Below the pieces are notes generated by a model that saw only the letters and a program-made list of their open reading frames with translations, did no database searches and had not been told where the DNA came from. A stretch of 64,000 nucleotides of DNA. Origin: Chthoniobacterales bacterium. GTDB lineage: Bacteria; Verrucomicrobiota; Verrucomicrobiia; Chthoniobacterales; UBA6821. Of the stretch, positions 1-64,000 are shown one piece after another. The stretch is from contig JBMOFC010000005.1 in assembly GCA_049314455.1 (NCBI GenBank), positions 5,095 to 69,094 of the forward strand, in the 5' to 3' direction. Position 1 is the stretch's first letter; the number at the start of each line of letters is the position of its first letter. The position numbers and the translations under genes are program-made.

Positions 1-411
1 GCTTATTCTCTGGTAGGGCTTACTCGTGAAGTTGCCCCACTCATGACGGATGGTGGAAGTATTGTTGCCATGACCTACTATGGAGCAGCTAAGGTCGTCC
101 CTCATTATAATGTTATGGGTGTTGCAAAGGCCTCCCTAGAAGCCAGCACCCGCTATTTGGCTTATGATCTTGGTTCCAAAAAAATTCGCGTGAATTGCAT
201 TAGCGCTGGCCCTGTTCAAACCTTAGCTGCACGTGGCATTTCAGGATTTTCCTCAATGATGAAACATTATGAGGAACATGCGCCACTCAAACGGAGTTGT
301 ACTACCGAAGAACTCGGACATACTGGTGTCTTCTTAGCAAGCGATGGTGCAGCTGGGATTACAGGGCAGGTGTTGTATGTCGATGGAGGGTATGAAATCA
401 TGGGCATGTAG
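1..411 (+). CDS. fabI: enoyl-[acyl-carrier-protein] reductase FabI, C-terminal part (5' end outside window)
   Basis: Frame 1 is open from nt 1. Translation [65 protein letters not shown] matches the FabI Tyr-x6-Lys active-site region and C-terminus. Confidence 0.85.
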
Positions 412-584
412 ATTGATTTAAAATTCTACTGAGGCTGTCCATTGCGGCGGCGCTGCGGTTCTCGTCTCGTCGAGTATTTCCATCTATAATTGGACTTTTG
501 GAGACTATCGACTCCTTGCTCTTAATCTTCCACAGCGAATTTCCAAAGCAATCCCATCATATCCTAATCTTCTGTGAATTTTTC

Positions 585-1982
585 ATGAGCAAGCAAACAA
601 CAGAAGTATTAAAAGATGATTTAATAGCCCTTCTTAGCGATCACTCCTCCCTCATTGAGGATCTAGAACGACGCACAGCATTGGGACATGATGAATGGTT
701 TGCCTCTGCGATGCCAGAAATTGCGGTAGAGCCAGTGACGGCAGAGGAAGTAGCCGCAGTCTTAGCTTATGCTCATGAGCATCGGATTCCAGTTACCACA
801 CGGGGAGCAGGGTATGGTTATGTCGGAGGATGCGTTCCCATCCAAGGTGGAATCTTGCTTTCCACCGTACGGCTCAACCAAATTTTGGAAATTCATCCTG
901 GTGATGGCATCGCAGTCACGCAGCCAGCCGTGATCACCGGAAAACTTCAAGAGGCAGTACGCGCGCAGGGACTTTTTTATCCCCCTGATCCCGCAAGCCT
1001 CGATCATTGTAGTATCGGTGGTAATGTGGCAACCAATGCTGGAGGGCCACGCTGCCTCAAATATGGCGTCACACGTCATTATATTCTAGGACTCCAAGTT
1101 GCCCTTGCCGATGGAACGCTTGTGCGTGTGGGTGGTCGTACACACAAAAACAAAACCGGCTTTGATCTCATTGGAATGTTTGTGGGATCGGAAGGGTTGC
1201 TCGGCATTATCACCGAAGTCACCCTGCGCCTTCTTCCCATGCCACCAGCTCGTGCAACGCTCTCTGCAGGTTTTGCCACCATGCATCAGGCAGCAGCAGC
1301 TGTTCAAGCCATTTTCCGTGCAGGGTATCTTCCCTCAGCGGTTGAAGCAGCTGATCATTTTACACTCGAAGCAGCACGTCGTGATTTAGCAAAAAATCTT
1401 CAAACCCTCATTCCACCGGGACAAGCGCATCTTCTTATTGAAATCGATGGCCAACAAGAAAGCGTCATCAGCGAAACAAAAGCTCTCAAAAAACTGTTAA
1501 TAGAGTGCGATGCACTTCAAGTTGAAGATGCAACCACACCAGAAAGCTGCGATACGATGTGGGCCTTACGACGCTCTTTTTCGATGGCACTGCGCGCGAC
1601 TGGCCTCATTAAACTTAATGAAGATATCGTCGTGCCACGCAGTCGTCTCTGCGATCTGATTGCTTTTACCGAGCAATTACAAAAAGAAAATGGTTTTCCT
1701 ATTGCCTGTTTTGGTCATGCTGGTGATGGCAATATCCATGTCAACATCATGGTCTCGGCTCAGGAACAGCACGATCAGCAAGAAAAAATCGATCGTATGC
1801 TCCAACAACTTTTTCTCCAAATTCTTGAGTGGAATGGAAGTATCACCGGAGAACATGGTATCGGACTGGCCAAGCTACCTTGGTGGAATCTGGCAACCTC
1901 TCCTGAAATACGAGACCTCCACAGCCGCCTCAAGTCAGCACTAGATCCCCGCTATATTTTAAATCCAGGGAAGTTTGTTTAG
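585..1982 (+). CDS. FAD-linked oxidase, GlcD / D-lactate dehydrogenase family
   Basis: FAD-binding PCMH-type N-terminal domain (PVTTRGAGYGYVGGCVP) and C-terminal GEHGIGLAK motif. ATG at 585 is preferred over the TTG at 498, which only adds a non-conserved leader. Confidence 0.75.
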   Translation: MSKQTTEVLKDDLIALLSDHSSLIEDLERRTALGHDEWFASAMPEIAVEPVTAEEVAAVLAYAHEHRIPVTTRGAGYGYVGGCVPIQGGILLSTVRLNQILEIHPGDGIAVTQPAVITGKLQEAVRAQGLFYPPDPASLDHCSIGGNVATNAGGPRCLKYGVTRHYILGLQVALADGTLVRVGGRTHKNKTGFDLIGMFVGSEGLLGIITEVTLRLLPMPPARATLSAGFATMHQAAAAVQAIFRAGYLPSAVEAADHFTLEAARRDLAKNLQTLIPPGQAHLLIEIDGQQESVISETKALKKLLIECDALQVEDATTPESCDTMWALRRSFSMALRATGLIKLNEDIVVPRSRLCDLIAFTEQLQKENGFPIACFGHAGDGNIHVNIMVSAQEQHDQQEKIDRMLQQLFLQILEWNGSITGEHGIGLAKLPWWNLATSPEIRDLHSRLKSALDPRYILNPGKFV

Positions 1983-2154
1983 AGCATTAAAAAGAGTTGT
2001 AGCCGTACATTAGACTTCTTTCAAAACTCGCTGATGGTGATGAAGGACAAAGCGCTCCGGCGCGCAGACCCACAGTGTATAAGTAATACTCGAGGACGCG
2101 AGCACCGAAGTGACGCCGCAATGCGCGATTTTAGACTTTTTTGGACACGCTCTA
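1980..2154. mobile_element. hybrid MITE (family A left terminus + family B/A core), TA-flanked
   Basis: TA-GAGCATTAAAAAGAGTTGTAGCC...CACGCTC-TA. It shares the core GCGCAGACCCACAGTGTA..TACTCGAGGACGCGAGCACCG with copies at 5531, 14498, 17879, 43120 and 51928. Confidence 0.75.
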
Positions 2155-3399
2155 GCCTAAAAACTCTTTAACTATCAACGTCGCATTATGTCCCCCAAAG
2201 CCAAAGGAGTTGCTCATCGCAACACGGACTTTGGTTTCACGGGCTACATTGGGAACATAGTCCAAGTCGCACTCCGGATCAGGAGTTTCTAAGTTGATGG
2301 TGGGTGGAATAATTCCATGCTTGATGGCAAGTACACAGGCGGCTAACTCAATGCCACCAGCGGCACCCAAAAGATGTCCTGTCATCGATTTTGTGGAGCT
2401 GACTGGAACCTTATAAGCATACTCACCCAAAGCACGCTTCACTGCTTTACTTTCACAAATATCACCAATAGGAGTCGATGTCCCATGGGCATTGATGTAG
2501 TTAATCTCTTCAGGATTGACCTGCGCATGACGCATTGCCATCTGCATGCAACGACTTGCTCCTTCTCCCTCAGGAAGAGGAGATGTCATATGATAGGCGT
2601 CAGCACTGAGGCCATAGCCAACTAACTCACAATGAATAGTTGCTCCGCGGCGTTTTGCATGTTCGAGTTCTTCAATCACAAGAATACCGGCTCCTTCCCC
2701 CATCACGAAACCATCTCGATCTTTATCAAAAGGACGAGAAGCTTTTTTCGGTTCATCATTACGTGTGCTCAATGCCCTCATGGAAGCAAACCCTGCAAGA
2801 CCCAATGGAGAAACAGTAGCCTCTGTTCCTCCAGCGACGAAAGCATCTGCATCTCCAAATTTAATAATGCGCCACGCTTCTCCAATCGTATTATTCGAGG
2901 TAGCACATGCTGTCACAATAGACATATTGGGTCCGCAAAATCCAAATTCCATCGAAATAAGTCCACTTGCCATATTGCTAATCATCATCGGAATGGTAAA
3001 AGGAGAAACGCGTGATGGTCCCTTTTCATAGAGACGCTTTGTCTCCATTTCCATACTCTGAAGTCCTCCAATGCCACTCCCAATCATGACTCCAACACGA
3101 TCAGGATCTACTTTTGAAGGATCAAAGCCTGCGTCGGCCAGAGCCATCTTAGACGCTGCCATGGCAAACTGTGTAAAGCGATCCGCACGACGCGCATCTT
3201 TTGGATTCTTAAAAAATTTGACCAGATCGATATCTTTTACTTCTCCGGCAATTTTGCAATCGTATCCTTCTGAATTAAAAGCTGTATAAGGCTGGATTCC
3301 ACTATGACCTTCAGTCAGGTTTTTCCAAAAAGTAGCGACGTCATTGCCAACGGGGCTAACAACACCAAGACCTGTGATAACGACTCTGCGATTGTACAT
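2152..3399 (-). CDS. fabF: 3-oxoacyl-[acyl-carrier-protein] synthase II
   Basis: MYNRRVVITGLGVVSPVGN start, active-site ACATS Cys, and the HxTS / NAHGTST His-His motifs of KAS II, ending GFGGHNATLIV. The start at 3399 is preferred over the upstream hydrophobic extension. Confidence 0.9.
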   Translation of the reverse strand: MYNRRVVITGLGVVSPVGNDVATFWKNLTEGHSGIQPYTAFNSEGYDCKIAGEVKDIDLVKFFKNPKDARRADRFTQFAMAASKMALADAGFDPSKVDPDRVGVMIGSGIGGLQSMEMETKRLYEKGPSRVSPFTIPMMISNMASGLISMEFGFCGPNMSIVTACATSNNTIGEAWRIIKFGDADAFVAGGTEATVSPLGLAGFASMRALSTRNDEPKKASRPFDKDRDGFVMGEGAGILVIEELEHAKRRGATIHCELVGYGLSADAYHMTSPLPEGEGASRCMQMAMRHAQVNPEEINYINAHGTSTPIGDICESKAVKRALGEYAYKVPVSSTKSMTGHLLGAAGGIELAACVLAIKHGIIPPTINLETPDPECDLDYVPNVARETKVRVAMSNSFGFGGHNATLIVKEFLG

Positions 3400-3704
3400 A
3401 AAAAATAAAAAGATTTTCCGAAAGAAAATAATCGCTAAATAGAAGAATGCAACCTTCATCTCAATTTTCTGGAGAAAATTGAAAGGCGTTAACTGACTAC
3501 TAACCTCTACAAGCAGAAAACTAATAGGGATGGAAGGAATGAAAAGCTGCTATGTGGCTGCTGAAGTTGAAATTGAAGTAGGACGCGACTGTTTTTTCTT
3601 GATCCCTTCCATCGCTATTAATTTCTTTTTCAGTTATTTTAGTTATATTGTTAGTTACATTTTTTTTGCTTTTATTCGCGATTTTGTAGAATCTCTTTTT
3701 TGAT

Positions 3705-4091
3705 ATGAACCCATCTGAAACACCCTCTTTTCCAAAGCACCATTTGAGCTCTGAAGCAGCAAGATCCTGGTGCATGGGGCTCCACCTCTCTGGTTTGAGT
3801 GGTCTTCTACTCCCTATCATTTTGGCACACATTCTCGTGCCACTCACCATCTGGCTCTTGAAGCGCTCGGAAAGCTACGAAATCGATCGTACGGGCAAGG
3901 AAGTTTTAAATTTTCAACTCTCCTACACGCTCTACCTGCTTGTGGCAGGAGGACTTTGTTGGATTCTCATTGGTTTCCTTATTTTTCCTTTTTTCTTTAT
4001 TGCATGGCTCTTGCTGCCAATCCTAGCAGCTATCAAGACCAACAATGGAATTCACTACAGATACCCTTTAACACTCCATTTCTTAAAATAA
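3705..4091 (+). CDS. small membrane protein, DUF4870-like
   Basis: W..L.HLSGL....PLTIWLLKR..S.....GKEVLNFQLS pattern and 3-4 predicted TM helices, recalled from the DUF4870 family. Confidence 0.5.
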   Translation: MNPSETPSFPKHHLSSEAARSWCMGLHLSGLSGLLLPIILAHILVPLTIWLLKRSESYEIDRTGKEVLNFQLSYTLYLLVAGGLCWILIGFLIFPFFFIAWLLLPILAAIKTNNGIHYRYPLTLHFLK

Positions 4092-4146
4092 ATAAGGCAA
4101 CTGCCAACGTCATTTTATTTCAAAGAAATAAAACAACATTGGCAGT

Positions 4147-4267
4147 GTTTAGGGGTTTAGGATGCTGCAGAAGTAAAATTTGAATTCTAAAAATTTCACT
4201 TTGTATCGTAGCCAAATCATTTTTGAATCTAAAAAGCAACTTTCACTAACTTCCTAAACCTTTAAAC
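4147..4267. repeat. family F palindromic element (GTTTAGG-word arms)
   Basis: GTTTAGGGGTTTAGGATGCTGCAG...CAAATCATTTTTGAATCTAAAAAGCAACTTTCAC...CCTAAACCTTTAAAC. Related copies at 28808, 45560 and 49724. Confidence 0.7.
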
Positions 4268-4407
4268 TCTCTCTATCAACGGGACTTTGGTAGAGACAAA
4301 ATAAGAAATCGTTTGTTTTCCATCTCTCTTTAGAATACCTTTCCATGAAGGTAAAAAATTGGAGAAGAGAGATATGTTTCTATCTCCTATCTTCTACCTT
4401 TAAAAAG

Positions 4408-4789
4408 GGGGGCGCACTGGTTTCGACCCGAAGCTGGTTATACGTTCTGCACGCCGAGGATGATCAGTTGGCCTCGTAAAAAATCTGGTCAACCAAATAA
4501 ATGCAAAAAATGCAAATATTGCAGCTAGCTTCGGCGAAACTGCAGCTCTCGCAGCTTAATTAATCTGCGACGTTCTCACACTGATGTCTATTAGGTGTGC
4601 GAGCGACACTAGTAGGCTCGTTTCACGGCGGAGAGACCGCGCTAGGAAACAAGATAATTCGTGGACTCTCGGAGAAGGGTAGCGCGGTGTATCGTAGTTC
4701 TTCTCCTAAATCAAAAATGCACATAAGCATGTAGACGGGCGTATTTGTTAGTCTCGGGCACAGGGGTTCAACTCCCCTCGCCTCCACCA
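4408..4789 (+). ncRNA. ssrA: tmRNA (SsrA)
   Basis: 5' GGGGGCG pairs with 3' CGCCTCC-A-CCA, with a G3:U wobble (alanine identity). T-arm GGGGTTCAACTCCCC. Internal tag frame 4503-4559 encodes AKNANIAASFGETAALAA followed by TAA. Confidence 0.9.
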
Positions 4790-4810
4790 GGAGCCTGTTT
4801 TGCAGGCTCC
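4790..4810 (+). terminator. hairpin directly after the tmRNA 3' end
   Basis: GGAGCCTG-TTTTG-CAGGCTCC, an 8-bp stem. No clear U-tract follows, so terminator function is uncertain. Confidence 0.35.
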
Positions 4811-4836
4811 GTTGGAGAGCCTACACAACAGGCTTA

Positions 4837-4990
4837 GTTGAAGTTCAAAGTTTAAGTTGAAGTGGAAAAACTAGTTCTTACATTCAACACTTAAACATCT
4901 TTTCAAAAATTACTAAAACACTGGACTGCTAAAAATTTTTTGATATCCGCGAAACGTTCAAAACTTCAACTTCAACTTCAACTTCAACTT
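4837..4990. repeat. palindromic element with GTTGAAG-word arms
   Basis: Left arm GTTGAAGTTCAAAGTTTAAGTTGAAGTGG. Right arm is (CTTCAA) x4.5 at 4964-4990, the reverse complement of the left-arm word. Confidence 0.6.
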
Positions 4991-5018
4991 ACCACCTAAC
5001 CTAATCGCGAAGCGATTT

Positions 5019-6011
5019 ATGCGCCATTTTCAACATCTTCTCGAATCTCACTGGTCGCAAAGTCGTTTTGTCTGTGTGGGACTCGATAGTGAATTGTCCA
5101 AACTTCCCGCTTCTGCGCTACACTATGATCAGGAAGGGAACGTCGATAGTGCTGCAAGCTTGATCGCTTTTAACCGAGCCATCATTGAAGCAACACACGA
5201 TCTTGTCTGTGCCTACAAACCGAACACTGCCTTCTACGAAGCTTATGGAATCGCAGGGATGGTAGCCCTTGAAAAAACAATTTCTCTCATTCATGAAATT
5301 GCACCCACGGTTCCTGTCATTCTAGATGCGAAACGCGCTGACATTGGCAATACTAATAATGGCACTGTGACCTTTGCGTTTGATTACTTAAAAGCTGATG
5401 CGATCACACTTCATCCCTATCTGGGCAAAGAAGCCCTCGAACCCTTCCTAGCGCGCAAAGAAAAAGGGGCTATCATCCTCTGCAAGACCTCTAATGTTGG
5501 TTCAGATGAATTTCAAAATCTCATCGTCAATAGACTTTTTTCCAAACTCGCTGATGATGATGAAGGACAAGGCACTCCGGCGCACAGACCCGCAGTGTAC
5601 AAAGAAGTACCCGAGGACGCGAACACCGGGGTAACGCTGTCATTCGCACCAGCAGTAGAGTTTCGAAAGAAGTCTGATGAAGAGCCACTTTATAAAATCG
5701 TAGCAAGGCGTGTTGCCGAAGAATGGAACGCCAATGGAAACTGCGGTCTTGTAGTCGGCGCCACCTATCCCAAAGAAATCGAAGCTGTACGAAAGATTGC
5801 TCCAAATATGCCACTCCTTATCCCAGGAATTGGGGCTCAAGGAGGGTCTGTCGAACAAACAGTCGCTGCTGCACGCACGCAGCAAGGTACTAGGATGATC
5901 ATCAACTCCTCACGCGGCATTATTTTTGCTTCATGCGAAGAAGATTTTGCAGAAGCTGCACGTTGTGAGACAGAAAAGCTTCATCAGTTGATTCAAAAAG
6001 CAAACTCATGA
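5019..6011 (+). CDS. pyrF: orotidine 5'-phosphate decarboxylase, type 2, carrying a 48-residue repeat-derived insertion
   Basis: VCVGLD, YKPNTAFYE, DAKRADIGNT, KTSN and PGIGAQGG motifs. ATGA overlap with pyrE. 330 aa, against roughly 270-280 aa for type-2 homologues as I recall them. Confidence 0.9.
   Translation: MRHFQHLLESHWSQSRFVCVGLDSELSKLPASALHYDQEGNVDSAASLIAFNRAIIEATHDLVCAYKPNTAFYEAYGIAGMVALEKTISLIHEIAPTVPVILDAKRADIGNTNNGTVTFAFDYLKADAITLHPYLGKEALEPFLARKEKGAIILCKTSNVGSDEFQNLIVNRLFSKLADDDEGQGTPAHRPAVYKEVPEDANTGVTLSFAPAVEFRKKSDEEPLYKIVARRVAEEWNANGNCGLVVGATYPKEIEAVRKIAPNMPLLIPGIGAQGGSVEQTVAAARTQQGTRMIINSSRGIIFASCEEDFAEAARCETEKLHQLIQKANS
5531..5676 (+). mobile_element. family B MITE inserted in frame in pyrF
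   Basis: TA-GACTTTTTTCCAAACTC...GAGTTTCGAAAGAAGTC-TG with inverted termini. 142 nt plus a 2-nt duplication gives 144 nt. A near-identical copy in opposite orientation lies at 51928-52070. Confidence 0.8.
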
Positions 6012-6649
6012 ACCAATCGTCTATTTTAGAGATTCTGCGTAACGTCAACGCCCTCGTTACTGACAGCCATATTGTTTACACCTCAGGCAAGCATGGTTCC
6101 ACTTATATCAACAAAGATGCCCTTTATCCGCACACTGCAGAAACTTCCGAGCTCTGCCGCCTCTTTGCAGAATATTTTGCTCGTGACGCTGTCGATGTTG
6201 TCATCGCTCCTGCGCTAGGCGGGATAATCCTCTCGCAATGGACAGCTCATCATCTTTCTCAACTCAACAAACGTGAAGTCCTCGGTCTCTACGCAGAAAA
6301 AATAGAAGGGACAAAAGACTTCGTTATTAAACGTGGCTACGACAAACTGCTTGCCCAAAAAAATGTTCTCGTTCTCGAAGATGTCCTGACCACGGGAGGC
6401 TCTGTTAAAAAAGTGATCGAGCTCGTACGAACCATGGGAGGTCATGTTGTGGGCCTCGGCGTTCTTTGCAATCGTGGTGGTATTACGAAAGAAGAAGTTG
6501 GTCCTGTTCCAAAACTCCAGGCCCTTGTTTCTATCAACCTAGAAGCCTGGGATCCAGAAGAGTGTCCACTCTGTGCTCAAGGCATTCCGATCAATACCAA
6601 CGTTGGGAAAGGAAGGGAGTTTTTAGAGCGACAGAAGAGAAACCAGTAA
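6008..6649 (+). CDS. pyrE: orotate phosphoribosyltransferase
   Basis: PRPP-binding loop VLVLEDVLTTGGS. Translationally coupled to pyrF. Confidence 0.85.
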   Translation: MNQSSILEILRNVNALVTDSHIVYTSGKHGSTYINKDALYPHTAETSELCRLFAEYFARDAVDVVIAPALGGIILSQWTAHHLSQLNKREVLGLYAEKIEGTKDFVIKRGYDKLLAQKNVLVLEDVLTTGGSVKKVIELVRTMGGHVVGLGVLCNRGGITKEEVGPVPKLQALVSINLEAWDPEECPLCAQGIPINTNVGKGREFLERQKRNQ

Positions 6650-6651
6650 AG

Positions 6652-6790
6652 GCTAATGAGTAATGGATGATGGGTAAAATTTTTAAATCCTTCTTCTTAA
6701 AAACCTAACCCCTTCAATCATCATCGCTCTTTCTTAACGTTGTTTCAGCTTTCTACTCATTACCCATTACTCGTTACCCATTACTTCATC
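6652..6790. repeat. palindromic element with GTAATGG/GTAATGAG-word arms
   Basis: Left arm GCTAATGAGTAATGGATGATGGGTAA. Right arm CTACTCATTACCCATTACTCGTTACCCATTACTTCATC. The same word recurs at 30215-30245. Confidence 0.6.
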
Positions 6791-6861
6791 TGCACTGCAT
6801 TCAGCTTTCAATAAAAATAACCATCCAGGTCCAAAAACTACTCCCTTTAAAACATTTCCTC

Positions 6862-8685
6862 GTGCCTCTCTTCCAACTTCATCAAGTCACCCTCACCTAC
6901 GGGTCATTGCCTCTCCTCAATCAAATCGATCTTCAGATAGAACCTGGTGAGCGGATCTGTCTTGTGGGACGCAACGGTACTGGCAAAACGAGCCTCATGC
7001 GCCTCATGACAGGCGAAGAGACCCCGCGCTCAGGAGAAATTATTTGTGCTCCAGGAACGGTTGTGACCTACCTCACTCAAGAAATTCCAGAAAATATCGA
7101 TGGCTCTGTTATCGAGGTCATCCGCTCAGGGTTGAATCCGAAGTATCACGAAGAAGAATGGGAAAGCGACATCCGTCTCGAGGCTTTGGCAGAGAGGATG
7201 CAGCTTCCCATGGATGATTCTTTTGCTTCGCTCTCCGGGGGACTCAAGCGCCGCACGCTCCTAGCACGAGCGCTCGCGGGAAAGCCAAATCTCCTACTCC
7301 TAGATGAACCAACCAATCATCTCGATCTCGAAACCATCCTCTGGCTCGAAGAATTTTTACTCACCACGCCGATCACTCTTTTCTTTGTCACGCACGATCG
7401 GGCTTTTTTAAAAAAGTTAGCCACGCGCATTGTAGAACTAGACCGTGGGCAGCTCACCAGCTGGAACTGTGATTACACCACTTATCTGGAGCGCAAGGCT
7501 GCATGGTTAGATGCCGAGGAAAAACAATGGTCGACCTTTGATAAGAAACTCGCTCAAGAAGAAGCCTGGCTACGTCAAGGGGTCAAGGCCCGAAGAACGA
7601 GAAACGAAGGACGTGTCCGAGCCCTTGAACAGCTACGCCGCGAACGAGGAGATCGCCGCGAACGTGATGGCAAGGCACGTGTCACCTTGCAAACAGCCAA
7701 CCTTTCAGGCCAGAAAGTGATCGAGGCAAAGGATGTCTGCTTTGGTTATGATAACAAATTGATTGTCGATCACTTCACCACCACTATCTGGCGTGGTGAC
7801 AAAATCGGCATCATCGGTTCCAACGGGACGGGCAAAACCACACTCCTTAAACTGCTACTAGGAGAAATAACGCCCCACTCCGGCTCTGTGCATCTAGGGA
7901 CGAAGCTAGAAGTCGTCTACTTCGATCAGCTACGAGGCGCCATCGATGGAGAAAAAAGTGTGGCCGCCAATGTAGCTGGTGATGCTGATACCATCATCTT
8001 TCAAGGGCGAGCACGTCACATTCATAGCTACCTGGAAGATTTTCTCTTTCATCGTGATCGGATTCGGATGCCTGCCAAAGTTCTTTCAGGAGGAGAGCGT
8101 AATCGTCTCTTGCTTGCCAAGCTATTCCTGCAGCCAGCCAACGTCCTTGTCATGGATGAGCCGACCAATGACCTGGATGCCGAAACGATGGAGCTTCTCG
8201 AAGAGTTAGTGTTGGAGTACAACGGAACACTCCTCTTGGTCTCCCATGATCGTGCCTTTCTAAATAGCGTGGTAACGAGTACCCTTGTTTTTGAGGGAGC
8301 AGGTAAGGTCGTCGAATATAGCGGTGGTTATGATGACTGGATTGCACAACGTCCCACTCCCAAGCCTGAAGTCAAGACATCCTCCTCCCGTGTTGAAAAA
8401 AAACCGGAGCCCCTCAAGCAGAAATCACCACTTCCTGTTTTTCTCAAACGGGAAGAGCGCGAGTTGAGTGAGCTTCCGCTCCTCATCGAACAACGCGAGG
8501 CAGAAAAAGAGGCTCTCTTAGCACAGCTCTGCGATCCTGAGTTCTACAAAAAAGAACCTCAACGACTACGTGAGGTCGAAGGTAACATCGCTACTCTTGA
8601 GGAACAGATCGCACTTCACTACCGTCGCTGGGAAGAGCTAGAGGAAAAACGTAAGAACATTGCTCGTCAATTTGAAGGAGTTTAG
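6862..8685 (+). CDS. ABC-F family ATPase (Uup-like), two ABC domains plus C-terminal coiled coil
   Basis: Walker A motifs GRNGTGKTS and GSNGTGKTT, two LSGG signatures, a charged inter-domain linker and a K/E-rich C-terminal coiled coil. GTG start. Confidence 0.85.
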   Translation: MPLFQLHQVTLTYGSLPLLNQIDLQIEPGERICLVGRNGTGKTSLMRLMTGEETPRSGEIICAPGTVVTYLTQEIPENIDGSVIEVIRSGLNPKYHEEEWESDIRLEALAERMQLPMDDSFASLSGGLKRRTLLARALAGKPNLLLLDEPTNHLDLETILWLEEFLLTTPITLFFVTHDRAFLKKLATRIVELDRGQLTSWNCDYTTYLERKAAWLDAEEKQWSTFDKKLAQEEAWLRQGVKARRTRNEGRVRALEQLRRERGDRRERDGKARVTLQTANLSGQKVIEAKDVCFGYDNKLIVDHFTTTIWRGDKIGIIGSNGTGKTTLLKLLLGEITPHSGSVHLGTKLEVVYFDQLRGAIDGEKSVAANVAGDADTIIFQGRARHIHSYLEDFLFHRDRIRMPAKVLSGGERNRLLLAKLFLQPANVLVMDEPTNDLDAETMELLEELVLEYNGTLLLVSHDRAFLNSVVTSTLVFEGAGKVVEYSGGYDDWIAQRPTPKPEVKTSSSRVEKKPEPLKQKSPLPVFLKREERELSELPLLIEQREAEKEALLAQLCDPEFYKKEPQRLREVEGNIATLEEQIALHYRRWEELEEKRKNIARQFEGV

Positions 8686-8706
8686 CGAGTTTATAAAAAA
8701 ATGCTA

Positions 8707-8873
8707 ATATACCTTTTGCGGATGATTTTTAGGCATTTTATACGTAGGAGTTATTGTCTCTGTCAAGGCGTTCCGAGCGAGACGCTATGCGAACATAACG
8801 TAAGCGAGGACAACGCAGCCAGAGGCAATAAGAACTAGTAGAAAATCCTAAAAATCATTCGTGAAAGGTATAT
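8707..8873. repeat. family E palindromic element
   Basis: ATATACCTTTTGCGGATGATTTTTAGGCATTTT...GAAAATCCTAAAAATCATTCGTGAAAGGTATAT, about 33-nt imperfect inverted termini. Second copy at 29981-30145. Confidence 0.75.
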
Positions 8874-8910
8874 CCCTCAAATTGAGTTCATCTCTTGAAT
8901 CCTTGTGAAT

Positions 8911-9936
8911 ATGCTGACCAGACTGACGCTCAGAAACTTTCGTTGTTTTTCTTCAAAGACCCTAGAACCGGCTCCAGGACTGAATTTCTTGGTTGGTCCC
9001 AATGCCCAAGGGAAAACCTCGCTGCTTGAGGCAGCCTGCGTCTTGCTTCGACTCAAGTCACCTCGGACACACGTGCTCGCTGAAGCTCTTCGTTTTGGAG
9101 AAGAATCTTTTTTTTTGGAAGGGAGTTATGGGAGCAAGGAGCTCTCAATGCGCTTTGCACCGGGGCAGCAGGTCAAACGACTCCTCAAAATTGATGATGT
9201 CACGCAGCAAGAGACAACCGATTATTTAAACAACGGTTGTGTTGTCTGGTTCGGAACCGATGATCGAGAAATCGTCAATGGTCCAGGAGAGCGGCGGCGG
9301 CGTTTCTTAGATAGCGTAGGATTACAGGTTGGCAGTGAGTATCGGCGTCATTTGAAATTCTATGACAAGGCGCTACGATCACGCAACATGCTCTTACGAA
9401 GACAACGTCCACGTCGTGAAGTTGAGGCCTATGACTCGGTGCTTTCCGAGAGTGGAGATGCCTTGATCAGCTTGAGAGGAGCTCTTTGCGAGGCTTTGAT
9501 ACCACATGCTGCGCATGCATGTGCAGCGATCTCCGGAGAAAAATTAAGTCTCGCCTACCAACCAGGCGCAACTACCCTGATGCAGGAAGCGTTAGAACAC
9601 TCTCGAGCCAAAGAGATGCAACTAGGAATGACGCTCGTAGGACCGCATCGAGACGAACTTCTCCTCACACTCAACACGATTCCAACAGCCACTTTTGGAT
9701 CGGAAGGACAACGCCGCACGGTAGCCTTGGCACTCAAGTTAGCCTTGGCCAACTTACTCCATACAGAAAAGTCAGCTCCACCGCTACTTTTGCTTGATGA
9801 TGTCTTTGGCGATTTAGATGCACACCGACGCCAAGCTCTTCTTTTAAGCATCCCCAAAGGATCTCAAGCATTGTTCACCACGACACAGCTGGAGAAAAAT
9901 GAGACTCCAGCGGAAGCAACTCTTTTGAGCTTTTAA
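8911..9936 (+). CDS. recF: DNA replication and repair protein RecF
   Basis: LTLRNFRCF N-terminus, Walker A GPNAQGKTSLLEA, signature FGSEGQRRTVALALKLA, Walker B LLLLDDVFGDLD. A GTG at 8905 is an alternative start. Confidence 0.85.
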   Translation: MLTRLTLRNFRCFSSKTLEPAPGLNFLVGPNAQGKTSLLEAACVLLRLKSPRTHVLAEALRFGEESFFLEGSYGSKELSMRFAPGQQVKRLLKIDDVTQQETTDYLNNGCVVWFGTDDREIVNGPGERRRRFLDSVGLQVGSEYRRHLKFYDKALRSRNMLLRRQRPRREVEAYDSVLSESGDALISLRGALCEALIPHAAHACAAISGEKLSLAYQPGATTLMQEALEHSRAKEMQLGMTLVGPHRDELLLTLNTIPTATFGSEGQRRTVALALKLALANLLHTEKSAPPLLLLDDVFGDLDAHRRQALLLSIPKGSQALFTTTQLEKNETPAEATLLSF

Positions 9937-10121
9937 GAAAAAGGGGCCAATAGGCCGAACTGACCCTATTTTTCTAATTGAAAAACGTTCAAATCTGCTT
10001 CACCCTCTGCGGATGATCTTCGACGGTTGCTTTGGATAATTCCAAGCAACATGTCACAAACCAAGGCAGATCGTTTCAAAAAATAAACTGCATCAAACAC
10101 CAAACCTAAAAATGAAATATT

Positions 10122-10856
10122 ATGGCTCCATTCCATTATAGCCCTGACGCCTCCCACTACCAAAACCTTCAACCAAATTATGCAGAGGTTTACAACATCG
10201 ATAAGAGCTATCATGTTCACGGAAAAGAATATGATTGGCGTCAAGAAAAATATGCCTGGGTCTTTTACCGCGTAGACGGAACCCAATTACCTTACGATCA
10301 TGAACAGCCTTATGGACCTAGTGAAGAGGACCCTTCTAAACCTTATTTACCAAGTGCAAGTAAGAAAGGCTTTTTGTATCAAGTTGAACCTACAAAAAAT
10401 GAAGATGTTTCTATAGAACCTAATGGAGCTCAATTATCAGCTTTAGATTCAGAACTTAAAGCTCATCCTATCACCTCAGACCCTTTATCTGCTTATAATC
10501 CTTATAACCCAGAAAGTCCTCTAGATCCTTATAATCCTAATCAATTTTTTGATGAAAATAAACCAGGAGAACATTGGTACAAAAAAGAAAAGAGCATTAT
10601 TATTAGTGCTAACACCGATAAGGAGTTTGAAACAAAGGTTGAAAATGCCTTAAATAAAGTAGAAATTGCAGCAAGTCAAGATTCCGATCCATCTCATCAT
10701 TACAGGATTAAATTAAAAAATTTAACGTATTCGGAGACTTTGTTGGATTTTAGTACTAATTTAACAGAACACTCAAATATTAAAGCTGTCTTTGATGTTT
10801 ATCAGGATTTTCAATCTTTGCAGAAAGCTATTGAAGATTCTTCTAACGCTCAATAG
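10122..10856 (+). CDS. hypothetical protein (orphan, A+T-richer, P/Y/N-rich middle)
   Basis: Long ORF followed by a canonical terminator. No domain recognised. Contains an NPYNPESPLDPYNPN motif. Confidence 0.5.
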   Translation: MAPFHYSPDASHYQNLQPNYAEVYNIDKSYHVHGKEYDWRQEKYAWVFYRVDGTQLPYDHEQPYGPSEEDPSKPYLPSASKKGFLYQVEPTKNEDVSIEPNGAQLSALDSELKAHPITSDPLSAYNPYNPESPLDPYNPNQFFDENKPGEHWYKKEKSIIISANTDKEFETKVENALNKVEIAASQDSDPSHHYRIKLKNLTYSETLLDFSTNLTEHSNIKAVFDVYQDFQSLQKAIEDSSNAQ

Positions 10857-10895
10857 TAGCAAACTAGAACCTTTCAAGTAATATCCTCCTCTCAA

Positions 10896-10929
10896 AGTGC
10901 CTGTGCTCCCAAGCGCAGGCACTTTTTTT
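10896..10929 (+). terminator. Rho-independent terminator
   Basis: AGTGCCTGTGC-TCCCAA-GCGCAGGCACT, an 11-bp stem with one G:U, followed by TTTTTT. Confidence 0.7.
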
Positions 10930-11043
10930 GTCAAAACACTCAAAACCTGCCTTCAATGGCATGGCTTTTGACTTTTAAGATTCCTTAAGCTAAGGTTAAA
11001 AGATGCGTACGACACTCAAGATTGATGAGGATTTTTCATAAAA

Positions 11044-12510
11044 ATGGAAATCCCTGACTATCCTTCCCACGAATGTGGTGTCTTTGCTGTGTATGGACAT
11101 CCTAATGCAGCTCTCCTTTCCTACTACGGACTTTTTGCCTTGCAACACCGAGGACAAGAGAGTGCCGGCATTGTCACGCATGCTGGCCACAAAACGCCCT
11201 TTCAGAGTGTCAAGCAGATGGGGCTTGTCTCGCAAGTGTTCAAAGAGGAGGATTTTGAAAGATTACGTGGCTCCTATGCCATCGGTCATGTCCGTTATTC
11301 AACCACTGGGTCGAGTAATCTTCTCAATGCACAGCCGCTTAGTGCCGATACCAGTCGTGGACAGTTGGCCATTGCCCATAATGGAAATTTGATCAATGCC
11401 GCGCGACTTCGTGCAGAGCTGGAGATGAAGGGATCCATTTTTCAGACGACTTCCGATAGCGAAATCATCCTCCTTCTCCTTGCACAACCTAGTACCACAG
11501 CCGAAACCACCAACCCACTGGCGGCATTACGAGAACTAGAAGGCGCTTTTTCTCTCGTCATCATGGGAGAAAAAGAAATTATCGGGGTACGCGATCCTCA
11601 TGGTTTTCGTCCACTCTCACTTGGAAAACTCGATGATGCCTGGGTTTTATCCTCGGAAACATGTGCTTTTGACCTGATTGGGGCTCATTTTGTACGTGAT
11701 CTTGAACCTGGAGAGGCCCTTATCATCAACGAATCAGGGCTCCACTCTGAGTTCCCCTTCAAAAGCAACCGCGAAGCCTTTTGTATTTTTGAGTACGTCT
11801 ATTTTGCACGTCCTGATAGCAACCTGCGTAACATCAATGTCAGCAAAGCGCGCGTACGCATGGGGCAAGAATTAGCACGTCTTCATCCAGTCGAAGCCGA
11901 TATCGTCGTTCCCATTCCTGACTCGGGAATCTATGCTGCGCTTGGATTTTCGGAAGAGTTAAACATTCCCTACGAACCTGCTTTTGTCAGGAATCATTAC
12001 ATTGGACGCACCTTTATTCAGCCAACACAGCTCGTACGTGACTTCAGTGTTCGTGTGAAGCTGAACCTCATCGGCTCTTATGTTAAAGGAAAGCGTGTAG
12101 TGGTAGTTGATGACTCGATTGTTCGAGGGACGACAGCCAAAAATCGTGTGGTCAATCTTCGAGAAGCAGGAGCCAAAGAAGTCCATCTGCGCATCAGCTG
12201 TCCACCCCATCGCCATGCTTGCTACTACGGGATCGACTTTCCAGATCCTGAAAAATTACTCGCCAATCAATATTCTCAAGAAGAATTATGCGCTCACTTA
12301 GGCGCTGATAGCGTCGGATACCTCGATGTCGCAGGAATGGTCAGAGCCACCCACCTCCCCAAAGAAAGCTTCTGTCTGGCCTGTTTTACCGGTGATTACC
12401 CGATTCCTTTTGATGCTTCTTTTGACAAACTGATCATGGAGCGGCGGCACGAGCAGGCTCATTTTTTACCAGATGAAACAAGCCAAACACCACTCTTTCC
12501 TAAAACCTAA
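11044..12510 (+). CDS. purF: amidophosphoribosyltransferase
   Basis: 10-residue propeptide then CGVFAVYG (the Ntn Cys), PRPP loop VVVVDDSIVRGTT and 4Fe-4S ligand cysteines (CPPHRHACYYGID, CLACFTGDYP). Confidence 0.92.
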   Translation: MEIPDYPSHECGVFAVYGHPNAALLSYYGLFALQHRGQESAGIVTHAGHKTPFQSVKQMGLVSQVFKEEDFERLRGSYAIGHVRYSTTGSSNLLNAQPLSADTSRGQLAIAHNGNLINAARLRAELEMKGSIFQTTSDSEIILLLLAQPSTTAETTNPLAALRELEGAFSLVIMGEKEIIGVRDPHGFRPLSLGKLDDAWVLSSETCAFDLIGAHFVRDLEPGEALIINESGLHSEFPFKSNREAFCIFEYVYFARPDSNLRNINVSKARVRMGQELARLHPVEADIVVPIPDSGIYAALGFSEELNIPYEPAFVRNHYIGRTFIQPTQLVRDFSVRVKLNLIGSYVKGKRVVVVDDSIVRGTTAKNRVVNLREAGAKEVHLRISCPPHRHACYYGIDFPDPEKLLANQYSQEELCAHLGADSVGYLDVAGMVRATHLPKESFCLACFTGDYPIPFDASFDKLIMERRHEQAHFLPDETSQTPLFPKT

Positions 12511-12521
12511 AAAGATAAAGA

Positions 12522-13142
12522 ATGTTACAGCTCATCACCCCTGAAAACTACCATGCTCATCAAGAAGATCTCCAGGCAATGTACCGCCTGCGCCACAAGA
12601 TTTTTTTTGAGCAACTCCGATGGGATGTCACCAGTGAAAACGGAATGGAACGAGATCAGTATGATGAAACACAGATGTATTACCTCATCTATAAGGATCA
12701 AGAAGGGATTATTCGTGGTTCCCTCCGATTGATAGAAATGATCCATGAATGCATGTTTGATGGCCCTTTTAATTTCATGCTTCCTAACTTAAAAAAATTC
12801 AAAAAAAAAGGCTTCTGGGAAATAAGTCGCTTATACATACATGGCTACGATGACTTACTCGACCATCCCTCAGAAGCTAAAATAATATACCGTCATCTTT
12901 TTGCAGGAATAATTCATTTTGGATTAGCAAATCATAAAACAACTTCTTTTTTAGCAGTCTCATATCCTTCTGCTTTGAGACTCCATAATATGGCGGGAAT
13001 GCAATGGAGTTCTTTATATCAATCTGTGATTAACAACGAGGCCATTATCTCTGCTCAATACTCTCCTTCGCAAGAGTGCTATGAAAAATTGATTCAAAAA
13101 GGAGAATTAAACACCCAATTCCCTCCTTACACTATAATTTGA
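12522..13142 (+). CDS. LuxI-family acyl-homoserine-lactone synthase-like protein (Autoind_synth / N-acyl amino acid synthase fold)
   Basis: R24-x3-F28-x5-W34-x8-E43-x-D45-x2-D48, then R69 and E100-x-S102-R103. These line up with the invariant residues recalled for LuxI/TraI. Length 206 aa is typical. Confidence 0.6.
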   Translation: MLQLITPENYHAHQEDLQAMYRLRHKIFFEQLRWDVTSENGMERDQYDETQMYYLIYKDQEGIIRGSLRLIEMIHECMFDGPFNFMLPNLKKFKKKGFWEISRLYIHGYDDLLDHPSEAKIIYRHLFAGIIHFGLANHKTTSFLAVSYPSALRLHNMAGMQWSSLYQSVINNEAIISAQYSPSQECYEKLIQKGELNTQFPPYTII

Positions 13143-13164
13143 TAGCCTCAGAAAATATTCCTCT

Positions 13165-14286
13165 ATGCTTCTCTCCCCTACTTCTAAAACTTCTTCTCCA
13201 AAAAATTTATCTGCGTCACACCTCCTCGCTAAAAAAGCCACAATAAGCTCCTATGCGAAGGCTGGTGTTAATGTAGCGCTCGGCAACCAGGTAAAATCAG
13301 GCATTGGCAAGATTGTTCGCCCGACGCATGGCCCTGAAGTCTTAGGCGGTATCGGCGGTTTTGGAGGGCTATTTCAACCCGATTTTAAAAAACGGGCTAT
13401 TAAAAACCCGGTCCTTGTCTCTAGTACCGATGGTGTGGGGACAAAGCTCAAAATCGCTTTTGCCACCAACTGCCATGACACCATTGGTGCGGATTTAGTG
13501 AATCATTGTATCAATGATATTTTGGTGACCGGGGCAGAGCCTCTTTTTTTCTTAGATTACGTAGCGGCAGAAACACTCGATCCCAAGGTGCTCAACGCCA
13601 TCCTCAAAGGTCTCGCACGTGCCTGCAAAACAGCTGGCTGTGCCCTAATCGGTGGTGAGACAGCACAGATGCCAGGCCTCTACCATCCAGGAGAATACGA
13701 TCTGGCTGGAACTATTGTCGGGGTGGTAGATCGTAAGCAACTGCTCGATGGAAGCCGTGTAAAAATCGGCGATCTCCTCATCGGCCTCCCCTCTCATGGG
13801 CTTCATACCAATGGCTATACGCTGGCCCGTCAGATTCTTTTTGAAACCATGAAACTAAAACTCTCGAGCAAGCCCAAGAATCTGACCACGACGCTCGAAG
13901 CCGAATTGCTTAAAATTCATCGTTCCTATCTTCCCGAGTTCAAAGCGATCAGGTCTCTCGGAGCCACAACGTTGCACGCTGCAGCACACATCACTGGTGG
14001 AGGACTTATCGACAATCTTCCTCGCATTCTTCCTAAGACCTGTGACGCCTGGATTGATACGGATACGTGGCAGATCCCCCCTATTTTCAAACTCCTCTGC
14101 CAGGGAGGTGGCGTAGATCCTCTTGAAATGTACCGGGTGTTCAACATGGGGATCGGCATGGTCTTTGTTGTTACTGCAAAAGAAGCCACGTCTATTGCCA
14201 AAAAACTCAAAGGAAAAATCATTGGAGAAATCGTTTCTGGTCGTGGAAATGTCCAGCTGGCTGCTTCGCAGCAGTTGAAGTTTTAA
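13165..14286 (+). CDS. purM: phosphoribosylformylglycinamidine cyclo-ligase (AIR synthetase)
   Basis: YAKAGVNV, GGFGGLF, DGVGTK and GGETAQMPG motifs. About 25-residue S/T/K-rich N-terminal extension. Confidence 0.9.
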   Translation: MLLSPTSKTSSPKNLSASHLLAKKATISSYAKAGVNVALGNQVKSGIGKIVRPTHGPEVLGGIGGFGGLFQPDFKKRAIKNPVLVSSTDGVGTKLKIAFATNCHDTIGADLVNHCINDILVTGAEPLFFLDYVAAETLDPKVLNAILKGLARACKTAGCALIGGETAQMPGLYHPGEYDLAGTIVGVVDRKQLLDGSRVKIGDLLIGLPSHGLHTNGYTLARQILFETMKLKLSSKPKNLTTTLEAELLKIHRSYLPEFKAIRSLGATTLHAAAHITGGGLIDNLPRILPKTCDAWIDTDTWQIPPIFKLLCQGGGVDPLEMYRVFNMGIGMVFVVTAKEATSIAKKLKGKIIGEIVSGRGNVQLAASQQLKF

Positions 14287-14296
14287 ATTGAAGTTA

Positions 14297-14497
14297 AACC
14301 GGATATTTCATACTCATTCTGCTGCGGCTTGTAAGATTCTTATGTATACTGCGTCAGTTTCGAATTGCTCATCGGGCAGTATGTACTCATACAGCCACGT
14401 CATTCCCGCGAAGGCGGAAACGTCGCAATCCATTGACTTCCTTGTCTACATAAGGCTGTGCGGCGCCTCGCGACAAATCAGCATGAAATATTCAGGT
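14297..14497. repeat. family C palindromic element
   Basis: AACCGGATATTTCATAC...GCATGAAATATTCAGGT termini and a central GTCATTCCCGCGAAGGCGG hairpin. Inverted copy at 47551-47832 and a fragment at 20962-20980. Confidence 0.75.
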
Positions 14498-14612
14498 TAG
14501 AGCGTTTTAAAAAGAGTTATAGCCAATGTAGTGCCAGGAACGAGGAGCGCAGACCCGCAGTGTATAACTAATACTCGAGGACGCTAGCACCGGCGCGACA
14601 TTGTTACGCGTA
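14498..14612. mobile_element. family A MITE, left half only (truncated)
   Basis: TA-GAGCGTTTTAAAAAGAGTTATAGCC...GAGCGCAGACCCGCAGTGTATAACTAATACTCGAGGACGCTAGCACCGG. The right terminus is absent. Confidence 0.65.
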
Positions 14613-14705
14613 CTCTCAGTAGAGTATGAATACATATTATTAAATTCAGTAGTTCACCTTAAACTTATCACTTAAACTGGCGCAAAATAGTTATTGGCTG
14701 CTTGT

Positions 14706-15704
14706 ATGAAAAATCGTCATTCCTATTTTAAGAGCTCGGAAAAAAGAATTTCGCGCCATGGCTTAAGTGTTGGCGCCGGATTAGGAGTTGGACTCATCGG
14801 AGCCTTAGCATTGGCTATTCGCTTCGGATGGCGCCATCCTCTGCGGAAACAAATTCCTGATGCGATCTCCCCAGCTGTTTTTGCAACACGAGTTCTTAAT
14901 ACTCCTTCTGGAGAGATTGTTTATCACACCTCAGGAAATGGAACTCCCCTTCTTTTTTTACATGGGGTTTTTCCAGGGGCCTCTTCTTTTGAATGGTCCA
15001 AGATTTATCCTCACTTCGCACCCAACCATCAGGTTTTAGTGCCTGACCTTATCGGCTTTGGAGAATCTCAACGGCCTCGTCCTGCCATTAGTGCAGAAGC
15101 TCAGGTGAAGGCTCTTGCCGCATTTTTTCAAATCACCAATGGTTCTCCGGCGACACTCATTGTCTCGGGATTAAGTGCTAACCTGGCCTTGTTACTGGCT
15201 GCTCACTATCCCGAGCATGTGGCACGACTTATTTTGTGGATGCCTCTTTTAACCCTACCAAAAAAAGTTTTTACTAGTTTCTATCAGCCTCTTTCTTGGT
15301 TTCCTGCACTCGCTCGTATTGTTTATCAACGACACTGGAGTACCGAGGCCACGATTCAGCAGTGGCTCTTGCGTTCAGGATTTTCTATAGGGGATTCTTG
15401 TCTCCAAGAAACAGTCGCTGTTCTCTCCTCCACAGCTCAGCAATATGGAGCTGAACATGCCTTTTTAGCTCAAAGTTCTCCCGCCTTCTGGAAAAAAATT
15501 GTACGCAAGATACCCGCTATCAGCGTCCCAATTTCTCTCCTCACCACCCAAGACTGCGAACGTCAAACAACCGAAGCCATCGCACATCTTCGTCCTCACG
15601 CAAGTCGCTTTTCTATGAATAAAGTAGAAACCAAAAGTCTACTAGCCCCACTCACCGAGCCTCACTTGCTCCTTGGTGCAATGGAACATGAATTAAAAAA
15701 CTAA
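14706..15704 (+). CDS. membrane-anchored alpha/beta-fold hydrolase family protein
   Basis: N-terminal TM helix, oxyanion-region LLFLHGVFPG, and a nucleophile elbow reading SGLSAN (G-x-S-x-N rather than G-x-S-x-G). Confidence 0.55.
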   Translation: MKNRHSYFKSSEKRISRHGLSVGAGLGVGLIGALALAIRFGWRHPLRKQIPDAISPAVFATRVLNTPSGEIVYHTSGNGTPLLFLHGVFPGASSFEWSKIYPHFAPNHQVLVPDLIGFGESQRPRPAISAEAQVKALAAFFQITNGSPATLIVSGLSANLALLLAAHYPEHVARLILWMPLLTLPKKVFTSFYQPLSWFPALARIVYQRHWSTEATIQQWLLRSGFSIGDSCLQETVAVLSSTAQQYGAEHAFLAQSSPAFWKKIVRKIPAISVPISLLTTQDCERQTTEAIAHLRPHASRFSMNKVETKSLLAPLTEPHLLLGAMEHELKN

Positions 15705-15950
15705 TATCTAGAGCCTGTTCGAAAAATTGATTTTTTGAAGAGAGTGATTTCTTGACTTGAAATCAGCATTCTATCAGACCAATTAAAAAGTAAAGGATGG
15801 CGAGTTTAGCAACTTGCCTGCAGCAAGATCGAACTAAAAGAATTTATTCATGGCACATGAATGTTGAATGAGCCTCTCTCCAAAATTGCACCCTTGAAAT
15901 AAAATCAATGTGCTGTATCCTGCCCCTTCATTTTATTTTTTAAATACACG

Positions 15951-17546
15951 ATGATCACACTCGCTTCTCTCCTCTGTAATTCCTCATGCTGGGCTGTTTC
16001 TATCGATGCGGCCGTTGTTCTTCTCTATTTTGCAATCATTATTGGGATCGGTCTCTATGCTGGCCGCAACAATAAGACATTGGAGGAGTTTGCTCTTGGT
16101 GGTCATTCTATCCCATGGTGGGCTGTGCTTGCTTCTATTGTAGCTGCCGAAACAAGTGCTGCCACGTTTCTTGGAACACCAGCAGAAGGGTACAAGACAC
16201 ATGCTTTTTTCTATGCCCAACTCGCCATTGGAACGGTGCTAGCCCGTATCATCATCGCCTACACCTTCATCGCTCCCTACTACCGCTACAAAGTAAAAAG
16301 TATCTATGAATTTTTGACTGTCCGTTTTGGAACCGCTACTAAAAACACAGCAAGCGCTATTTTCCTTTTCACACGCGTATTAGGAATTGGGGTCCGTCTT
16401 TACTTAGGCGGTCTTATCCTCGTAGTCCTCTGGCATTATTTCTATCCAGGAGCCCCCACAACCCTCTCCCACTATTTCTGGGGTATTTTAATCATTACCC
16501 TCATCACTACCGGATACACCATGGTTGGTGGTATTAAGGCTGTTGTTTGGACCGATCTCATTCAGGCTTCGCTCATGATTGGATCCGTTGCCCTAGCAGT
16601 ATGGCTTCTTCTCAGTCGTATTGGAGGCCTCAGTGCGGTTAAAGAAACATTTGGCAGCTGGGAAAACTTAAAATGGATTCAAAGTGATTGGGATACCACT
16701 ATTCCGTTTGGATCAGCTCTCTCCAAAATGCTTGCAGAACCCTATACGCTTTGGGCCGCTTTTATTGGATCAACTTTTTTGACCATGGCCACTCATGGTA
16801 CCGACCAGGATATGGTACAACGTCTCCTCACTGCTAAAAATGTTCAGAAGTCACGTCTCTCCCTCATTCTAAGCGGCTTTGCAGACATTCCACTAGCATT
16901 AGCCTTTTTAAGTGTGGGCATTCTTCTCTTTGTCTACTACTCCCACGTGGGAGCTCCTGCTATACCCGACAACGAAATTTTCGCCCATTTCATTGTCAAT
17001 AGTATGCCCGTAGGATTACGTGGATTGATTATTGCTGGCGTCTTAGCAACCATGATGGGATCGACCTCTGCTGCTCTCAATGCCCTCGCTACAAGTTTCA
17101 CGACTGATTTTTACATTCCCTACATCAACCCTAAGGCTGATGATCGTGCTTCCATTCGAGCAGCACGTGTGGCCACACTGGTTTTTGGAATCTTGATGAT
17201 TGGTGTTGGCACCATGGCTGCATATTCAGTGCTCCTCAATCCTCGACTCACTATTATTCCGATTGCCATCGGCATCTTGGGATACACCTATGGAGGACTT
17301 CTTGGTATTTTCTTGGTTGGCATGCTCACCACCACACGAGGCCATGATAAGACCAATGTCGTTGCCATGCTCCTCGGAATGACCAGTGTACTCTTTCTCG
17401 GCAAAGTCGAACTTCCTGGCATCATCAACTTCGGTCACTTCATGCCAACATGGTGGCCAGAAATTGCCTGGCCTTGGTATGTTTTCATCGGAAGCATGGT
17501 GACTATTCTCTGCGCACTGCCGTTTAGAACAGAAACCCGTTCATAG
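15951..17546 (+). CDS. sodium:solute symporter (SSS) family transporter
   Basis: About 13 TM helices and SSS-type motifs (GGHSIPWWAVLASIVAAETSAATFLG, GGIKAVVWTDLIQ). Confidence 0.8.
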   Translation: MITLASLLCNSSCWAVSIDAAVVLLYFAIIIGIGLYAGRNNKTLEEFALGGHSIPWWAVLASIVAAETSAATFLGTPAEGYKTHAFFYAQLAIGTVLARIIIAYTFIAPYYRYKVKSIYEFLTVRFGTATKNTASAIFLFTRVLGIGVRLYLGGLILVVLWHYFYPGAPTTLSHYFWGILIITLITTGYTMVGGIKAVVWTDLIQASLMIGSVALAVWLLLSRIGGLSAVKETFGSWENLKWIQSDWDTTIPFGSALSKMLAEPYTLWAAFIGSTFLTMATHGTDQDMVQRLLTAKNVQKSRLSLILSGFADIPLALAFLSVGILLFVYYSHVGAPAIPDNEIFAHFIVNSMPVGLRGLIIAGVLATMMGSTSAALNALATSFTTDFYIPYINPKADDRASIRAARVATLVFGILMIGVGTMAAYSVLLNPRLTIIPIAIGILGYTYGGLLGIFLVGMLTTTRGHDKTNVVAMLLGMTSVLFLGKVELPGIINFGHFMPTWWPEIAWPWYVFIGSMVTILCALPFRTETRS

Positions 17547-17554
17547 AACGAGTA
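17535..17554 (+). repeat. family H hairpin (ACCCGTTC-N4-GAACGrGT) containing the symporter stop codon
   Basis: ACC CGT TCA TAG encodes T-R-S-stop. The 3' arm is GAACGAGT (one mismatch). Confidence 0.7.
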
Positions 17555-17868
17555 ATGGCGTCAATTTAAGGAAATAAGTTGGCAAATTCTTACTTAAAAT
17601 ATACCAACGTCATTTTGTTTCCAAAAAGAATGAACCACAAAGGAAACATAGATGGCACAAAGAACACAAAAATAATTTTTTAATGAAAAAATTATCATAA
17701 ACTTTGAGTTCTAGATTTTTTCTATGGTCTGTATTTCTCGACTTTAAAATTTTTTATAAAAATTTTATCTTTGTGTTTTCTTTGTGCGCCGCTTTAGCGG
17801 CTTTGTGTTCTTTGTGGTGAATTTTTTCTCTCTTGGATACATGGTGACTTAAAATGAGTCGTCCATGT

Positions 17869-18203
17869 ATAGTGTGTTAGAGCGTTTTAAAAAATTCTGT
17901 AGCCGATGCATTGTCAGAACACGACCCGACGGGAGTCGGTTGGGTAGACTGCTGTTAGGCAGACAAGCAGTGTAGCCAGCTATACTTGAGGACGCGAGCA
18001 CCGGAGTGACACCACAAGGCGTGGCTATAGAGTTTTTTAAAATGCTCTAAATCGATAAAGGCACGCTATAAACTGCCTCTTTTTCCTTATAACTGTGTTC
18101 TCAGATCTTACGTTATCTTCAGATAGCGCCTCAATCTTCGGCCCTTGTCCTAAGAAAAAATTTTAGCGCTTCTAGTCCGTCCTTTTCAATTTAAAACACT
18201 ATA
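17869..18203. mobile_element. family D MITE (copy D1) interrupted by a family A MITE
   Basis: TA-TAGTGTGTTA...TTAAAACACTA-TA. Outside the insertion it is collinear with the uninterrupted copy at 51699-51866. Confidence 0.8.
17879..18050. mobile_element. family A MITE (copy A1) with TA target-site duplication
   Basis: TA-GAGCGTTTTAAAAAATTCTGTAGCC...GGCTATAGAGTTTTTTAAAATGCTC-TA, about 28-nt terminal inverted repeats. The empty site in D2 reads GTGTGTTAAATCG with a single TA. Confidence 0.85.
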
Positions 18204-18243
18204 AATAAAAATTGAATAAATCCTCACTTAAGTTGACGCCATT

Positions 18244-18264
18244 GCCCGTTCACAGGAACGGGTA
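18244..18264. repeat. family H hairpin
   Basis: GCCCGTTC-ACAG-GAACGGGTA. Confidence 0.65.
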
Positions 18265-18458
18265 AGAAGATAGAAGTTTGAAGATGGAAGATAGGATCAA
18301 AGCCCTCTTACAAGAATAATTCTCTTTTTTATCTATGTGAGAAGACTAAAACCCCGTCTTCTATCTACCATCACCTATCTTCCTATCCGTTACTTTAAAC
18401 GGATACCTCGCGTAAGCAAATCGAACTCTATCTTCCATCTTCAAACTTCTATCTTCTT
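18264..18458. repeat. palindromic element with GAAGATAG/GAAGATGG-word arms
   Basis: AAGAAGATAGAAGTTTGAAGATGGAAGATAGG ... CTATCTTCCATCTTCAAACTTCTATCTTCTT, about 30-nt near-perfect inverted arms. An H-type hairpin TATCCGTTACTTTAAACGGATA lies inside at 18384-18405. Confidence 0.75.
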
Positions 18459-18476
18459 ATTCGTTCTGAAGAATAC

Positions 18477-19022
18477 CTATTCCCAAAGGAACGATTGGGT
18501 CACCGCCACAATGTGATGATTTGCGATAAGAAGCGCTCGCCAGCAGGTCACGCGACCATTTTCGAGGTAGTCATCACCCACGACTTTAAAAATAGAACAG
18601 ATCGATCCATGCACGTTGGGATAGGTCATCTCACGTGCTAAAACCTCGTTACCAAGACCAGCTTGACGGTATTCAAAACGAATGGTGACCTCTTGAGCTG
18701 GTCCATGATTCCACCAATAAAAGTTGAAATAGTTACCACGGAGCTCATTTCTGTCTACGGACGTTGTCGCAGGCCACATGTAGGAGCGACGCTGAAAGTT
18801 GATGACTTCAGAATGGCTAGGTCTAAAGGTACTCGGATCGTTAAGAAATTGCGTCTCTTTTCGAAAAGCAAAATCACGGTTGATTTGCAACGGCAACACA
18901 TTTGCTTTTTCTAGCTTTACCATCGGAGGCTCAACGGTGGTGCAACCAAATGATAGCAGGCACAATCCTGCTATTAGGCTGGAGGCTAGAGGCTGGATTC
19001 TAGAGGTTAGAGAAAATTTCAT
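18477..19022 (-). CDS. hypothetical lipoprotein
   Basis: MKFSLTSRIQPLASSLIAGLCLLSFGC: signal peptide with an LSFGC lipobox. No domain recognised. An alternative upstream start lies at 19070. Confidence 0.55.
   Translation of the reverse strand: MKFSLTSRIQPLASSLIAGLCLLSFGCTTVEPPMVKLEKANVLPLQINRDFAFRKETQFLNDPSTFRPSHSEVINFQRRSYMWPATTSVDRNELRGNYFNFYWWNHGPAQEVTIRFEYRQAGLGNEVLAREMTYPNVHGSICSIFKVVGDDYLENGRVTCWRALLIANHHIVAVTQSFLWE
18977..19011. repeat. five degenerate GGCTGGA heptamers inside the lipoprotein signal-peptide coding region
   Basis: GGCTGGA GGCTAGA GGCTGGA TTCTAGA GGTTAGA on the + strand, inverted relative to the tract at 19141-19200. Confidence 0.7.
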
Positions 19023-19140
19023 GCTATTGTTTATTTTAGAGGTAGTGATGACTTTTTTATTTCGCCTCAATCATATGAAAAATCGACATCTTCTTTTTAA
19101 GAATTTACTGGATTTTTTCTAAAATAGAACGCTTTCAAAT

Positions 19141-19200
19141 TCCAGCCTCCAGCCTCCAGCCTCCAGCCTCCAGCCTCCAGCCTCCAGCCTCCAGCCTCCA
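19141..19200. repeat. perfect heptanucleotide tandem repeat (TCCAGCC) x8.6
   Basis: Read directly. 60 nt with no interruption, lying between the guaB3-like stop (19218) and the lipoprotein start (19022/19070). Confidence 0.95.
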
Positions 19201-19217
19201 AACAGCGCGAAGCACTG

Positions 19218-20396
19218 TTAGCGCGTTCCCATCCCGACGTTTTGAACCGTTTGGAAAAGTTTTCCTTCCGTTTTAATTGAGGGAGCAATAATGATTTCTG
19301 TCTCTTGAAATTCTTTAATGGTACTGGCCCCGACATTTCCCATGCAGGTTGTAATAGCTCCAACAAGATTTTGACTCCCATCATCCACAACTGCTGGACC
19401 AAAAAGAATTTGCTCCAGAGAGCCCGTTGTTCCTACATGAATACGTGTTCCGCGAGGGAGATTGGCGTGAGGAGTAGCCATTCCCCAATGATATCCTTTG
19501 CCTGGTGCTTCGAGCGCTTTTGCAAAAGCGCTTCCGACCATGACAGCATCAGAACCACAGGCCAATGCCTTGCAGACATCACCACCTTTACTCATACCAC
19601 CGTCAGTGATAATGGGAACATAGCGACTTGTCTTTTTGAAATAAGCATCGCGTGCTGCAGCACAATCAACCGTAGCAGTAACTTGAGGAACACCTAGTCC
19701 CAGAACCCCACGCGACGTACAAGCAGCTCCAGGACCAACACCAATGAGCACCCCACTCACACCACACTCCATAAGTTCTAAGGTGACGTCGTATCCAACG
19801 GCATTTCCGACAATGATCGGGATTGGCATGGATGCGCAAAAATGAGCTAGGTTGAGTGTCGGATATTTTGTGGAAATATGACGTACTGTGGAAACAGTAC
19901 TTTGCACGATAAAAAGATCGGCACCTGCTTCTGCTGCAATCGGCCCTACATGTTCTGCGCGTTGTGGAATAGAGCTGACCGCAACAAGACCGCCTGCTGC
20001 TTTAATATCGGCAATACGCTTTGTAACAAGATCATCTCGTACCGGTTCTTGATACATTTTTTGCAGTAATGTAGTCACATGATCTTTATCAGCTGTGAGT
20101 ACTTCCGCGAAGACTTCTTCTGGATTTTCATATCGCGTTTGAACACCATCGAGATTCAGAACAGCCAGGCCGCCTAATTTGCCCATGGCAATAGCAAAAC
20201 GAACATCGACCACGCCATCCATCGCACTTGCCATAATGGGAATGGAGAGTGTGAGATTCTTTCCATCTTTACCAGGAATAGAAAAAGTCGTATCGACTTC
20301 TTCTGGATTAATCGTGACACTTCCAGGAACGAGCGCTATTTCATCAAATCCGTAGGTTACACGAGCCTTACGGTTTCTTCCGATCCACATACCCAT
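19218..20396 (-). CDS. IMP dehydrogenase family protein, GuaB3 type (no CBS pair)
   Basis: TIM-barrel IMPDH/GMPR motifs (IMASAMDGV, GVGPGAACTSRGV, GGMSKGGDVCKALACGSDAVMVG). 392 aa with no CBS insertion. Confidence 0.8.
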   Translation of the reverse strand: MGMWIGRNRKARVTYGFDEIALVPGSVTINPEEVDTTFSIPGKDGKNLTLSIPIMASAMDGVVDVRFAIAMGKLGGLAVLNLDGVQTRYENPEEVFAEVLTADKDHVTTLLQKMYQEPVRDDLVTKRIADIKAAGGLVAVSSIPQRAEHVGPIAAEAGADLFIVQSTVSTVRHISTKYPTLNLAHFCASMPIPIIVGNAVGYDVTLELMECGVSGVLIGVGPGAACTSRGVLGLGVPQVTATVDCAAARDAYFKKTSRYVPIITDGGMSKGGDVCKALACGSDAVMVGSAFAKALEAPGKGYHWGMATPHANLPRGTRIHVGTTGSLEQILFGPAVVDDGSQNLVGAITTCMGNVGASTIKEFQETEIIIAPSIKTEGKLFQTVQNVGMGTR

Positions 20397-20398
20397 AA

Positions 20399-20653
20399 TT
20401 AGAGCCCTCCTTGGTGATGAGTCTCATTGAGGCTGCCACAAGATGAGCAGCGAAGCAGTGTCTCAGAGGAAAGCTGCTTGTAAGAAGAATGAGTCAATGT
20501 AGCACCGCAGATGCGACACCGCAGAGAACGAGGAGAGGCCGTAGAGGATAGTCGTTTTTGAAGCATCTCGTATCCTATCCAAAAGATTAAGATCCCAGCA
20601 AGAAAAACCGTGAGATAAATAAAAACAAACCAAGTGAGCGTGAGTTGGATCAT
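20399..20653 (-). CDS. small membrane-anchored zinc-ribbon protein (hypothetical)
   Basis: One N-terminal TM helix, then CRIC...CSSC (two CxxC pairs). Its stop is 2 nt from the guaB3-like start. Confidence 0.4.
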   Translation of the reverse strand: MIQLTLTWFVFIYLTVFLAGILIFWIGYEMLQKRLSSTASPRSLRCRICGATLTHSSYKQLSSETLLRCSSCGSLNETHHQGGL

Positions 20654-21237
20654 CAGAAAGTTGAAGTTGAAAGTTAAAATTGAAGCAGAAAAAGAGCGAT
20701 GCAGTGCCAGAAATGAGAATACAGCTGGCTGAGAGGTCCCTGGGTAGACTATAGTCTTTTAAAAAGAGAAGGGCGCGATAAGACGATGAAATTTTTCTTG
20801 ATAACAAGGCCGAAGAGCGAGCGCTATCTTAAGATAACGTGAGTGATGAGAACGCTGTTATCAAGAAAAAGAGCAAGTTCAGATCGTGCCCTTATGGATT
20901 TAAAAGACTATACATTGAGGCAGCCAAAATTGTGAGCAGGGTTTCGCCAAGCGAATCAACTCAGTATGAAATATCCGGGTTACGTAAGCAACTTCGTAAA
21001 CAATACTCTCCTTTGCTTCAACTCCAACTATTCGCTTCAACTCCTGCGCAGTATGAAATGACGCCATCCTGCGCCTCAGCAGTAGCATCGACTTAAACAA
21101 GCTAAAAGCGTGTTTGAAAAAGAAATAGAATCGATGAAGTGGCAGGAGCGTCGGCGCGCAGCGAAGGAGTGTACTTAAGGTACTCGATGGAGCGAGCACC
21201 GACGCAATGCGCGATTTTAGACTTTTCCAAATACGCT
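20654..21237. repeat. repeat mosaic (fragments of G-word, D, C and A families)
   Basis: GTTGAAGTTGAAAGTTAAAATTGAAGCAG (20655-), a D-like GCGCTATCTTAAGATAACGTGAG, the C terminus CAGTATGAAATATCCGGGT (20962-20980), and an A-related half-copy at 21141-21240 ending CGCTCTA. Confidence 0.6.
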
Positions 21238-22026
21238 CTACTCAGTGCCCCAAAAAATCAACACCCTCCCCCACGTCTCTTTCGCAGCTGGAACAAAGTG
21301 ACGTGTGATGAGCCAGTGGATGGCGGATTCATCAGCCGCTTCGTTGCCAGAAGATTGAGTCATGAGAACATGATGAGGAATACCTGATGGATCAATATTG
21401 ACTGTAAGAATTGTAGGGTGAAGCGGTGTGTTGATTCCGGAAGGCAAGGAAGGATGCCCCAATGTAGAAAGGGGAGTAGGAGCACGTTCAGCACTATTTT
21501 CTAACAAGCGAATAGTCGTTGTTTTGTTGATAGGCGATGATGATGGTGTGGTTTCAATGGAAGCACCATCCCATGTAGAAAGAGGCATCGAAGGGAGTAC
21601 CAATTCATCTATCGGCGGCAAGAGTGATTGCATCTTCCCTGCTTCATGAGGTGGCAACGGATGTAAAATCGGCGGCGGTTGATTCAATTGATAGATCGAG
21701 GCTGGTATTTTAGGCTGATTAGTTCGAACAGTTTTGAGAGGAGAAAAAATAGCAGGGTCGTTGGCTTGCAGCCATGGTGCAAGCTGCTGTGAAGCCGGAG
21801 AATTAGGCACAAGAAAAAAAACTTGAGCTGCAATCGATTTGCTTACATGAGGAGGTTCATAGACAATATTAAAAAAGTAGACGGTCGAAAGATGAAGCAG
21901 TGCTGCAAAAACAATGAACAGCGGCAACGCAATTCTGGGAGCAGTTTTGATGGGCCACTCAAAAAGAAGCTTTGCTAAGATGTCGTGCGTTTTTATGGTC
22001 TCGGCAAGAGAACTATTTTTTTTCAT
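21238..22026 (-). CDS. TonB-like energy transducer
   Basis: N-terminal TM anchor, proline-rich middle (PPPILHPLPPHE), C-terminal domain of about 80 aa. 4-nt overlap with exbD and an exbB-exbD-tonB context. Confidence 0.5.
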   Translation of the reverse strand: MKKNSSLAETIKTHDILAKLLFEWPIKTAPRIALPLFIVFAALLHLSTVYFFNIVYEPPHVSKSIAAQVFFLVPNSPASQQLAPWLQANDPAIFSPLKTVRTNQPKIPASIYQLNQPPPILHPLPPHEAGKMQSLLPPIDELVLPSMPLSTWDGASIETTPSSSPINKTTTIRLLENSAERAPTPLSTLGHPSLPSGINTPLHPTILTVNIDPSGIPHHVLMTQSSGNEAADESAIHWLITRHFVPAAKETWGRVLIFWGTE

Positions 22027-22427
22027 TCAGAAGAAATATCACTTGTTGCTAAAACAACAGAGAAGCCAGCATTAATGCCAACCGTCATGACTTGAACGAG
22101 CAAATCATAAGGGGCTTGTTGATCGGCTTTGATGATAAGACTTCCTTTAAGGTCGCTACTGACAAGATTTTTTTTTAGTTGTTCTAAAGAGACTTCTTGA
22201 TTGTCAAAATAGATCGCTGGCAATGGACTTCCCGTGATACTAACAACACGAGGATCATGATGCGGAACAAGTAAAAATGGGGCTTGAGGGACTTTGATAG
22301 CAATCCCTGGTTGAAGTAAGAGCGTCCCTCCAATAAGAAGAAAAAAAATCAAACAGAGTGCTGTACTGAGTGCAGGAGCTAAGAAAACAAAGGAGGACCC
22401 AGGTTCTTGTGTTCGGCGAATTCGCAT
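22023..22427 (-). CDS. exbD: biopolymer transport protein ExbD/TolR
   Basis: 134 aa with a single N-terminal TM and a periplasmic domain (IIKADQQAPYDLLVQVMTV). Confidence 0.75.
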   Translation of the reverse strand: MRIRRTQEPGSSFVFLAPALSTALCLIFFLLIGGTLLLQPGIAIKVPQAPFLLVPHHDPRVVSITGSPLPAIYFDNQEVSLEQLKKNLVSSDLKGSLIIKADQQAPYDLLVQVMTVGINAGFSVVLATSDISSE

Positions 22428-22435
22428 AATTCAAC

Positions 22436-23065
22436 TTAATCCGACTTTAGTACCGTGCGCTGACGATCCACAAGAAGTTGCACAATTTCAATACCAGCTC
22501 GCTCCATGTCGTGAATAAGGTCATTCACTCGGGAAGAGAGATAGCTGTAGGCCAGAAAAGCAGGAATGGCCACAGCGAGGCCGGCAGCAGTCGTGATAAG
22601 GCTTTCAAAAACGCCTTTGGCAATTTCTGCAGCAGTTGCATACCCGCCATGAGCATTGATCGCTAAGAAAGCATCTAAAAGGCCGAGCACTGTTCCAAGC
22701 AGTCCAACCAGCGGGGTCACATAGGCTAACATGGAGAGAATAGAAAGATTCCGTTCGAGTTTTGGTAATTCTAGAAGACCAGCATCGGTGGTGATTTCTT
22801 TCAGTTCTGTACGGCCAGCATCGGGTTGTTGTAAGGCTGCCTGCAGAACACGTGCTACCGGCCCTGAAGTCGTGACACATTCTTGCAGTGCTTCTGCGAG
22901 ATGACCTCGTTGAAGCAAAAGGGACAAGCCTTCTAGAAATTCTCCCACACGAATAGAAGCACGATGAAGATAGAGTAACCGTTCTAAAAACACACCAAGA
23001 GCCACCACGCTGCAAAGCAGGATAATTCCCATGAGCGGCCCTCCCTTTTGTAAAATTTCAATCAT
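22436..23065 (-). CDS. exbB: MotA/TolQ/ExbB proton-channel protein
   Basis: Three TM helices and the conserved LGLLGTVLGL...AFLAI segment. Confidence 0.8.
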   Translation of the reverse strand: MIEILQKGGPLMGIILLCSVVALGVFLERLLYLHRASIRVGEFLEGLSLLLQRGHLAEALQECVTTSGPVARVLQAALQQPDAGRTELKEITTDAGLLELPKLERNLSILSMLAYVTPLVGLLGTVLGLLDAFLAINAHGGYATAAEIAKGVFESLITTAAGLAVAIPAFLAYSYLSSRVNDLIHDMERAGIEIVQLLVDRQRTVLKSD

Positions 23066-23104
23066 CCCCCATGTATAAGTGAAATGGAGGATATTGAGAA
23101 ATCA

Positions 23105-24316
23105 TTATTTTGAAAAAGGAGTTTGATTTTTGATTCCATGCAATCCGCCCACAGCAATCGTGATGCCCATTCCTGGGACACGCACAAAACCAACGCCATC
23201 ATCAATGGAAAAGGCATAGACATTTGCATTGAGGTCGTGGTGAATAAGACGGACGTACGGATTCAAGTTGAACTTGCTTGTGTAGTCAGGATATTTGGTG
23301 CCACCTGGAGGATTTGTCGTGATTCCTTCTTCTAAGGCGATGGCTTGTTGTGTGAGAACAGGTCCAAAAGGACTTGTAAACCCAATAATGGAAGCTGTGA
23401 TCGACTCATCGGTGGTACTGCCTCCATGTTTCTCTGCATCATTTTTAAAGGCGGTCCAGACATCCGTGGCATTTTTTTGAAAAGCATTACAAAAGGAGCA
23501 TTCGGAAGAGCAATCTTTGCAAAAATTAGCACTGATCACGGTCGTCCATCGCGTAACGATATTTTGTAATCCAACAGTCGGCCCCGCAGAGACACGTTCG
23601 CCTTGCAGCATGAATTTAGACTGATCATGACTGGAGCGAGCTTGATCTAAAGCAAAAACATTATAGCCACCAGGAATATTGAAATAAGGATTTCCCTCAG
23701 AGAGGAAAAAATAGGGCCAGTTGTGATTCTTGACAAAATCAGCGATTGCAGCTTGAAAATCGGCTACGGTTTTATCGGTGCCACTGTAGCCAACACTTCC
23801 ATCCTCGACTTCCACAGCAAGTGGGAGATAAACGCTATCGACATAAGAAATGTCATAACCGACGTATTGACCATTAATGTCATCAAAGGTGTACTCGGCA
23901 TATTGACAAGGATCGTCCAACGGAAAACCGATCCCTTGTTCATCCACATGCACCGGATAACCACTCACGCTCCCTTGTACTTTAGGATTGGGAGCAGGAG
24001 GAGTTTGATCATAAAAATAAACACGTCCTGCATTCCACCATTTCAGTCCTTCTTGCTCTTGCGGTAAGGTAAGCGTGACAGATTGATGAGGAAGGAGACC
24101 AGTAACCGTCTCCGAAGTATTCACATAGAGACGATAAGTCCAGACATGTGGTTGTCCCTCTGGCTGCTGGGTAATCTGAACGATGGGGTAGATGGTTTTA
24201 TCGTTATTATTAAAAATGGTGATCGCCTTGGTGACACCTGGATCAGCCTGCAATCCCATTGAGAGGAGGCAGAGCAGGAAAGAAAAAAACAAGATTACGG
24301 ATTTTTTAAAAGACAT
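23105..24316 (-). CDS. secreted GH64-like beta-1,3-glucanase (thaumatin-like fold)
   Basis: Signal peptide MSFKKSVILFFSFLLCLLSMGLQA. ITIFNNNDKTIYP, GRVYFYD, AEYTFDD..YDISYVDSVYLP and LNPYVRLIHHDLNANVYAFSIDDGVG resemble my recollection of Streptomyces LPHase (TITNNSG, GRIYFSYG, SEYTLND, NHYARIIHAHMADGKAYAFAFDDVG). Confidence 0.55.
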   Translation of the reverse strand: MSFKKSVILFFSFLLCLLSMGLQADPGVTKAITIFNNNDKTIYPIVQITQQPEGQPHVWTYRLYVNTSETVTGLLPHQSVTLTLPQEQEGLKWWNAGRVYFYDQTPPAPNPKVQGSVSGYPVHVDEQGIGFPLDDPCQYAEYTFDDINGQYVGYDISYVDSVYLPLAVEVEDGSVGYSGTDKTVADFQAAIADFVKNHNWPYFFLSEGNPYFNIPGGYNVFALDQARSSHDQSKFMLQGERVSAGPTVGLQNIVTRWTTVISANFCKDCSSECSFCNAFQKNATDVWTAFKNDAEKHGGSTTDESITASIIGFTSPFGPVLTQQAIALEEGITTNPPGGTKYPDYTSKFNLNPYVRLIHHDLNANVYAFSIDDGVGFVRVPGMGITIAVGGLHGIKNQTPFSK

Positions 24317-24477
24317 GGTTTTAAGGAATGTTTGGTTTTTGGCTGAAGCTTTGAGACTAGCTCTAGCAGCACCTTTTTTCCCATAATAAAAATCATAAAA
24401 AGAATTCACAAAAAATTCAAAGTAATGATTGACTCTGCCTCCATTCTGTGACACTCTCCCACTCCAACTTTTTTACG

Positions 24478-24651
24478 ATGAAGCGCACCTACCAACCATC
24501 TAAGCGAACCCGCAAACAACAATTCGGCTTTCGTGCCCGCATGGCTACGAAAAATGGTCGCGCTATCCTCAGTCGTCGCCGCCGTCATGGACGTGCACGA
24601 CTCTTACCGAAAGGTGTTGAAATTCATTTCAAGCGTCACACCGAGGCTTAG
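24478..24651 (+). CDS. rpmH: 50S ribosomal protein L34 with a C-terminal extension
   Basis: [42 protein letters not shown], then about 13 extra residues ([15 protein letters not shown]). Confidence 0.9.
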
Positions 24652-24989
24652 AGAGATCGCTTTGCGGCAGTCGACTCAGCTCGCTATGGTTGAAGCTGTT
24701 AGTTTAAGTTGAAATACTGAACTTGAAGTTGACTCTTCTAATTGTATGGCACTTTCTAAGAGCCTGTATTCAGCTTGGTCCCTCAGCAGTTTGATCCTCA
24801 GATGATTTTCGAATGATTACGTAATAGTCCGATCGCTTTGCGATAGCTGAAGTTGTTAACGTACTGAACTTGAGAATTATTTCTCTACCTCAGCCTGAAG
24901 CTTTCACCTGTTGAAAGTAGTCGCCGTTACTTAAAAAATAGATATTCATTTTAAAAACTGATTCATTTTGGATCAAAAGCTATATAACG

Positions 24990-26261
24990 ATGTTTTCCTC
25001 AAAAGCCTCACAAAACTTTTTTATCATCACAAGACTACGTGAGATCGGATGGATCTCTTGGTTGTTGGCCTCTATTTTTTATGCCTACCAATATATCTTG
25101 AGAATTATGCCAAGCATGATGATTCCCGAAATCATGCAGCAGTTTCACATTAATGCGACTCTCTTTGGCCAGTTTTCTGGAGTCTATTATCTAGGGTATT
25201 CTTTAATGCACATCCCCATGGGAATCATGCTTGATCGTTATGGTCCTCGCAGGGTGATGACAGGATCAATCTTACTAACAGGCATTGGCTTGTTGCCACT
25301 CATTTTTAGTCACTATTGGGCCTATCCTATTATCGGACGTGGACTCATTGGCATTGGTTCCTCTGCTGCGATTTTAGGAACCTTTAAAATTATTCGTATG
25401 ACTTTTAAAGAAAAACACTTCACGAGAATGTTGAGTATTGCTGTAACCATTGGTCTCTTAGGAGCCATCTATGGAGGTGCTCCCGTGAGTAGACTTTTTG
25501 GACTTTGGGGATACACATTTGTGATTGGGATGTTTTGTTTTTCAGGGATGATCTTGGCGCTGATGACCTATCTTTTAGTTCCAGAACTCTCTGAAGCAGC
25601 TTCGACCTCACAAGAACAACCGGTGGCAACCCAAAAAAACTCGATCTTCAAAGATCTGAACATGGTTTTTAGTAATTACCATGTCATTTTACTCTGCTTT
25701 TTTGCCGGTTGCATGGTAGGCCCTCTAGAAGGTTTTGCCGACATTTGGGGGGCTGAATTCTTAAGGCACTATTATGGATTGGATCCCAAAATAGCGAATG
25801 CACTCCCTTCCATGATTTTTATTGGCATGTGTTTTGGAGCTCCTCTCTTGAGCCTCATTGCAGAAAAGACAGGCTGCTATTTAGGCTCCATCGTCGGAGC
25901 AGGCATGGTCATGACTCTGATTTTTGTGCTCTTGGTGGCTCACTGGCTGAACGTGCAAACGATCACCCTCACTTTTTTGTTAGTTGGGGTCTGTTCTGCC
26001 TATCAAATTTTAGCTATTTATCAAGCTTCTACCTATGTCCCAGAACATGTCTCGGGCCTCACCACAGCCGTGGCCAATATGATTATTATGAGCTTTGGTT
26101 ACATGCTCCATAGCCTTATTGGACTGGTGATCCACGAAGCTGGTGGAACAGCAGCTAGGAACTCTTTTGCCTATGGCATTGGAGTGATCCCCATCATGCT
26201 TTTGATAGGTGTCGTGGGTTGTTCTTTTTTGCTGTTTCAGGACAGAGCAAGGAAAGTTTGA
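24990..26261 (+). CDS. MFS transporter
   Basis: 12 TM helices and the MFS loop-2/3 motif GIMLDRYGPRRVM. Confidence 0.75.
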   Translation: MFSSKASQNFFIITRLREIGWISWLLASIFYAYQYILRIMPSMMIPEIMQQFHINATLFGQFSGVYYLGYSLMHIPMGIMLDRYGPRRVMTGSILLTGIGLLPLIFSHYWAYPIIGRGLIGIGSSAAILGTFKIIRMTFKEKHFTRMLSIAVTIGLLGAIYGGAPVSRLFGLWGYTFVIGMFCFSGMILALMTYLLVPELSEAASTSQEQPVATQKNSIFKDLNMVFSNYHVILLCFFAGCMVGPLEGFADIWGAEFLRHYYGLDPKIANALPSMIFIGMCFGAPLLSLIAEKTGCYLGSIVGAGMVMTLIFVLLVAHWLNVQTITLTFLLVGVCSAYQILAIYQASTYVPEHVSGLTTAVANMIIMSFGYMLHSLIGLVIHEAGGTAARNSFAYGIGVIPIMLLIGVVGCSFLLFQDRARKV

Positions 26262-26296
26262 GATTCGTCTCAAACTTCTTCAAGAAAGCGTTACCC

Positions 26297-26668
26297 ATGC
26301 CTCTTCATCTTCCCTTTCCACGTAGTGCAAAACTTCGAACGAAGTTTCAGTACACTGCTGTGCGAGAACAAGGAAGGACCAAACGTGGTTCTTTGTTCCG
26401 CCTTTCTGCTCTGAACATAGGTTCCTTAGCAGAAAAGAATCAGCTGACCCAATGTGGCTTTATTGTTTCTCGTCGTGTCGGTAATGCCGTCGTTCGAAAT
26501 CGTGTCAAACGTCGCTTGCGTGAACTTTATCGGCAAGAACGCCCTCTCGTCCCTCCTGATCTCTGGCTTGTGTTCGTGGCGACTCCTCAAGCAGCCAACG
26601 CCACTTTTGCTCAACTCCGTGAGGAATGGCACTATCTTGCAAAAAAACTTTCTCTCTTAAGCAATTGA
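26297..26668 (+). CDS. rnpA: ribonuclease P protein component
   Basis: Basic protein of about 120 aa with VSRRVGNAVVRNRVKRRLRE (the RNR motif). Immediately upstream of yidD-yidC. Confidence 0.8.
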   Translation: MPLHLPFPRSAKLRTKFQYTAVREQGRTKRGSLFRLSALNIGSLAEKNQLTQCGFIVSRRVGNAVVRNRVKRRLRELYRQERPLVPPDLWLVFVATPQAANATFAQLREEWHYLAKKLSLLSN

Positions 26669-26931
26669 TGACAACAAAAAGAAAAATAGACTGTTTTCGT
26701 GGGATTGTTTTTTTTCTTCAACTTCCTGCCCTCCTCTACCGATGGATTCTCTCGCCACTCTTACATGCTCTGTGCGGCCCAGGCTGCGGCTGTCGGCATG
26801 CTCCTAGTTGTTCGCGCTATTGGGTTGAGGCACTGAAAAAGCATGGACCGTGGCGCGGCTTGATTCTAGGAATCAAGCGTCTTCTTAGCTGCCATCCCTG
26901 GGGCCGAGGTGGCTACGATCCGGTGCCGTAG
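26668..26931 (+). CDS. yidD: membrane protein insertion efficiency factor YidD
   Basis: YRWILSPLL....CRHAPSCSRY...A....G...G..L...R...CHPW...GYDPVP. TGATG overlap with rnpA. Confidence 0.85.
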   Translation: MTTKRKIDCFRGIVFFLQLPALLYRWILSPLLHALCGPGCGCRHAPSCSRYWVEALKKHGPWRGLILGIKRLLSCHPWGRGGYDPVP

Positions 26932-27023
26932 AATGAGGAACGTTAGCTCATTAAAGATATCACGAATTTTCTTCGCGATTGCTACCTCATCGGATAGACT
27001 GATCGGCTCTCTTTATTTTTACT

Positions 27024-28802
27024 ATGTTTGACCGTACTACTTGGATCGCTATTGCACTCTCCATTGCAGGCCTTATTGGCTGGCAATGGTACTACACCAA
27101 TAATTATCTTCCCGCAATAGAAGCTCAACGAAAAGCGACCTTAACGCAGCCCCCGACAACGGCATCATTACTTCAAGAATCAACAGCTCCTACCCCTGCT
27201 CCCAAAAAAGAATTGGTCATCGTCAAAGAGAGCATCCCGGAACTACAAACACGTCGAGAAACCTTTGACACCGCAAAAGCTGAATATCTTTTTTCTGACA
27301 ATAGCGGTGGTATTGAAGCAGTCACTCTGTTTCTTCATTTAGGAGAACAAGATCACAGTCTTCAACTCAACAATCTCTCTCCAACACCGATTGGAGCCTT
27401 GCAAGAAAAATCAGGAGACTCCTTCAATACACTCCGTGGATTCGTCATGAATTCGGATAAAACCGCAGAAAATGTTTCTTTCATACGGAGTGAGCCAAGC
27501 GGTTTGAATATTATTAAAAATTTCACCCTGCCACAAACGACTGGCTCACCGCAAGAATACACCGTCGGACTCGATCTAACTTTTGAAAACAAAGGAACAA
27601 TACCCCTTGATATTCCCTCCTATTTTTTATCGTGCGGCGGAGCAACTCCTGTCCATGCTACTGATGCCTCGACCTACACACGCTTTGATTGGTGTAGCAA
27701 AGGAAAGATGACGACCATCGATGTCAATTGGTTTTCTGCAGGAATGATCCCTATTCTTGGCATCGAGACCCATGCAGCTCGCTCCCTCTATGAAATCAAA
27801 AATCCTGACATCGCCTGGACCGCAGTCACGAGCCAATATTTCTGTACGATTTTGACAGCGCAAGAGAAGGAACAGCACGCTTCGGCTTGGGCTTCTCGTT
27901 TTGAAGATGCTCTTATTCCAAAAACAACCGCCAGCAAACCGATTTATGGGATTCAAGGTGGCTTTGTGCTAGAGCCACTCCACCTTGTTCCAGGAGCCTC
28001 CATCACACAGCACTACACGATTTTTGCAGGTCCTAAAGATTTTGCAGCTTTAGAAAAACTCGGTGACGGCCAACAAAACGTGATGAACTTCGGAACATTT
28101 CACCTTGTCTCCGAATTTTTGCTCTGGGCGATGAATCATTTGAAAAAGATTCTCGGCAACTATGCTGCAGCAATCATCGTCTTAACACTCCTCATTAAAA
28201 CAATTCTCTGGCCCATCCAAAACAAAGCCACAAGCTCGATGAAGCGGATGCAGCTTCTCTCTCCACGCATGACCGAGCTGCGCGCCAAGTACAAAGATAA
28301 TCCGACCAAAATGAACGAAGAGCTCATGAAGCTCTACAAACAATATGGGGTCAATCCCTTTGGAGGATGCCTCCCAATGCTTGTCCAAATTCCAATTTTC
28401 TTTGGATTCTATTCCATGCTCGGAACAGCCATTGAACTCCGCAACAGCCATTTTCTCTGGATCCACGATCTTTCTCAACCTGATACCATTGCTCACTTCC
28501 TCCACTATCCCATCAATCTTCTACCCATCATCATGGCTGGAACAATGCTCTGGCAGATGTCTCTCTCGCCTAAGGGAGGCGATCCTGCACAACAACGGAT
28601 CATGTACCTCATGCCCGTGGTCTTCTTGTGCTTTTGTTATAACTTCGCCTCGGCATTAGCACTCTACTGGACCACCCAAAATCTTTTTTCGATCGGACAA
28701 CTCTACCTCACGCGCAACGCTCCACTGCCACAGTTAGAAGAACCAGCACCCAAGAAAAAAAGAAGATTTCAAAAGGCAAAACCTAAAAAGTCGAAACGGT
28801 AA
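27024..28802 (+). CDS. yidC: membrane protein insertase YidC
   Basis: N-terminal TM, large periplasmic domain, conserved C-terminal 5-TM core (GVNPFGGCLPMLVQIPIFFGFY, ALALYWTTQNLFSIGQ) and a basic tail. Confidence 0.9.
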   Translation: MFDRTTWIAIALSIAGLIGWQWYYTNNYLPAIEAQRKATLTQPPTTASLLQESTAPTPAPKKELVIVKESIPELQTRRETFDTAKAEYLFSDNSGGIEAVTLFLHLGEQDHSLQLNNLSPTPIGALQEKSGDSFNTLRGFVMNSDKTAENVSFIRSEPSGLNIIKNFTLPQTTGSPQEYTVGLDLTFENKGTIPLDIPSYFLSCGGATPVHATDASTYTRFDWCSKGKMTTIDVNWFSAGMIPILGIETHAARSLYEIKNPDIAWTAVTSQYFCTILTAQEKEQHASAWASRFEDALIPKTTASKPIYGIQGGFVLEPLHLVPGASITQHYTIFAGPKDFAALEKLGDGQQNVMNFGTFHLVSEFLLWAMNHLKKILGNYAAAIIVLTLLIKTILWPIQNKATSSMKRMQLLSPRMTELRAKYKDNPTKMNEELMKLYKQYGVNPFGGCLPMLVQIPIFFGFYSMLGTAIELRNSHFLWIHDLSQPDTIAHFLHYPINLLPIIMAGTMLWQMSLSPKGGDPAQQRIMYLMPVVFLCFCYNFASALALYWTTQNLFSIGQLYLTRNAPLPQLEEPAPKKKRRFQKAKPKKSKR

Positions 28803-28807
28803 AAATA

Positions 28808-28970
28808 GTTGTAACTACTCAACAGTGGTGTGTTCTTAAAAAGAAAATTGAAATTTGCAAACGATTGTTTTTGTTTAGGAGTTTAGGAGTTTAGGAGTTT
28901 AGAAAATGAGTGAAAGCTGCTTTGCATTCGTTCAGGTAAGCGGAACGTACCCGTTCACTGAAGGGGTACT
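28808..28970. repeat. family F element (half copy) plus H hairpin
   Basis: ...TTGCAAACGATTGTTTTTGTTTAGGAGTTTAGGAGTTTAGGAGTTTAGAAAATGAGTGAAAGCTGC..., ending in GTACCCGTTCACTGAAGGGGTAC. The reverse complement of its left part recurs at 45680-45743. Confidence 0.7.
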
Positions 28971-29913
28971 AGCCTAATGCCAACTCTCGTAATTTCTCCC
29001 ACAGTGCTTTTTCTTCTTCCGAAACACTTGTTGGAATCGTAATATTCACCACCGCAAAGAAGTCACCCCGTCCACCTGATTTGTCAGGAAGACCCTGCTT
29101 GACAATACGGAATTTTTTCCCATTTTCTGTTCCTGGAGGGATTTTTAATTTGGCACGACCATCAGGCGTTGGAATCATTAACTCTCCGCCCAGCACCGCT
29201 TGCCACGGCAGAATGTCCAAGTCGTGGTAAATATTACTTCCTTCAAAATAAAAATCAGGATGCTGCTGCAACTTCACACGAAGATAGAGATCTCCTGGTG
29301 TCCCATGAGGACCACCCGAGCCACCTTGTCCTGCAAGCCGAATCCGTTGTCCTTCATGAACGCCTTGAGGAATTTTAATCGTGTAAGTTTGTATTTTTTG
29401 TGAGGAACCTTTTCTAAAAGAAATTTGGCGTGTGGCTCCATGCAACACCTCTTCGAGAGGAACTAAAATATCGGCTTCGACATCACTCCCACGCTGTGGC
29501 ATTTCTTCAAAACCACCATAACGTGTCTCTCCACGACGCGTGCCAAAAAATTGTTCGAAAAAATCACTATATCCGGTGCCACCAAAGTGAAATTCTTCTC
29601 CACCCATAGGGCCAAAGCCACCCATTCCACTAAATCCTCCTGGCATGCCGCCACTAGCTCCACGAGACCTTCCAGAACTAGCTTGGGACCAATTAGCACC
29701 ATAGGCATCATATTTTTTCCGATTTTCAGGATCACTCAAAACTTCATAAGCCTCATTGATCTCCTTGAATTTCGCTTCAGCTGTTTTTTTATCTTTAGCC
29801 AGATCAGGATGGTGCTTGCGGGCGAGCTTGCGGAAGGCACTTTTGATTTCATCAGCAGTAGCCGATTTGGAAACACCTAACGTTTCATAATAATCACAGA
29901 AAGAAGCAGACAT
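28969..29913 (-). CDS. DnaJ-class co-chaperone without zinc finger (CbpA-like)
   Basis: J domain DYYETLGV...HPD, a G/F-rich region and two C-terminal beta-domains. No CxxCxGxG repeats. Confidence 0.8.
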   Translation of the reverse strand: MSASFCDYYETLGVSKSATADEIKSAFRKLARKHHPDLAKDKKTAEAKFKEINEAYEVLSDPENRKKYDAYGANWSQASSGRSRGASGGMPGGFSGMGGFGPMGGEEFHFGGTGYSDFFEQFFGTRRGETRYGGFEEMPQRGSDVEADILVPLEEVLHGATRQISFRKGSSQKIQTYTIKIPQGVHEGQRIRLAGQGGSGGPHGTPGDLYLRVKLQQHPDFYFEGSNIYHDLDILPWQAVLGGELMIPTPDGRAKLKIPPGTENGKKFRIVKQGLPDKSGGRGDFFAVVNITIPTSVSEEEKALWEKLRELALG

Positions 29914-29980
29914 AGGAAAAAGAAAAATCAGTAAAGGGTGAAGAATAAAGGGTAAAGAGTATTTTTATGATCGAAATAAA

Positions 29981-30145
29981 ATATACCTTTGTCGGATGAA
30001 TTTTAGGATTTTTTTACGCAGCAGTTTTTGAGGCTAGCAAGGCGTCAGAGTGCGCTGCTGCCGAGATAACAGTAGCGATGACAACGATGCTAGCGCCAAA
30101 AAAAACCAGGTAAATTTCCTAAAATTGATTCGAGAAAGGTATAAT
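29981..30145. repeat. family E palindromic element (second copy)
   Basis: ATATACCTTTGTCGGATGAATTTTAGGATTTTT...TTTCCTAAAATTGATTCGAGAAAGGTATA. Confidence 0.7.
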
Positions 30146-30268
30146 ACCTCGAAATTTGTATCTTTGCAAAAATCGTATTTTAAAAACATAAACCTAAAAT
30201 ATGGTGTGCCATTCTTTACTCACTACCCATTACCCGTTACACTTTACGGCATTGTTTTACAATGTCAC

Positions 30269-30799
30269 ATGATCCTCATCATCTCCTGTAGCCATCATCC
30301 TGAAAGCCGTTCTCGCCTCCTAGCACAAGCTGCAGAAAGAGCAGTGAAGCACGTGGGAAATGCAACTCATTTGCTTGATCTGCGCACCATGCCACTTCCC
30401 CTTTGCGATGGCCATTCCACACATCAAGATCCGGTGGTTAAAGAAGCAATTGCCCTAGTAAAATCTGCGGAGGGAATCCTTCTCTCAACACCAATCTACA
30501 ACTATGGTGCCAATGCGATCACCAAAAACTTCATTGAAAATACTGGAGCAGCATGGCAGGGAAAACCAGTGGGGCTGCTCTGCGCTGCCGGAGGAAAGGG
30601 GAGCTATATGGCCCTTGTGCCACTCGCAGGAAGTCTCATGCTCGATTTTCATTGTCATGTTCTCCCTCGCCATGTCTATGCCACAGGCGATCAATTTGAA
30701 GAGAATCACATCATTGATTCAGGACTCCGAGAACGAATTGACCTTATCGCCGCTGATATTTGCTGGCTCTCGAAGATATTTGCCACACGTGTTCAATAA
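30269..30799 (+). CDS. NADPH-dependent FMN reductase family flavoprotein
   Basis: Flavodoxin-like MILIISCSHHPESRSR...STPIYNYGANAITKNFIE pattern. ATG at 30269 is preferred, because the upstream part of the track ORF runs through repeat E2. Confidence 0.55.
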   Translation: MILIISCSHHPESRSRLLAQAAERAVKHVGNATHLLDLRTMPLPLCDGHSTHQDPVVKEAIALVKSAEGILLSTPIYNYGANAITKNFIENTGAAWQGKPVGLLCAAGGKGSYMALVPLAGSLMLDFHCHVLPRHVYATGDQFEENHIIDSGLRERIDLIAADICWLSKIFATRVQ

Positions 30800-30806
30800 A
30801 GTTCAC

Positions 30807-30950
30807 AGAAGTAATTCACAGGGATGAAAGGGATGAAAATAAAATTTGATGAAATAGATTGTCCTTCTTGTATTGGTGACACTTGACCCTTTACTCTTCA
30901 CTCTTTAATTTTCTCCATCCCTTCCATCTCTTTTATCCCCGTGAATTTCT
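30807..30950. repeat. palindromic element with GGGATGAAA-word arms overlapping the bioB start codon
   Basis: AGAAGTAATTCACAGGGATGAAAGGGATGAAAATAAAA ... TTTTCTCCATCCCTTCCATCTCTTTTATCCCCGTGAATTTCT. The GTG at 30941 is the bioB start. Confidence 0.6.
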
Positions 30951-31879
30951 CCCTCACTGACCTTCAATCCATCTACGAAACACCATTCTTTGACCTCATT
31001 CGGCGCTCGAATGAGGTGCATCGAGAACATTGGAGAAACAGTGAAGTGCAGCTCTGCACCTTATTGAGTATTAAAACGGGAGGGTGCAGTGAAGATTGTT
31101 CTTACTGCACACAGAGCGCCCGTTACAAGACAGAGCTCGAAATAGAGCCTTTGATGAAGTGTGAAGAGGTCCTCCCACGTGCGCTCCAAGCCAAGGAAAA
31201 TGGGGCTGCTCGTTTCTGTATGGGAACAGCATGGCGGGGAGTTAGAAGTGGTGATGCCAAATTCAAGGAAGTGCTGAAAACCGTTCGTGAAGTTAGCAAA
31301 TTAGGCATGGAGGTTTGCGTGACCTTGGGACTGCTGGGTGATGAGGAAGCGCGTCAGCTCAAAGAAGCTGGCGTCACCGCCTACAATCATAACATTGATA
31401 CTTCCCCAGAATATTACCCCAACATTATTTCAACACGGACATTTCAAGATAGACTCGATACCATCGGAGCCGTTCAGCGAGCTGGAATTTCTGTTTGCTG
31501 TGGTGGCATTATTGGAATGGGAGAAAGCATTACCGACCGCCTCCGCATGCTCGAAGTCTTATGCAATCTGGATCCCGTTCCTGAAAGCGTGCCACTCAAT
31601 TGCCTTGTTCCCATGCCTGGAACTCCTCTAGCAGATCAACCGCCGGTCGATATTTTTGAATTTGTACGACTCATTGCAACAGCACGTATCGTCTTGCCAA
31701 AAGCCCGTGTCCGCCTCTCCGCAGGTCGTACTCAGCTGAGCCGCGAAGGACAGGCACTTTGTTTTTTTGCTGGAGCGAACTCGATCCATTGTGGTGAAAA
31801 ACTCCTCACTGCCGAAAACCCTGATATCGACGAGGATTTTGAGTTATTAAAGGAGCTCGGGTTACTGAAAAATGGATGA
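30941..31879 (+). CDS. bioB: biotin synthase
   Basis: Radical-SAM CSEDCSYCTQS plus the second-cluster cysteines. YNHNIDTS motif. GTG start. Confidence 0.9.
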   Translation: MNFSLTDLQSIYETPFFDLIRRSNEVHREHWRNSEVQLCTLLSIKTGGCSEDCSYCTQSARYKTELEIEPLMKCEEVLPRALQAKENGAARFCMGTAWRGVRSGDAKFKEVLKTVREVSKLGMEVCVTLGLLGDEEARQLKEAGVTAYNHNIDTSPEYYPNIISTRTFQDRLDTIGAVQRAGISVCCGGIIGMGESITDRLRMLEVLCNLDPVPESVPLNCLVPMPGTPLADQPPVDIFEFVRLIATARIVLPKARVRLSAGRTQLSREGQALCFFAGANSIHCGEKLLTAENPDIDEDFELLKELGLLKNG

Positions 31880-31924
31880 CCATTTTCTAAAAAATGATTG
31901 TCCATTTTTTAGTAGTTGAAGTGA

Positions 31925-32188
31925 AAAGTTGAAGTTGAAGCAGAGATTTCAGAACGCCATTGAGACTTTTCTAGCCACAGTACCCGTTCAGCGGTACGGA
32001 CAACAGAACAGCTCGATCCTCGTGCAAGGGCCCCAGAGGGCTCTCAGTATCCGTTTAGCAGAACGGATTAGGCTATAGCCTTACCCGTCTCTTGAACGGG
32101 TACTAGCCACAAAAAAAGGTAGATCTTCGGCACTCGTTTTCTGAATAGACGTTTTCTTGCTGCTTCAACGTCAACTTTTCACTTCAAC
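31925..32188. repeat. family G element (GTTGAAG-word arms) with internal H hairpins
   Basis: GTTGAAGTGAAAAGTTGAAGTTGAAGCAGAG ... CTTGCTGCTTCAACGTCAACTTTTCACTTCAAC. Internal hairpins TATCCGTTTAGCAGAACGGATA (32048-32069) and TTACCCGTCTCTTGAACGGGTA (32081-32102). Confidence 0.75.
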
Positions 32189-32219
32189 TGGATTCGTTCC
32201 TGTGCACGGATACCTTCAA

Positions 32220-32819
32220 CTACTTAGGCAAACGCTCTTCGACTATTTCGCAAAGCACATGCAGGAGAAATTTTTGAGCTTCTTGAATACGAGCTGTGAC
32301 CGTGCCCGGAACAACAATTTCTAGGTCTGCAACACCTGCGGTAAAGCCTCCTGTTTTCCCAAGGAAAGCAATCGTTTGAATACCTCGCTCTTTGGCCTCT
32401 TCAAGCGCGAGAAGAAGATTACGTGAGTTACCACTCGTACTCAGGACGATAAAAAGATCTCCTTTTTTCCCAAAAGCAGCTACCTGTCGTTGGAATACCG
32501 TCTCAAAATGATAGTCATTGCCAATAGCTGTCATCAAACCTCCATCAACCGTGAATGCCATCGCAGGGTAAGGACGCCGATCATCGCAAAAACGACATGT
32601 GAATTCTGTGGCGATATGGGCACTATCACTAGCACTTCCACCATTACCACAAATCATGAGCTTGTAGCCGGCAAGCAACGTATCTCCGACAAGAGCGGCT
32701 GCTTTTACTACTTTTGGTTGTAGCACGTTTAATTGCTCGAACGTGGTCAAGGCACTAGCGAGCGAATATTCGAACTGACTACTAGGTGAAGGCTTTTGTG
32801 AAGCCGATGGAAAGCTCAT
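32220..32819 (-). CDS. gmhA: D-sedoheptulose 7-phosphate isomerase (SIS domain)
   Basis: ICGNGGSASDSAHIATEF and LSTSGNSRNLL motifs. About 199 aa. Confidence 0.8.
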   Translation of the reverse strand: MSFPSASQKPSPSSQFEYSLASALTTFEQLNVLQPKVVKAAALVGDTLLAGYKLMICGNGGSASDSAHIATEFTCRFCDDRRPYPAMAFTVDGGLMTAIGNDYHFETVFQRQVAAFGKKGDLFIVLSTSGNSRNLLLALEEAKERGIQTIAFLGKTGGFTAGVADLEIVVPGTVTARIQEAQKFLLHVLCEIVEERLPK

Positions 32820-32985
32820 GATATTTTTTCTACATGATGGTAACCACCTGTATTAGAGAGATCAAGTTTTCACATGATCATTTTCTTGTGATTGCAAACA
32901 TTATTTTATTTCGAAGAAATGAAATAATCTTGATAGTTACATTTTCTTTACCACGGATGCCCCTTTCTTTATTCTCCTCAATCCT

Positions 32986-34560
32986 ATGAGTACTCCTCCC
33001 CGTCACGCTATTTCTCCCACACGCCATGAAGATTTTCCGGAATGGTATCAACAAGTTGTGCGGAGTGCTGAGATGGCCGAAAACTCGGAGGTTCGCGGAT
33101 GCATGGTTATCAAACCGTGGGGATATGCCCTTTGGGAACGGATGCAGAGCGTTCTAGATGGGATGTTCAAGGCCACAGGTCATCGCAATGCCTACTTCCC
33201 ACTGTTCATTCCGCTGAGTCATTTGCAAAAAGAAGCAGAGCACGTGGAAGGGTTCGCTAAAGAATGCGCCGTCGTCACACATCATCGCTTGGAAATGAAA
33301 GAAGGAAAACTTATTCCCGCTGGTGAACTGACCGAACCACTCATCATTCGCCCTACTTCGGAAACCATCATCGGTTCTACCTATGCCAAATGGGTAAAGT
33401 CCTATCGCGACCTTCCCATTTTGCTCAATCAATGGGCTAACGTGGTCCGCTGGGAGCTGCGGCCGCGTCTTTTTTTACGCACCGCAGAGTTCCTCTGGCA
33501 AGAAGGACACACCGCTCATGAGACGGAGCAAGAGGCGATTGCAGAGACAGAAAAAATGCATGAAGTCTATCGCATTTTCCTTCAAGATTATCTGGCTGTT
33601 CCGGTAGTGAGTGGTGAAAAAACAGCGAGCGAGCGCTTTCCAGGGGCCGTGCGCACGTACTCACTAGAAGCGATGATGCAAGATGGCAAGGGACTTCAAG
33701 CCACTACCTCTCATTTCTTGGGGCAAAATTTTGCCAAAGCTTTTGGCATTGAATTTCAATCACGCGAAGGAAAGCTGGAATATGCTTGGACCACTAGCTG
33801 GGGAGCTACGACGCGCCTCATTGGGATGCTACTTATGGTTCATGGCGATGATGATGGTGCTATCCTGCCTCCGCGTGTCGCAGCAAGCCAAGTCGTCATT
33901 ATTCCTTTTATTCCAAAAGAAGAACAACGCACCGCCATCCTTGAAAAAGCAGACGCAATCGCACTCCTACTACGCACCATAAAATACGCTGGAGAAGCCG
34001 TACGTGTAGAAATCGATAGTCGCGATGTCGGTGGAAGTACCAAAAATTGGGACTGGATCAAGCGCGGAGCCCCATTGCGTCTAGAAATTGGACCGCGTGA
34101 CTTGGAAGCAGGAACCGTAGCCCTTGCACGACGCGATCGTGCTCCGAAAGAAAAAGAATCTATCTCCATGGAAGCACTTTCAGAGCGCATCCCAGAAATC
34201 TTGGCTGAAGTTCAACACTCACTTTGGGAACGTGCTCTTGCTTTTCAAAAAAAACAGACCTACGAAATTGACACGAAAGAGGAGTTTTATAATTTTTTTG
34301 GCTCTAATAAAACACCTGTTTCAAACAACAAATCTGAAAGATCTCTTTCCAAATATGCTGGTGAGGATGAAACAAAAAAAGTCGACGGCGGCTTTGCCTT
34401 AACCCACTGGAACGGCTCTGCAGAAGTCGAGGCCAAACTCAAAGAAGAGCTCAAAGTAACCATCCGCTGTATTCCTCATGAAAGAAATCCGGTTCCTGGG
34501 ATATGCCCCTTTACCGGAGAGCCAAGCGCTCAGCGCGTTCTCTTTGGAAAGGCGTATTGA
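32986..34560 (+). CDS. proS: proline--tRNA ligase, archaeal/eukaryotic-like type
   Basis: FPEWYQQVV..A......VRGCMVIKPWGYALWE N-terminus, class II motifs (RPTSET, FLRTAEFLWQEGHTAH) and a C-terminal Zn-binding domain ending ..FGKAY. Confidence 0.9.
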   Translation: MSTPPRHAISPTRHEDFPEWYQQVVRSAEMAENSEVRGCMVIKPWGYALWERMQSVLDGMFKATGHRNAYFPLFIPLSHLQKEAEHVEGFAKECAVVTHHRLEMKEGKLIPAGELTEPLIIRPTSETIIGSTYAKWVKSYRDLPILLNQWANVVRWELRPRLFLRTAEFLWQEGHTAHETEQEAIAETEKMHEVYRIFLQDYLAVPVVSGEKTASERFPGAVRTYSLEAMMQDGKGLQATTSHFLGQNFAKAFGIEFQSREGKLEYAWTTSWGATTRLIGMLLMVHGDDDGAILPPRVAASQVVIIPFIPKEEQRTAILEKADAIALLLRTIKYAGEAVRVEIDSRDVGGSTKNWDWIKRGAPLRLEIGPRDLEAGTVALARRDRAPKEKESISMEALSERIPEILAEVQHSLWERALAFQKKQTYEIDTKEEFYNFFGSNKTPVSNNKSERSLSKYAGEDETKKVDGGFALTHWNGSAEVEAKLKEELKVTIRCIPHERNPVPGICPFTGEPSAQRVLFGKAY

Positions 34561-34693
34561 GTTTGATAGTTAACTTACTTTCTATTAACTTGTTTTCACA
34601 AAATAAGTTGACCATTAGAATATTTAAGGTTGCTATTTGTTAACAACTTATAACAATTTTTCATAACCTCCCGTTTTGTCCTTATTTTTTCTT

Positions 34694-36541
34694 ATGAAAA
34701 AATTTTTTCCACGCAATCTTATTGAAACAAGAGCTCTCATGGCCCCCTTGAGATTACTATTAACTCTTGCTGCAGTAGTCGCCACCTCCTTCTTGCTCTC
34801 TGGCATAAGTAGTGCCGCTGCCAATACTACGCCTACTTCGAATTCTCCTACTGAGAAGGCAGATGCCTCTTCAACCGAGCAAGGAGAAGAGGGGGATGAT
34901 GATGTGTCGACTCTTGCAGATCAGAGCAAAATAGATAACTCTCTCTACACTACGGGAGAGTACCTGCCATTAATGCAAGAGTTTGCAGCAACCGATGAAG
35001 GACATGAATTGCTTTATCATGAAAAGACCATGAAAGAACTGATCGTTTGTGAGAAAGCGGAAAAGAGATGGGTTTACCATCTTGCAGATCCAAAGGTTGA
35101 AAATCAGGTGATGACGGGCGTTCATCCCGAGGATCTGTTTCTACTTTTGGATTTGATAAATCAGAATTCCTCAGGCAACTACTATGTTGATCTCCCAAAG
35201 CATCAAGAGCTCTGCACGATGCTTCAAAAGAACCCAGAACTTTTTTCAAAACCGTTTGCTGAATGGACGAGTGATCTTGTAATGCCATCTAACCAAGCAT
35301 CTCAAGAAAGAGACTCTCAAGATCCTTTAGATGTCGTTTTTTATACAACCCAAGATTCTTCAAGAAAAGCGGTAGTGGCTGCTCATACATTTTTCCTATG
35401 TAATGAGAGCAGCCCACAGGTGGGCTTTCGATTTGTTCTGCGTTGTAATAATGCGATAAAGCGAACAGATTCCTCTTCCGGAGAAGAAAAAAATAAAAAA
35501 TTGCTCTCCTCGAAAGCTTCCACAGAAGGCGGAAAAACAGCTTCATCCCAGACTTCTAGCGATTCAACGAAGAAATCTTCCTTTTACTCTTGCTTCAACT
35601 CTATGATGTCCTCTTGCTCTGCTTCAAATGCAGCTGGGATGATTAATGGTGTCTTTGGAATGCCCCTCGTTTCAGGAGAAACGCTGGCCTTCATCGGAGG
35701 AATTGTAGAAGAAATCGTGGTAGGTGCCGTGGAAGGCGCTGTGATAACAGCTGCAGTAACAGCAGCTACCCCTATCTTAGGAACAGTAGCAGCTGGAGGA
35801 GGAATCGTCGAAGGAGTAGTAACGGCAACGAAAGCCTTAGTAGGTTTAGAAAGAGGAGCAGCAACAGCTGCGACTGTCGTCACTGACGCTACAACAGTAA
35901 CGCGAGAGGTTCATATTTTAGACGATGCCGTAACTGAAGGTCGTAACGCTGTCAAAAGTGGAGAAAAGTTGACTCACGACTTATCACTCAAAGAACCCGG
36001 ATCTCCTGGTAGCCCAAAAACAGATTTAGAAACGCCACACAGCGCGCAAGAACCAACCTCTGCTCGCTCTAATGATTCAGGCACTTCTACGCATTCGACT
36101 AGTGCGGACCATATAAGTTCACCTGTAAAAACAGCTTCGACCGATTCGATTTCGGGGAAAGTGGGTGAAAACCTGACTGATGAGGAATGGGAGGAACAAC
36201 TAAATAGAGAGCTGTTTGAAAAGGAACAACGGCTTGGAAGAGTGGGAGGGCGCGCTGTGATAGATGATTTAGCTTTAGCAGCGGAACATCCTGATCATTA
36301 TATGACGAGAGAGGAAGTTTATGCAGAAAGAGAGTTATATGCTAATACTTCCAAGGTTAGGCCTGTGCTTACTGACCGACTAACGCTCTCCAATGCTGAT
36401 AGACCCACCCAACAAGAGTTAGAAGGCATTTATAACCCCAATGCTAAGATGTACCCTTCTATTTCTAGTAATCATATGCAAAATGTAACATCTACTCCTA
36501 AATCTACCTGGTCTTGGCCATGGCCCTGGGGAAAGCGTTAG
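34694..36541 (+). CDS. hypothetical secreted/membrane protein (orphan) with an approximately 90-residue G/A/V/T-rich hydrophobic segment
   Basis: MKKFF..LLLTLAAVVATSFLLSGISSAAA N-terminal signal/anchor, S/T-rich linkers, and a GxxxG-rich segment at aa 318-406 of the track ORF. No domain recognised. Confidence 0.5.
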   Translation: MKKFFPRNLIETRALMAPLRLLLTLAAVVATSFLLSGISSAAANTTPTSNSPTEKADASSTEQGEEGDDDVSTLADQSKIDNSLYTTGEYLPLMQEFAATDEGHELLYHEKTMKELIVCEKAEKRWVYHLADPKVENQVMTGVHPEDLFLLLDLINQNSSGNYYVDLPKHQELCTMLQKNPELFSKPFAEWTSDLVMPSNQASQERDSQDPLDVVFYTTQDSSRKAVVAAHTFFLCNESSPQVGFRFVLRCNNAIKRTDSSSGEEKNKKLLSSKASTEGGKTASSQTSSDSTKKSSFYSCFNSMMSSCSASNAAGMINGVFGMPLVSGETLAFIGGIVEEIVVGAVEGAVITAAVTAATPILGTVAAGGGIVEGVVTATKALVGLERGAATAATVVTDATTVTREVHILDDAVTEGRNAVKSGEKLTHDLSLKEPGSPGSPKTDLETPHSAQEPTSARSNDSGTSTHSTSADHISSPVKTASTDSISGKVGENLTDEEWEEQLNRELFEKEQRLGRVGGRAVIDDLALAAEHPDHYMTREEVYAERELYANTSKVRPVLTDRLTLSNADRPTQQELEGIYNPNAKMYPSISSNHMQNVTSTPKSTWSWPWPWGKR

Positions 36542-36546
36542 GAAGT

Positions 36547-38196
36547 TCAAGTTATCCTTGTAGCGCTACGCATAGCGTTTCTAAGATGTCTGAACATAAA
36601 GTCTCCAATTGTTAATTCATCCCAGTTGCCAAGTCTTTGTCCTTTGGTTAATAATCCTGGTTTAGTGCGTTGAAGCCGCCAGCCCTGACCATTCAAAATA
36701 TCCCTGCGCTCAGCTGGAGTAGCAGCATTGTTTAACTTTTCTAACAATTGAGGAGTTATTTTAGAAAGTTCGTTGGTAAAAGTAGGAGAGTTAGGATTGA
36801 TGCGTCCATCTTCATCATCCTGTCCATTATAAAGTTTGATTTCATCATTAATAAGATTGCTATAGGTATTGATCATTAACCTGTATTCTGGATCCTCACA
36901 GTCTATAGCATCTTCTAAAAGAATGCCTAGGATAGCTCCTTGAGCTGTTTCCCCCACTGCCTCCACATCATCGGAATCAATAGTATCTTTCGTCTCACTG
37001 CCTAGAGGGGTCTTACTTAAGATTAAATAAGGAGTTTCAACTTTTTCCCCATCAGCAATTTTCATGGAAATAGGAAAGTGAAGCTCGCCCATAAGAATAC
37101 CAATCACACCGAAGTTTAGTTCTCCTTTTTGAGAGAGTCCATGAATCGCCTCAGCCATATACTTAGGGTTGGTTCCTCCCTGATCGAGTAATTTCCTGAT
37201 ACTGGAAGCCAGATTGTTCGTCTTTTCTACAGAGTCGAGAGGAGCTCCAGTTGTGAGCTTGCTTTGCGCTTCATACTCTTTCAGAAGTTTCACCGCGACA
37301 ATAGCAGCGTTCCCAGCTTGTTTAGGAGTATCAATGGCAATGTAAGAGATGAGCTTATTTTGAATGTTAGCATTCTCATAAAAATGGAGCAAAATTCCGG
37401 CAAGACGAGCAGGTTCATTTTCAAGTAAGTCTTTTAATTTCTCTCTGAGATCCGGAATATTTTTAACAACAGTGTTTATTTCCGTATCAGAGGTAATGTC
37501 ATCGAGCGAAGAAAAAAGCAGCTCTTCTATTTGATGCGGATCACCCTCAAGTAAGTCAGGTATTGAGGAGGTAGCTGATTTCAAGGATGAGCTGCTCGAC
37601 GATCGAAACAAACTTATAACGGGACCGTTATAAGGTAAAACATGCTCCGTTGTTGATAGATGCGATTCAGTTATAACGTGTTCTATTTTATGAGAACCGT
37701 CCGGACCTAAAAATGAATCGCTACTATTATGAGGTTGAGTTGCATCATTTGAAACTAGCTTGCTAGAAATATCACCCTCACCTGTGCTGCTTCCAGAAAG
37801 ATCTACGACGTGCAAATCTGACAAAGAAGAAACACTTTGATCAGAAGAAGTAGATAAGTTTCTATCAATTTTTCCATTTTCATTGAGAGCATCAAAAGCT
37901 GGTCGCTCACCATTATCACCATTATTTAAAAATCCCTCTGTTTTCGAAGATTCACTACTTCGAGAAGAAGGAAATGAGAGCCTCCTATTTAAGTTATGGA
38001 ATGCACTTCTTACGAGCTCTAGAGGTGATGTAAATTTTATAGATAATCCCAGAAAGTATTTTGTTGAGCCCTCATTTATTTTTGAGCCTTCGGATAAATT
38101 TGAAATGCTACTAGCTCGCTCGATCGTGTTCCTAGTTCCAGAGAAAAACCAGCCACGAAAATTGGGGCTCTTTCCAGTAACACCTGATTCGCTCAT
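36547..38196 (-). CDS. hypothetical protein (orphan) with an approximately 230-residue Ser-rich disordered N-terminal region
   Basis: Long uninterrupted ORF converging on the previous gene (5-nt gap). No domain recognised. Confidence 0.5.
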   Translation of the reverse strand: MSESGVTGKSPNFRGWFFSGTRNTIERASSISNLSEGSKINEGSTKYFLGLSIKFTSPLELVRSAFHNLNRRLSFPSSRSSESSKTEGFLNNGDNGERPAFDALNENGKIDRNLSTSSDQSVSSLSDLHVVDLSGSSTGEGDISSKLVSNDATQPHNSSDSFLGPDGSHKIEHVITESHLSTTEHVLPYNGPVISLFRSSSSSSLKSATSSIPDLLEGDPHQIEELLFSSLDDITSDTEINTVVKNIPDLREKLKDLLENEPARLAGILLHFYENANIQNKLISYIAIDTPKQAGNAAIVAVKLLKEYEAQSKLTTGAPLDSVEKTNNLASSIRKLLDQGGTNPKYMAEAIHGLSQKGELNFGVIGILMGELHFPISMKIADGEKVETPYLILSKTPLGSETKDTIDSDDVEAVGETAQGAILGILLEDAIDCEDPEYRLMINTYSNLINDEIKLYNGQDDEDGRINPNSPTFTNELSKITPQLLEKLNNAATPAERRDILNGQGWRLQRTKPGLLTKGQRLGNWDELTIGDFMFRHLRNAMRSATRIT

Positions 38197-38371
38197 AATA
38201 TTTTGGTAGAGGCTTCCTTATTTTTTTAGGAAGTAGTTAGTAATGGTTTTTAATCTGGGTTAACGTATTTTCGCTTTGTTAGTAGAAGAGATTTTTGCTC
38301 CAAAGCGCAAGCAGAAAGATTGCTCTGCACGCTTGTCTTTTTTTCATTATTTGTTAGACTTGGCAGCTATA

Positions 38372-39115
38372 ATGACTCTGCCTGATCCATCACCTAAGTA
38401 CCGCCGTATTGTTCTCAAAATTAGTGGTGAGGCGTTGCGTGAGCCAGGAAGTGCCGATACCGTTTCGCCACATATCGTACAACGCATGGCTCAAGAAATC
38501 GGTCTCGTTCGCAAGAAGGGAGTCCAAATTGCCGTTGTGGTAGGAGGCGGTAATATCTGGCGGGGCTTAGCGGCAAGTCATCGTGGCATGAACCGTGCCA
38601 CCGCTGATTACATGGGCATGCTGGCAACTGTCATCAATGGAATGGCCCTCATGAGTGCTTTGGAGGAGCTCGGATTTTCCACACGTGTTCAGACTGCTCT
38701 TCATATTAACCATGTTGCGGAACCTTTTATTTTACGCCGTGCCTTGCGCCATTTGGATAATGGTCATATCGTCATTTTTGTAGCCGGAACAGGAAATCCT
38801 TTTTTCTCCACCGACACAACGGCTGCACTACGTGCTAATGAAATCGGAGCAGAGATTATTCTTAAAGCCACAAAAGTCGATGGCGTCTATGACAGTGATC
38901 CTATGAAAAATCCGAGTGCCAAAAAATTTGAGCATATCACTTTTATTGAGGCTTTAGAGAATCGCTTGCAAGTCATGGATTCTACCGCCTTCAGTCTCTG
39001 TATGGATAACTCCATGCCTATCGTCGTTTTTAACATGTCAGAACCTAGCAACATCATGCGCGTTGTTTGTGGAGAGCAAATTGGGACGCTGGTGAGCAAC
39101 ACCCGTTCAGAATAA
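38372..39115 (+). CDS. pyrH: UMP kinase
   Basis: YRRIVLKISGEAL, VVGGGNIWRG, TVINGMAL and FVAGTGNPFFSTDTTAALRA motifs. Confidence 0.9.
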   Translation: MTLPDPSPKYRRIVLKISGEALREPGSADTVSPHIVQRMAQEIGLVRKKGVQIAVVVGGGNIWRGLAASHRGMNRATADYMGMLATVINGMALMSALEELGFSTRVQTALHINHVAEPFILRRALRHLDNGHIVIFVAGTGNPFFSTDTTAALRANEIGAEIILKATKVDGVYDSDPMKNPSAKKFEHITFIEALENRLQVMDSTAFSLCMDNSMPIVVFNMSEPSNIMRVVCGEQIGTLVSNTRSE

Positions 39116-39120
39116 CGGGT
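39101..39120 (+). repeat. family H hairpin containing the pyrH stop codon
   Basis: ACC CGT TCA GAA TAA CGGGT encodes T-R-S-E-stop. Stem ACCCGTT/AACGGGT. Confidence 0.7.
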
Positions 39121-39178
39121 AAGGCTACAGGTAAACGTTAGGTCTTCGAAAAAAATAATAACCCAAAAATAACAATCT

Positions 39179-39739
39179 ATGAGCGCCAAAGAAATTTCAT
39201 CAAAAGCAGAAAAAGAAATGGAAAAAATGATCGAATTCATGATGCATGAATTCGCTGCCATCCGCACAGGGAAAGCCTCCCCGATGCTCGTGGAATCAGT
39301 TGATGTTCACACCTACGGCAGTAGTATGAAACTCAAGCAACTCGCTCTGATCACCAGTCCAGAAGCTCGTTTGCTCGTGATTCAACCTTTTGATGCCGGC
39401 ACCTTGAAGGATATCGAAAAAGCCATTCTAGAAAGCAACGTGGGTATTACTCCCCTCATCGATGGGAAAGTAATCCGTCTTCGTATTCCTGAACTGAGCG
39501 AAGAACGCCGCAAAGATCTTGTTCGTACGATCAGCAAACTTGCAGAAGAAGCACGTGTCAAAATTCGCTCCAGTCGTCGCGATGCTATTGAAGCAGCCAA
39601 GAAGCTCGAGAAGGCTGGCACCATGACCGAAGATGAGCTCACACGTTTTGAAAAAGAGATTCAAAAAATCACCGATAAGTGTGTTGCGGAGATTGACCTG
39701 CATGTGAAGCACAAGGAATCGGAGTTGATGACGATCTAA
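39179..39739 (+). CDS. frr: ribosome recycling factor
   Basis: 186 aa with IRTGKASPMLVESV..V..YGS...L.QLA.I, a C-terminal coiled coil, and the conserved pyrH-frr order. Confidence 0.92.
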   Translation: MSAKEISSKAEKEMEKMIEFMMHEFAAIRTGKASPMLVESVDVHTYGSSMKLKQLALITSPEARLLVIQPFDAGTLKDIEKAILESNVGITPLIDGKVIRLRIPELSEERRKDLVRTISKLAEEARVKIRSSRRDAIEAAKKLEKAGTMTEDELTRFEKEIQKITDKCVAEIDLHVKHKESELMTI

Positions 39740-39868
39740 AAATCACTAAAAAAACCACTCGCTATGGATATCAACCCCACTATTACAAATGATTCATCCA
39801 TAGAAACTCAATCTCAACTACCATAAACGGCCTCTTCATCTTCTCAACACGTTAACACATCAGGAAAT

Positions 39869-41410
39869 TTGTTGGGAACACTTATTGAGCCAGCCGCAGC
39901 AGGCAGCTCAGAGGCTGTAACATCAGTTGCCTCTCCTTTTCACTTATCTGCTGCCTCTGGCACTTCAAAGATCACTGCTCCTGTTCAAAAACTCTCTCAA
40001 AGTGAGGCTCAAGAAATTAAAAATAATCTTTATTTTAGACAGCTCGTTGATGATTTTGACAATCGGCAACCAGAATTAGGAACTTTTTGTAGAGAACATG
40101 GTGCTTACGCGGTGGCGAGATATGCAAGCGCCTATGATGAACATAGTTTTAAAGAACCAGGAATGATAAGGACGCTTCAACATGCATCAACCGAGAGACG
40201 CGATGATTTTATATCAGATTGTTTAGAGTATCGAGAATCCGATACAGCTCATGATGAGCATGCTGGATATCTTGAATTTGAGCAATTGGTTGATCGTTCA
40301 CTTTCTGCTTCTAGCGCTTCGATATTTGGGGACCTTGAAAGGTTTTCCTTTCTCTGGGGTACCAATGCAGTGAAAAAACATGTGGCTAACTATCTTGAAA
40401 AGCACAGTCTAAAAAAAGAATTTCAGTTGCGTCTTAGTGAGTTTGTCTTAATTTGTTTAACATTCTCAACCTCAGGCCATATAACTGCGCTTGAGAAGTC
40501 TAATTTGTTGGATCTATATAAAAAAGCCCCCTCACCGGTCAGCGCTGTGTTAGCTCCTGTGGTAGATAAATTGGATGAATTAAGCCTTCATCACATGCAA
40601 AACCAAATAAGGGATGGTGCAGCTGATCTCAATCGCTGGAAAAATGATATTGATTCTATCCATCAAACAATAACAACAGCTTTAAGAGAAACCACAAGCA
40701 CTTTGGAGGAGATAACTCGTGAAGGAGAAGAAATCATAACTTCTTGTGAGCAGTTGAATCAAGAATACGAAGCAAAAGGCAATAAAGCACCTGTTGATGT
40801 CGAGAAGGTACAACAAGCCGTTAATGGTCTTCTTGCATTCCATGTAAAAGATCTCGGTGATGAAGAGCAACTCACTCTTTTCAATGAAGAAAAGGAATCC
40901 GCTTTATCTATTCTGAAATCTTTTGAAACATTAACTCCCCCTTCTAGTACAGCTCTACAACAAAAGGTTACGCAATTTTTAGAGAATTTTCAGCAATCTA
41001 AAGACCTTATTGCTACAACAGAAAAAATTGCAAAGGATGAAACTGATAAAGAATTGGCTATCGCTTTGGAGAAGCGCCAGAAAAATAGCAAAGATAGATT
41101 TAGCAGATCCCATAAAGTTGTGTTGCAGAATGCGTCTATTTTTGAACATCAATACCAAGAAGATAAAGAAATTTTATTAAGAAAGGCTTGCTCTGAGCGT
41201 GAAAATTTTTTGTTCAATGTAGCGAGCGTGCTAGAATATCAAGAAATATCAATGAGCTTAAAGGATACTGATTTTTTTAAAACTTACTTAGAAACAAAAA
41301 AAAACTTGCTTACAATTAAAGATGAGGTTCGTAAAGAATTACCTACTCTGGCAAGTCGATTACTAGAAACGTATCTTGCAGAAGCAGAAAGCGTTCAAAA
41401 CGATTCGTGA
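39869..41410 (+). CDS. hypothetical coiled-coil-rich protein (orphan); possibly a nonsense-interrupted gene starting at 39764
   Basis: ORF from a TTG at 39869. The same frame has ATG at 39764, 20 codons, then TAA at 39824-39826. Confidence 0.45.
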   Translation: MLGTLIEPAAAGSSEAVTSVASPFHLSAASGTSKITAPVQKLSQSEAQEIKNNLYFRQLVDDFDNRQPELGTFCREHGAYAVARYASAYDEHSFKEPGMIRTLQHASTERRDDFISDCLEYRESDTAHDEHAGYLEFEQLVDRSLSASSASIFGDLERFSFLWGTNAVKKHVANYLEKHSLKKEFQLRLSEFVLICLTFSTSGHITALEKSNLLDLYKKAPSPVSAVLAPVVDKLDELSLHHMQNQIRDGAADLNRWKNDIDSIHQTITTALRETTSTLEEITREGEEIITSCEQLNQEYEAKGNKAPVDVEKVQQAVNGLLAFHVKDLGDEEQLTLFNEEKESALSILKSFETLTPPSSTALQQKVTQFLENFQQSKDLIATTEKIAKDETDKELAIALEKRQKNSKDRFSRSHKVVLQNASIFEHQYQEDKEILLRKACSERENFLFNVASVLEYQEISMSLKDTDFFKTYLETKKNLLTIKDEVRKELPTLASRLLETYLAEAESVQNDS

Positions 41411-41466
41411 GTTTTTTTGATCACTAGCATTGTGATAGTGCTCAATAATATTATAGAATTTTTCTC

Positions 41467-41976
41467 ATGCTTTCTCGTTATGCAACTATATCCTTCGTTC
41501 TATGGGCGCTCTTATTTGGAAGTTTACTTCCATTACTCATGGCCACAGAGCCTTCTTCCGTCATAGCCCCTGCCCCCGATGTTGTATGGCATCAAGGAAA
41601 CAAGATCGAACACCTTTCTTCACTCAGGGGCAAGCCAGTCTTGATCCTCATCACCGATTCATCACGTAATCATGCCTTTCGTCACCAGCTTAGCGAGCTT
41701 CAAGGCCACTACGAACGCTTAGCGGCGCATGGATTGATGTGTCTTGTGGCCTTTACTCAAGAAGAAGGAGCTGTTCCCTCGAATATTCCCTTTGTCACGC
41801 TCTTAGATGGTGCAGCCGTAGCAAAGTCGTACAGTATATCGACTCCCTTCGGCCTTGCGCTTCTTGGCGCTGATGGGAATCTAGATTGTCAAAGCACACG
41901 TCCGCTTTCTGGACAACGCATCGATGATCTCATGGATGCCTCATATACGACGCAAGAGGCTATGCGTAGGCCTTGA
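41467..41976 (+). CDS. hypothetical secreted protein, possibly thioredoxin/redoxin-like fold without CxxC
   Basis: Signal/anchor sequence, then L..LRGKPVLILITDSSRNHAF where redoxins carry CxxC. Weak assignment. Confidence 0.35.
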   Translation: MLSRYATISFVLWALLFGSLLPLLMATEPSSVIAPAPDVVWHQGNKIEHLSSLRGKPVLILITDSSRNHAFRHQLSELQGHYERLAAHGLMCLVAFTQEEGAVPSNIPFVTLLDGAAVAKSYSISTPFGLALLGADGNLDCQSTRPLSGQRIDDLMDASYTTQEAMRRP

Positions 41977-42036
41977 GAAGATAATAACACAAAGAGCTTG
42001 ATGAGGTGGCTCAAGGTTGATAGGCATCATGGCGCC

Positions 42037-42984
42037 ATGTTTTTAAAAACTGAAAACTATCACTCCTCATTGCTCTGGGGGATAGATTTAGGTGGAACGA
42101 AAATCGAAGGAGTCATCATTGATCAGTCAGAGCCGCATAAGGCTCTTCATCGGCTTCGCATCCCGACAGAATCAGTCGAAGGAGCTACTCATGTTATTGG
42201 ACAATTACAACTTCTCGTCATGCGACTCGAAGAAGTTTCTGGAAGTAAACGACCTCGCACCATCGGCATTGGTGTTCCAGGAGTGGTGGATCCTTCTACG
42301 GGAATTTTTCGAGACTCCAACATTACGTGCCTCAATGGACGTTTCTTTCAAAAAGAACTCTCCGCAGCATTGGAATGCGATGCGTTGCTAGCCAATGATG
42401 CCAATTGTTTCGTGCTTGCAGAAGCCACACTGGGAGCTGCTCGCGGGCATCACGTCGTGCTAGGACTGATCCTGGGCACCGGTGTGGGAGGAGGAATTGT
42501 GGTTCATGGTCATTTGATCCCAGGTCTTCATGGAATCGCTGGAGAGTGGGGAAATAATGCCTTGAGTAGTGAAGGAGGTGCCTGTTATGAGAGCAAACGC
42601 GGGTGCAATGAAATGGTCCTCTCGGGCCCTGCATTAGAACAATTTTATAAAAATCTCACAGGAGAAAAAGTAGCACTGCCTGAGATCGTGCAACGTGCCA
42701 CGACTGGCGAAGATGCTGCGATACGCACGTTAGAACGCCTCCAAGAAAAATTTGCCGAGGCCATCGCCCCTGCTATTAACATCCTCGACCCCGATGCTAT
42801 CGTCATTGGAGGAGGCGTAGGAAATATTGATCTACTCTACGAAGAGACAACGCGTAGGAAAATCAGCCGCTATGTTTTTCAGGAATCTCTAAAAACCAAA
42901 TTTTTAAAACCCATCTTGGGAGATAGTGCTGGTGTCTTTGGTGCAGCTATGCTAGGGCTGGAAGGCAATCATGAAAATTGTTAA
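42037..42984 (+). CDS. ROK-family sugar kinase (NagK/glucokinase-like)
   Basis: LWGIDLGGTKIEG ATP-binding motif, NDANCFVLAE and GTGVGGGIV...GEWGNN motifs. Confidence 0.8.
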   Translation: MFLKTENYHSSLLWGIDLGGTKIEGVIIDQSEPHKALHRLRIPTESVEGATHVIGQLQLLVMRLEEVSGSKRPRTIGIGVPGVVDPSTGIFRDSNITCLNGRFFQKELSAALECDALLANDANCFVLAEATLGAARGHHVVLGLILGTGVGGGIVVHGHLIPGLHGIAGEWGNNALSSEGGACYESKRGCNEMVLSGPALEQFYKNLTGEKVALPEIVQRATTGEDAAIRTLERLQEKFAEAIAPAINILDPDAIVIGGGVGNIDLLYEETTRRKISRYVFQESLKTKFLKPILGDSAGVFGAAMLGLEGNHENC

Positions 42985-43033
42985 TGCAAAAATCCAAACA
43001 AAGAAATTAGAACGCCACCGCCCCTCTCCTCCA

Positions 43034-43119
43034 ATGTTGTGGGGGATTAATATTAGTGACACTAAAATTGAAGGGGCAATTATTAGTCAAAAAAAACCTA
43101 AAGAACCTTTTTTTACCTC
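43034..43119 (+). pseudogene. N-terminal remnant of a second ROK kinase gene, truncated by MITE A2
   Basis: MLWGINISDTKIEGAIISQKKPKEPF parallels LLWGIDLGGTKIEGVIIDQSEPHKAL of the intact neighbour. The DLGGT motif has degenerated to NISDT. The frame runs into the MITE and stops. Confidence 0.5.
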
Positions 43120-43343
43120 TAGAGCATTTTAAAAAATTCTGTAGTTGGGTGCATTGTCAGAATACGACCCGACGGGAGTCGGTCGGGCAGACTGCCGTTA
43201 GGCAGCCCAGCAAGGGCGAGGTGAGCTTCGCAAAGCGAGTCAAACGAGGAGCGCAGACCCGCAGTGTAGCCAGCGATACTCGAGGACACGAGCACCGGAG
43301 TGACAGTACAAGGAGCGGCTACAGAATTTTTTAAAATGCTCTA
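43120..43343. mobile_element. family A MITE (copy A2), TA-flanked
   Basis: TA-GAGCATTTTAAAAAATTCTGTAGTT...GGCTACAGAATTTTTTAAAATGCTC-TA. About 52 nt longer internally than A1. Confidence 0.85.
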
Positions 43344-43346
43344 AGT

Positions 43347-43651
43347 TTTGTAGTGAGCTCTGGTCCGATCACCTATGTGATCTGTTCTGAAATCTTCCCA
43401 CTCGCAGGACGCGACCTGGGCATCACTTTTACAATAATGGCAAGTTTGTTTTCCACCGCGGTGGTCGGCGGAACTTTTTGACCATGATCGATAAGATTGG
43501 AAGCGAGAAAACCTTTCTGACGTATGGTATCCTCCAGGCCTTCTTTCTGATTTTTTTCGTCTATTGTGTGCCAGAGACTCATGGCATCTCACTCGAGCGC
43601 CTCGAAAAAAACCTCCTTGCAGGCAAGCCACTTCGAAAAATTGGAAGTTAG
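43347..43651 (+). pseudogene. 3' remnant of a sugar-porter (MFS) gene, frameshifted
   Basis: FVVSSGPITYVICSEIFPLAGRDLGITF..VVGGTF / LTMIDKIGSEKTFLTYGILQAFFLIFFVYCVPETHGISLERLEKNLLAGKPLRKIGS aligns with the last ~100 residues of the intact transporter at 50200-51606. A 1-nt deletion in the T-run at 43475-43479 creates a TGA. Confidence 0.8.
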
Positions 43652-43676
43652 GCACCCCTTTAGGAAATCGGTACAG

Positions 43677-44576
43677 TCAGCGTGAACTCACAATCTCGTC
43701 GATCTGCTCTAATGAGAGTTGAGCAGTTGTAGCAATATCTGCATTTGAAAGTCCAAGTTGTTTGAGTTTAACAATCATTTCCACTTTTGCCTTCCTCTCA
43801 CCCTCAGCTAAACCCTCAGCTAAACCCTCAGCTTTTCCTTCACTGAAAGAGGATTCTAAAGTGCTTCTAGAAATCCTCATATCTCCAATGTAGCGCTCAT
43901 AGGCATAGCGCTCTTCTTGTGAGAGATTAAGCAGAGTAAGTGTGTGCGAGGCTTCATGGATTCCTTTGGCTCTGAATTCAGGTTTTACTTCTGATTGGTT
44001 TAAAGCATAGATCCATTCATCGAGTGTATCTTTTATTTTAAGATCAAATCCGCTAATCTTCAGAACGTAGTATTCAGGGAAGACGCGGGAGACTTCGTTC
44101 ACACTTGTAGGGTAGTGCTCTTTTTCTTTTTCACTAAGCTCAAGCCGATCTTTTTTGTGAACTCCGCGAAAATCAGTCGTCCCATGGTAGATATAATCTT
44201 CTCCATGACCTAAGTCGAAGTAGACAATATTGACCGAGATGACGCGTGGGAGATTACCGTAAGGTTCTCCCTCTTTGAGGTGCTCCACCACGACTTTGGA
44301 AACGCCATAAAGCATACGTGAAAGGAAATCCCACTGCCTCTCACATTGAACTTCGATAATGACTTTTTCTCCACCGTTGAGTTGCGCCAAGACATCAACA
44401 CGGTTGGATCTATCCTTGGCATGTTGCTTATTAGACTCGCTCTCAAGCAACGAGATGATTTCGACATCGGTATAAAGCAATTCGGATAAAAATCCTTCGA
44501 GTATCGGAAAATTGGCTTTGCGGCGTAGGAGCGTCTTGATGGCCCAATCGAATTGAATGAGCTTTTTCGGTTTCAT
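43677..44576 (-). CDS. Rpn-family recombination-promoting nuclease / PD-(D/E)XK putative transposase
   Basis: RVDVLAQL.GGEKVIIEVQ core, conserved YVLKI...D..DEWIY.L motif, and C-terminal AEGLAEGLAEG...LGLS...I....LS.EQI tail, as recalled for PDDEXK_2/YhgA-like proteins. Confidence 0.7.
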   Translation of the reverse strand: MKPKKLIQFDWAIKTLLRRKANFPILEGFLSELLYTDVEIISLLESESNKQHAKDRSNRVDVLAQLNGGEKVIIEVQCERQWDFLSRMLYGVSKVVVEHLKEGEPYGNLPRVISVNIVYFDLGHGEDYIYHGTTDFRGVHKKDRLELSEKEKEHYPTSVNEVSRVFPEYYVLKISGFDLKIKDTLDEWIYALNQSEVKPEFRAKGIHEASHTLTLLNLSQEERYAYERYIGDMRISRSTLESSFSEGKAEGLAEGLAEGERKAKVEMIVKLKQLGLSNADIATTAQLSLEQIDEIVSSR

Positions 44577-44647
44577 AGGATTGGGGAGCCTAATCAAAAC
44601 TTGCAAGGAGTGTCAAATCCAATGAGAGAAAGCACTCAGAAGACACG

Positions 44648-45463
44648 TCAAAAAATCCAACGAAGGATTCTACTCATAAGCTCCGTAATCATATAGAGCA
44701 CAAAGAGAATGCCCGTGATCCAAAAACTGGGAGGTTGATTTGTAAAGCATGCTAAGAGAATTCCGCTCCAAACAGCAACGAGTCCGATAAGGAGTGAAAG
44801 AAAAATTGTTTTCCAAAAAGAGTGGCAAAGCCGCGTTGCAATTCCAGCAGGAGCAATGAGCAAGGTGAAAACGAGCAAGGTCCCAACGACTTGACTCACC
44901 AGCGTTACGCTGATGGCCAAAATGATCATGAATGCTGTGGAGAGAAAGGTGAGTGATAATCCTCGTGATTCTGCCAGATCAGGTTGAATACTTGCGAAGA
45001 GCAGAGGCCTGGAAAAAAGCGCTAAGAGGCTTAAACTGAGCATGGCAAGCAAGGCTGTTTCCAACACCTGAGCATGCGAGACCCCAAAAATATTCCCAAA
45101 AAGAATCGAAGTCGCCTCTCCTGCAAAGCCCTGATAAAGCGACAAGAAGAGGGTTCCAAGGCCAAGCGAAATCGAGAGGACCATGCCAATGGCGAGTTCA
45201 CTTCGATTCACTTTATTTCCTGAAACTCCCATCGTCGTTCCTGCCAAAAAGTTGATGACCAACATCCCTTGCAATGGTGTCATTCCGAAGAGCATGGCTC
45301 CTGTTGCCCCCGCAAATCCAATATGCGCCAGGGCATGTGCTGCAAAACCGACATTACGGATGATCACGAAATACCCAACAATGGATCCAAGAATAGCGGT
45401 AATGGAGCCTGCCATCAGTGCATTTTGGACAAAGTCGTAAGAGAGGTAGTTAGTGCCAAACAT
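44648..45463 (-). CDS. metal (Zn/Mn) ABC transporter permease, ABC-3 family
   Basis: 8-9 TM helices, ZnuB/TroC-like. In a cluster with an ATPase and a cluster-9 binding protein. Confidence 0.8.
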   Translation of the reverse strand: MFGTNYLSYDFVQNALMAGSITAILGSIVGYFVIIRNVGFAAHALAHIGFAGATGAMLFGMTPLQGMLVINFLAGTTMGVSGNKVNRSELAIGMVLSISLGLGTLFLSLYQGFAGEATSILFGNIFGVSHAQVLETALLAMLSLSLLALFSRPLLFASIQPDLAESRGLSLTFLSTAFMIILAISVTLVSQVVGTLLVFTLLIAPAGIATRLCHSFWKTIFLSLLIGLVAVWSGILLACFTNQPPSFWITGILFVLYMITELMSRILRWIF

Positions 45464-45559
45464 GATTGTAAGTTAATGCCTTTTAAAAGCAGTTTGGTAA
45501 CTGCTCAGGTCACACATGAAAATGGGTTTCATGTGTGATCAAAAGATGTGCAGTGCCAA

Positions 45560-45743
45560 GTTTAGGAATTTAGGATACAGCAGTAGTAAAAATTTGAATT
45601 TTAAAACATTCATTTGTGGCGCAACCAAATCATTTTTGAATCTAAAAAGCAACTTTCACTCATTTTTTAAACTTCTAAACAAAAACAATCATTTGCAGAT
45701 TTCAATTTTCTTTTTAAGAACACACCCCTGCTGAGTAGTTACG
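45560..45743. repeat. family F element inside the metal-transporter operon
   Basis: GTTTAGGAATTTAGGATACAGCAG...AAATCATTTTTGAATCTAAAAAGCAACTTTCACTCATTTTTTAAACTTCTAAAC, plus a flank shared with 28808-28868. Confidence 0.75.
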
Positions 45744-45761
45744 CAGTTTTTTTTAGTTACG

Positions 45762-46553
45762 TCATCCATGTGAGCAAGTCGTTTCATCAATATTATTTTC
45801 TGCATTAACAATAAAAAGTCGTCCTTCTGCCCGGAGAACATGGATGTTCATTCCATAAAGAGCACTGAGTGATTCATTGGAAATAATTTCTTCAACACTT
45901 CCCAAGGCCACCTTGCCTTGCGCCAAATACATGACACGCGTCATTGCCCCTAGCAGCGGGTTCACATCATGAGCAATGAAAAGAATCGTGAGGCCTGTCT
46001 CTTCACGAATGTGGAGAATACGCTGCACCAAGAGGACCTGATTTTTGGGGTCGAGACTGGCTAGCGGTTCATCGAGAATCAGCAGCCTGGGTTGATCAAT
46101 GAGTGCTTGTGCAAGCATCACTCGTTTTTTTTCTCCTCCTGAAAGCTGGCAAAAGGGAGCATCTGCATACTCCCTTGCTCCGGCTAATTCTAAGGAACGC
46201 TCCACCTGACGGGCGGCTTGAGAAGAGGGCCATGGAATCCCCCATTGTTCACCATGATGCACAGCGGCCACAAGGGCTCGCGCGGTGAGCGAGGTAGTCT
46301 CCAAAAAACTCTGCGATTGGGGCAAATAACCAATGCAGTGATTTGCTTTTCCAGGCGGCTCCCCAAAAAGACGGATCGATCCGCAGTGAAGTGGGCAAAG
46401 CCCCAGAATCGCGCGCATAAGTGTGGACTTGCCAACACCATTGGGCCCAAAAATACCGATAAATTCTCCCTCGGCAATCTCCGCAGAAAAATCACGAATA
46501 ACATCTCGCTCACCAAAGCGTATTCCAACATTCTGAAAAGAAAAGAGGGACAT
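45762..46553 (-). CDS. metal ABC transporter ATP-binding protein (ZnuC-like)
   Basis: Walker A GPNGVGKST, signature LSGGEKKR, Walker B LLILDEP. Confidence 0.85.
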   Translation of the reverse strand: MSLFSFQNVGIRFGERDVIRDFSAEIAEGEFIGIFGPNGVGKSTLMRAILGLCPLHCGSIRLFGEPPGKANHCIGYLPQSQSFLETTSLTARALVAAVHHGEQWGIPWPSSQAARQVERSLELAGAREYADAPFCQLSGGEKKRVMLAQALIDQPRLLILDEPLASLDPKNQVLLVQRILHIREETGLTILFIAHDVNPLLGAMTRVMYLAQGKVALGSVEEIISNESLSALYGMNIHVLRAEGRLFIVNAENNIDETTCSHG

Positions 46554-46602
46554 AGGGAAAAAGTTTCAGGTATCAAACAAAAGTATCATTCCACTTCAAC
46601 AT

Positions 46603-47442
46603 TCAATCCACTCTAAGAGAAGTCTCTATCTCTTTCAACTGCGAGAGCATCCAAGCAACGTAGGTTTTGGCATTGGCGGGTTGAGTCTCAGTGATGCCAA
46701 TGACAGGGATGTGATGTTCTTGTGCGATCGCGATCATCTTTTGTGTAGAAGGATTCATCGTTTGGCTGTTTTGAAAAAGAAGTTTTGCTGTATTACTGAT
46801 CAGGCTTTTTTCAAAGTTCACTGTTTCTTGAAAACTAGGTGTGGCATCGTTCATGATAGCCCATTGATATCCTTCGTTGAGCATGCGAAATCCTAATGCA
46901 GAAGCCATATAGCCAAAGACCGGTTCGGTTGCTGTCACCTTCATGCCTACCGTTTTTATTTTTAAAGTTGCGATTTTTTCAAGAAGCGGTTTCATCGAAG
47001 CAGAAAAAGCCACTTCTCCTTCCGGTTTTTTTAAAACAAGAGCAAGCTTTGTTGCAAGAGCAGGCATGGTTTTGGGATCATACCAGAGATGCGGATTGGC
47101 TCCTTTTTTTGCCCCAACAAGCTGGGCTACATTAATGATAATCCGATTCGATGTTTTATCTGCACTCAATAATTTTTCCATCCATGTGTCGTAACCGAGG
47201 CCGTTGTAAATAATGATATCAGCATCGGCCACTGCTTTTGCTGTTTTGGCATCGGCTTGAAATTCATGTGGATCTTGATTCGGATTACTCATGATGCTCA
47301 CGACGTTTACGGAGGAACCAGAAACTTGTTGCGCCACGCTACCATAAAAATTTTCTGCTGCCACAATCTGAAGTGGTTTGGCATGGAGTCCCAATGAAGT
47401 GAGGAAGATAGTAAGGAAGAAAAAACTATTTTTAAAATGCAT
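46603..47442 (-). CDS. metal ABC transporter substrate-binding protein (ZnuA/TroA-like)
   Basis: Signal peptide, cluster-9 SBP pattern (VVSIMSNPNQDPHEFQ, NPHLWYDP). Confidence 0.8.
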   Translation of the reverse strand: MHFKNSFFFLTIFLTSLGLHAKPLQIVAAENFYGSVAQQVSGSSVNVVSIMSNPNQDPHEFQADAKTAKAVADADIIIYNGLGYDTWMEKLLSADKTSNRIIINVAQLVGAKKGANPHLWYDPKTMPALATKLALVLKKPEGEVAFSASMKPLLEKIATLKIKTVGMKVTATEPVFGYMASALGFRMLNEGYQWAIMNDATPSFQETVNFEKSLISNTAKLLFQNSQTMNPSTQKMIAIAQEHHIPVIGITETQPANAKTYVAWMLSQLKEIETSLRVD

Positions 47443-47550
47443 GGGATAAAATTATTTTTAAATTTAAGGCGCCTCATCATCTTGATCAGGCATAAGGCAT
47501 AAACTCTAATAAACCTGTCAAGAGGGAGATGCTACGTTGAGGGACTTTTA

Positions 47551-47832
47551 ACCCAGATATTTCATGTTGATTCGACGCAAGGCGTCGCGCAGCTTGAGGG
47601 AACAAGGCGGGCGATGAGTTGCACCGTTCCCGCCTTCGCGGGAATGACGTGGCTGTATATGTACATATTGACTTGCTTGGCAAAGCTCGTCTCGCCCCTT
47701 TGGGGCTTTCCTTCAGAAAGTCTATCCAGCGCTCTCCCGAGCAGCTGCATTGCCCGAGGAGCAATTAGAGACCAACGCAGTCCCCATCAGGCTCTCACAA
47801 GCTGCAGCAGAATCAGTATGAAATATCCGGGT
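47551..47832. repeat. family C palindromic element (inverted relative to 14297-14497)
   Basis: ACCCAGATATTTCATG...CAGTATGAAATATCCGGGT with a central GTTCCCGCCTTCGCGGGAATGACGTGG hairpin. Confidence 0.75.
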
Positions 47833-47888
47833 CAGGATGATGCTTGAGCAGTCACCCCAAAATTCCCTTAGCTCAGAGTCATTCAACG

Positions 47889-49415
47889 CTAATGCCTAAA
47901 ATGCCGCACTCCCGTAAAAACCATCGCAAGCCCACGTTCATTGGCAGCAGCAATCACTTCAGGATCACGCACAGAACCACCTGGTTGGATAGCGGCTGTG
48001 GCACCTGCTTCTGCAGCGGCAATCAGACCATCGGAAAAAGGAAAGAAAGCATCGCTGCAGACAACACTTCCCTGGAGTGAAAGACCTGCCTCTGCAGCCT
48101 TCCAAACAGCAATACGAGAAGCATCGACACGTGACATTTGACCAGCCCCGATTCCTAGTGTGCGATCTCGGCCCACGTAGACAATCGCATTACTCTTGAC
48201 ATGCTTGACAACCTTCCATCCAAATTCCATCGCCTCGAGCTCTTCTCGTGTGGGCGGTCGTTCCGTGACGACACGTTGCTCCATCGTTCCAACCTTATTC
48301 CAAGGATCGATGTCGGCATCTTGCAACAAGATTCCACCAATCACGGAGCGAAGATCACGGTCTGTTGGGGGAACCGTTTTCAAGAGTCGCATAAGACGAA
48401 GATTTTTTTTCTTCTGCAACAACGCACGTGCTTCTCCATGAAATTCTGGAGCGATAATGACTTCGCTAAAAATTTCTGAAATGGCATGCGCTAATGGTTC
48501 ATCGATCGGTCGATTCACAATGATAATGCCTCCAAAGGGAGCAGATCGATCTGTTGCAAAAGCTTTTTCCCAAGCCTCACAGAGATCGGAATCACTAGCC
48601 ACGCCGCAGGGATTGGTATGCTTGAGGATCGCAATAGTGGGCTTTTCAAATTCTGCGATGAGATGTGTAGCCGCAGTGATATCGAGAATGTTGTTAAAAG
48701 AAAGTTCTTTGCCATGAAGTTTTTCAAAATAGTCAAAGAAATGACCATAGAGCTCGGCTTCTTGATGGGGATTCTCACCGTAACGCAGGCGACACACTTG
48801 AGGGACCTTTAACGAAAAAGAATCGGAGGGAACCACCTCTCCATCGAGGTAAGAGCTAATCGCATAATCATAGGCAGCTGTTGTGGAAAAGGCTTTGGTG
48901 GCTAACCGAGCACGTAGTTCTGGAGTCGTGGAACCATGATTGTTAGCCATGGCTTCCAAAACACGTGGATAATCATCTGGATCGACCACCACGGTCACGG
49001 AAGCATGATTTTTAGAAGCGCTACGGATCATCGAAGGTCCACCAATATCAATTTGTTCGAGTGCTTGTTCGAGCGTAGTTCCTTTTTTCGCAATGGTTTC
49101 GACAAAGGGATAGAGATTCACACAGACCAAATCGATGGGCAGAATGCCATGTTCCTGCGCTTCGGCACAATGTGTTGGATGATCACGGCGATAGAGCAAA
49201 CCGCCATGAACTTTGGGATGAAGCGTCTTCACGCGTCCCTCCAGCATTTCAGGAAGTCCTGTAAAATCAGAAATTTCCGTCACAGGAATACCAGCGGCTT
49301 GTAATACTTTGGCTGTACCGCCAGTAGAAATCAATTCCACTTGCTGGGCGATAAGACCTCTGGCGAAATCAAGAAGACCTGTTTTATTGGAGACGGAAAG
49401 AAGAGCACGTTGCAT
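47889..49415 (-). CDS. purH: bifunctional AICAR formyltransferase / IMP cyclohydrolase
   Basis: [21 protein letters not shown] and C-terminal GGSVRD...[14 protein letters not shown] motifs. Confidence 0.92.
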
Positions 49416-49596
49416 AAGTTGGAAGAATCTCAATTTTTACAAAAAAATTTAAGTTGAGTTGAAGTGAAAAGTTAAAGTTGAAGCAAAGTTTTGAGCTGTT
49501 AGCGCTATTTATCGATGTTATCTGAGATTTTAAATAAGATACCATAAATAAAAATAATAGAATTCTTGTGACTATCAACGTAGCTAACACAGAGAA

Positions 49597-49660
49597 GAAT
49601 TCACCACAAAGAACACAAAACCGCTAAAGAGGCACACAAAAAACAGAAAGATAAAATTTT
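49597..49660. repeat. family K repeat
   Basis: GAATTCACCACAAAGAACACAAAACCGCTAAAGAGGCACACAAAAAACAGAAAGATAAAATTTT is the reverse complement of 17761-17826. Confidence 0.65.
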
Positions 49661-49723
49661 GGTAACAGCGCAGGTATCTAAAAAAAGCTAGCTATCTCAA
49701 TTTGTTACTATCGTCTATTTCCA

Positions 49724-50084
49724 GGTTTAGGAGTGTAGGGGTTGAGAAGTTTAGAAAATGAGTGAAAGTTGCTTTGTATTCGTTCAGGTAAGCGGAACGC
49801 ACCCGTTCAGGGAACAGCTAATGCTGAAGACGAAAGGGCAGAGAGTCGAATACTCGATGAATAAATTGATCTGCGATTATCAGCATTAGATTCAAACGAT
49901 TGTTTCTTCCTTCTAAAGTGAACTTGCCTATAGCCTACAGCCTTATCCGTTCCTGTGAACGGATACGTTGCTTTTTAGATTCAAAAATGATTTGGTTTCG
50001 CCACAAATGAATTTTTTAAAATTCAAATTTTTACTACTGCTGTATCCTAAACCCCTAAACTCCTAAACTTCTAAACCTCTAACC
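49724..50084. repeat. family F element expanded by an internal family I/H insertion
   Basis: Arms GGTTTAGGAGTGTAGGGGTTGAGAAGTTTAG and CTAAACCCCTAAACTCCTAAACTTCTAAACCTCTAACC. The interior (about 49800-49965) is the inverted counterpart of 63526-63700. Confidence 0.7.
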
Positions 50085-50199
50085 ATCTCACTCTCGATAT
50101 GTTTTGTCATGGAACTAAATTTTTATTTTGGACAAGAGTGAAATCACCTCATTTTTAAAAAGAGCTTGTATTTTGTTTTCATTCTGATTGTGTTGCCTA

Positions 50200-51606
50200 A
50201 TGCAACCATCTCATTCCAAACCAAATTCAATCGTTTATTTTATTGGCTTTACGGCAGCACTGGCAGGTCTTCTTTTTGGACTTGATATCGGAGTTATCTC
50301 CGGCGCCCTGGAGTTTATTCAAAAAGATTTCAGCGTCAGTGATCAGACGCTCGAATTAATCGTGAGCGCGTTGCTATGGGGTGCTGTTTTTGGAACATTT
50401 ATTTCAGGCATTCTTTCCAAGCAACTTGGACGCAAAAAAACTATGCTAGTGAGTGCCTTCATTTTTGTTATAGGCTCCCTTTATTGCTCTATCAGCACTT
50501 CTGCTCATGAGCTCATTGGAGCGCGCTTTCTGCTGGGTATTGCTGTGGGAGTCGCTTCCTTTACAGCTCCGCTTTATCTGTCAGAAATTTCTCCACAGCG
50601 AGTCCGTGGAAGTATGATTTCTATGTACCAACTCATGATCACCATCGGAATCATGCTAGCCTATTTCAGTAATATGTTTTTTGGAACAACTGCGGTCATC
50701 GATCATCAAATAGGAGGACATTGGCGCGTTATGTTAGGGGTGATTGCGTTTCCTGCTATTTTGATGTTTTTAGGAATGCTCCTCCTTCCAGAAAGTCCAC
50801 GTTGGCTTTTTCTTAACGGCTTTCATGAACGAGGTGCCGATGTTTTCCGAAAAATGCTCCTTCCAGAAGAAGAAATTGCCCGTGAGGTTGCAGAAATCGA
50901 AAACAATCTACGACAAAAACAAAACGGCTTTCATTTGCTTTTTAGCAATTCTCATTTTCGCCGTGCTATTTTTCTTGGTATTGCCCTTCAATTTATTCAA
51001 CAGCTAACCGGCATTAATGTTGTCATGTACTATGCTCCGCGTATTTTTAAGATTGCTGGCTTTGCGAGTACTTCAGGGCAGATGTGGGGAACCATTATTG
51101 TCGGTATTACCAATATGCTAGCGACCTTCATTGCCATTGCTTTTGTGGATAAGCTCGGTCGCAAACCAATGATGTATGCTGGCTTCGTAGTCATGGGCCT
51201 TTCGATGTTAGCCGTGGGAGCTTTTTTTAATATGAACCTCGAGCAATCTCCTGTTCTTGGCTACTATGCCATCACAGCATTACTACTTTTTATCATTGGC
51301 TTTGCTATGAGCGCAGGTCCCATCATTTGGATCATCTGTTCGGAAATTTTTCCGCTGGGAGGACGTGATCTTGGAATTACCTTTAGCACTTCAGCAAATT
51401 GGATTTCCAATGCCATTATTGGAGGAACCTTTTTAACAATGCTTTCTAAATTAGGAAATGGGAATACGTTTCTCTGTTACGGTGGTATTCAAGCCCTATT
51501 TATCCTTTTCTTTATTCTCTTTGTTCCTGAAACCAAAGGAGTCTCTCTAGAACATATTGAAAGCAATTTGCTCTCTGGAAAATCACTTCGGAAGATAGGG
51601 AAGTAA
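50200..51606 (+). CDS. MFS sugar porter (GalP/XylE-like sugar:H+ symporter)
   Basis: GFLFGLDIGVISGA, GRKKTM, PESPRWL and PETKG signatures. 12 TM helices. Confidence 0.85.
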   Translation: MQPSHSKPNSIVYFIGFTAALAGLLFGLDIGVISGALEFIQKDFSVSDQTLELIVSALLWGAVFGTFISGILSKQLGRKKTMLVSAFIFVIGSLYCSISTSAHELIGARFLLGIAVGVASFTAPLYLSEISPQRVRGSMISMYQLMITIGIMLAYFSNMFFGTTAVIDHQIGGHWRVMLGVIAFPAILMFLGMLLLPESPRWLFLNGFHERGADVFRKMLLPEEEIAREVAEIENNLRQKQNGFHLLFSNSHFRRAIFLGIALQFIQQLTGINVVMYYAPRIFKIAGFASTSGQMWGTIIVGITNMLATFIAIAFVDKLGRKPMMYAGFVVMGLSMLAVGAFFNMNLEQSPVLGYYAITALLLFIIGFAMSAGPIIWIICSEIFPLGGRDLGITFSTSANWISNAIIGGTFLTMLSKLGNGNTFLCYGGIQALFILFFILFVPETKGVSLEHIESNLLSGKSLRKIGK

Positions 51607-51698
51607 TTTGGGTTGCTTTTGCATCCAAAATTATTATTGAAGTGACAAGTTGAAGTCAAAACAGCAAAAAAGATAATTTGTTGTCGACTGCCTTATTT

Positions 51699-51866
51699 TA
51701 TAGTGTGTTAAATCGATAAAGGCACGCTATAAGCTGGATCTTTTCCCTTATGAATACGTTCTCAGATCTTACGTTATCTTCAGATAGCGCCTCAATCTTC
51801 GGCCCCCTTGTCCTAAGAAAAAATTTCAGCGCTTCTAGTGCGCCCTTTTCAATTTAAAACACTATA
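51699..51866. mobile_element. family D MITE, uninterrupted copy (D2)
   Basis: TA-TAGTGTGTTAAATCGATAAAGGCACGCTATAAGC...CAATTTAAAACACTA-TA. Confidence 0.8.
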
Positions 51867-51927
51867 TCTGAAGCCCGCAGTCTGCAGCCGTATTCATTCA
51901 CAGGAATGGAATAGGAAGATGAAAAAG

Positions 51928-52070
51928 TAGATTTCTTTCGAAATTCTACTGCTGATACGAACAACAGTATTGCTCCGGTGCTCGCGCCCTCGAGTACCTC
52001 TTTGTATACTGTGAGTCTGCGCGCCGAAGCGCCTTGTTCTTCATCATCAGCGAGTTTCGAAAGAAATCTA
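51928..52070 (-). mobile_element. family B MITE, intergenic copy (B2)
   Basis: TA-GATTTCTTTCGAAATTC...GAGTTTCGAAAGAAATC-TA. Its reverse complement aligns along the whole pyrF insert. Confidence 0.8.
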
Positions 52071-52174
52071 GTGTCGTAAAAGAAACGCAAGGAGAGCCAA
52101 AAAGTGAATTTTCGGTACCAGTTACCGAACAGATACGTTTTTGCTGCTTCAACTTCAACTTGTCACTTCAACTG

Positions 52175-52196
52175 TACTCGTTCTTATGAACGGGTA
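52175..52196 (-). repeat. family H hairpin containing the permease stop codon
   Basis: Minus strand reads ACC CGT TCA TAA, which encodes T-R-S-stop. Stem TACCCGTTC/GAACGAGTA. Confidence 0.7.
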
Positions 52197-53584
52197 TAGT
52201 TCTTATAAGCATAAAATCCCAACACAGGTAGGATCATGGCAATCACTCCACCAGAGAAAATTGTGAAATAATGCAGGTTGCTTCCAACGTCTATATTACT
52301 CGGAGGAATAAATCCGACGATTAGCGTGATGACACAGCCGATCAGTCCTAAAGAACAAGTGATTCCTGTGCCGAATAGACCACCAGGAATTTTGAAAAGA
52401 TGTTTTGGTACCACCATTTTTGTTTTTAGTTTTACGGCTGCTAAGAACATAAAAACATACATCAAGATATAAAGCTGTGTACTCAAGTCCGTGAGCAACC
52501 AATAAGAACCATTCACACTTGGCATCAGTCCCCAGGCAGAACAAATCAGGCTAACAATGACGGCTTGCGCAATGAGGATTCGAGCTGGCACGCCGTGACG
52601 ATTTTTAGCGGTGAAGAACAAAGGAAGGTATCCGCTTTCAGCAGCTTGCAAAATTCCTTTGGCAGGAGAAATGATATAACCAACCATTCCTGATAAACAA
52701 CCAAAGAGAATCATGAGTACGACTGCTGGAATGAGAAACTTCATATGATAGGCATCAGAAAAAATAGTGAAAATTTGCATCACTCCGTCGACTAAATTGA
52801 TTTGATCTAGCGGTACCACAAGGGCAAAACTAAGTGCTCCAAGGATCATAGATGTTAAAATAATGACTACGGCAAAGAAAAGGGCTCTTGGAAAACTTTT
52901 TTCGGGAGTCTTGACTTCGTTGATATGTACGGTTGCGAGCTCTATTCCAATAAGAGAAGCCATGATGGCTGTGATGGCGGTTAGCGAAGAAAAACTTCCA
53001 GCTCCATAAAAACAAGGGAGAAGGTTGTGCAGATTAAAATGAATTTGAATCGGCTTTCCTAAAAATATCCAAACCGCAGCAAAGATAATGATTAGAAAAA
53101 TAGAAGTGAGGGTTCCTAAAACGGAAAAAATCGTCGCAAAGGAAGCAGAACGGTGAATTCCAAAGAGGTTGAGCATGGTCATTCCCCAAAACACGACGAT
53201 AATCACACTCACAAGATATGTTTTATTATTTGCTAGTTCTGGATTGAAAAAGTAGGTCGCTGTCGCTGCAATAAAGGAGAGAATGGTGGGAAACCAAACA
53301 AGCGTATTGATCCATTGAAGCCAAATGGCGATCAGGCCAACCTTGGGCCCAAAAGCTAAACAGGTCCAATGATAAATGCCTCCACTCCCTCTATATTCTG
53401 TGGAAGCAGAGGAGAGCTGTGCTGAAACTAAAGCGACTGGAATCAAAAAAATAACTGCTGAGAGAAAACAGTAGAAAACAAGTGTCGTGCCAAAAAGAGC
53501 TATTTGAGGAAGGTTTCTGACGTTATCAATAGCACTAATAATTAATAAGGTAAGCGTTAGCTGAGTGAGTTGTTTGGCTCTCAT
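52184..53584 (-). CDS. APC-superfamily amino acid permease (glutamate:GABA antiporter-like subfamily)
   Basis: 12 TM helices. The N-terminal AKQLTQLTLTLLIISAIDNVRNLP resembles the GadC-type start. Confidence 0.75.
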   Translation of the reverse strand: MRAKQLTQLTLTLLIISAIDNVRNLPQIALFGTTLVFYCFLSAVIFLIPVALVSAQLSSASTEYRGSGGIYHWTCLAFGPKVGLIAIWLQWINTLVWFPTILSFIAATATYFFNPELANNKTYLVSVIIVVFWGMTMLNLFGIHRSASFATIFSVLGTLTSIFLIIIFAAVWIFLGKPIQIHFNLHNLLPCFYGAGSFSSLTAITAIMASLIGIELATVHINEVKTPEKSFPRALFFAVVIILTSMILGALSFALVVPLDQINLVDGVMQIFTIFSDAYHMKFLIPAVVLMILFGCLSGMVGYIISPAKGILQAAESGYLPLFFTAKNRHGVPARILIAQAVIVSLICSAWGLMPSVNGSYWLLTDLSTQLYILMYVFMFLAAVKLKTKMVVPKHLFKIPGGLFGTGITCSLGLIGCVITLIVGFIPPSNIDVGSNLHYFTIFSGGVIAMILPVLGFYAYKNYTRS

Positions 53585-54804
53585 TGTGTATAAATTTTCT
53601 TAACGACTTGATAAGCAGGTCGTTTATGTCGGTCAATATCTACAATACCCCACCATTTTTCATGAAAGATCTGATCAGGGTAAGGGCCAGAAATTTTTGG
53701 AATGTTTTTATCGTATGCAAGATCGCTAGGATAGGAGCGAAGCTTAGGGAGCCCTTTCTTATCCAGAATCAAATAAAAACCATTAGCTTCATGGGCCAAA
53801 GGTGAGCCACCACCTTTCCACCATTCATCACAAAATTCAAAAATCGCTCCCCCCACAAGAACATTATCACGATTTTTTTCAGATAAATTATTTTGGATTT
53901 CAGTAAGTAATGACTTGAGTGCCGTGGCTTGTGCTTGGTCATCTTCCCTGTGAGTAATGTCATTAAAAGCATTCGCTCCAAATTCTGAAATATAAAGCGG
54001 CTTACTACTTATTTTTTTCCAACGGTTCAAGCGATCTCCGAATGTAAGACCGTCGTAAATGTTACTCCCATAAAGATCGATCTGTGCATCGGGCAATGAT
54101 TTCCAAAATAACTCTTCTTTGGGAAGATCTCCAAGCACCGTACTAATGGGATGAACGGTATCTTGAGATCTCACTGAAGCAATAGCTGTTTTGAGCAGCT
54201 CCAGCGAAGGATGAGCATTGGGAGCGTTTGTTTCTTCGCTATAGAAATTATTGTAATTCCACTCATTGCCAACTTCCCAAATCAATGTTGAAGGATGGTT
54301 TTTAAGAACCGAGGCTATTTCAGCAACTCTCTTGGTAATCTCAGAAAAAGGAATAAACACCAGACTGTTAAAAATAGGAACAATAGTTTTTAAATGATAT
54401 TTTACTAAGAGATCCAAAATGCGTTGATCTGTTATCGGAAAGTAGGTCCGTATCGTATTGATGCCCGCAGCCTGCATCATTTTAAAATCTCCTTCTATCA
54501 GCACCAAGTCTGAAGCCGTTGGATGGAGCAAAATCACATCGCTCTTATTGCGGGCACTTTTTCCTTTTGGAATAGGGCTATAACAAACGGCTTTGATGAC
54601 AAAAGGAGTCCCATCGACGAGCAATTGTCGGCCTTGTATCTGAATGTTACCTGTGAGTGCAGAGGGTGTTGTTGTAGTATCAGCAGAAGTGACAATGAAG
54701 GGTGTTTTCGTTGCCAAAGAAGGAGAGCTTTCCTTAGCATTTTCAGCACACACAGCAGCAGAAGCCAGCAATATTATGGCAGTAAAAAAGTGAAAAGTAG
54801 TCAT
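53581..54804 (-). CDS. secreted clan GH-A (TIM-barrel) glycoside hydrolase-like protein, GH72/GH5-like motif order
   Basis: Signal peptide, then QGRQLLVDGTPFVIKAVCYSP, AGINTIRTY, LIWEVGNEWNYN (putative acid/base NE) and PLYISEFGANAF (putative nucleophile E). ATGA overlap with the permease start. Confidence 0.6.
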   Translation of the reverse strand: MTTFHFFTAIILLASAAVCAENAKESSPSLATKTPFIVTSADTTTTPSALTGNIQIQGRQLLVDGTPFVIKAVCYSPIPKGKSARNKSDVILLHPTASDLVLIEGDFKMMQAAGINTIRTYFPITDQRILDLLVKYHLKTIVPIFNSLVFIPFSEITKRVAEIASVLKNHPSTLIWEVGNEWNYNNFYSEETNAPNAHPSLELLKTAIASVRSQDTVHPISTVLGDLPKEELFWKSLPDAQIDLYGSNIYDGLTFGDRLNRWKKISSKPLYISEFGANAFNDITHREDDQAQATALKSLLTEIQNNLSEKNRDNVLVGGAIFEFCDEWWKGGGSPLAHEANGFYLILDKKGLPKLRSYPSDLAYDKNIPKISGPYPDQIFHEKWWGIVDIDRHKRPAYQVVKKIYTQ

Positions 54805-54929
54805 TACTTATTAAAGAGAAATTAGTTAGGAAAAATACTAAATCATCAATCGTGAAGGAAAACAAAATTTAAAAAAATATTTACCGAAGGTATTGAGTCT
54901 TATCTTCCACTACTAATGTCCTTGATGAA

Positions 54930-55236
54930 GTCGGTAATTAGAGTCTGTCCCAAAGTTAACTGGTTTTAAAAAGTGATTTCTTATTCTTCTTGATTACCCA
55001 ATTTACTCTAAACAAGGCAGTGGGGAACGGGCTGCAGACTACAGGTGAAGCATCTTGTCTTCAGCAATAATAAAAAACGACATCATGATAACACATCAAT
55101 TTTGAAGAAAATATTGTTTTTGGTGTTTTATAATTTTGTCAAAGACCTCATTTTTACCTGAAGCCTGCAGTCTGTTCCCTGATACCTTAGGCCTTGTTCC
55201 AAACAATGATTTTTTGGGACAGGCTCTAATTACGAC
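54930..55236. repeat. family N palindromic element between the GH paralogues
   Basis: GTCGGTAATTAGAGTCTGTCCCAAA ... TTTGGGACAGGCTCTAATTACGAC termini. Internal inverted pair GGGCTGCAGACTACAGGTGAAGC / CCTGAAGCCTGCAGTCTG. Confidence 0.7.
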
Positions 55237-55280
55237 ACCACAATTTCCAACAGCACCCTGATATCTCTTTTTAAAATGAT

Positions 55281-56492
55281 CTAATCTTTGTTGTGTTTAT
55301 AAAAATCGCTGATGTCGTCATAAACTTTTCTTTTATTTCGATCAATATCAACAATACCCCACCACTTTTCATGAAAGATATGATCGGGAGCAGGGCCGGA
55401 AAATTTAGAAATAGTGTCATCCTCCTGAAAATCATCGGGGTATCTGCGTATTTGAAAATCAGGATTTTTTGTAAAATACCATCCTTCAGGACCATGTTCT
55501 TCTGGCGACCCTGCTCCCTTCCACCACTCATCACTCCATTCAAAAACTGATCCTCCAACAAGAACCTTGTCACGATTTTTAGAAGAGAGATTATCCTGAA
55601 TTTCTCTCAGTAGCGCCATGACAGCAGTAGATTGAGAAGCCTCATCCTTACCACCACTATTGTTATTGATATTAGCATTGAAAGCAGTAGCTCCAAATTC
55701 TGAAACATAGAGTGGTTTACTACTTATTTTTTGCCATCGTGTAAAATAAGATCCAAAGCTACTACCATCGTAAATATTACTCCCGTAAAGCTCTATTTTT
55801 TCATCAATTTTACAATCAGCTATTTTTTGCCAAAAGTCATCGTCTGGTAAATCCCCAACAACAGAGCTCACAGGATGAGTAGTATCTTCCGATTTTATAA
55901 TATCAATAGCATTTTTCAGAAGCTCCAAAGGATCTGTGCTTCCCGTATATTCCTTGCGTTGGGAGTCAGTTAAATCATTAATATAAAATTTATTGTAATT
56001 CCACTCGTTTCCAACCTCCCAAATAAGTGTCGATGGTTTATTTTTGAGTAGAGAGACTGTTTTTCTCAGTTCATCATCAGAGGTCCCAAAAGCACTCTTA
56101 TAGACATTAACAATAGTTCTTAGATGATACTTATCCAGTAAAGAAAGAACCTTCTCATTCGTAATGGGATTATAGATTCGTATCACATTAAATCCTGCCT
56201 CTTGTATCATTTGAAAATCATGCTCAAGAAGAACTAAATTTTCTCGAGTAGGTTCTTTATTAAAAAGATTATCAGTAGAACTCTCTCCCTTAGGAACAGG
56301 GCTGTAGCAAATCGACCTGATGGTAAAAGGAGTTCCATCAATGAGTAGTTGCCTCCCCTGTACCTGAATATTGCCTGTCAGTGGAGCAGGCTTGCCATCA
56401 AGAATAGGAAAAGAAGCACGTGCATCGGCAGCTGCAAAATAAAAGAGTAGCAAAAAACATGTTAATAAATTTTTAAAAAAAGGAGCTCTCAT
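55281..56492 (-). CDS. secreted clan GH-A glycoside hydrolase-like protein, paralogue of 53581-54804
   Basis: Collinear motifs QGRQLLIDGTPFTIRSICYSP, AGFNVIRIY, LIWEVGNEWNYN, PLYVSEFGATAF and the C-terminal HEKWWGIVDIDRNKR. Confidence 0.6.
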   Translation of the reverse strand: MRAPFFKNLLTCFLLLFYFAAADARASFPILDGKPAPLTGNIQVQGRQLLIDGTPFTIRSICYSPVPKGESSTDNLFNKEPTRENLVLLEHDFQMIQEAGFNVIRIYNPITNEKVLSLLDKYHLRTIVNVYKSAFGTSDDELRKTVSLLKNKPSTLIWEVGNEWNYNKFYINDLTDSQRKEYTGSTDPLELLKNAIDIIKSEDTTHPVSSVVGDLPDDDFWQKIADCKIDEKIELYGSNIYDGSSFGSYFTRWQKISSKPLYVSEFGATAFNANINNNSGGKDEASQSTAVMALLREIQDNLSSKNRDKVLVGGSVFEWSDEWWKGAGSPEEHGPEGWYFTKNPDFQIRRYPDDFQEDDTISKFSGPAPDHIFHEKWWGIVDIDRNKRKVYDDISDFYKHNKD

Positions 56493-56704
56493 GAGAATTG
56501 GAAAGGTTAAAAAGTTATGCTTGAAATTTTTTTTGCGTTTAAAATAAACCGGAGAAAGTGGTCATTAGAATGTTAAAAGTCAAGAGATGAAATGGAATGA
56601 GCCACAATGTGATTACCCCCGGATATTTTTTTTACTGAATGTGAATTTCCTCTCAGCTTTTTTAGCGCTGTATCATACATTACAAAAGTTGTTAGAATTT
56701 TTCT

Positions 56705-57835
56705 ATGTGGAATCAAGTGACTCGATTTTTTAACAAGCATTTCTATCATCTCCTTGCATGGTTTTTTCCTCCAACACCACAACCTCTGCCAAAAAATCCT
56801 CAACTGATTTTAGTTCTTAGCACCACAGGAATTGGCGATAGTCTCTTTGATTCTGCTGCCATCAAAAGTTTAAAGCAGGGACATCCTGGTGCGAAGCTTG
56901 TCGTAGCAACTCATCACCGCCGCGGATCGGTAGCACAGCATAATCCTTTTGTGGATGAAGTGCTCCCCTTGAGTAAATCTCCTCTTTCTCAGTTGCGTCT
57001 TTTGAAATTCTTTCAAAATAAAAAACCTGATCTGGTGGTAGCTTTGCGTGTCAATGAAGAAGCCGTTCCACTCGGATATCTTCTGAATCGTCATGCCTTT
57101 GTGGGTGCTGTGGAACGCTGTCAAGGTTTCGACTTTCTGCTCTCACATCCCGTGGTGACTCACGAGGAAAAGCATATTGTGGAGGAAACCTTGAAAGTCG
57201 CAGCGGTTGCCGGAGGAGCCATGGTCGATCGTGGCATGGTTTATCACGTATGTGATGATGAACTCAAACTCTTGCACGAGCATCACCAGAATTTGAAGAA
57301 GCCGTTTATTGTTTTTCAAACAGGAGGAGGAAAAACACTTGCTTGGCGCAACTGGCCGGTAGAATCGTATATCCAAGCCATCACCTGGTTGAAGGAGCAT
57401 TATCCTCATCAGGTCATTTTGACGGGAGGTCATGACAATGAAGAAACGGGACGGGCGATTGAAATAGCTTGCCCTTGGGTAGTCAACCTTGTTCAAAAAA
57501 CAACACTCGAAGAAACAGCCGCGCTCTTGCAAGAGGCCTCCATGCTGGTGAGCACCGATACTGGCGTGATGCACCTTGGTTTTGCGATCGGCTCCCCTAC
57601 CCTCGCCCTCCTGCATTACCGCAGCCCTGCGAGTATGTACGGCCCCCTCGATTATTCACCAGGACATCAGATCATTGAGTTAGTAAAACCAGAAAAAGCA
57701 AACATCCTCTCCCAAAAAAGCACTCAAGAAAATGGCATCCCATACAATGAAATGAGTCAGATTCCGTTTGAAAAAGTCACCGTAGCCATGGAGCGCATCT
57801 TAGGAGCACCCGTTTCAGAACGGGCAAGGCTGTAG
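56705..57835 (+). CDS. glycosyltransferase family 9 (heptosyltransferase-like)
   Basis: ILVLSTTGIGDSLFDSAAIKSLK N-terminal motif and C-terminal LVSTDTGVMHLGFAIGSPTLALL. Confidence 0.75.
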   Translation: MWNQVTRFFNKHFYHLLAWFFPPTPQPLPKNPQLILVLSTTGIGDSLFDSAAIKSLKQGHPGAKLVVATHHRRGSVAQHNPFVDEVLPLSKSPLSQLRLLKFFQNKKPDLVVALRVNEEAVPLGYLLNRHAFVGAVERCQGFDFLLSHPVVTHEEKHIVEETLKVAAVAGGAMVDRGMVYHVCDDELKLLHEHHQNLKKPFIVFQTGGGKTLAWRNWPVESYIQAITWLKEHYPHQVILTGGHDNEETGRAIEIACPWVVNLVQKTTLEETAALLQEASMLVSTDTGVMHLGFAIGSPTLALLHYRSPASMYGPLDYSPGHQIIELVKPEKANILSQKSTQENGIPYNEMSQIPFEKVTVAMERILGAPVSERARL

Positions 57836-57858
57836 ACTATAGGCTGTAGGTCAGAAGG

Positions 57859-57878
57859 ATCCGTTCCCATGAACGGAT
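57859..57878. terminator. family H hairpin between convergent GT9 and GH5 genes (possible bidirectional terminator)
   Basis: ATCCGTTC-CCAT-GAACGGAT, a perfect 8-bp stem. No U-tract. Confidence 0.45.
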
Positions 57879-57887
57879 ACGATGGCC

Positions 57888-59303
57888 TTATCGCTTGAAT
57901 AATTGATGCCCCCATTGACTCCAAGATCGGCCTGAAGTCCACCATAGCGATGAAGTTGATGTAATCGGTGTTCCCGGGGCGTTTTGTAGATCATCATGAA
58001 CATAGGCACCCCCATTGAGAGGTGTTCCGCTCCAATCTGCAATGAGATCTGGGAAGGAGTTGGCCTTGCTCAGATCAGAATCGACCCACCAAGCAAAGCC
58101 AGAGTAAGAAATATGATTGGCATTAGCGTAGGCTAAGATAGTTGCGTAGATGCTTTGATAGCCTGCCGGAAAGTAGCTGTTATCATTGACTCCAAACTCG
58201 GTAAAAACAATCGGATGTTTTCCTAGGATGCCTGCAAAATCATGGGCGAAGGTCCCTCCAGCACCCGTGTATCCCGCTTCTCCCTTTTGATTGTAGGGGT
58301 GTGAGCAGTAGACGATGTTAGAACCAGTGACGCAAAAAGTGTCATTCACAAAGCTTAGGTCGTAGGCATAGTCCAGACCGCTGACAATACAAATATTATT
58401 GGCTCCCGTCCCTCGCACAGCATTATAAAGCTCCTGGTATCCGACCACTCCACCTCCACCGTTGAGCCAATAAGTCTGGCTAATGCCATAGGGTTCATTG
58501 TAAAGCTCGAAGATAACAGTGCCAAAATCTTTGTACTGAGTAGCGACTTGTTGCCAAAAGGCAATCGAATCACTGTTGGCCATCGGTTGCTGTCCACCAT
58601 TAGGAGTCAACCAGTGCAAATCTAAAATGACAGCCATGTTATTCTGGGTCGCATAATAAATAATCGCATCGACGATTTGTTTGTAGGAACCCTTCGTGCT
58701 AATAGGAGCTGAGCTAAGCCAGTAGCCTTGATTAAGATCGATACGGATGACATTGGCTCCCCAATTTCTAATGTTCGTGATATCGCTAGGACTTAAGTAT
58801 TGACCCTGTGCATTCCATTCCAAAGAGGGACGAACGAGACCTTTGAGAATAATCGAGGCTCCTTTGTCGTTCACGATGTTATCGCCCGCAGTGGAGAGAA
58901 CAATAGGGTCTTGCGAATCCGGATACAGAGCCGGCGTGGCTACAGGAGCATCAGGAAAAGGCCCATTACCAGTGGCCCCACCATGGATCGTATCAACGGT
59001 GAGCTGGTAGGTGTCAGCAGAAATATAGTCAAAATGGATTCCTTCCAGATAGTAGCCATCACTTCCTCCGACATATTTTGTTTCAGAAGGTGCCCCTGAG
59101 ACATCTTCTATGGTAATGGTTCCATAATAGTTACTATTTTCATCATTTACATTCCAGGTGCTCCAATTATTTGCAGAATCAGAGCTCCAAGGAATGTTTC
59201 CTCTACTTTGATAGTCAATCGAATAAGGATTCCAGCCGTTTCCATTCGCAGACAATTGCAAAGAGATCCTTGGATTGCTCCCAGTTCCAAGGTAGTTGAA
59301 CAA
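57888..59303 (-). CDS. GH5 endoglucanase (cellulase) with an N-terminal accessory domain
   Basis: GANVIRIDLN, IFELYNEPYG (acid/base E), HPYNQ and IVFTEFGV (nucleophile E). The first canonical start is a TTG, and a signal-peptide-like extension lies upstream (see findings). Confidence 0.8.
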   Translation of the reverse strand: MFNYLGTGSNPRISLQLSANGNGWNPYSIDYQSRGNIPWSSDSANNWSTWNVNDENSNYYGTITIEDVSGAPSETKYVGGSDGYYLEGIHFDYISADTYQLTVDTIHGGATGNGPFPDAPVATPALYPDSQDPIVLSTAGDNIVNDKGASIILKGLVRPSLEWNAQGQYLSPSDITNIRNWGANVIRIDLNQGYWLSSAPISTKGSYKQIVDAIIYYATQNNMAVILDLHWLTPNGGQQPMANSDSIAFWQQVATQYKDFGTVIFELYNEPYGISQTYWLNGGGGVVGYQELYNAVRGTGANNICIVSGLDYAYDLSFVNDTFCVTGSNIVYCSHPYNQKGEAGYTGAGGTFAHDFAGILGKHPIVFTEFGVNDNSYFPAGYQSIYATILAYANANHISYSGFAWWVDSDLSKANSFPDLIADWSGTPLNGGAYVHDDLQNAPGTPITSTSSLWWTSGRSWSQWGHQLFKR

Positions 59304-59432
59304 AACAGGGTCGGCTAGGATTGTTGAGGAGCGCAGTAGGAGGATGCAGAAAAATAAGAAACAGGCGGGAGTATGTTTTTTTATGGTTTTTGGTTTTGAA
59401 AGTTAGTATGAGTTTATGTGACTACCTCGCGT

Positions 59433-61133
59433 TTAGTTGGCATCAAAAAAATCTGGAGACCTCTCATTTAAACTCCATGGCGTCATTGGAGAAGAAGATC
59501 CTGTCGTCGACATCCCCTCCCCAGATTCAGCTGTTGTGTGAGTAGTTAATGCTGACCTTGATCCTGTAGGAATGGCCATATCTCGTTGATCTAAAATTTT
59601 AAATCTTTTATTCAATGGACTAGGCAGCAAGTTAGGAGGTGTATAAGAGGAGGTGACTTCTATATTCAAGTCGAATTTAAGGTGATCATTACTTGTTTTC
59701 AGGTTGATCTTATTCCCATTCCTATCCATGTTGCAGTTAAGAGTCTTCAGTCTTTCCCTGCCCCCAAATTGTCCAGGAATAGTGATGCTTTTAACAAACG
59801 CCTCCGGCAAAATATACTTAAAATCATAGGATCCGTTCTGTAGTGTAAGATGCATGAGAGGAGACTCAGCATTTTTTGGTTCTATTCCAAAACTAATTCC
59901 CGTATCCGGATCAGATCCTGTTGGAAAACCTCCCGATAAGTTTTCTTTCGTAAGCAAACCGAGGATCTCAGCGGCTTGGCGATCTGAAATTTCTTGAGTT
60001 GGATTGCTTAAAGCACCAACAGCAGTTTTGAAATTTTTAAGATTTTCAGCAGGGCGTGCATTATCCACATTAACATGAAAATCATGTTCTCCTATTTTTA
60101 ACTTAAAACGACTCCAATCAATACTACCTACCAGTTTATAAGCACTCAAACGATCAGAATCCCATGTTTCATAACCGTGCGTATCTTCCCTCAACTCTGC
60201 TGACCTCTCAGTTAAATCTTGGATTTTCCCCTCTATCTCTTTCAGTTCATTTGCTGCTTTAACGAGAGCTTGCTGCTGTTCTTCACTCAGGGATATAGAC
60301 TCATCACTCTCCACAACGTACGAATTTTCTCTTTCATCACTGCTACTAACTCCTTGTAATGTTCTTAAGGCATCAGCCTTCTCTCTTCTTGTGACATTAA
60401 GAGTCCTGATTCCTTCTGCTTGCCCCTCAATCTGAGATCTAATCTGATTTTTTGCTTGTTCAGGACCTTGCTCCATTTTCCTTTCAATATTAGCAACTAT
60501 TTTTTGTGCCATGAGTGCTCTAGGTTTTTCACCTTGAATCCTAACGAGGCCTCCAACATCTATGAGGCCATTGGGAAATCCAAACTCATCATCAATATAA
60601 AATCCCAGTGATTGCATGGATTTGATATCACCTGAAATCATCATTACTGTTTCATCAGGTCCAGGTTGAGTACTCCAATAGAGATCCTCTATCTTCTCAC
60701 TTGTTCCGATTTTGAAATTTTCTGTAGCAAAATTTTTTTTGAAGGAATCTACAAGATCTTTGGGATATCTTTTACTGAGATCCTCTAACAGATCTTGTCT
60801 CAAAAATCGCCTAACACTTCCCACCGTCATGAGTGTTCCACTCTTGAGCCTGAGAGCAAAAGATTTTTGTAATCGTTCAACTGCATCACTCCCGAATGTA
60901 GTCCTGATTGCCTTTACTAATGTCTCATTTGACTCGTGGAATAGTGCTTTATCCTCTCGGCTACGCACGGAATAGGCACGAATGCCTCCAAGACCTCCTC
61001 CTGGAGGCTTGAGAGAATCACTGTAGAGCTTTTCATCAGCATCCGCCTTGATTTGTTGAGCATCGTCTAAAACATCAGAAAAAATATCAGCAAGGTCTAT
61101 ATTCGTACGTTGAACAACAGTACTACTATTCAT
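59433..61133 (-). CDS. hypothetical protein (orphan, central coiled coil)
   Basis: 566-codon ORF, A+T-richer, no domain recognised. Confidence 0.5.
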   Translation of the reverse strand: MNSSTVVQRTNIDLADIFSDVLDDAQQIKADADEKLYSDSLKPPGGGLGGIRAYSVRSREDKALFHESNETLVKAIRTTFGSDAVERLQKSFALRLKSGTLMTVGSVRRFLRQDLLEDLSKRYPKDLVDSFKKNFATENFKIGTSEKIEDLYWSTQPGPDETVMMISGDIKSMQSLGFYIDDEFGFPNGLIDVGGLVRIQGEKPRALMAQKIVANIERKMEQGPEQAKNQIRSQIEGQAEGIRTLNVTRREKADALRTLQGVSSSDERENSYVVESDESISLSEEQQQALVKAANELKEIEGKIQDLTERSAELREDTHGYETWDSDRLSAYKLVGSIDWSRFKLKIGEHDFHVNVDNARPAENLKNFKTAVGALSNPTQEISDRQAAEILGLLTKENLSGGFPTGSDPDTGISFGIEPKNAESPLMHLTLQNGSYDFKYILPEAFVKSITIPGQFGGRERLKTLNCNMDRNGNKINLKTSNDHLKFDLNIEVTSSYTPPNLLPSPLNKRFKILDQRDMAIPTGSRSALTTHTTAESGEGMSTTGSSSPMTPWSLNERSPDFFDAN

Positions 61134-61244
61134 AATGGTAAGTGTGAAAATTTTTTAAAAATCTGGCATCAGACATTTATTTAGCGTATACCGTTTTCCC
61201 TTATAATCCTAGAAAAAGGACAAACCAATAATTTAAAAGCCACC

Positions 61245-63527
61245 ATGCATTCGACTCTTTCTCCTGATGATTTTTATCCGTTGATTGAATTCAGACACAG
61301 CGATCCTCATCGACTACTAGGAATTCATCTCCTTGATCAAGAGAGAGCACTCCTTCGTATTTGGTATCCTGGAGCTCGCTCCGTTTTGATAAGGCCACTT
61401 TCACAAGGGTTGAAGGAATGTTCTTCGTTCATGCTCCACCCTGTTCATGAGTCAGGGCTCTTTGAGTTAGCAGTCGAAAGAGCCACTGTGGAGACGCAAG
61501 AAGGAACAGTCATTTATTATAAACTCGAAATCATCACAGCTTCTCAAGAAAAAATCACCCTGCGTGACCCTTATTCTTTTGCTCCACAGCTTGGAGAGTT
61601 CGATCTCTATTTGCTCTCTGAGGGAAAACATGCTGAGGCCTATTGTGCTCTTGGAGCCCATCCTCGGGTAGTAGATGGTGTCGCTGGCACACGCTTTGCG
61701 GTCTGGGCTCCCAATGCCCAGCGTGTGAGCGTTGTCGGCGATTTCAACAATTGGGATGGGCGTTTTCATATGATGCGCCGTCTGGGACATTCGGGCATCT
61801 GGGAGATTTTTCTGCCCGAAGTTAAAGAGGGAGCTCATTATAAATATGAACTACGCGGCCCCCACGGGGATATTCTTTTAAAGACCGATCCATATGGATT
61901 TTTTGCACAGCATGATTTGAGGACTGCCTGTATGGTCTATGATCTCACGCGTTACACATGGAATGACCATGCTTGGATGAACCTGCGTTCTTCAAGCGAT
62001 CGCTATCGCAAGCCACTTTCGATTTACGAAGTTCATTTAGGATCGTGGCGACGTGTTCCCGAAGAGAATAATCGTCCACTCAGTTACCTAGAATTGGCCG
62101 ATCAACTCGTAGCCTATGTTTTGGAAATGGGATTCACCCATGTAGAACTGATGCCGGTCATGGAACATCCTTTTGAGGGATCATGGGGATATCAGGTGGT
62201 CAATTTTTTTGCTCCCAGCAGTCGTTTTGGAAAGCCTGATGACTTTCGTTATCTCGTGGATCGATTGCATCAAGCTGGAATCGGTGTCCTGCTCGATTGG
62301 GTTCCAGGACATTTCCCTCGCGATGCTCATGGGCTTTGGCGTTATGATGGAACAGCTCTCTACGAACATGAAGATCCACGTATTGGAGAACATCGGGATT
62401 GGGGAACACTCGTTTTTAATTATGGGCGAAAGGAAGTGAGGAATTTTCTCATTGCGAATGCTCTTTATTGGTTGGCCGAATATCACATCGATGGATTGAG
62501 GATGGATGCAGTGGCCTCGATGCTCTATCTCGATTATTCTAGGAAAGAAGGGGAATGGATTCCCAATCAATATGGAGGACGCGAAAATCTGGATGCGGTC
62601 AGTTTTATTAAAGAATGCAACGAACTCTGCTACGCACGCCATCCTGGAATCATGATGATTGCGGAGGAGTCGACGGCTTGGCCTCAAGTTTCCAAGCCAA
62701 CCTATGATGGAGGCCTTGGTTTTGGCTTCAAATGGAACATGGGATGGATGAATGATTCACTTCGTTACATCAATCGCTCTCCCATCTATCGCAAGTATCA
62801 TCAAGGTGACATCACTTTTTCTATGCTCTATGCCTATCATGAGCATTTCATCTTGGTCTTGAGTCATGATGAAGTCACCCATGGCAAAGGATCCCTCCTT
62901 TCCAAAATGCCAGAAGATGACTGGCAGAAATTTGCAAATCTGCGTCTGTTCCTAGCATGGATGTGGGGACATCCTGGCAAAAAATTACTCTTTCAAGGAA
63001 GTGAGTTTGCCCAGCGTGATGAATGGAATCATGAGCGAAGTCTCGACTGGCACCTTACAGAATATGAATCGCATTGCGGTATGCAGCGCTTAGTACAACG
63101 CCTCAATCAGATTTATCAGAACGAGCCAGCGCTTTTTTTATTAGATGACACTTGTGAAGGATTTGAATGGATCGATTTTCAAGATGCCGATAATAGCGTC
63201 TGGTCCTTTCTGCGGAAAGCCCCCTCCCCGGTGGTGGCATCACATGGGGAAAGCCACCAAGACCTGCTCGTCATTGTCAATGCCACACCAGTTGTTCGCT
63301 ATGGCTATCGCATTGGTGTTCCCGTTGCAGGCTCCTATGAAGTATTACTCAACAGCGACGATCCTTGTTTCTGGGGAAGCGGACTCAATCCATCGCATTT
63401 TTTCACCTCAGAGTCAGTTGGGGCACACGGATTCGGGCATTCTATCGTTCTCGATTTACCGTCGTTGAGCACACTCTACCTGCGGGTTCCAGAGCGATCT
63501 TTAGTATCTGTTCAAAAAAATGGATAA
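61245..63527 (+). CDS. glgB: 1,4-alpha-glucan branching enzyme
   Basis: GH13 motifs DWVPGHF, GLRMDAVASM, IAEESTAW and LSHDEV. N-terminal CBM48-type region. Confidence 0.93.
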   Translation: MHSTLSPDDFYPLIEFRHSDPHRLLGIHLLDQERALLRIWYPGARSVLIRPLSQGLKECSSFMLHPVHESGLFELAVERATVETQEGTVIYYKLEIITASQEKITLRDPYSFAPQLGEFDLYLLSEGKHAEAYCALGAHPRVVDGVAGTRFAVWAPNAQRVSVVGDFNNWDGRFHMMRRLGHSGIWEIFLPEVKEGAHYKYELRGPHGDILLKTDPYGFFAQHDLRTACMVYDLTRYTWNDHAWMNLRSSSDRYRKPLSIYEVHLGSWRRVPEENNRPLSYLELADQLVAYVLEMGFTHVELMPVMEHPFEGSWGYQVVNFFAPSSRFGKPDDFRYLVDRLHQAGIGVLLDWVPGHFPRDAHGLWRYDGTALYEHEDPRIGEHRDWGTLVFNYGRKEVRNFLIANALYWLAEYHIDGLRMDAVASMLYLDYSRKEGEWIPNQYGGRENLDAVSFIKECNELCYARHPGIMMIAEESTAWPQVSKPTYDGGLGFGFKWNMGWMNDSLRYINRSPIYRKYHQGDITFSMLYAYHEHFILVLSHDEVTHGKGSLLSKMPEDDWQKFANLRLFLAWMWGHPGKKLLFQGSEFAQRDEWNHERSLDWHLTEYESHCGMQRLVQRLNQIYQNEPALFLLDDTCEGFEWIDFQDADNSVWSFLRKAPSPVVASHGESHQDLLVIVNATPVVRYGYRIGVPVAGSYEVLLNSDDPCFWGSGLNPSHFFTSESVGAHGFGHSIVLDLPSLSTLYLRVPERSLVSVQKNG

Positions 63528-63700
63528 GGCTGTAGACGATAGGCTGTAGGCTGTAGGAAAATTCACTTCAGAAGAAAGAAACAATTTTTGGTAGTCCAAT
63601 ATTTATAATCGTAGATCAATTTATTCATCGAGCGTTCCATTCAATACTCTGATCTTTATAGTCTTTAGCCTACAGCCTTACCCGTTCTCTGGACGGGTAC
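63526..63700. repeat. family I element (GGCTGTAG-word arms) ending in an H hairpin
   Basis: AAGGCTGTAGACGATAGGCTGTAGGCTGTAGG ... AGCCTACAGCCTTACCCGTTCTCTGGACGGGTAC. The interior matches the inverted sequence at about 49800-49965. Confidence 0.7.
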
Positions 63701-63708
63701 AAAATTTT

Positions 63709-64000
63709 ATGAAAAAAAAATGTGCTTTTACATTACTCGAATTGTTAATCGTCATTTCCATCATTGCAATAATGGCATCACTCACCTTGCCCCATATTCT
63801 CTCAGCTCTCACCAAAGGAGAGATGCTCCAAACAGCAAGTAATGCACGCCAGCTATATCTTGCCACACAATCCATGGCAATCGATGCAACGACCAGTGGA
63901 GATACGACACTGGGATGGCCTGGTGACATGAGCTCTCCCAGCTTCTCTGCATGGGCTTCTGCACTCTGTTCTAGTTATTTATCCAAGAATGAATTTTGCA
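63709..64000 (+). CDS. prepilin-type N-terminal cleavage/methylation domain protein (pseudopilin-like), 3' end outside window
   Basis: Open frame to the window end. MKKKCAFTLLELLIVISIIAIMASL is the class III signal / N-methylation motif. This ORF is absent from the track because it has no stop within the window. Confidence 0.75.
   Translation, partial: MKKKCAFTLLELLIVISIIAIMASLTLPHILSALTKGEMLQTASNARQLYLATQSMAIDATTSGDTTLGWPGDMSSPSFSAWASALCSSYLSKNEFC

Follow-up and report, generated by a model that had tools for sequence, protein, structure and literature searches.

The window analysed here is a 64,000-nt stretch (64 kb) of the genome of a freshwater verrucomicrobial bacterium, and repeats occupy the gaps between genes in this host. 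At 18243-18476 the window contains a palindromic element that borders on the stop codon (18477-18479) of a minus-strand lipoprotein gene. The element begins with an outer-left mini-hairpin at 18243-18263 (TGCCCGTTC ACAG GAACGGG), the 3' half of which is at the same time the start of the left arm, and contigs of other loci break off at 18243, 18245 and 18248. The left, purine-rich arm (18256-18294) consists of GAACGGGTA and then some four words (AGAAGATAG AAGTTTG AAGATGG AAGATAG), and its complement is the right, pyrimidine-rich arm (18428-18466), which ends in TTATTCGTTC and adjoins the stop of the lipoprotein gene via a further mini-hairpin (18460-18476). The arms were recovered as an inverted-repeat pair, each 39 nt long, with 95% complementarity, and TRF assigned a period of 7 and about 4.3 units to each of them. 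The interior (18295-18427), for which a TRF row (18361-18387) and a depth peak were recorded, holds a second, degenerate pyrimidine word array at 18359-18387 and then a mini-hairpin at 18384-18405. Folded as RNA, the element does far better than shuffled sequences on either strand (z = -11.7 for the plus and -8.4 for the minus strand).

A preliminary description of this DNA had listed short purine-rich words at a series of other places in the window, and the words are present at all of them, although some of the elements have to be redrawn. At 4147 and 45560 the GTTTAGG words had been taken for single arms, but alignment reveals two complete 121-nt elements (4147-4267 and 45560-45680) with two words per end and 84% identity to one another. 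The GTTTAGG arms given as a pair at 49724 and 50040 do belong together, and they are in fact the ends of a third copy of the family (49725-50084), with four to five words per arm, which is split by a 191-nt insertion (49776-49966) flanked by an 8-bp duplication, GTTGCTTT; the copy at 45560-45680 is the uninterrupted reference for this event. A partial plus-strand copy at 28873-28957, with 3.8 perfect GTTTAGGA units, is 92% identical to 49725-49809 and includes the beginning of the same nested insertion.

Words of the GTTGAAG type form paired elements directly 3' of the tmRNA gene (4834-5004; TRF and inverted-repeat search), at 31914-32189 and at 51637-52171. The latter two were found as inverted-repeat pairs, one with 30-nt arms that are 97% complementary and a 216-nt loop packed with mini-hairpins, the other with 34-nt arms that are 91% complementary and a loop containing another MITE (51709-51804) similar to the sequence at 18048-18143. 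Solo arrays of this type, all listed on the plus strand, lie at 14274-14300 (where the array covers the end of the upstream gene, including its TAA stop at 14284-14286 and the codons just before it), at 20656-20685 (TRF), at 24689-24732 and at 49444-49490, where the minus strand carries the pyrimidine form just upstream of the start of the gene at 47889-49433. Stop codons mark other elements as well: a GTAATGG-type pair (6641-6785; fold z -6.6) starts at the TAA stop of its upstream gene (6647-6649), a GGCTGTAG-type pair (63512-63693), with a mini-hairpin after its right arm, starts from the glgB stop codon (63525-63527), and a solo plus-strand GGCTGTAG array directly 3' of a mini-hairpin (57826-57850) has a first word that constitutes the TAG stop (57833-57835) of the gene before it. 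The GGCTGGA-type element (18976-19200; TRF and inverted-repeat search) reads, on the minus strand, as guaB3 stop, mini-hairpin, 8.6 copies of GGCTGGA, loop and five degenerate complementary units, the last of which fall within the 5' end of the lipoprotein ORF.

The remaining features are a GGGATGRAA-type pair at 30813-30945 (fold z -3.6) and three solo arrays listed on the plus strand, namely a pyrimidine array of the GTAATGG family (30216-30247), a purine array with the words TAAAGGG/TGAAGAA, of a family shared with the related sequence L003 (29929-29958), and a pyrimidine array of that same family, CCCTTTACTCTTCACTCTTTA (30882-30912). The latter two had been proposed as one pair, but they stand 930 nt apart on either side of an FMN-reductase gene; because a gene lies between them, the second is unconvincing as the partner of the first, and two separate half-elements are the better reading. 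The consensus G-Y-T-G-N-A-G, said to fit several of the words, in fact fits only three families (GTTGAAG, GCTGTAG and GCTGGAG).

According to TRF the 64-kb window has 15 tandem arrays with a period of 6-9 nt and 2.5 copies or more, whereas 30 dinucleotide shuffles averaged 0.93 and never exceeded 3. Such arrays are about 16 times commoner in the window than in shuffles, and eleven of the arrays belong to paired elements. In a larger set of 81 sequences (1.32 Mb), 49 arrays have a reverse-complement partner with a score of at least 14, versus 14 with a complement-only control that is itself inflated by mirror-symmetric words. The observation of word arrays, and of their pairing beyond chance, is confirmed. 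Among 124 intergenic arrays, a period of 7 is the commonest (57 arrays), the median length is 32 nt, and the mode is four copies, a value to which the detection threshold may have contributed. The preliminary claim of one architecture built from different words holds good as well, with several families in this genome (at least eight unrelated word families coexist in a single genome) and more across the order; the architecture is found across the Chthoniobacterales with words specific to each lineage.

The tandem-word palindromes have a strict polarity, with the purine arm first and the pyrimidine arm second. Among the paired intergenic elements, 29 are purine-first, 14 are compositionally mixed and none is pyrimidine-first, and an array-independent scan returned 19 periodic stems that are purine-first and, again, none of the opposite kind. 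As to placement relative to genes, within -30 to +10 nt of a stop codon, 21 of 135 arrays are found for the purine orientation versus 8 of 135 for the pyrimidine orientation, and 29 of the 40 classified pairs occupy tandem (co-directional) spacers. The order at gene junctions is stop codon, purine arm, loop, pyrimidine arm, and then a start codon or a convergent stop. The elements provide real genes with stop codons, C-terminal residues and N-terminal codons.

Two compositional accounts of this arrangement were considered and rejected. A spacer-wide trend from purine to pyrimidine is not seen in array-free spacers (0.478 versus 0.471), and backup stops in all three frames, as a feature for which purine arms might be selected, occur in 47 of 85 cases versus 59% expected from composition. 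Integron attC sites were rejected as an identity for the elements; their core sites (RYYYAAC ... GTTRRRY) are pyrimidine-first and follow cassette ORFs, so that the polarity is opposite, and the genes flanking the window elements are housekeeping genes. The purine-first polarity belongs to the elements as such. It could stem from common descent of the families, from strand-specific propagation or from selection, and in the last case the selection could be directed against purine words, which are start- or SD-like, in front of start codons.

The arms recur at unrelated positions. The GTTTAGG copies in the window (two complete, one interrupted and one partial) are 84-96% identical and have unrelated flanks, GTTGAAG arms occupy eight places in the window, and the window shares the GGGATGRAA, GTAATGG and AGTAAAG arm families with L003 or L005, where the sites are non-orthologous to its own; thus the arms of 30813-30945 recur in L003 at 8217-8384, and the arm family of 6641-6785 is common to the window and L005. 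Further evidence comes from metagenome contigs. The GTTGAAG arm of the element at 31914-32189 has a summed contig depth of 550-670 versus 6-8 in unique DNA, and the left arm of the element at 18243-18476 reaches 344 versus about 7; these depths are not strict copy numbers because the contigs of all organisms in the metagenome were summed, but they suggest a copy number in the tens. Both high-depth arms have sharp borders and are joined to many different flanks, and in one GTTGAAG copy among the contigs just 28 nt separate the arms. A metagenome scan with the 22-nt left arm gave only two chance matches, in unrelated AT-rich DNA. Elements of this kind disrupt short-read assemblies and yield spurious ORFs in metagenome-assembled genomes of Chthoniobacterales.

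Within the element at 18243-18476, the array and mini-hairpin of the loop together make up a high-copy module of their own, with a depth peak of 231 at 18380-18390; the loop segment at 18314-18357 reaches only 17-38, and the right arm has only the depth of unique DNA. The comparisons show that the arms are the conserved, many-copy part of the elements and the interiors interchangeable, and that large loops consist of other repeats inserted into the loop. One such nested insertion is that in the interrupted GTTTAGG copy, for which there are both an 8-bp target duplication and an intact copy as reference, and this composite has itself been duplicated.

Copies of one family can differ in word number, as with two versus four to five words in the GTTTAGG family, which points to slippage, and perfect runs stand opposite degenerate partners ((TCCAGCC)x8.6 in the window, and an x14 array). 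The earlier suggestion had been of slippage that keeps the arms complementary, and it is the second half of this suggestion that is not supported. Arms are often unequal (5 versus 8.6 units in the window and 3 versus 14 in L019), so coordinated correction is not indicated, and an arm resembles its own partner more closely than the arms of other copies in only two of five families, which is in itself weak evidence. Another origin of the words, as accumulated 8-bp target duplications of a mini-hairpin element, was rejected on the grounds that the predicted same orientation on both sides of a hairpin was never seen.

Slippage can also be invoked as the whole explanation, with non-mobile simple-sequence arrays arising by in-place expansion of heptamers near a stop codon and the partner arm being made or corrected by template switching in a quasi-palindrome. 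Perfect long arrays do occur, and in several genomes the guaB3 stop codon lies within the first word and in phase with it. Furthermore, heptamers are the commonest long simple-sequence unit in bacteria, with slippage as the proposed cause (Mrazek 2007, as relayed in PMC4679880), and the heptamers of Xanthomonas were not linked to mobile elements (Rehm et al. 2015, PMC4692102). Expansion in place, however, does not provide for identical arms of 30-55 nt that appear together with non-repeat terminal and interior sequence, and with sharp borders, at many unrelated loci; the duplication of a composite copy with a nested insertion and the frequent inequality of the arms also speak against it. We regard this explanation as quite unlikely.

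Comparison of orthologous spacers indicates turnover at some junctions and apparent vertical inheritance at another. The exbB-exbD spacer is 8 nt long in the window, L001 and L002, and in L003, L004 and L005 it is occupied by a word element, a different one in each, with partial replacement in L005. L006 has no element behind guaB3 and none behind the lipoprotein gene, and close sisters in the GuaB3 tree carry different word types. These comparisons show that related genomes have gained, lost and replaced elements at the same spacer. The guaB3-fabF junction carries a hairpin in dozens of distant Chthoniobacterales, and in GC-rich relatives, which have loop motifs such as GCTAACTGTC in common, it was apparently inherited vertically over long distances. 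Such inheritance fits a maintained and possibly useful structure, and it counts against a mobile reading.

The guaB3-fabF hairpin also speaks for the proposal that the elements are selected intercistronic RNA structures (RNase III-type processing sites, stabilising 3' hairpins or attenuating terminators) that would punctuate operons and in which the words are incidental to the evolution of a stem. In several GC-rich genomes a U-run comes after the hairpin and immediately precedes the ATG. The way in which the elements span co-directional spacers between stop and start (29 of the 40 classified pairs being tandem) and the strong predicted stems (z -3 to -12) are likewise in favour of it. Against the proposal, the mismatches in the stems show neither a wobble nor a compensatory bias (20 G.U, 31 A.C and 47 others). 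Antisense folding equals or beats sense folding, and close relatives have no element, or one with unrelated words, at the same junction. A scan for intrinsic terminators (GC-rich stem, 3-8-nt loop and U-tract) found no site at the elements between 14000 and 33000, with a total equal to that of shuffles, and a search of Rfam matched no repeat element: only tmRNA reaches the gathering score in the window, and the region 18000-19400 gave only noise (E at least 0.17). With no G.U excess and no Rfam match, the elements appear not to be RNA under structural selection, and we consider the proposal unlikely. The two metatranscriptomes of the same study contained nothing from this organism.

The reading that we favour, and hold to be probably correct, is that the elements are several related families of small non-coding dispersed repeats, MITE-like in nature and foldback-like in design. 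In each element one arm is a module of three to five tandem purine-rich words of 7-8 nt and the other arm is its reverse complement, and in this genome a small terminal hairpin made of GAACGGRTA and an inverted copy often precedes the words. The motif GAACGRRYA preceded by an inverted copy occurs 21 times versus 8.3 expected, and the terminal hairpin is missing from about half of the arms. Replication slippage would expand and shrink the arrays, and a putative trans-acting enzyme encoded outside the window may spread the modules by recognising either the arm or the terminal hairpin; it is a point against this reading that, as the families differ in their words, a single enzyme would need another target, such as the terminal hairpin. 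Transcripts of the arms are predicted to form an imperfect stem, about 30 bp in length, with 6 bp and one mismatch per word. This stem would probably influence the 3' ends of mRNAs and how the next gene is expressed, but as a by-product and not as the reason for the elements being there.

No candidate for a transposase or other mobilising gene was detected in the window, nor was a parent insertion sequence with the same ends, and no mobilising gene bracketed by arrays was detected in 1.3 Mb of relatives. Target-site duplications of at least 5 nt are absent from the word-arm ends of ten window elements, the exact ends being uncertain and the divergence of the relatives too great to provide an empty site. 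A different kind of partner is supposed by the proposal that the elements derive from a small gene cassette of the PF05635 type, as copies of its arms that have no gene; the partner would then be either the protein of the cassette or RNase III, the latter acting on the stem. The stems are long enough for RNase III, but the ten small ORFs of the window that were scanned include no PF05635 gene (a four-helix bundle of the 23S IVS type), and no small gene bracketed by complementary arrays was found in 1.32 Mb of Chthoniobacterales DNA; this origin strikes us as improbable.

The favoured reading, of MITE-like families with a foldback-like design, can be compared with several known systems. REP units are imperfect palindromes of 20-40 nt that carry a GTAG or CGTC tag and are associated with a RAYT (PMC3733652). 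Like REP, BIME and REPIN sequences, the present elements are many-copy extragenic palindromes at gene junctions, often near stop codons, and their inverted doublets form long hairpins. The small GAACGG hairpins beside the arms are the more REP-like part; an identification of the arms themselves with REP/BIME was rejected, as they are direct tandem words and not self-complementary. Bacterial MITEs (Correia/nemis, RUP and Nezha) are similarly small and non-coding with terminal inverted repeats, and they share the many dispersed intergenic copies with unrelated flanks, the nesting and the hairpin-forming transcripts. They differ in that no target-site duplication and no known parent insertion sequence were found here, that the arms are built of tandem repeats and vary in length, and that the families share architecture and polarity but not sequence. 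MITEs of the IS630 and IS1380 types are also present in this genome.

The Foldback (FB) transposons of Drosophila and other eukaryotes have long inverted arms made of tandem subrepeats of 10-31 bp in variable number, with central segments that are variable or absent, 9-bp target duplications and, in some copies, a transposase. They are eukaryotic and much larger, and the likeness to the window elements would be one of design only. Heptamer repeats of the STRR kind were reportedly described from cyanobacteria by Mazel in 1990. One STRR word, TTGGTCA, is similar to CTGGTCA, a word present in L014 and L037. A cyanobacterial origin of the window, suggested at first by the STRR-like look of the arrays, was rejected, since protein matches assign the window to the Chthoniobacterales. 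The cyanobacterial STRRs and heptamer LSSRs, and the TAACTGA repeats of Beggiatoaceae, Cyanobacteria and Bacteroidetes (MacGregor 2015, PMC4679880; Pradhan 2022, bioRxiv), are like the present arrays in being intergenic heptamers next to start codons, with stop codons in one word orientation only. They are mostly single direct arrays, however, with one or a few words per genome; only one inverted set was seen among 170 TAACTGA repeats and only a few pairs among Nostoc heptamers (PMC4692102), and terminal hairpins or shared interiors are not described for them.

The closest precedent is provided by X. campestris and X. axonopodis, which contain pairs of (GGGAATC)n/(GGGANTN)n arrays, with 70-75 convergent inverted (GGGANTN)n pairs per Xanthomonas genome (Rehm et al. 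2015, PLoS One, PMC4692102). In these pairs the G-rich strand, where it is the coding strand, follows stop codons at a distance of no more than 50 bp, and where it is the non-coding strand it precedes start codons by no more than 50 bp; the pairs mostly stand between co-oriented genes and rarely between divergent ones, the number of units varies between related genomes with a mode of four, and local stability is increased at the heptamers (PMC4692102). The design, which the preliminary description did not recognise from any described repeat class, thus has a precedent. The window elements resemble the Xanthomonas pairs in having about four tandem heptamers, with the G- or purine-rich array first, in positions near stops and starts and mainly in co-oriented spacers. 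They differ in having conserved terminal hairpins and interiors, dispersed modules and nested insertions, and in belonging to another phylum, Verrucomicrobiota; furthermore, Xanthomonas uses one G4-capable word family, whereas here there are at least eight families, almost none of them G4-capable.

G-quadruplex formation is the leading idea for the Xanthomonas repeats, the best-studied heptamer case, and the words of Xanthomonas and Nostoc do form quadruplexes in vitro (PMC4692102). On this model the present arrays would be quadruplex or other non-B DNA motifs, or sites with a 7-nt register for a DNA- or RNA-binding protein of the host. In the present set, too, an array typically has about four units, subject to the caveat of the detection threshold, and the arms and not the interiors are the conserved high-copy part, the one hint for the protein-binding half sites suggested in the preliminary description. 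Four or more GGG runs, however, are present in only 2 of the 124 intergenic arrays and in none of 20 in the window, so that quadruplex formation was rejected, and the occurrence of at least eight unrelated words in one genome argues against a single sequence-specific protein; we judge the model highly improbable. The same syntax as in Xanthomonas (about four units, a purine arm after the stop and its complement before the start, in convergent arrangement) is thus found without G4-capable words. Because the words here cannot form quadruplexes, an explanation of the heptamer phenomenon must work without them, and it will probably have to include the spread of arms as well as a rule that links polarity to the ends of genes. 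A bolder version, about which we are doubtful but which may deserve tentative consideration, is that purine-first tandem-word palindromes form a distinct, self-propagating class that crosses phyla, a prokaryotic counterpart of the foldback transposons. The ends would be arrays of short words, here with a mini-hairpin before them, and the polarity would be fixed by a putative enzyme or cassette protein that recognises these ends in a strand-specific manner; the heptamers of Xanthomonas, cyanobacteria and other phyla would then be copies or relics of such elements and not quadruplex or regulatory motifs. The elements described here are, in any event, a new multi-family variant of the heptamer-repeat phenomenon, itself known since 1990, and not a new kind of element.

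The syntax of the word elements was analyzed in 81 sequences (1.32 Mb), comprising the 64-kb window and 80 related loci around guaB3 (1.26 Mb), and Logan contigs from three metagenome runs containing the window formed a second data set. Protein matches assign the window to an uncultured Chthoniobacterales lineage of the Verrucomicrobiota, and the nearest GuaB3 relatives belong to freshwater MAGs (90-94% amino-acid identity); the G+C content of the window is about 44%. Tandem arrays of short words are clearly more frequent in the window than chance would produce, with 15 TRF arrays of period 6-9 and at least 2.5 copies versus a mean of 0.93 (maximum 3) in 30 shuffles, and the words listed in the preliminary description are present at every site that it named.

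By our count, the window holds 11 paired elements and about ten solo arrays. The sites at 4147 and 45560 had been listed without a second arm, but both are complete 121-nt elements of the GTTTAGG family (4147-4267 and 45560-45680); the words paired at 49724 and 50040 are real, but they belong to an insertion-split third copy of this family (49725-50084). The other paired elements are a GTTGAAG type at 4834-5004, the flagged element at 18256-18466, the GGCTGGA element at 18976-19200, two elements with large loops (31914-32189 and 51637-52171), and those at 6641-6785, 30813-30945 and 63512-63693. The suggested partnership of 29929 with 30885 is unconvincing, with an FMN-reductase gene lying between them, and the proposed consensus G-Y-T-G-N-A-G fits just three of the word families. 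At the tmRNA gene (window 4408-5004; tag AKNANIAASFGETAALAA), a GTTGAAG-type palindrome begins 45 nt downstream and occupies the whole gap up to the next gene start at 5019. In the GGCTGGA element, the pyrimidine arm (18976-19022) is degenerate and lies within the 5' end of the lipoprotein ORF as called; the related locus L006 has, in its place, a 35-nt spacer and a lipoprotein with a normal hydrophobic signal peptide.

The arms of the flagged element (18256-18294 and 18428-18466) are 39 nt long and 95% complementary, and TRF finds about 4.3 period-7 units in each. It folds as RNA far better than dinucleotide shuffles (z = -11.7 for the + strand and -8.4 for the - strand), and the predicted stems are regular, each heptamer contributing 6 bp and one 1x1 mismatch. 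Some words are mirror-symmetric (AGTTGA at 4836-4867, GTAATG at 6652-6680 and GAAGATAGAAG at 18264-18294), so that the pyrimidine arm, besides being the reverse complement of its purine partner, comes close to its plain complement as well, which inflates a complement-only pairing control.

The elements have a strict polarity. Among the intergenic paired elements of the 81 sequences, the purine-rich arm comes first in 29, 14 are compositionally mixed, and none is pyrimidine-first. When the best inverted repeat of each spacer was taken independently of arrays, 19 periodic repeats were purine-first and none pyrimidine-first; two aperiodic ones were pyrimidine-first. Because an inverted repeat is identical on either strand, this bias reflects a genuine asymmetry of the elements as a class. 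Spacers with arrays show a purine-to-pyrimidine trend (0.571 versus 0.337) whereas array-free spacers show none (0.478 versus 0.471), so the polarity belongs to the elements. Array density in spacers and gene edges is 2.5 times that deep within genes in the same 81 sequences, and period 7 predominates outside genes while periods 9 and 6 do so inside. Of 135 purine-orientation arrays, 21 fall within -30 to +10 nt of an upstream stop, compared to 8 of 135 pyrimidine-orientation arrays, which as a group lie mainly 30-300 nt downstream. The majority of pairs occupy spacers between co-directional genes, extending from the stop to the start, and several arrays themselves furnish the stop codon (14284-14286, 57833-57835 and 63525-63527). 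Three-frame stops were rejected as a special feature of the purine arrays, occurring in 47 of 85 where composition predicts 59%.

The repeated unit is the arm rather than the interior. In one metagenome run, the contig depth of the organism's unique DNA is 6-8, and summed depths, which add up all organisms in the sample and thus indicate many copies rather than a copy count, reach 344 for the focal left arm with its mini-hairpin (18248-18302), 231 for an inner module of pyrimidine words and a hairpin (18358-18412) and 550-670 for a GTTGAAG arm (31912-31950), with 17-38 in the interior between the focal left arm and the inner module. The depth borders are sharp, numerous contigs run on into differing flanks, and a single contig links both GTTGAAG arms across just 28 nt. 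Short-read Logan contigs from a source-like metagenome break at word arms and MITEs (6652-6672, 17500-18460 and 31940-32140), and repeats of both kinds are a probable cause of fragmentation in MAG assemblies from this lineage.

About half of the arms in the window genome carry on their outer side a small hairpin consisting of GAACGRRYA and an inverted copy 3-4 nt away. The motif has 21 matches in the window versus 8.3 expected, six of which lead straight into purine words; in the window and three relatives (L003, L004 and L005), the guaB3 stop likewise has a small hairpin, of another sequence, ahead of the purine words. Members of the mini-hairpin family (for example 17535-17554, 18243-18263, 32081-32103, 49944-49966, 52175-52197, 57809-57826 and 63679-63700) look like two 10-nt element ends set opposite one another with 3-4 nt between them (GTAYCCGTTC-N3-4-GAACGGRTAC), an arrangement reminiscent of a minimal MITE or of the inverted-repeat junction in a circular transposition intermediate.

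The GTTTAGG family illustrates how such modules combine. Its two complete copies are 84% identical, the third has 96% identity across 95 nt and a partial fourth 92%, all in unrelated flanks. At 49776-49966 the third copy is split by an insert of 191 nt, whose termini are GTATTCGTTCA.../...TGAACGGATAC and which is bracketed by an 8-bp target duplication, GTTGCTTT, as judged against the uninterrupted copy at 45560-45680. A partial copy at 28873 bears the start of the same insertion, and so the composite was copied after nesting. Words of the GGCTGTAG type adjoin the terminal mini-hairpin of the insert (window 49768-49974). The large loops of 31914-32189 and 51637-52171 likewise contain mini-hairpins and another MITE. 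A 62-nt sequence (…GGTGTGTTCTTAAAAAGAAAATTGAAAT.TGCAAA.GATTGTTTTT) adjoins GTTTAGG words at 28811-28872 and 45681-45742, in the same relative orientation after the stops of unrelated genes (yidC and the gene at 45762-46553), and may be a further module of the mosaic. Slippage had been suggested as a source of the arrays, and word number does vary among GTTTAGG copies (2 versus 4-5 per arm) as slippage predicts. One-sided expansion is shown by very long perfect runs in two relatives, (TGACTCC)x14 opposite only about three complementary units (L019 10138-10236) and (CCTTCTG)x8.7 (L061 19170-19231).

Dozens of distant Chthoniobacterales (G+C 54-64%) have a compact version of the element directly after the guaB3 stop, in which a loop of 4-40 nt separates roughly four words from roughly four complementary ones and which runs up to the start codon of fabF. 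The words used depend on the lineage. Many genomes have (A)GTGAYR and others TTAGCGAT, the Udaeobacter clade has a lone AACGCTTY arm, and GGCTGRA and AGGTTAC occur in the clade of the window. On the GuaB3 tree the word types are partly clade-bound, yet close sisters differ (GTGAY in L014, AACGATT in L063, AGCGATT in L044, none in L020). Some GC-rich relatives (L014 11177-11272, L046 4730-4818, L037 11177-11265 and others) have a U-run after the hairpin that abuts the fabF ATG (e.g. GGTCACTTTTTTTATG), without a Shine-Dalgarno-like purine run; general purine enrichment of spacers before starts was not seen in these relatives. The exbB-exbD junction is 8 nt in the window and likewise lacks an element in L001 and L002; L003 has a GGGATGGAA-type element, L005 keeps only the right arm of that element, the rest being replaced by a different complete element, and L004 has a third type. 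L006 lacks elements downstream of both guaB3 and the lipoprotein gene, and the GGGATGRAA, GTAATGG and AGTAAAG arm families occupy non-orthologous sites in the window versus L003 or L005. The families are therefore dispersed, and their members are rapidly gained, lost and replaced.

The guaB3-fabF stems contain 444 Watson-Crick pairs and 98 mismatches (20 G.U, 31 A.C and 47 transversion-type), with no wobble excess on the sense strand, and the antisense strand folds at least equally well. The proposal that slippage keeps the arms complementary is not clearly supported: an arm's own partner is closer than the arms of other copies in only two of five families. No Rfam family matched and, within 14000-33000, no terminator-like site coincided with any element. 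Nothing from this organism turned up in two metatranscriptomes. Searches also found no target duplication of 5 nt or more flanking the word-arm elements. The window contains neither a transposase nor a small cassette gene, and no such gene is bracketed by arrays among the relatives.

The original observation stands, and its interpretation is supported only in part. Eukaryotic foldback transposons, in which the arms consist of tandem subrepeats of variable number, have a similar design. We lean towards viewing the window elements as repeats of a MITE- or foldback-like kind, dispersed and modular, whose tandem-word arms are prone to slippage. Cyanobacterial STRRs are a related single-array phenomenon. 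Other single-array relatives are the TAACTGA repeats (PMC4679880) and Nostoc heptamers. The design was first thought unlike any described class, but a close precedent exists in Xanthomonas, where (GGGANTN)n heptamer arrays, mostly of four units, make up 70-75 inverted pairs in convergent orientation in each genome (Rehm et al. 2015, PMC4692102). There the G-rich strand is the coding strand where an array follows a stop and the non-coding strand where it precedes a start, in either case within 50 bp, pairs favour co-oriented genes, and G-quadruplex formation has been proposed for arrays of unknown function (PMC4692102). The window elements have this syntax in common with the Xanthomonas pairs and are a variant of an already known, unexplained repeat class. 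They differ in that at least eight word families coexist, in that the arms behave like dispersed modules that have terminal hairpins, share interiors and show nesting, and in that almost no arrays are G4-capable (2 of 124, and 0 of 20 in the window). The main value of the comparison is that the syntax shared with the Xanthomonas pairs is independent of G-quadruplexes.
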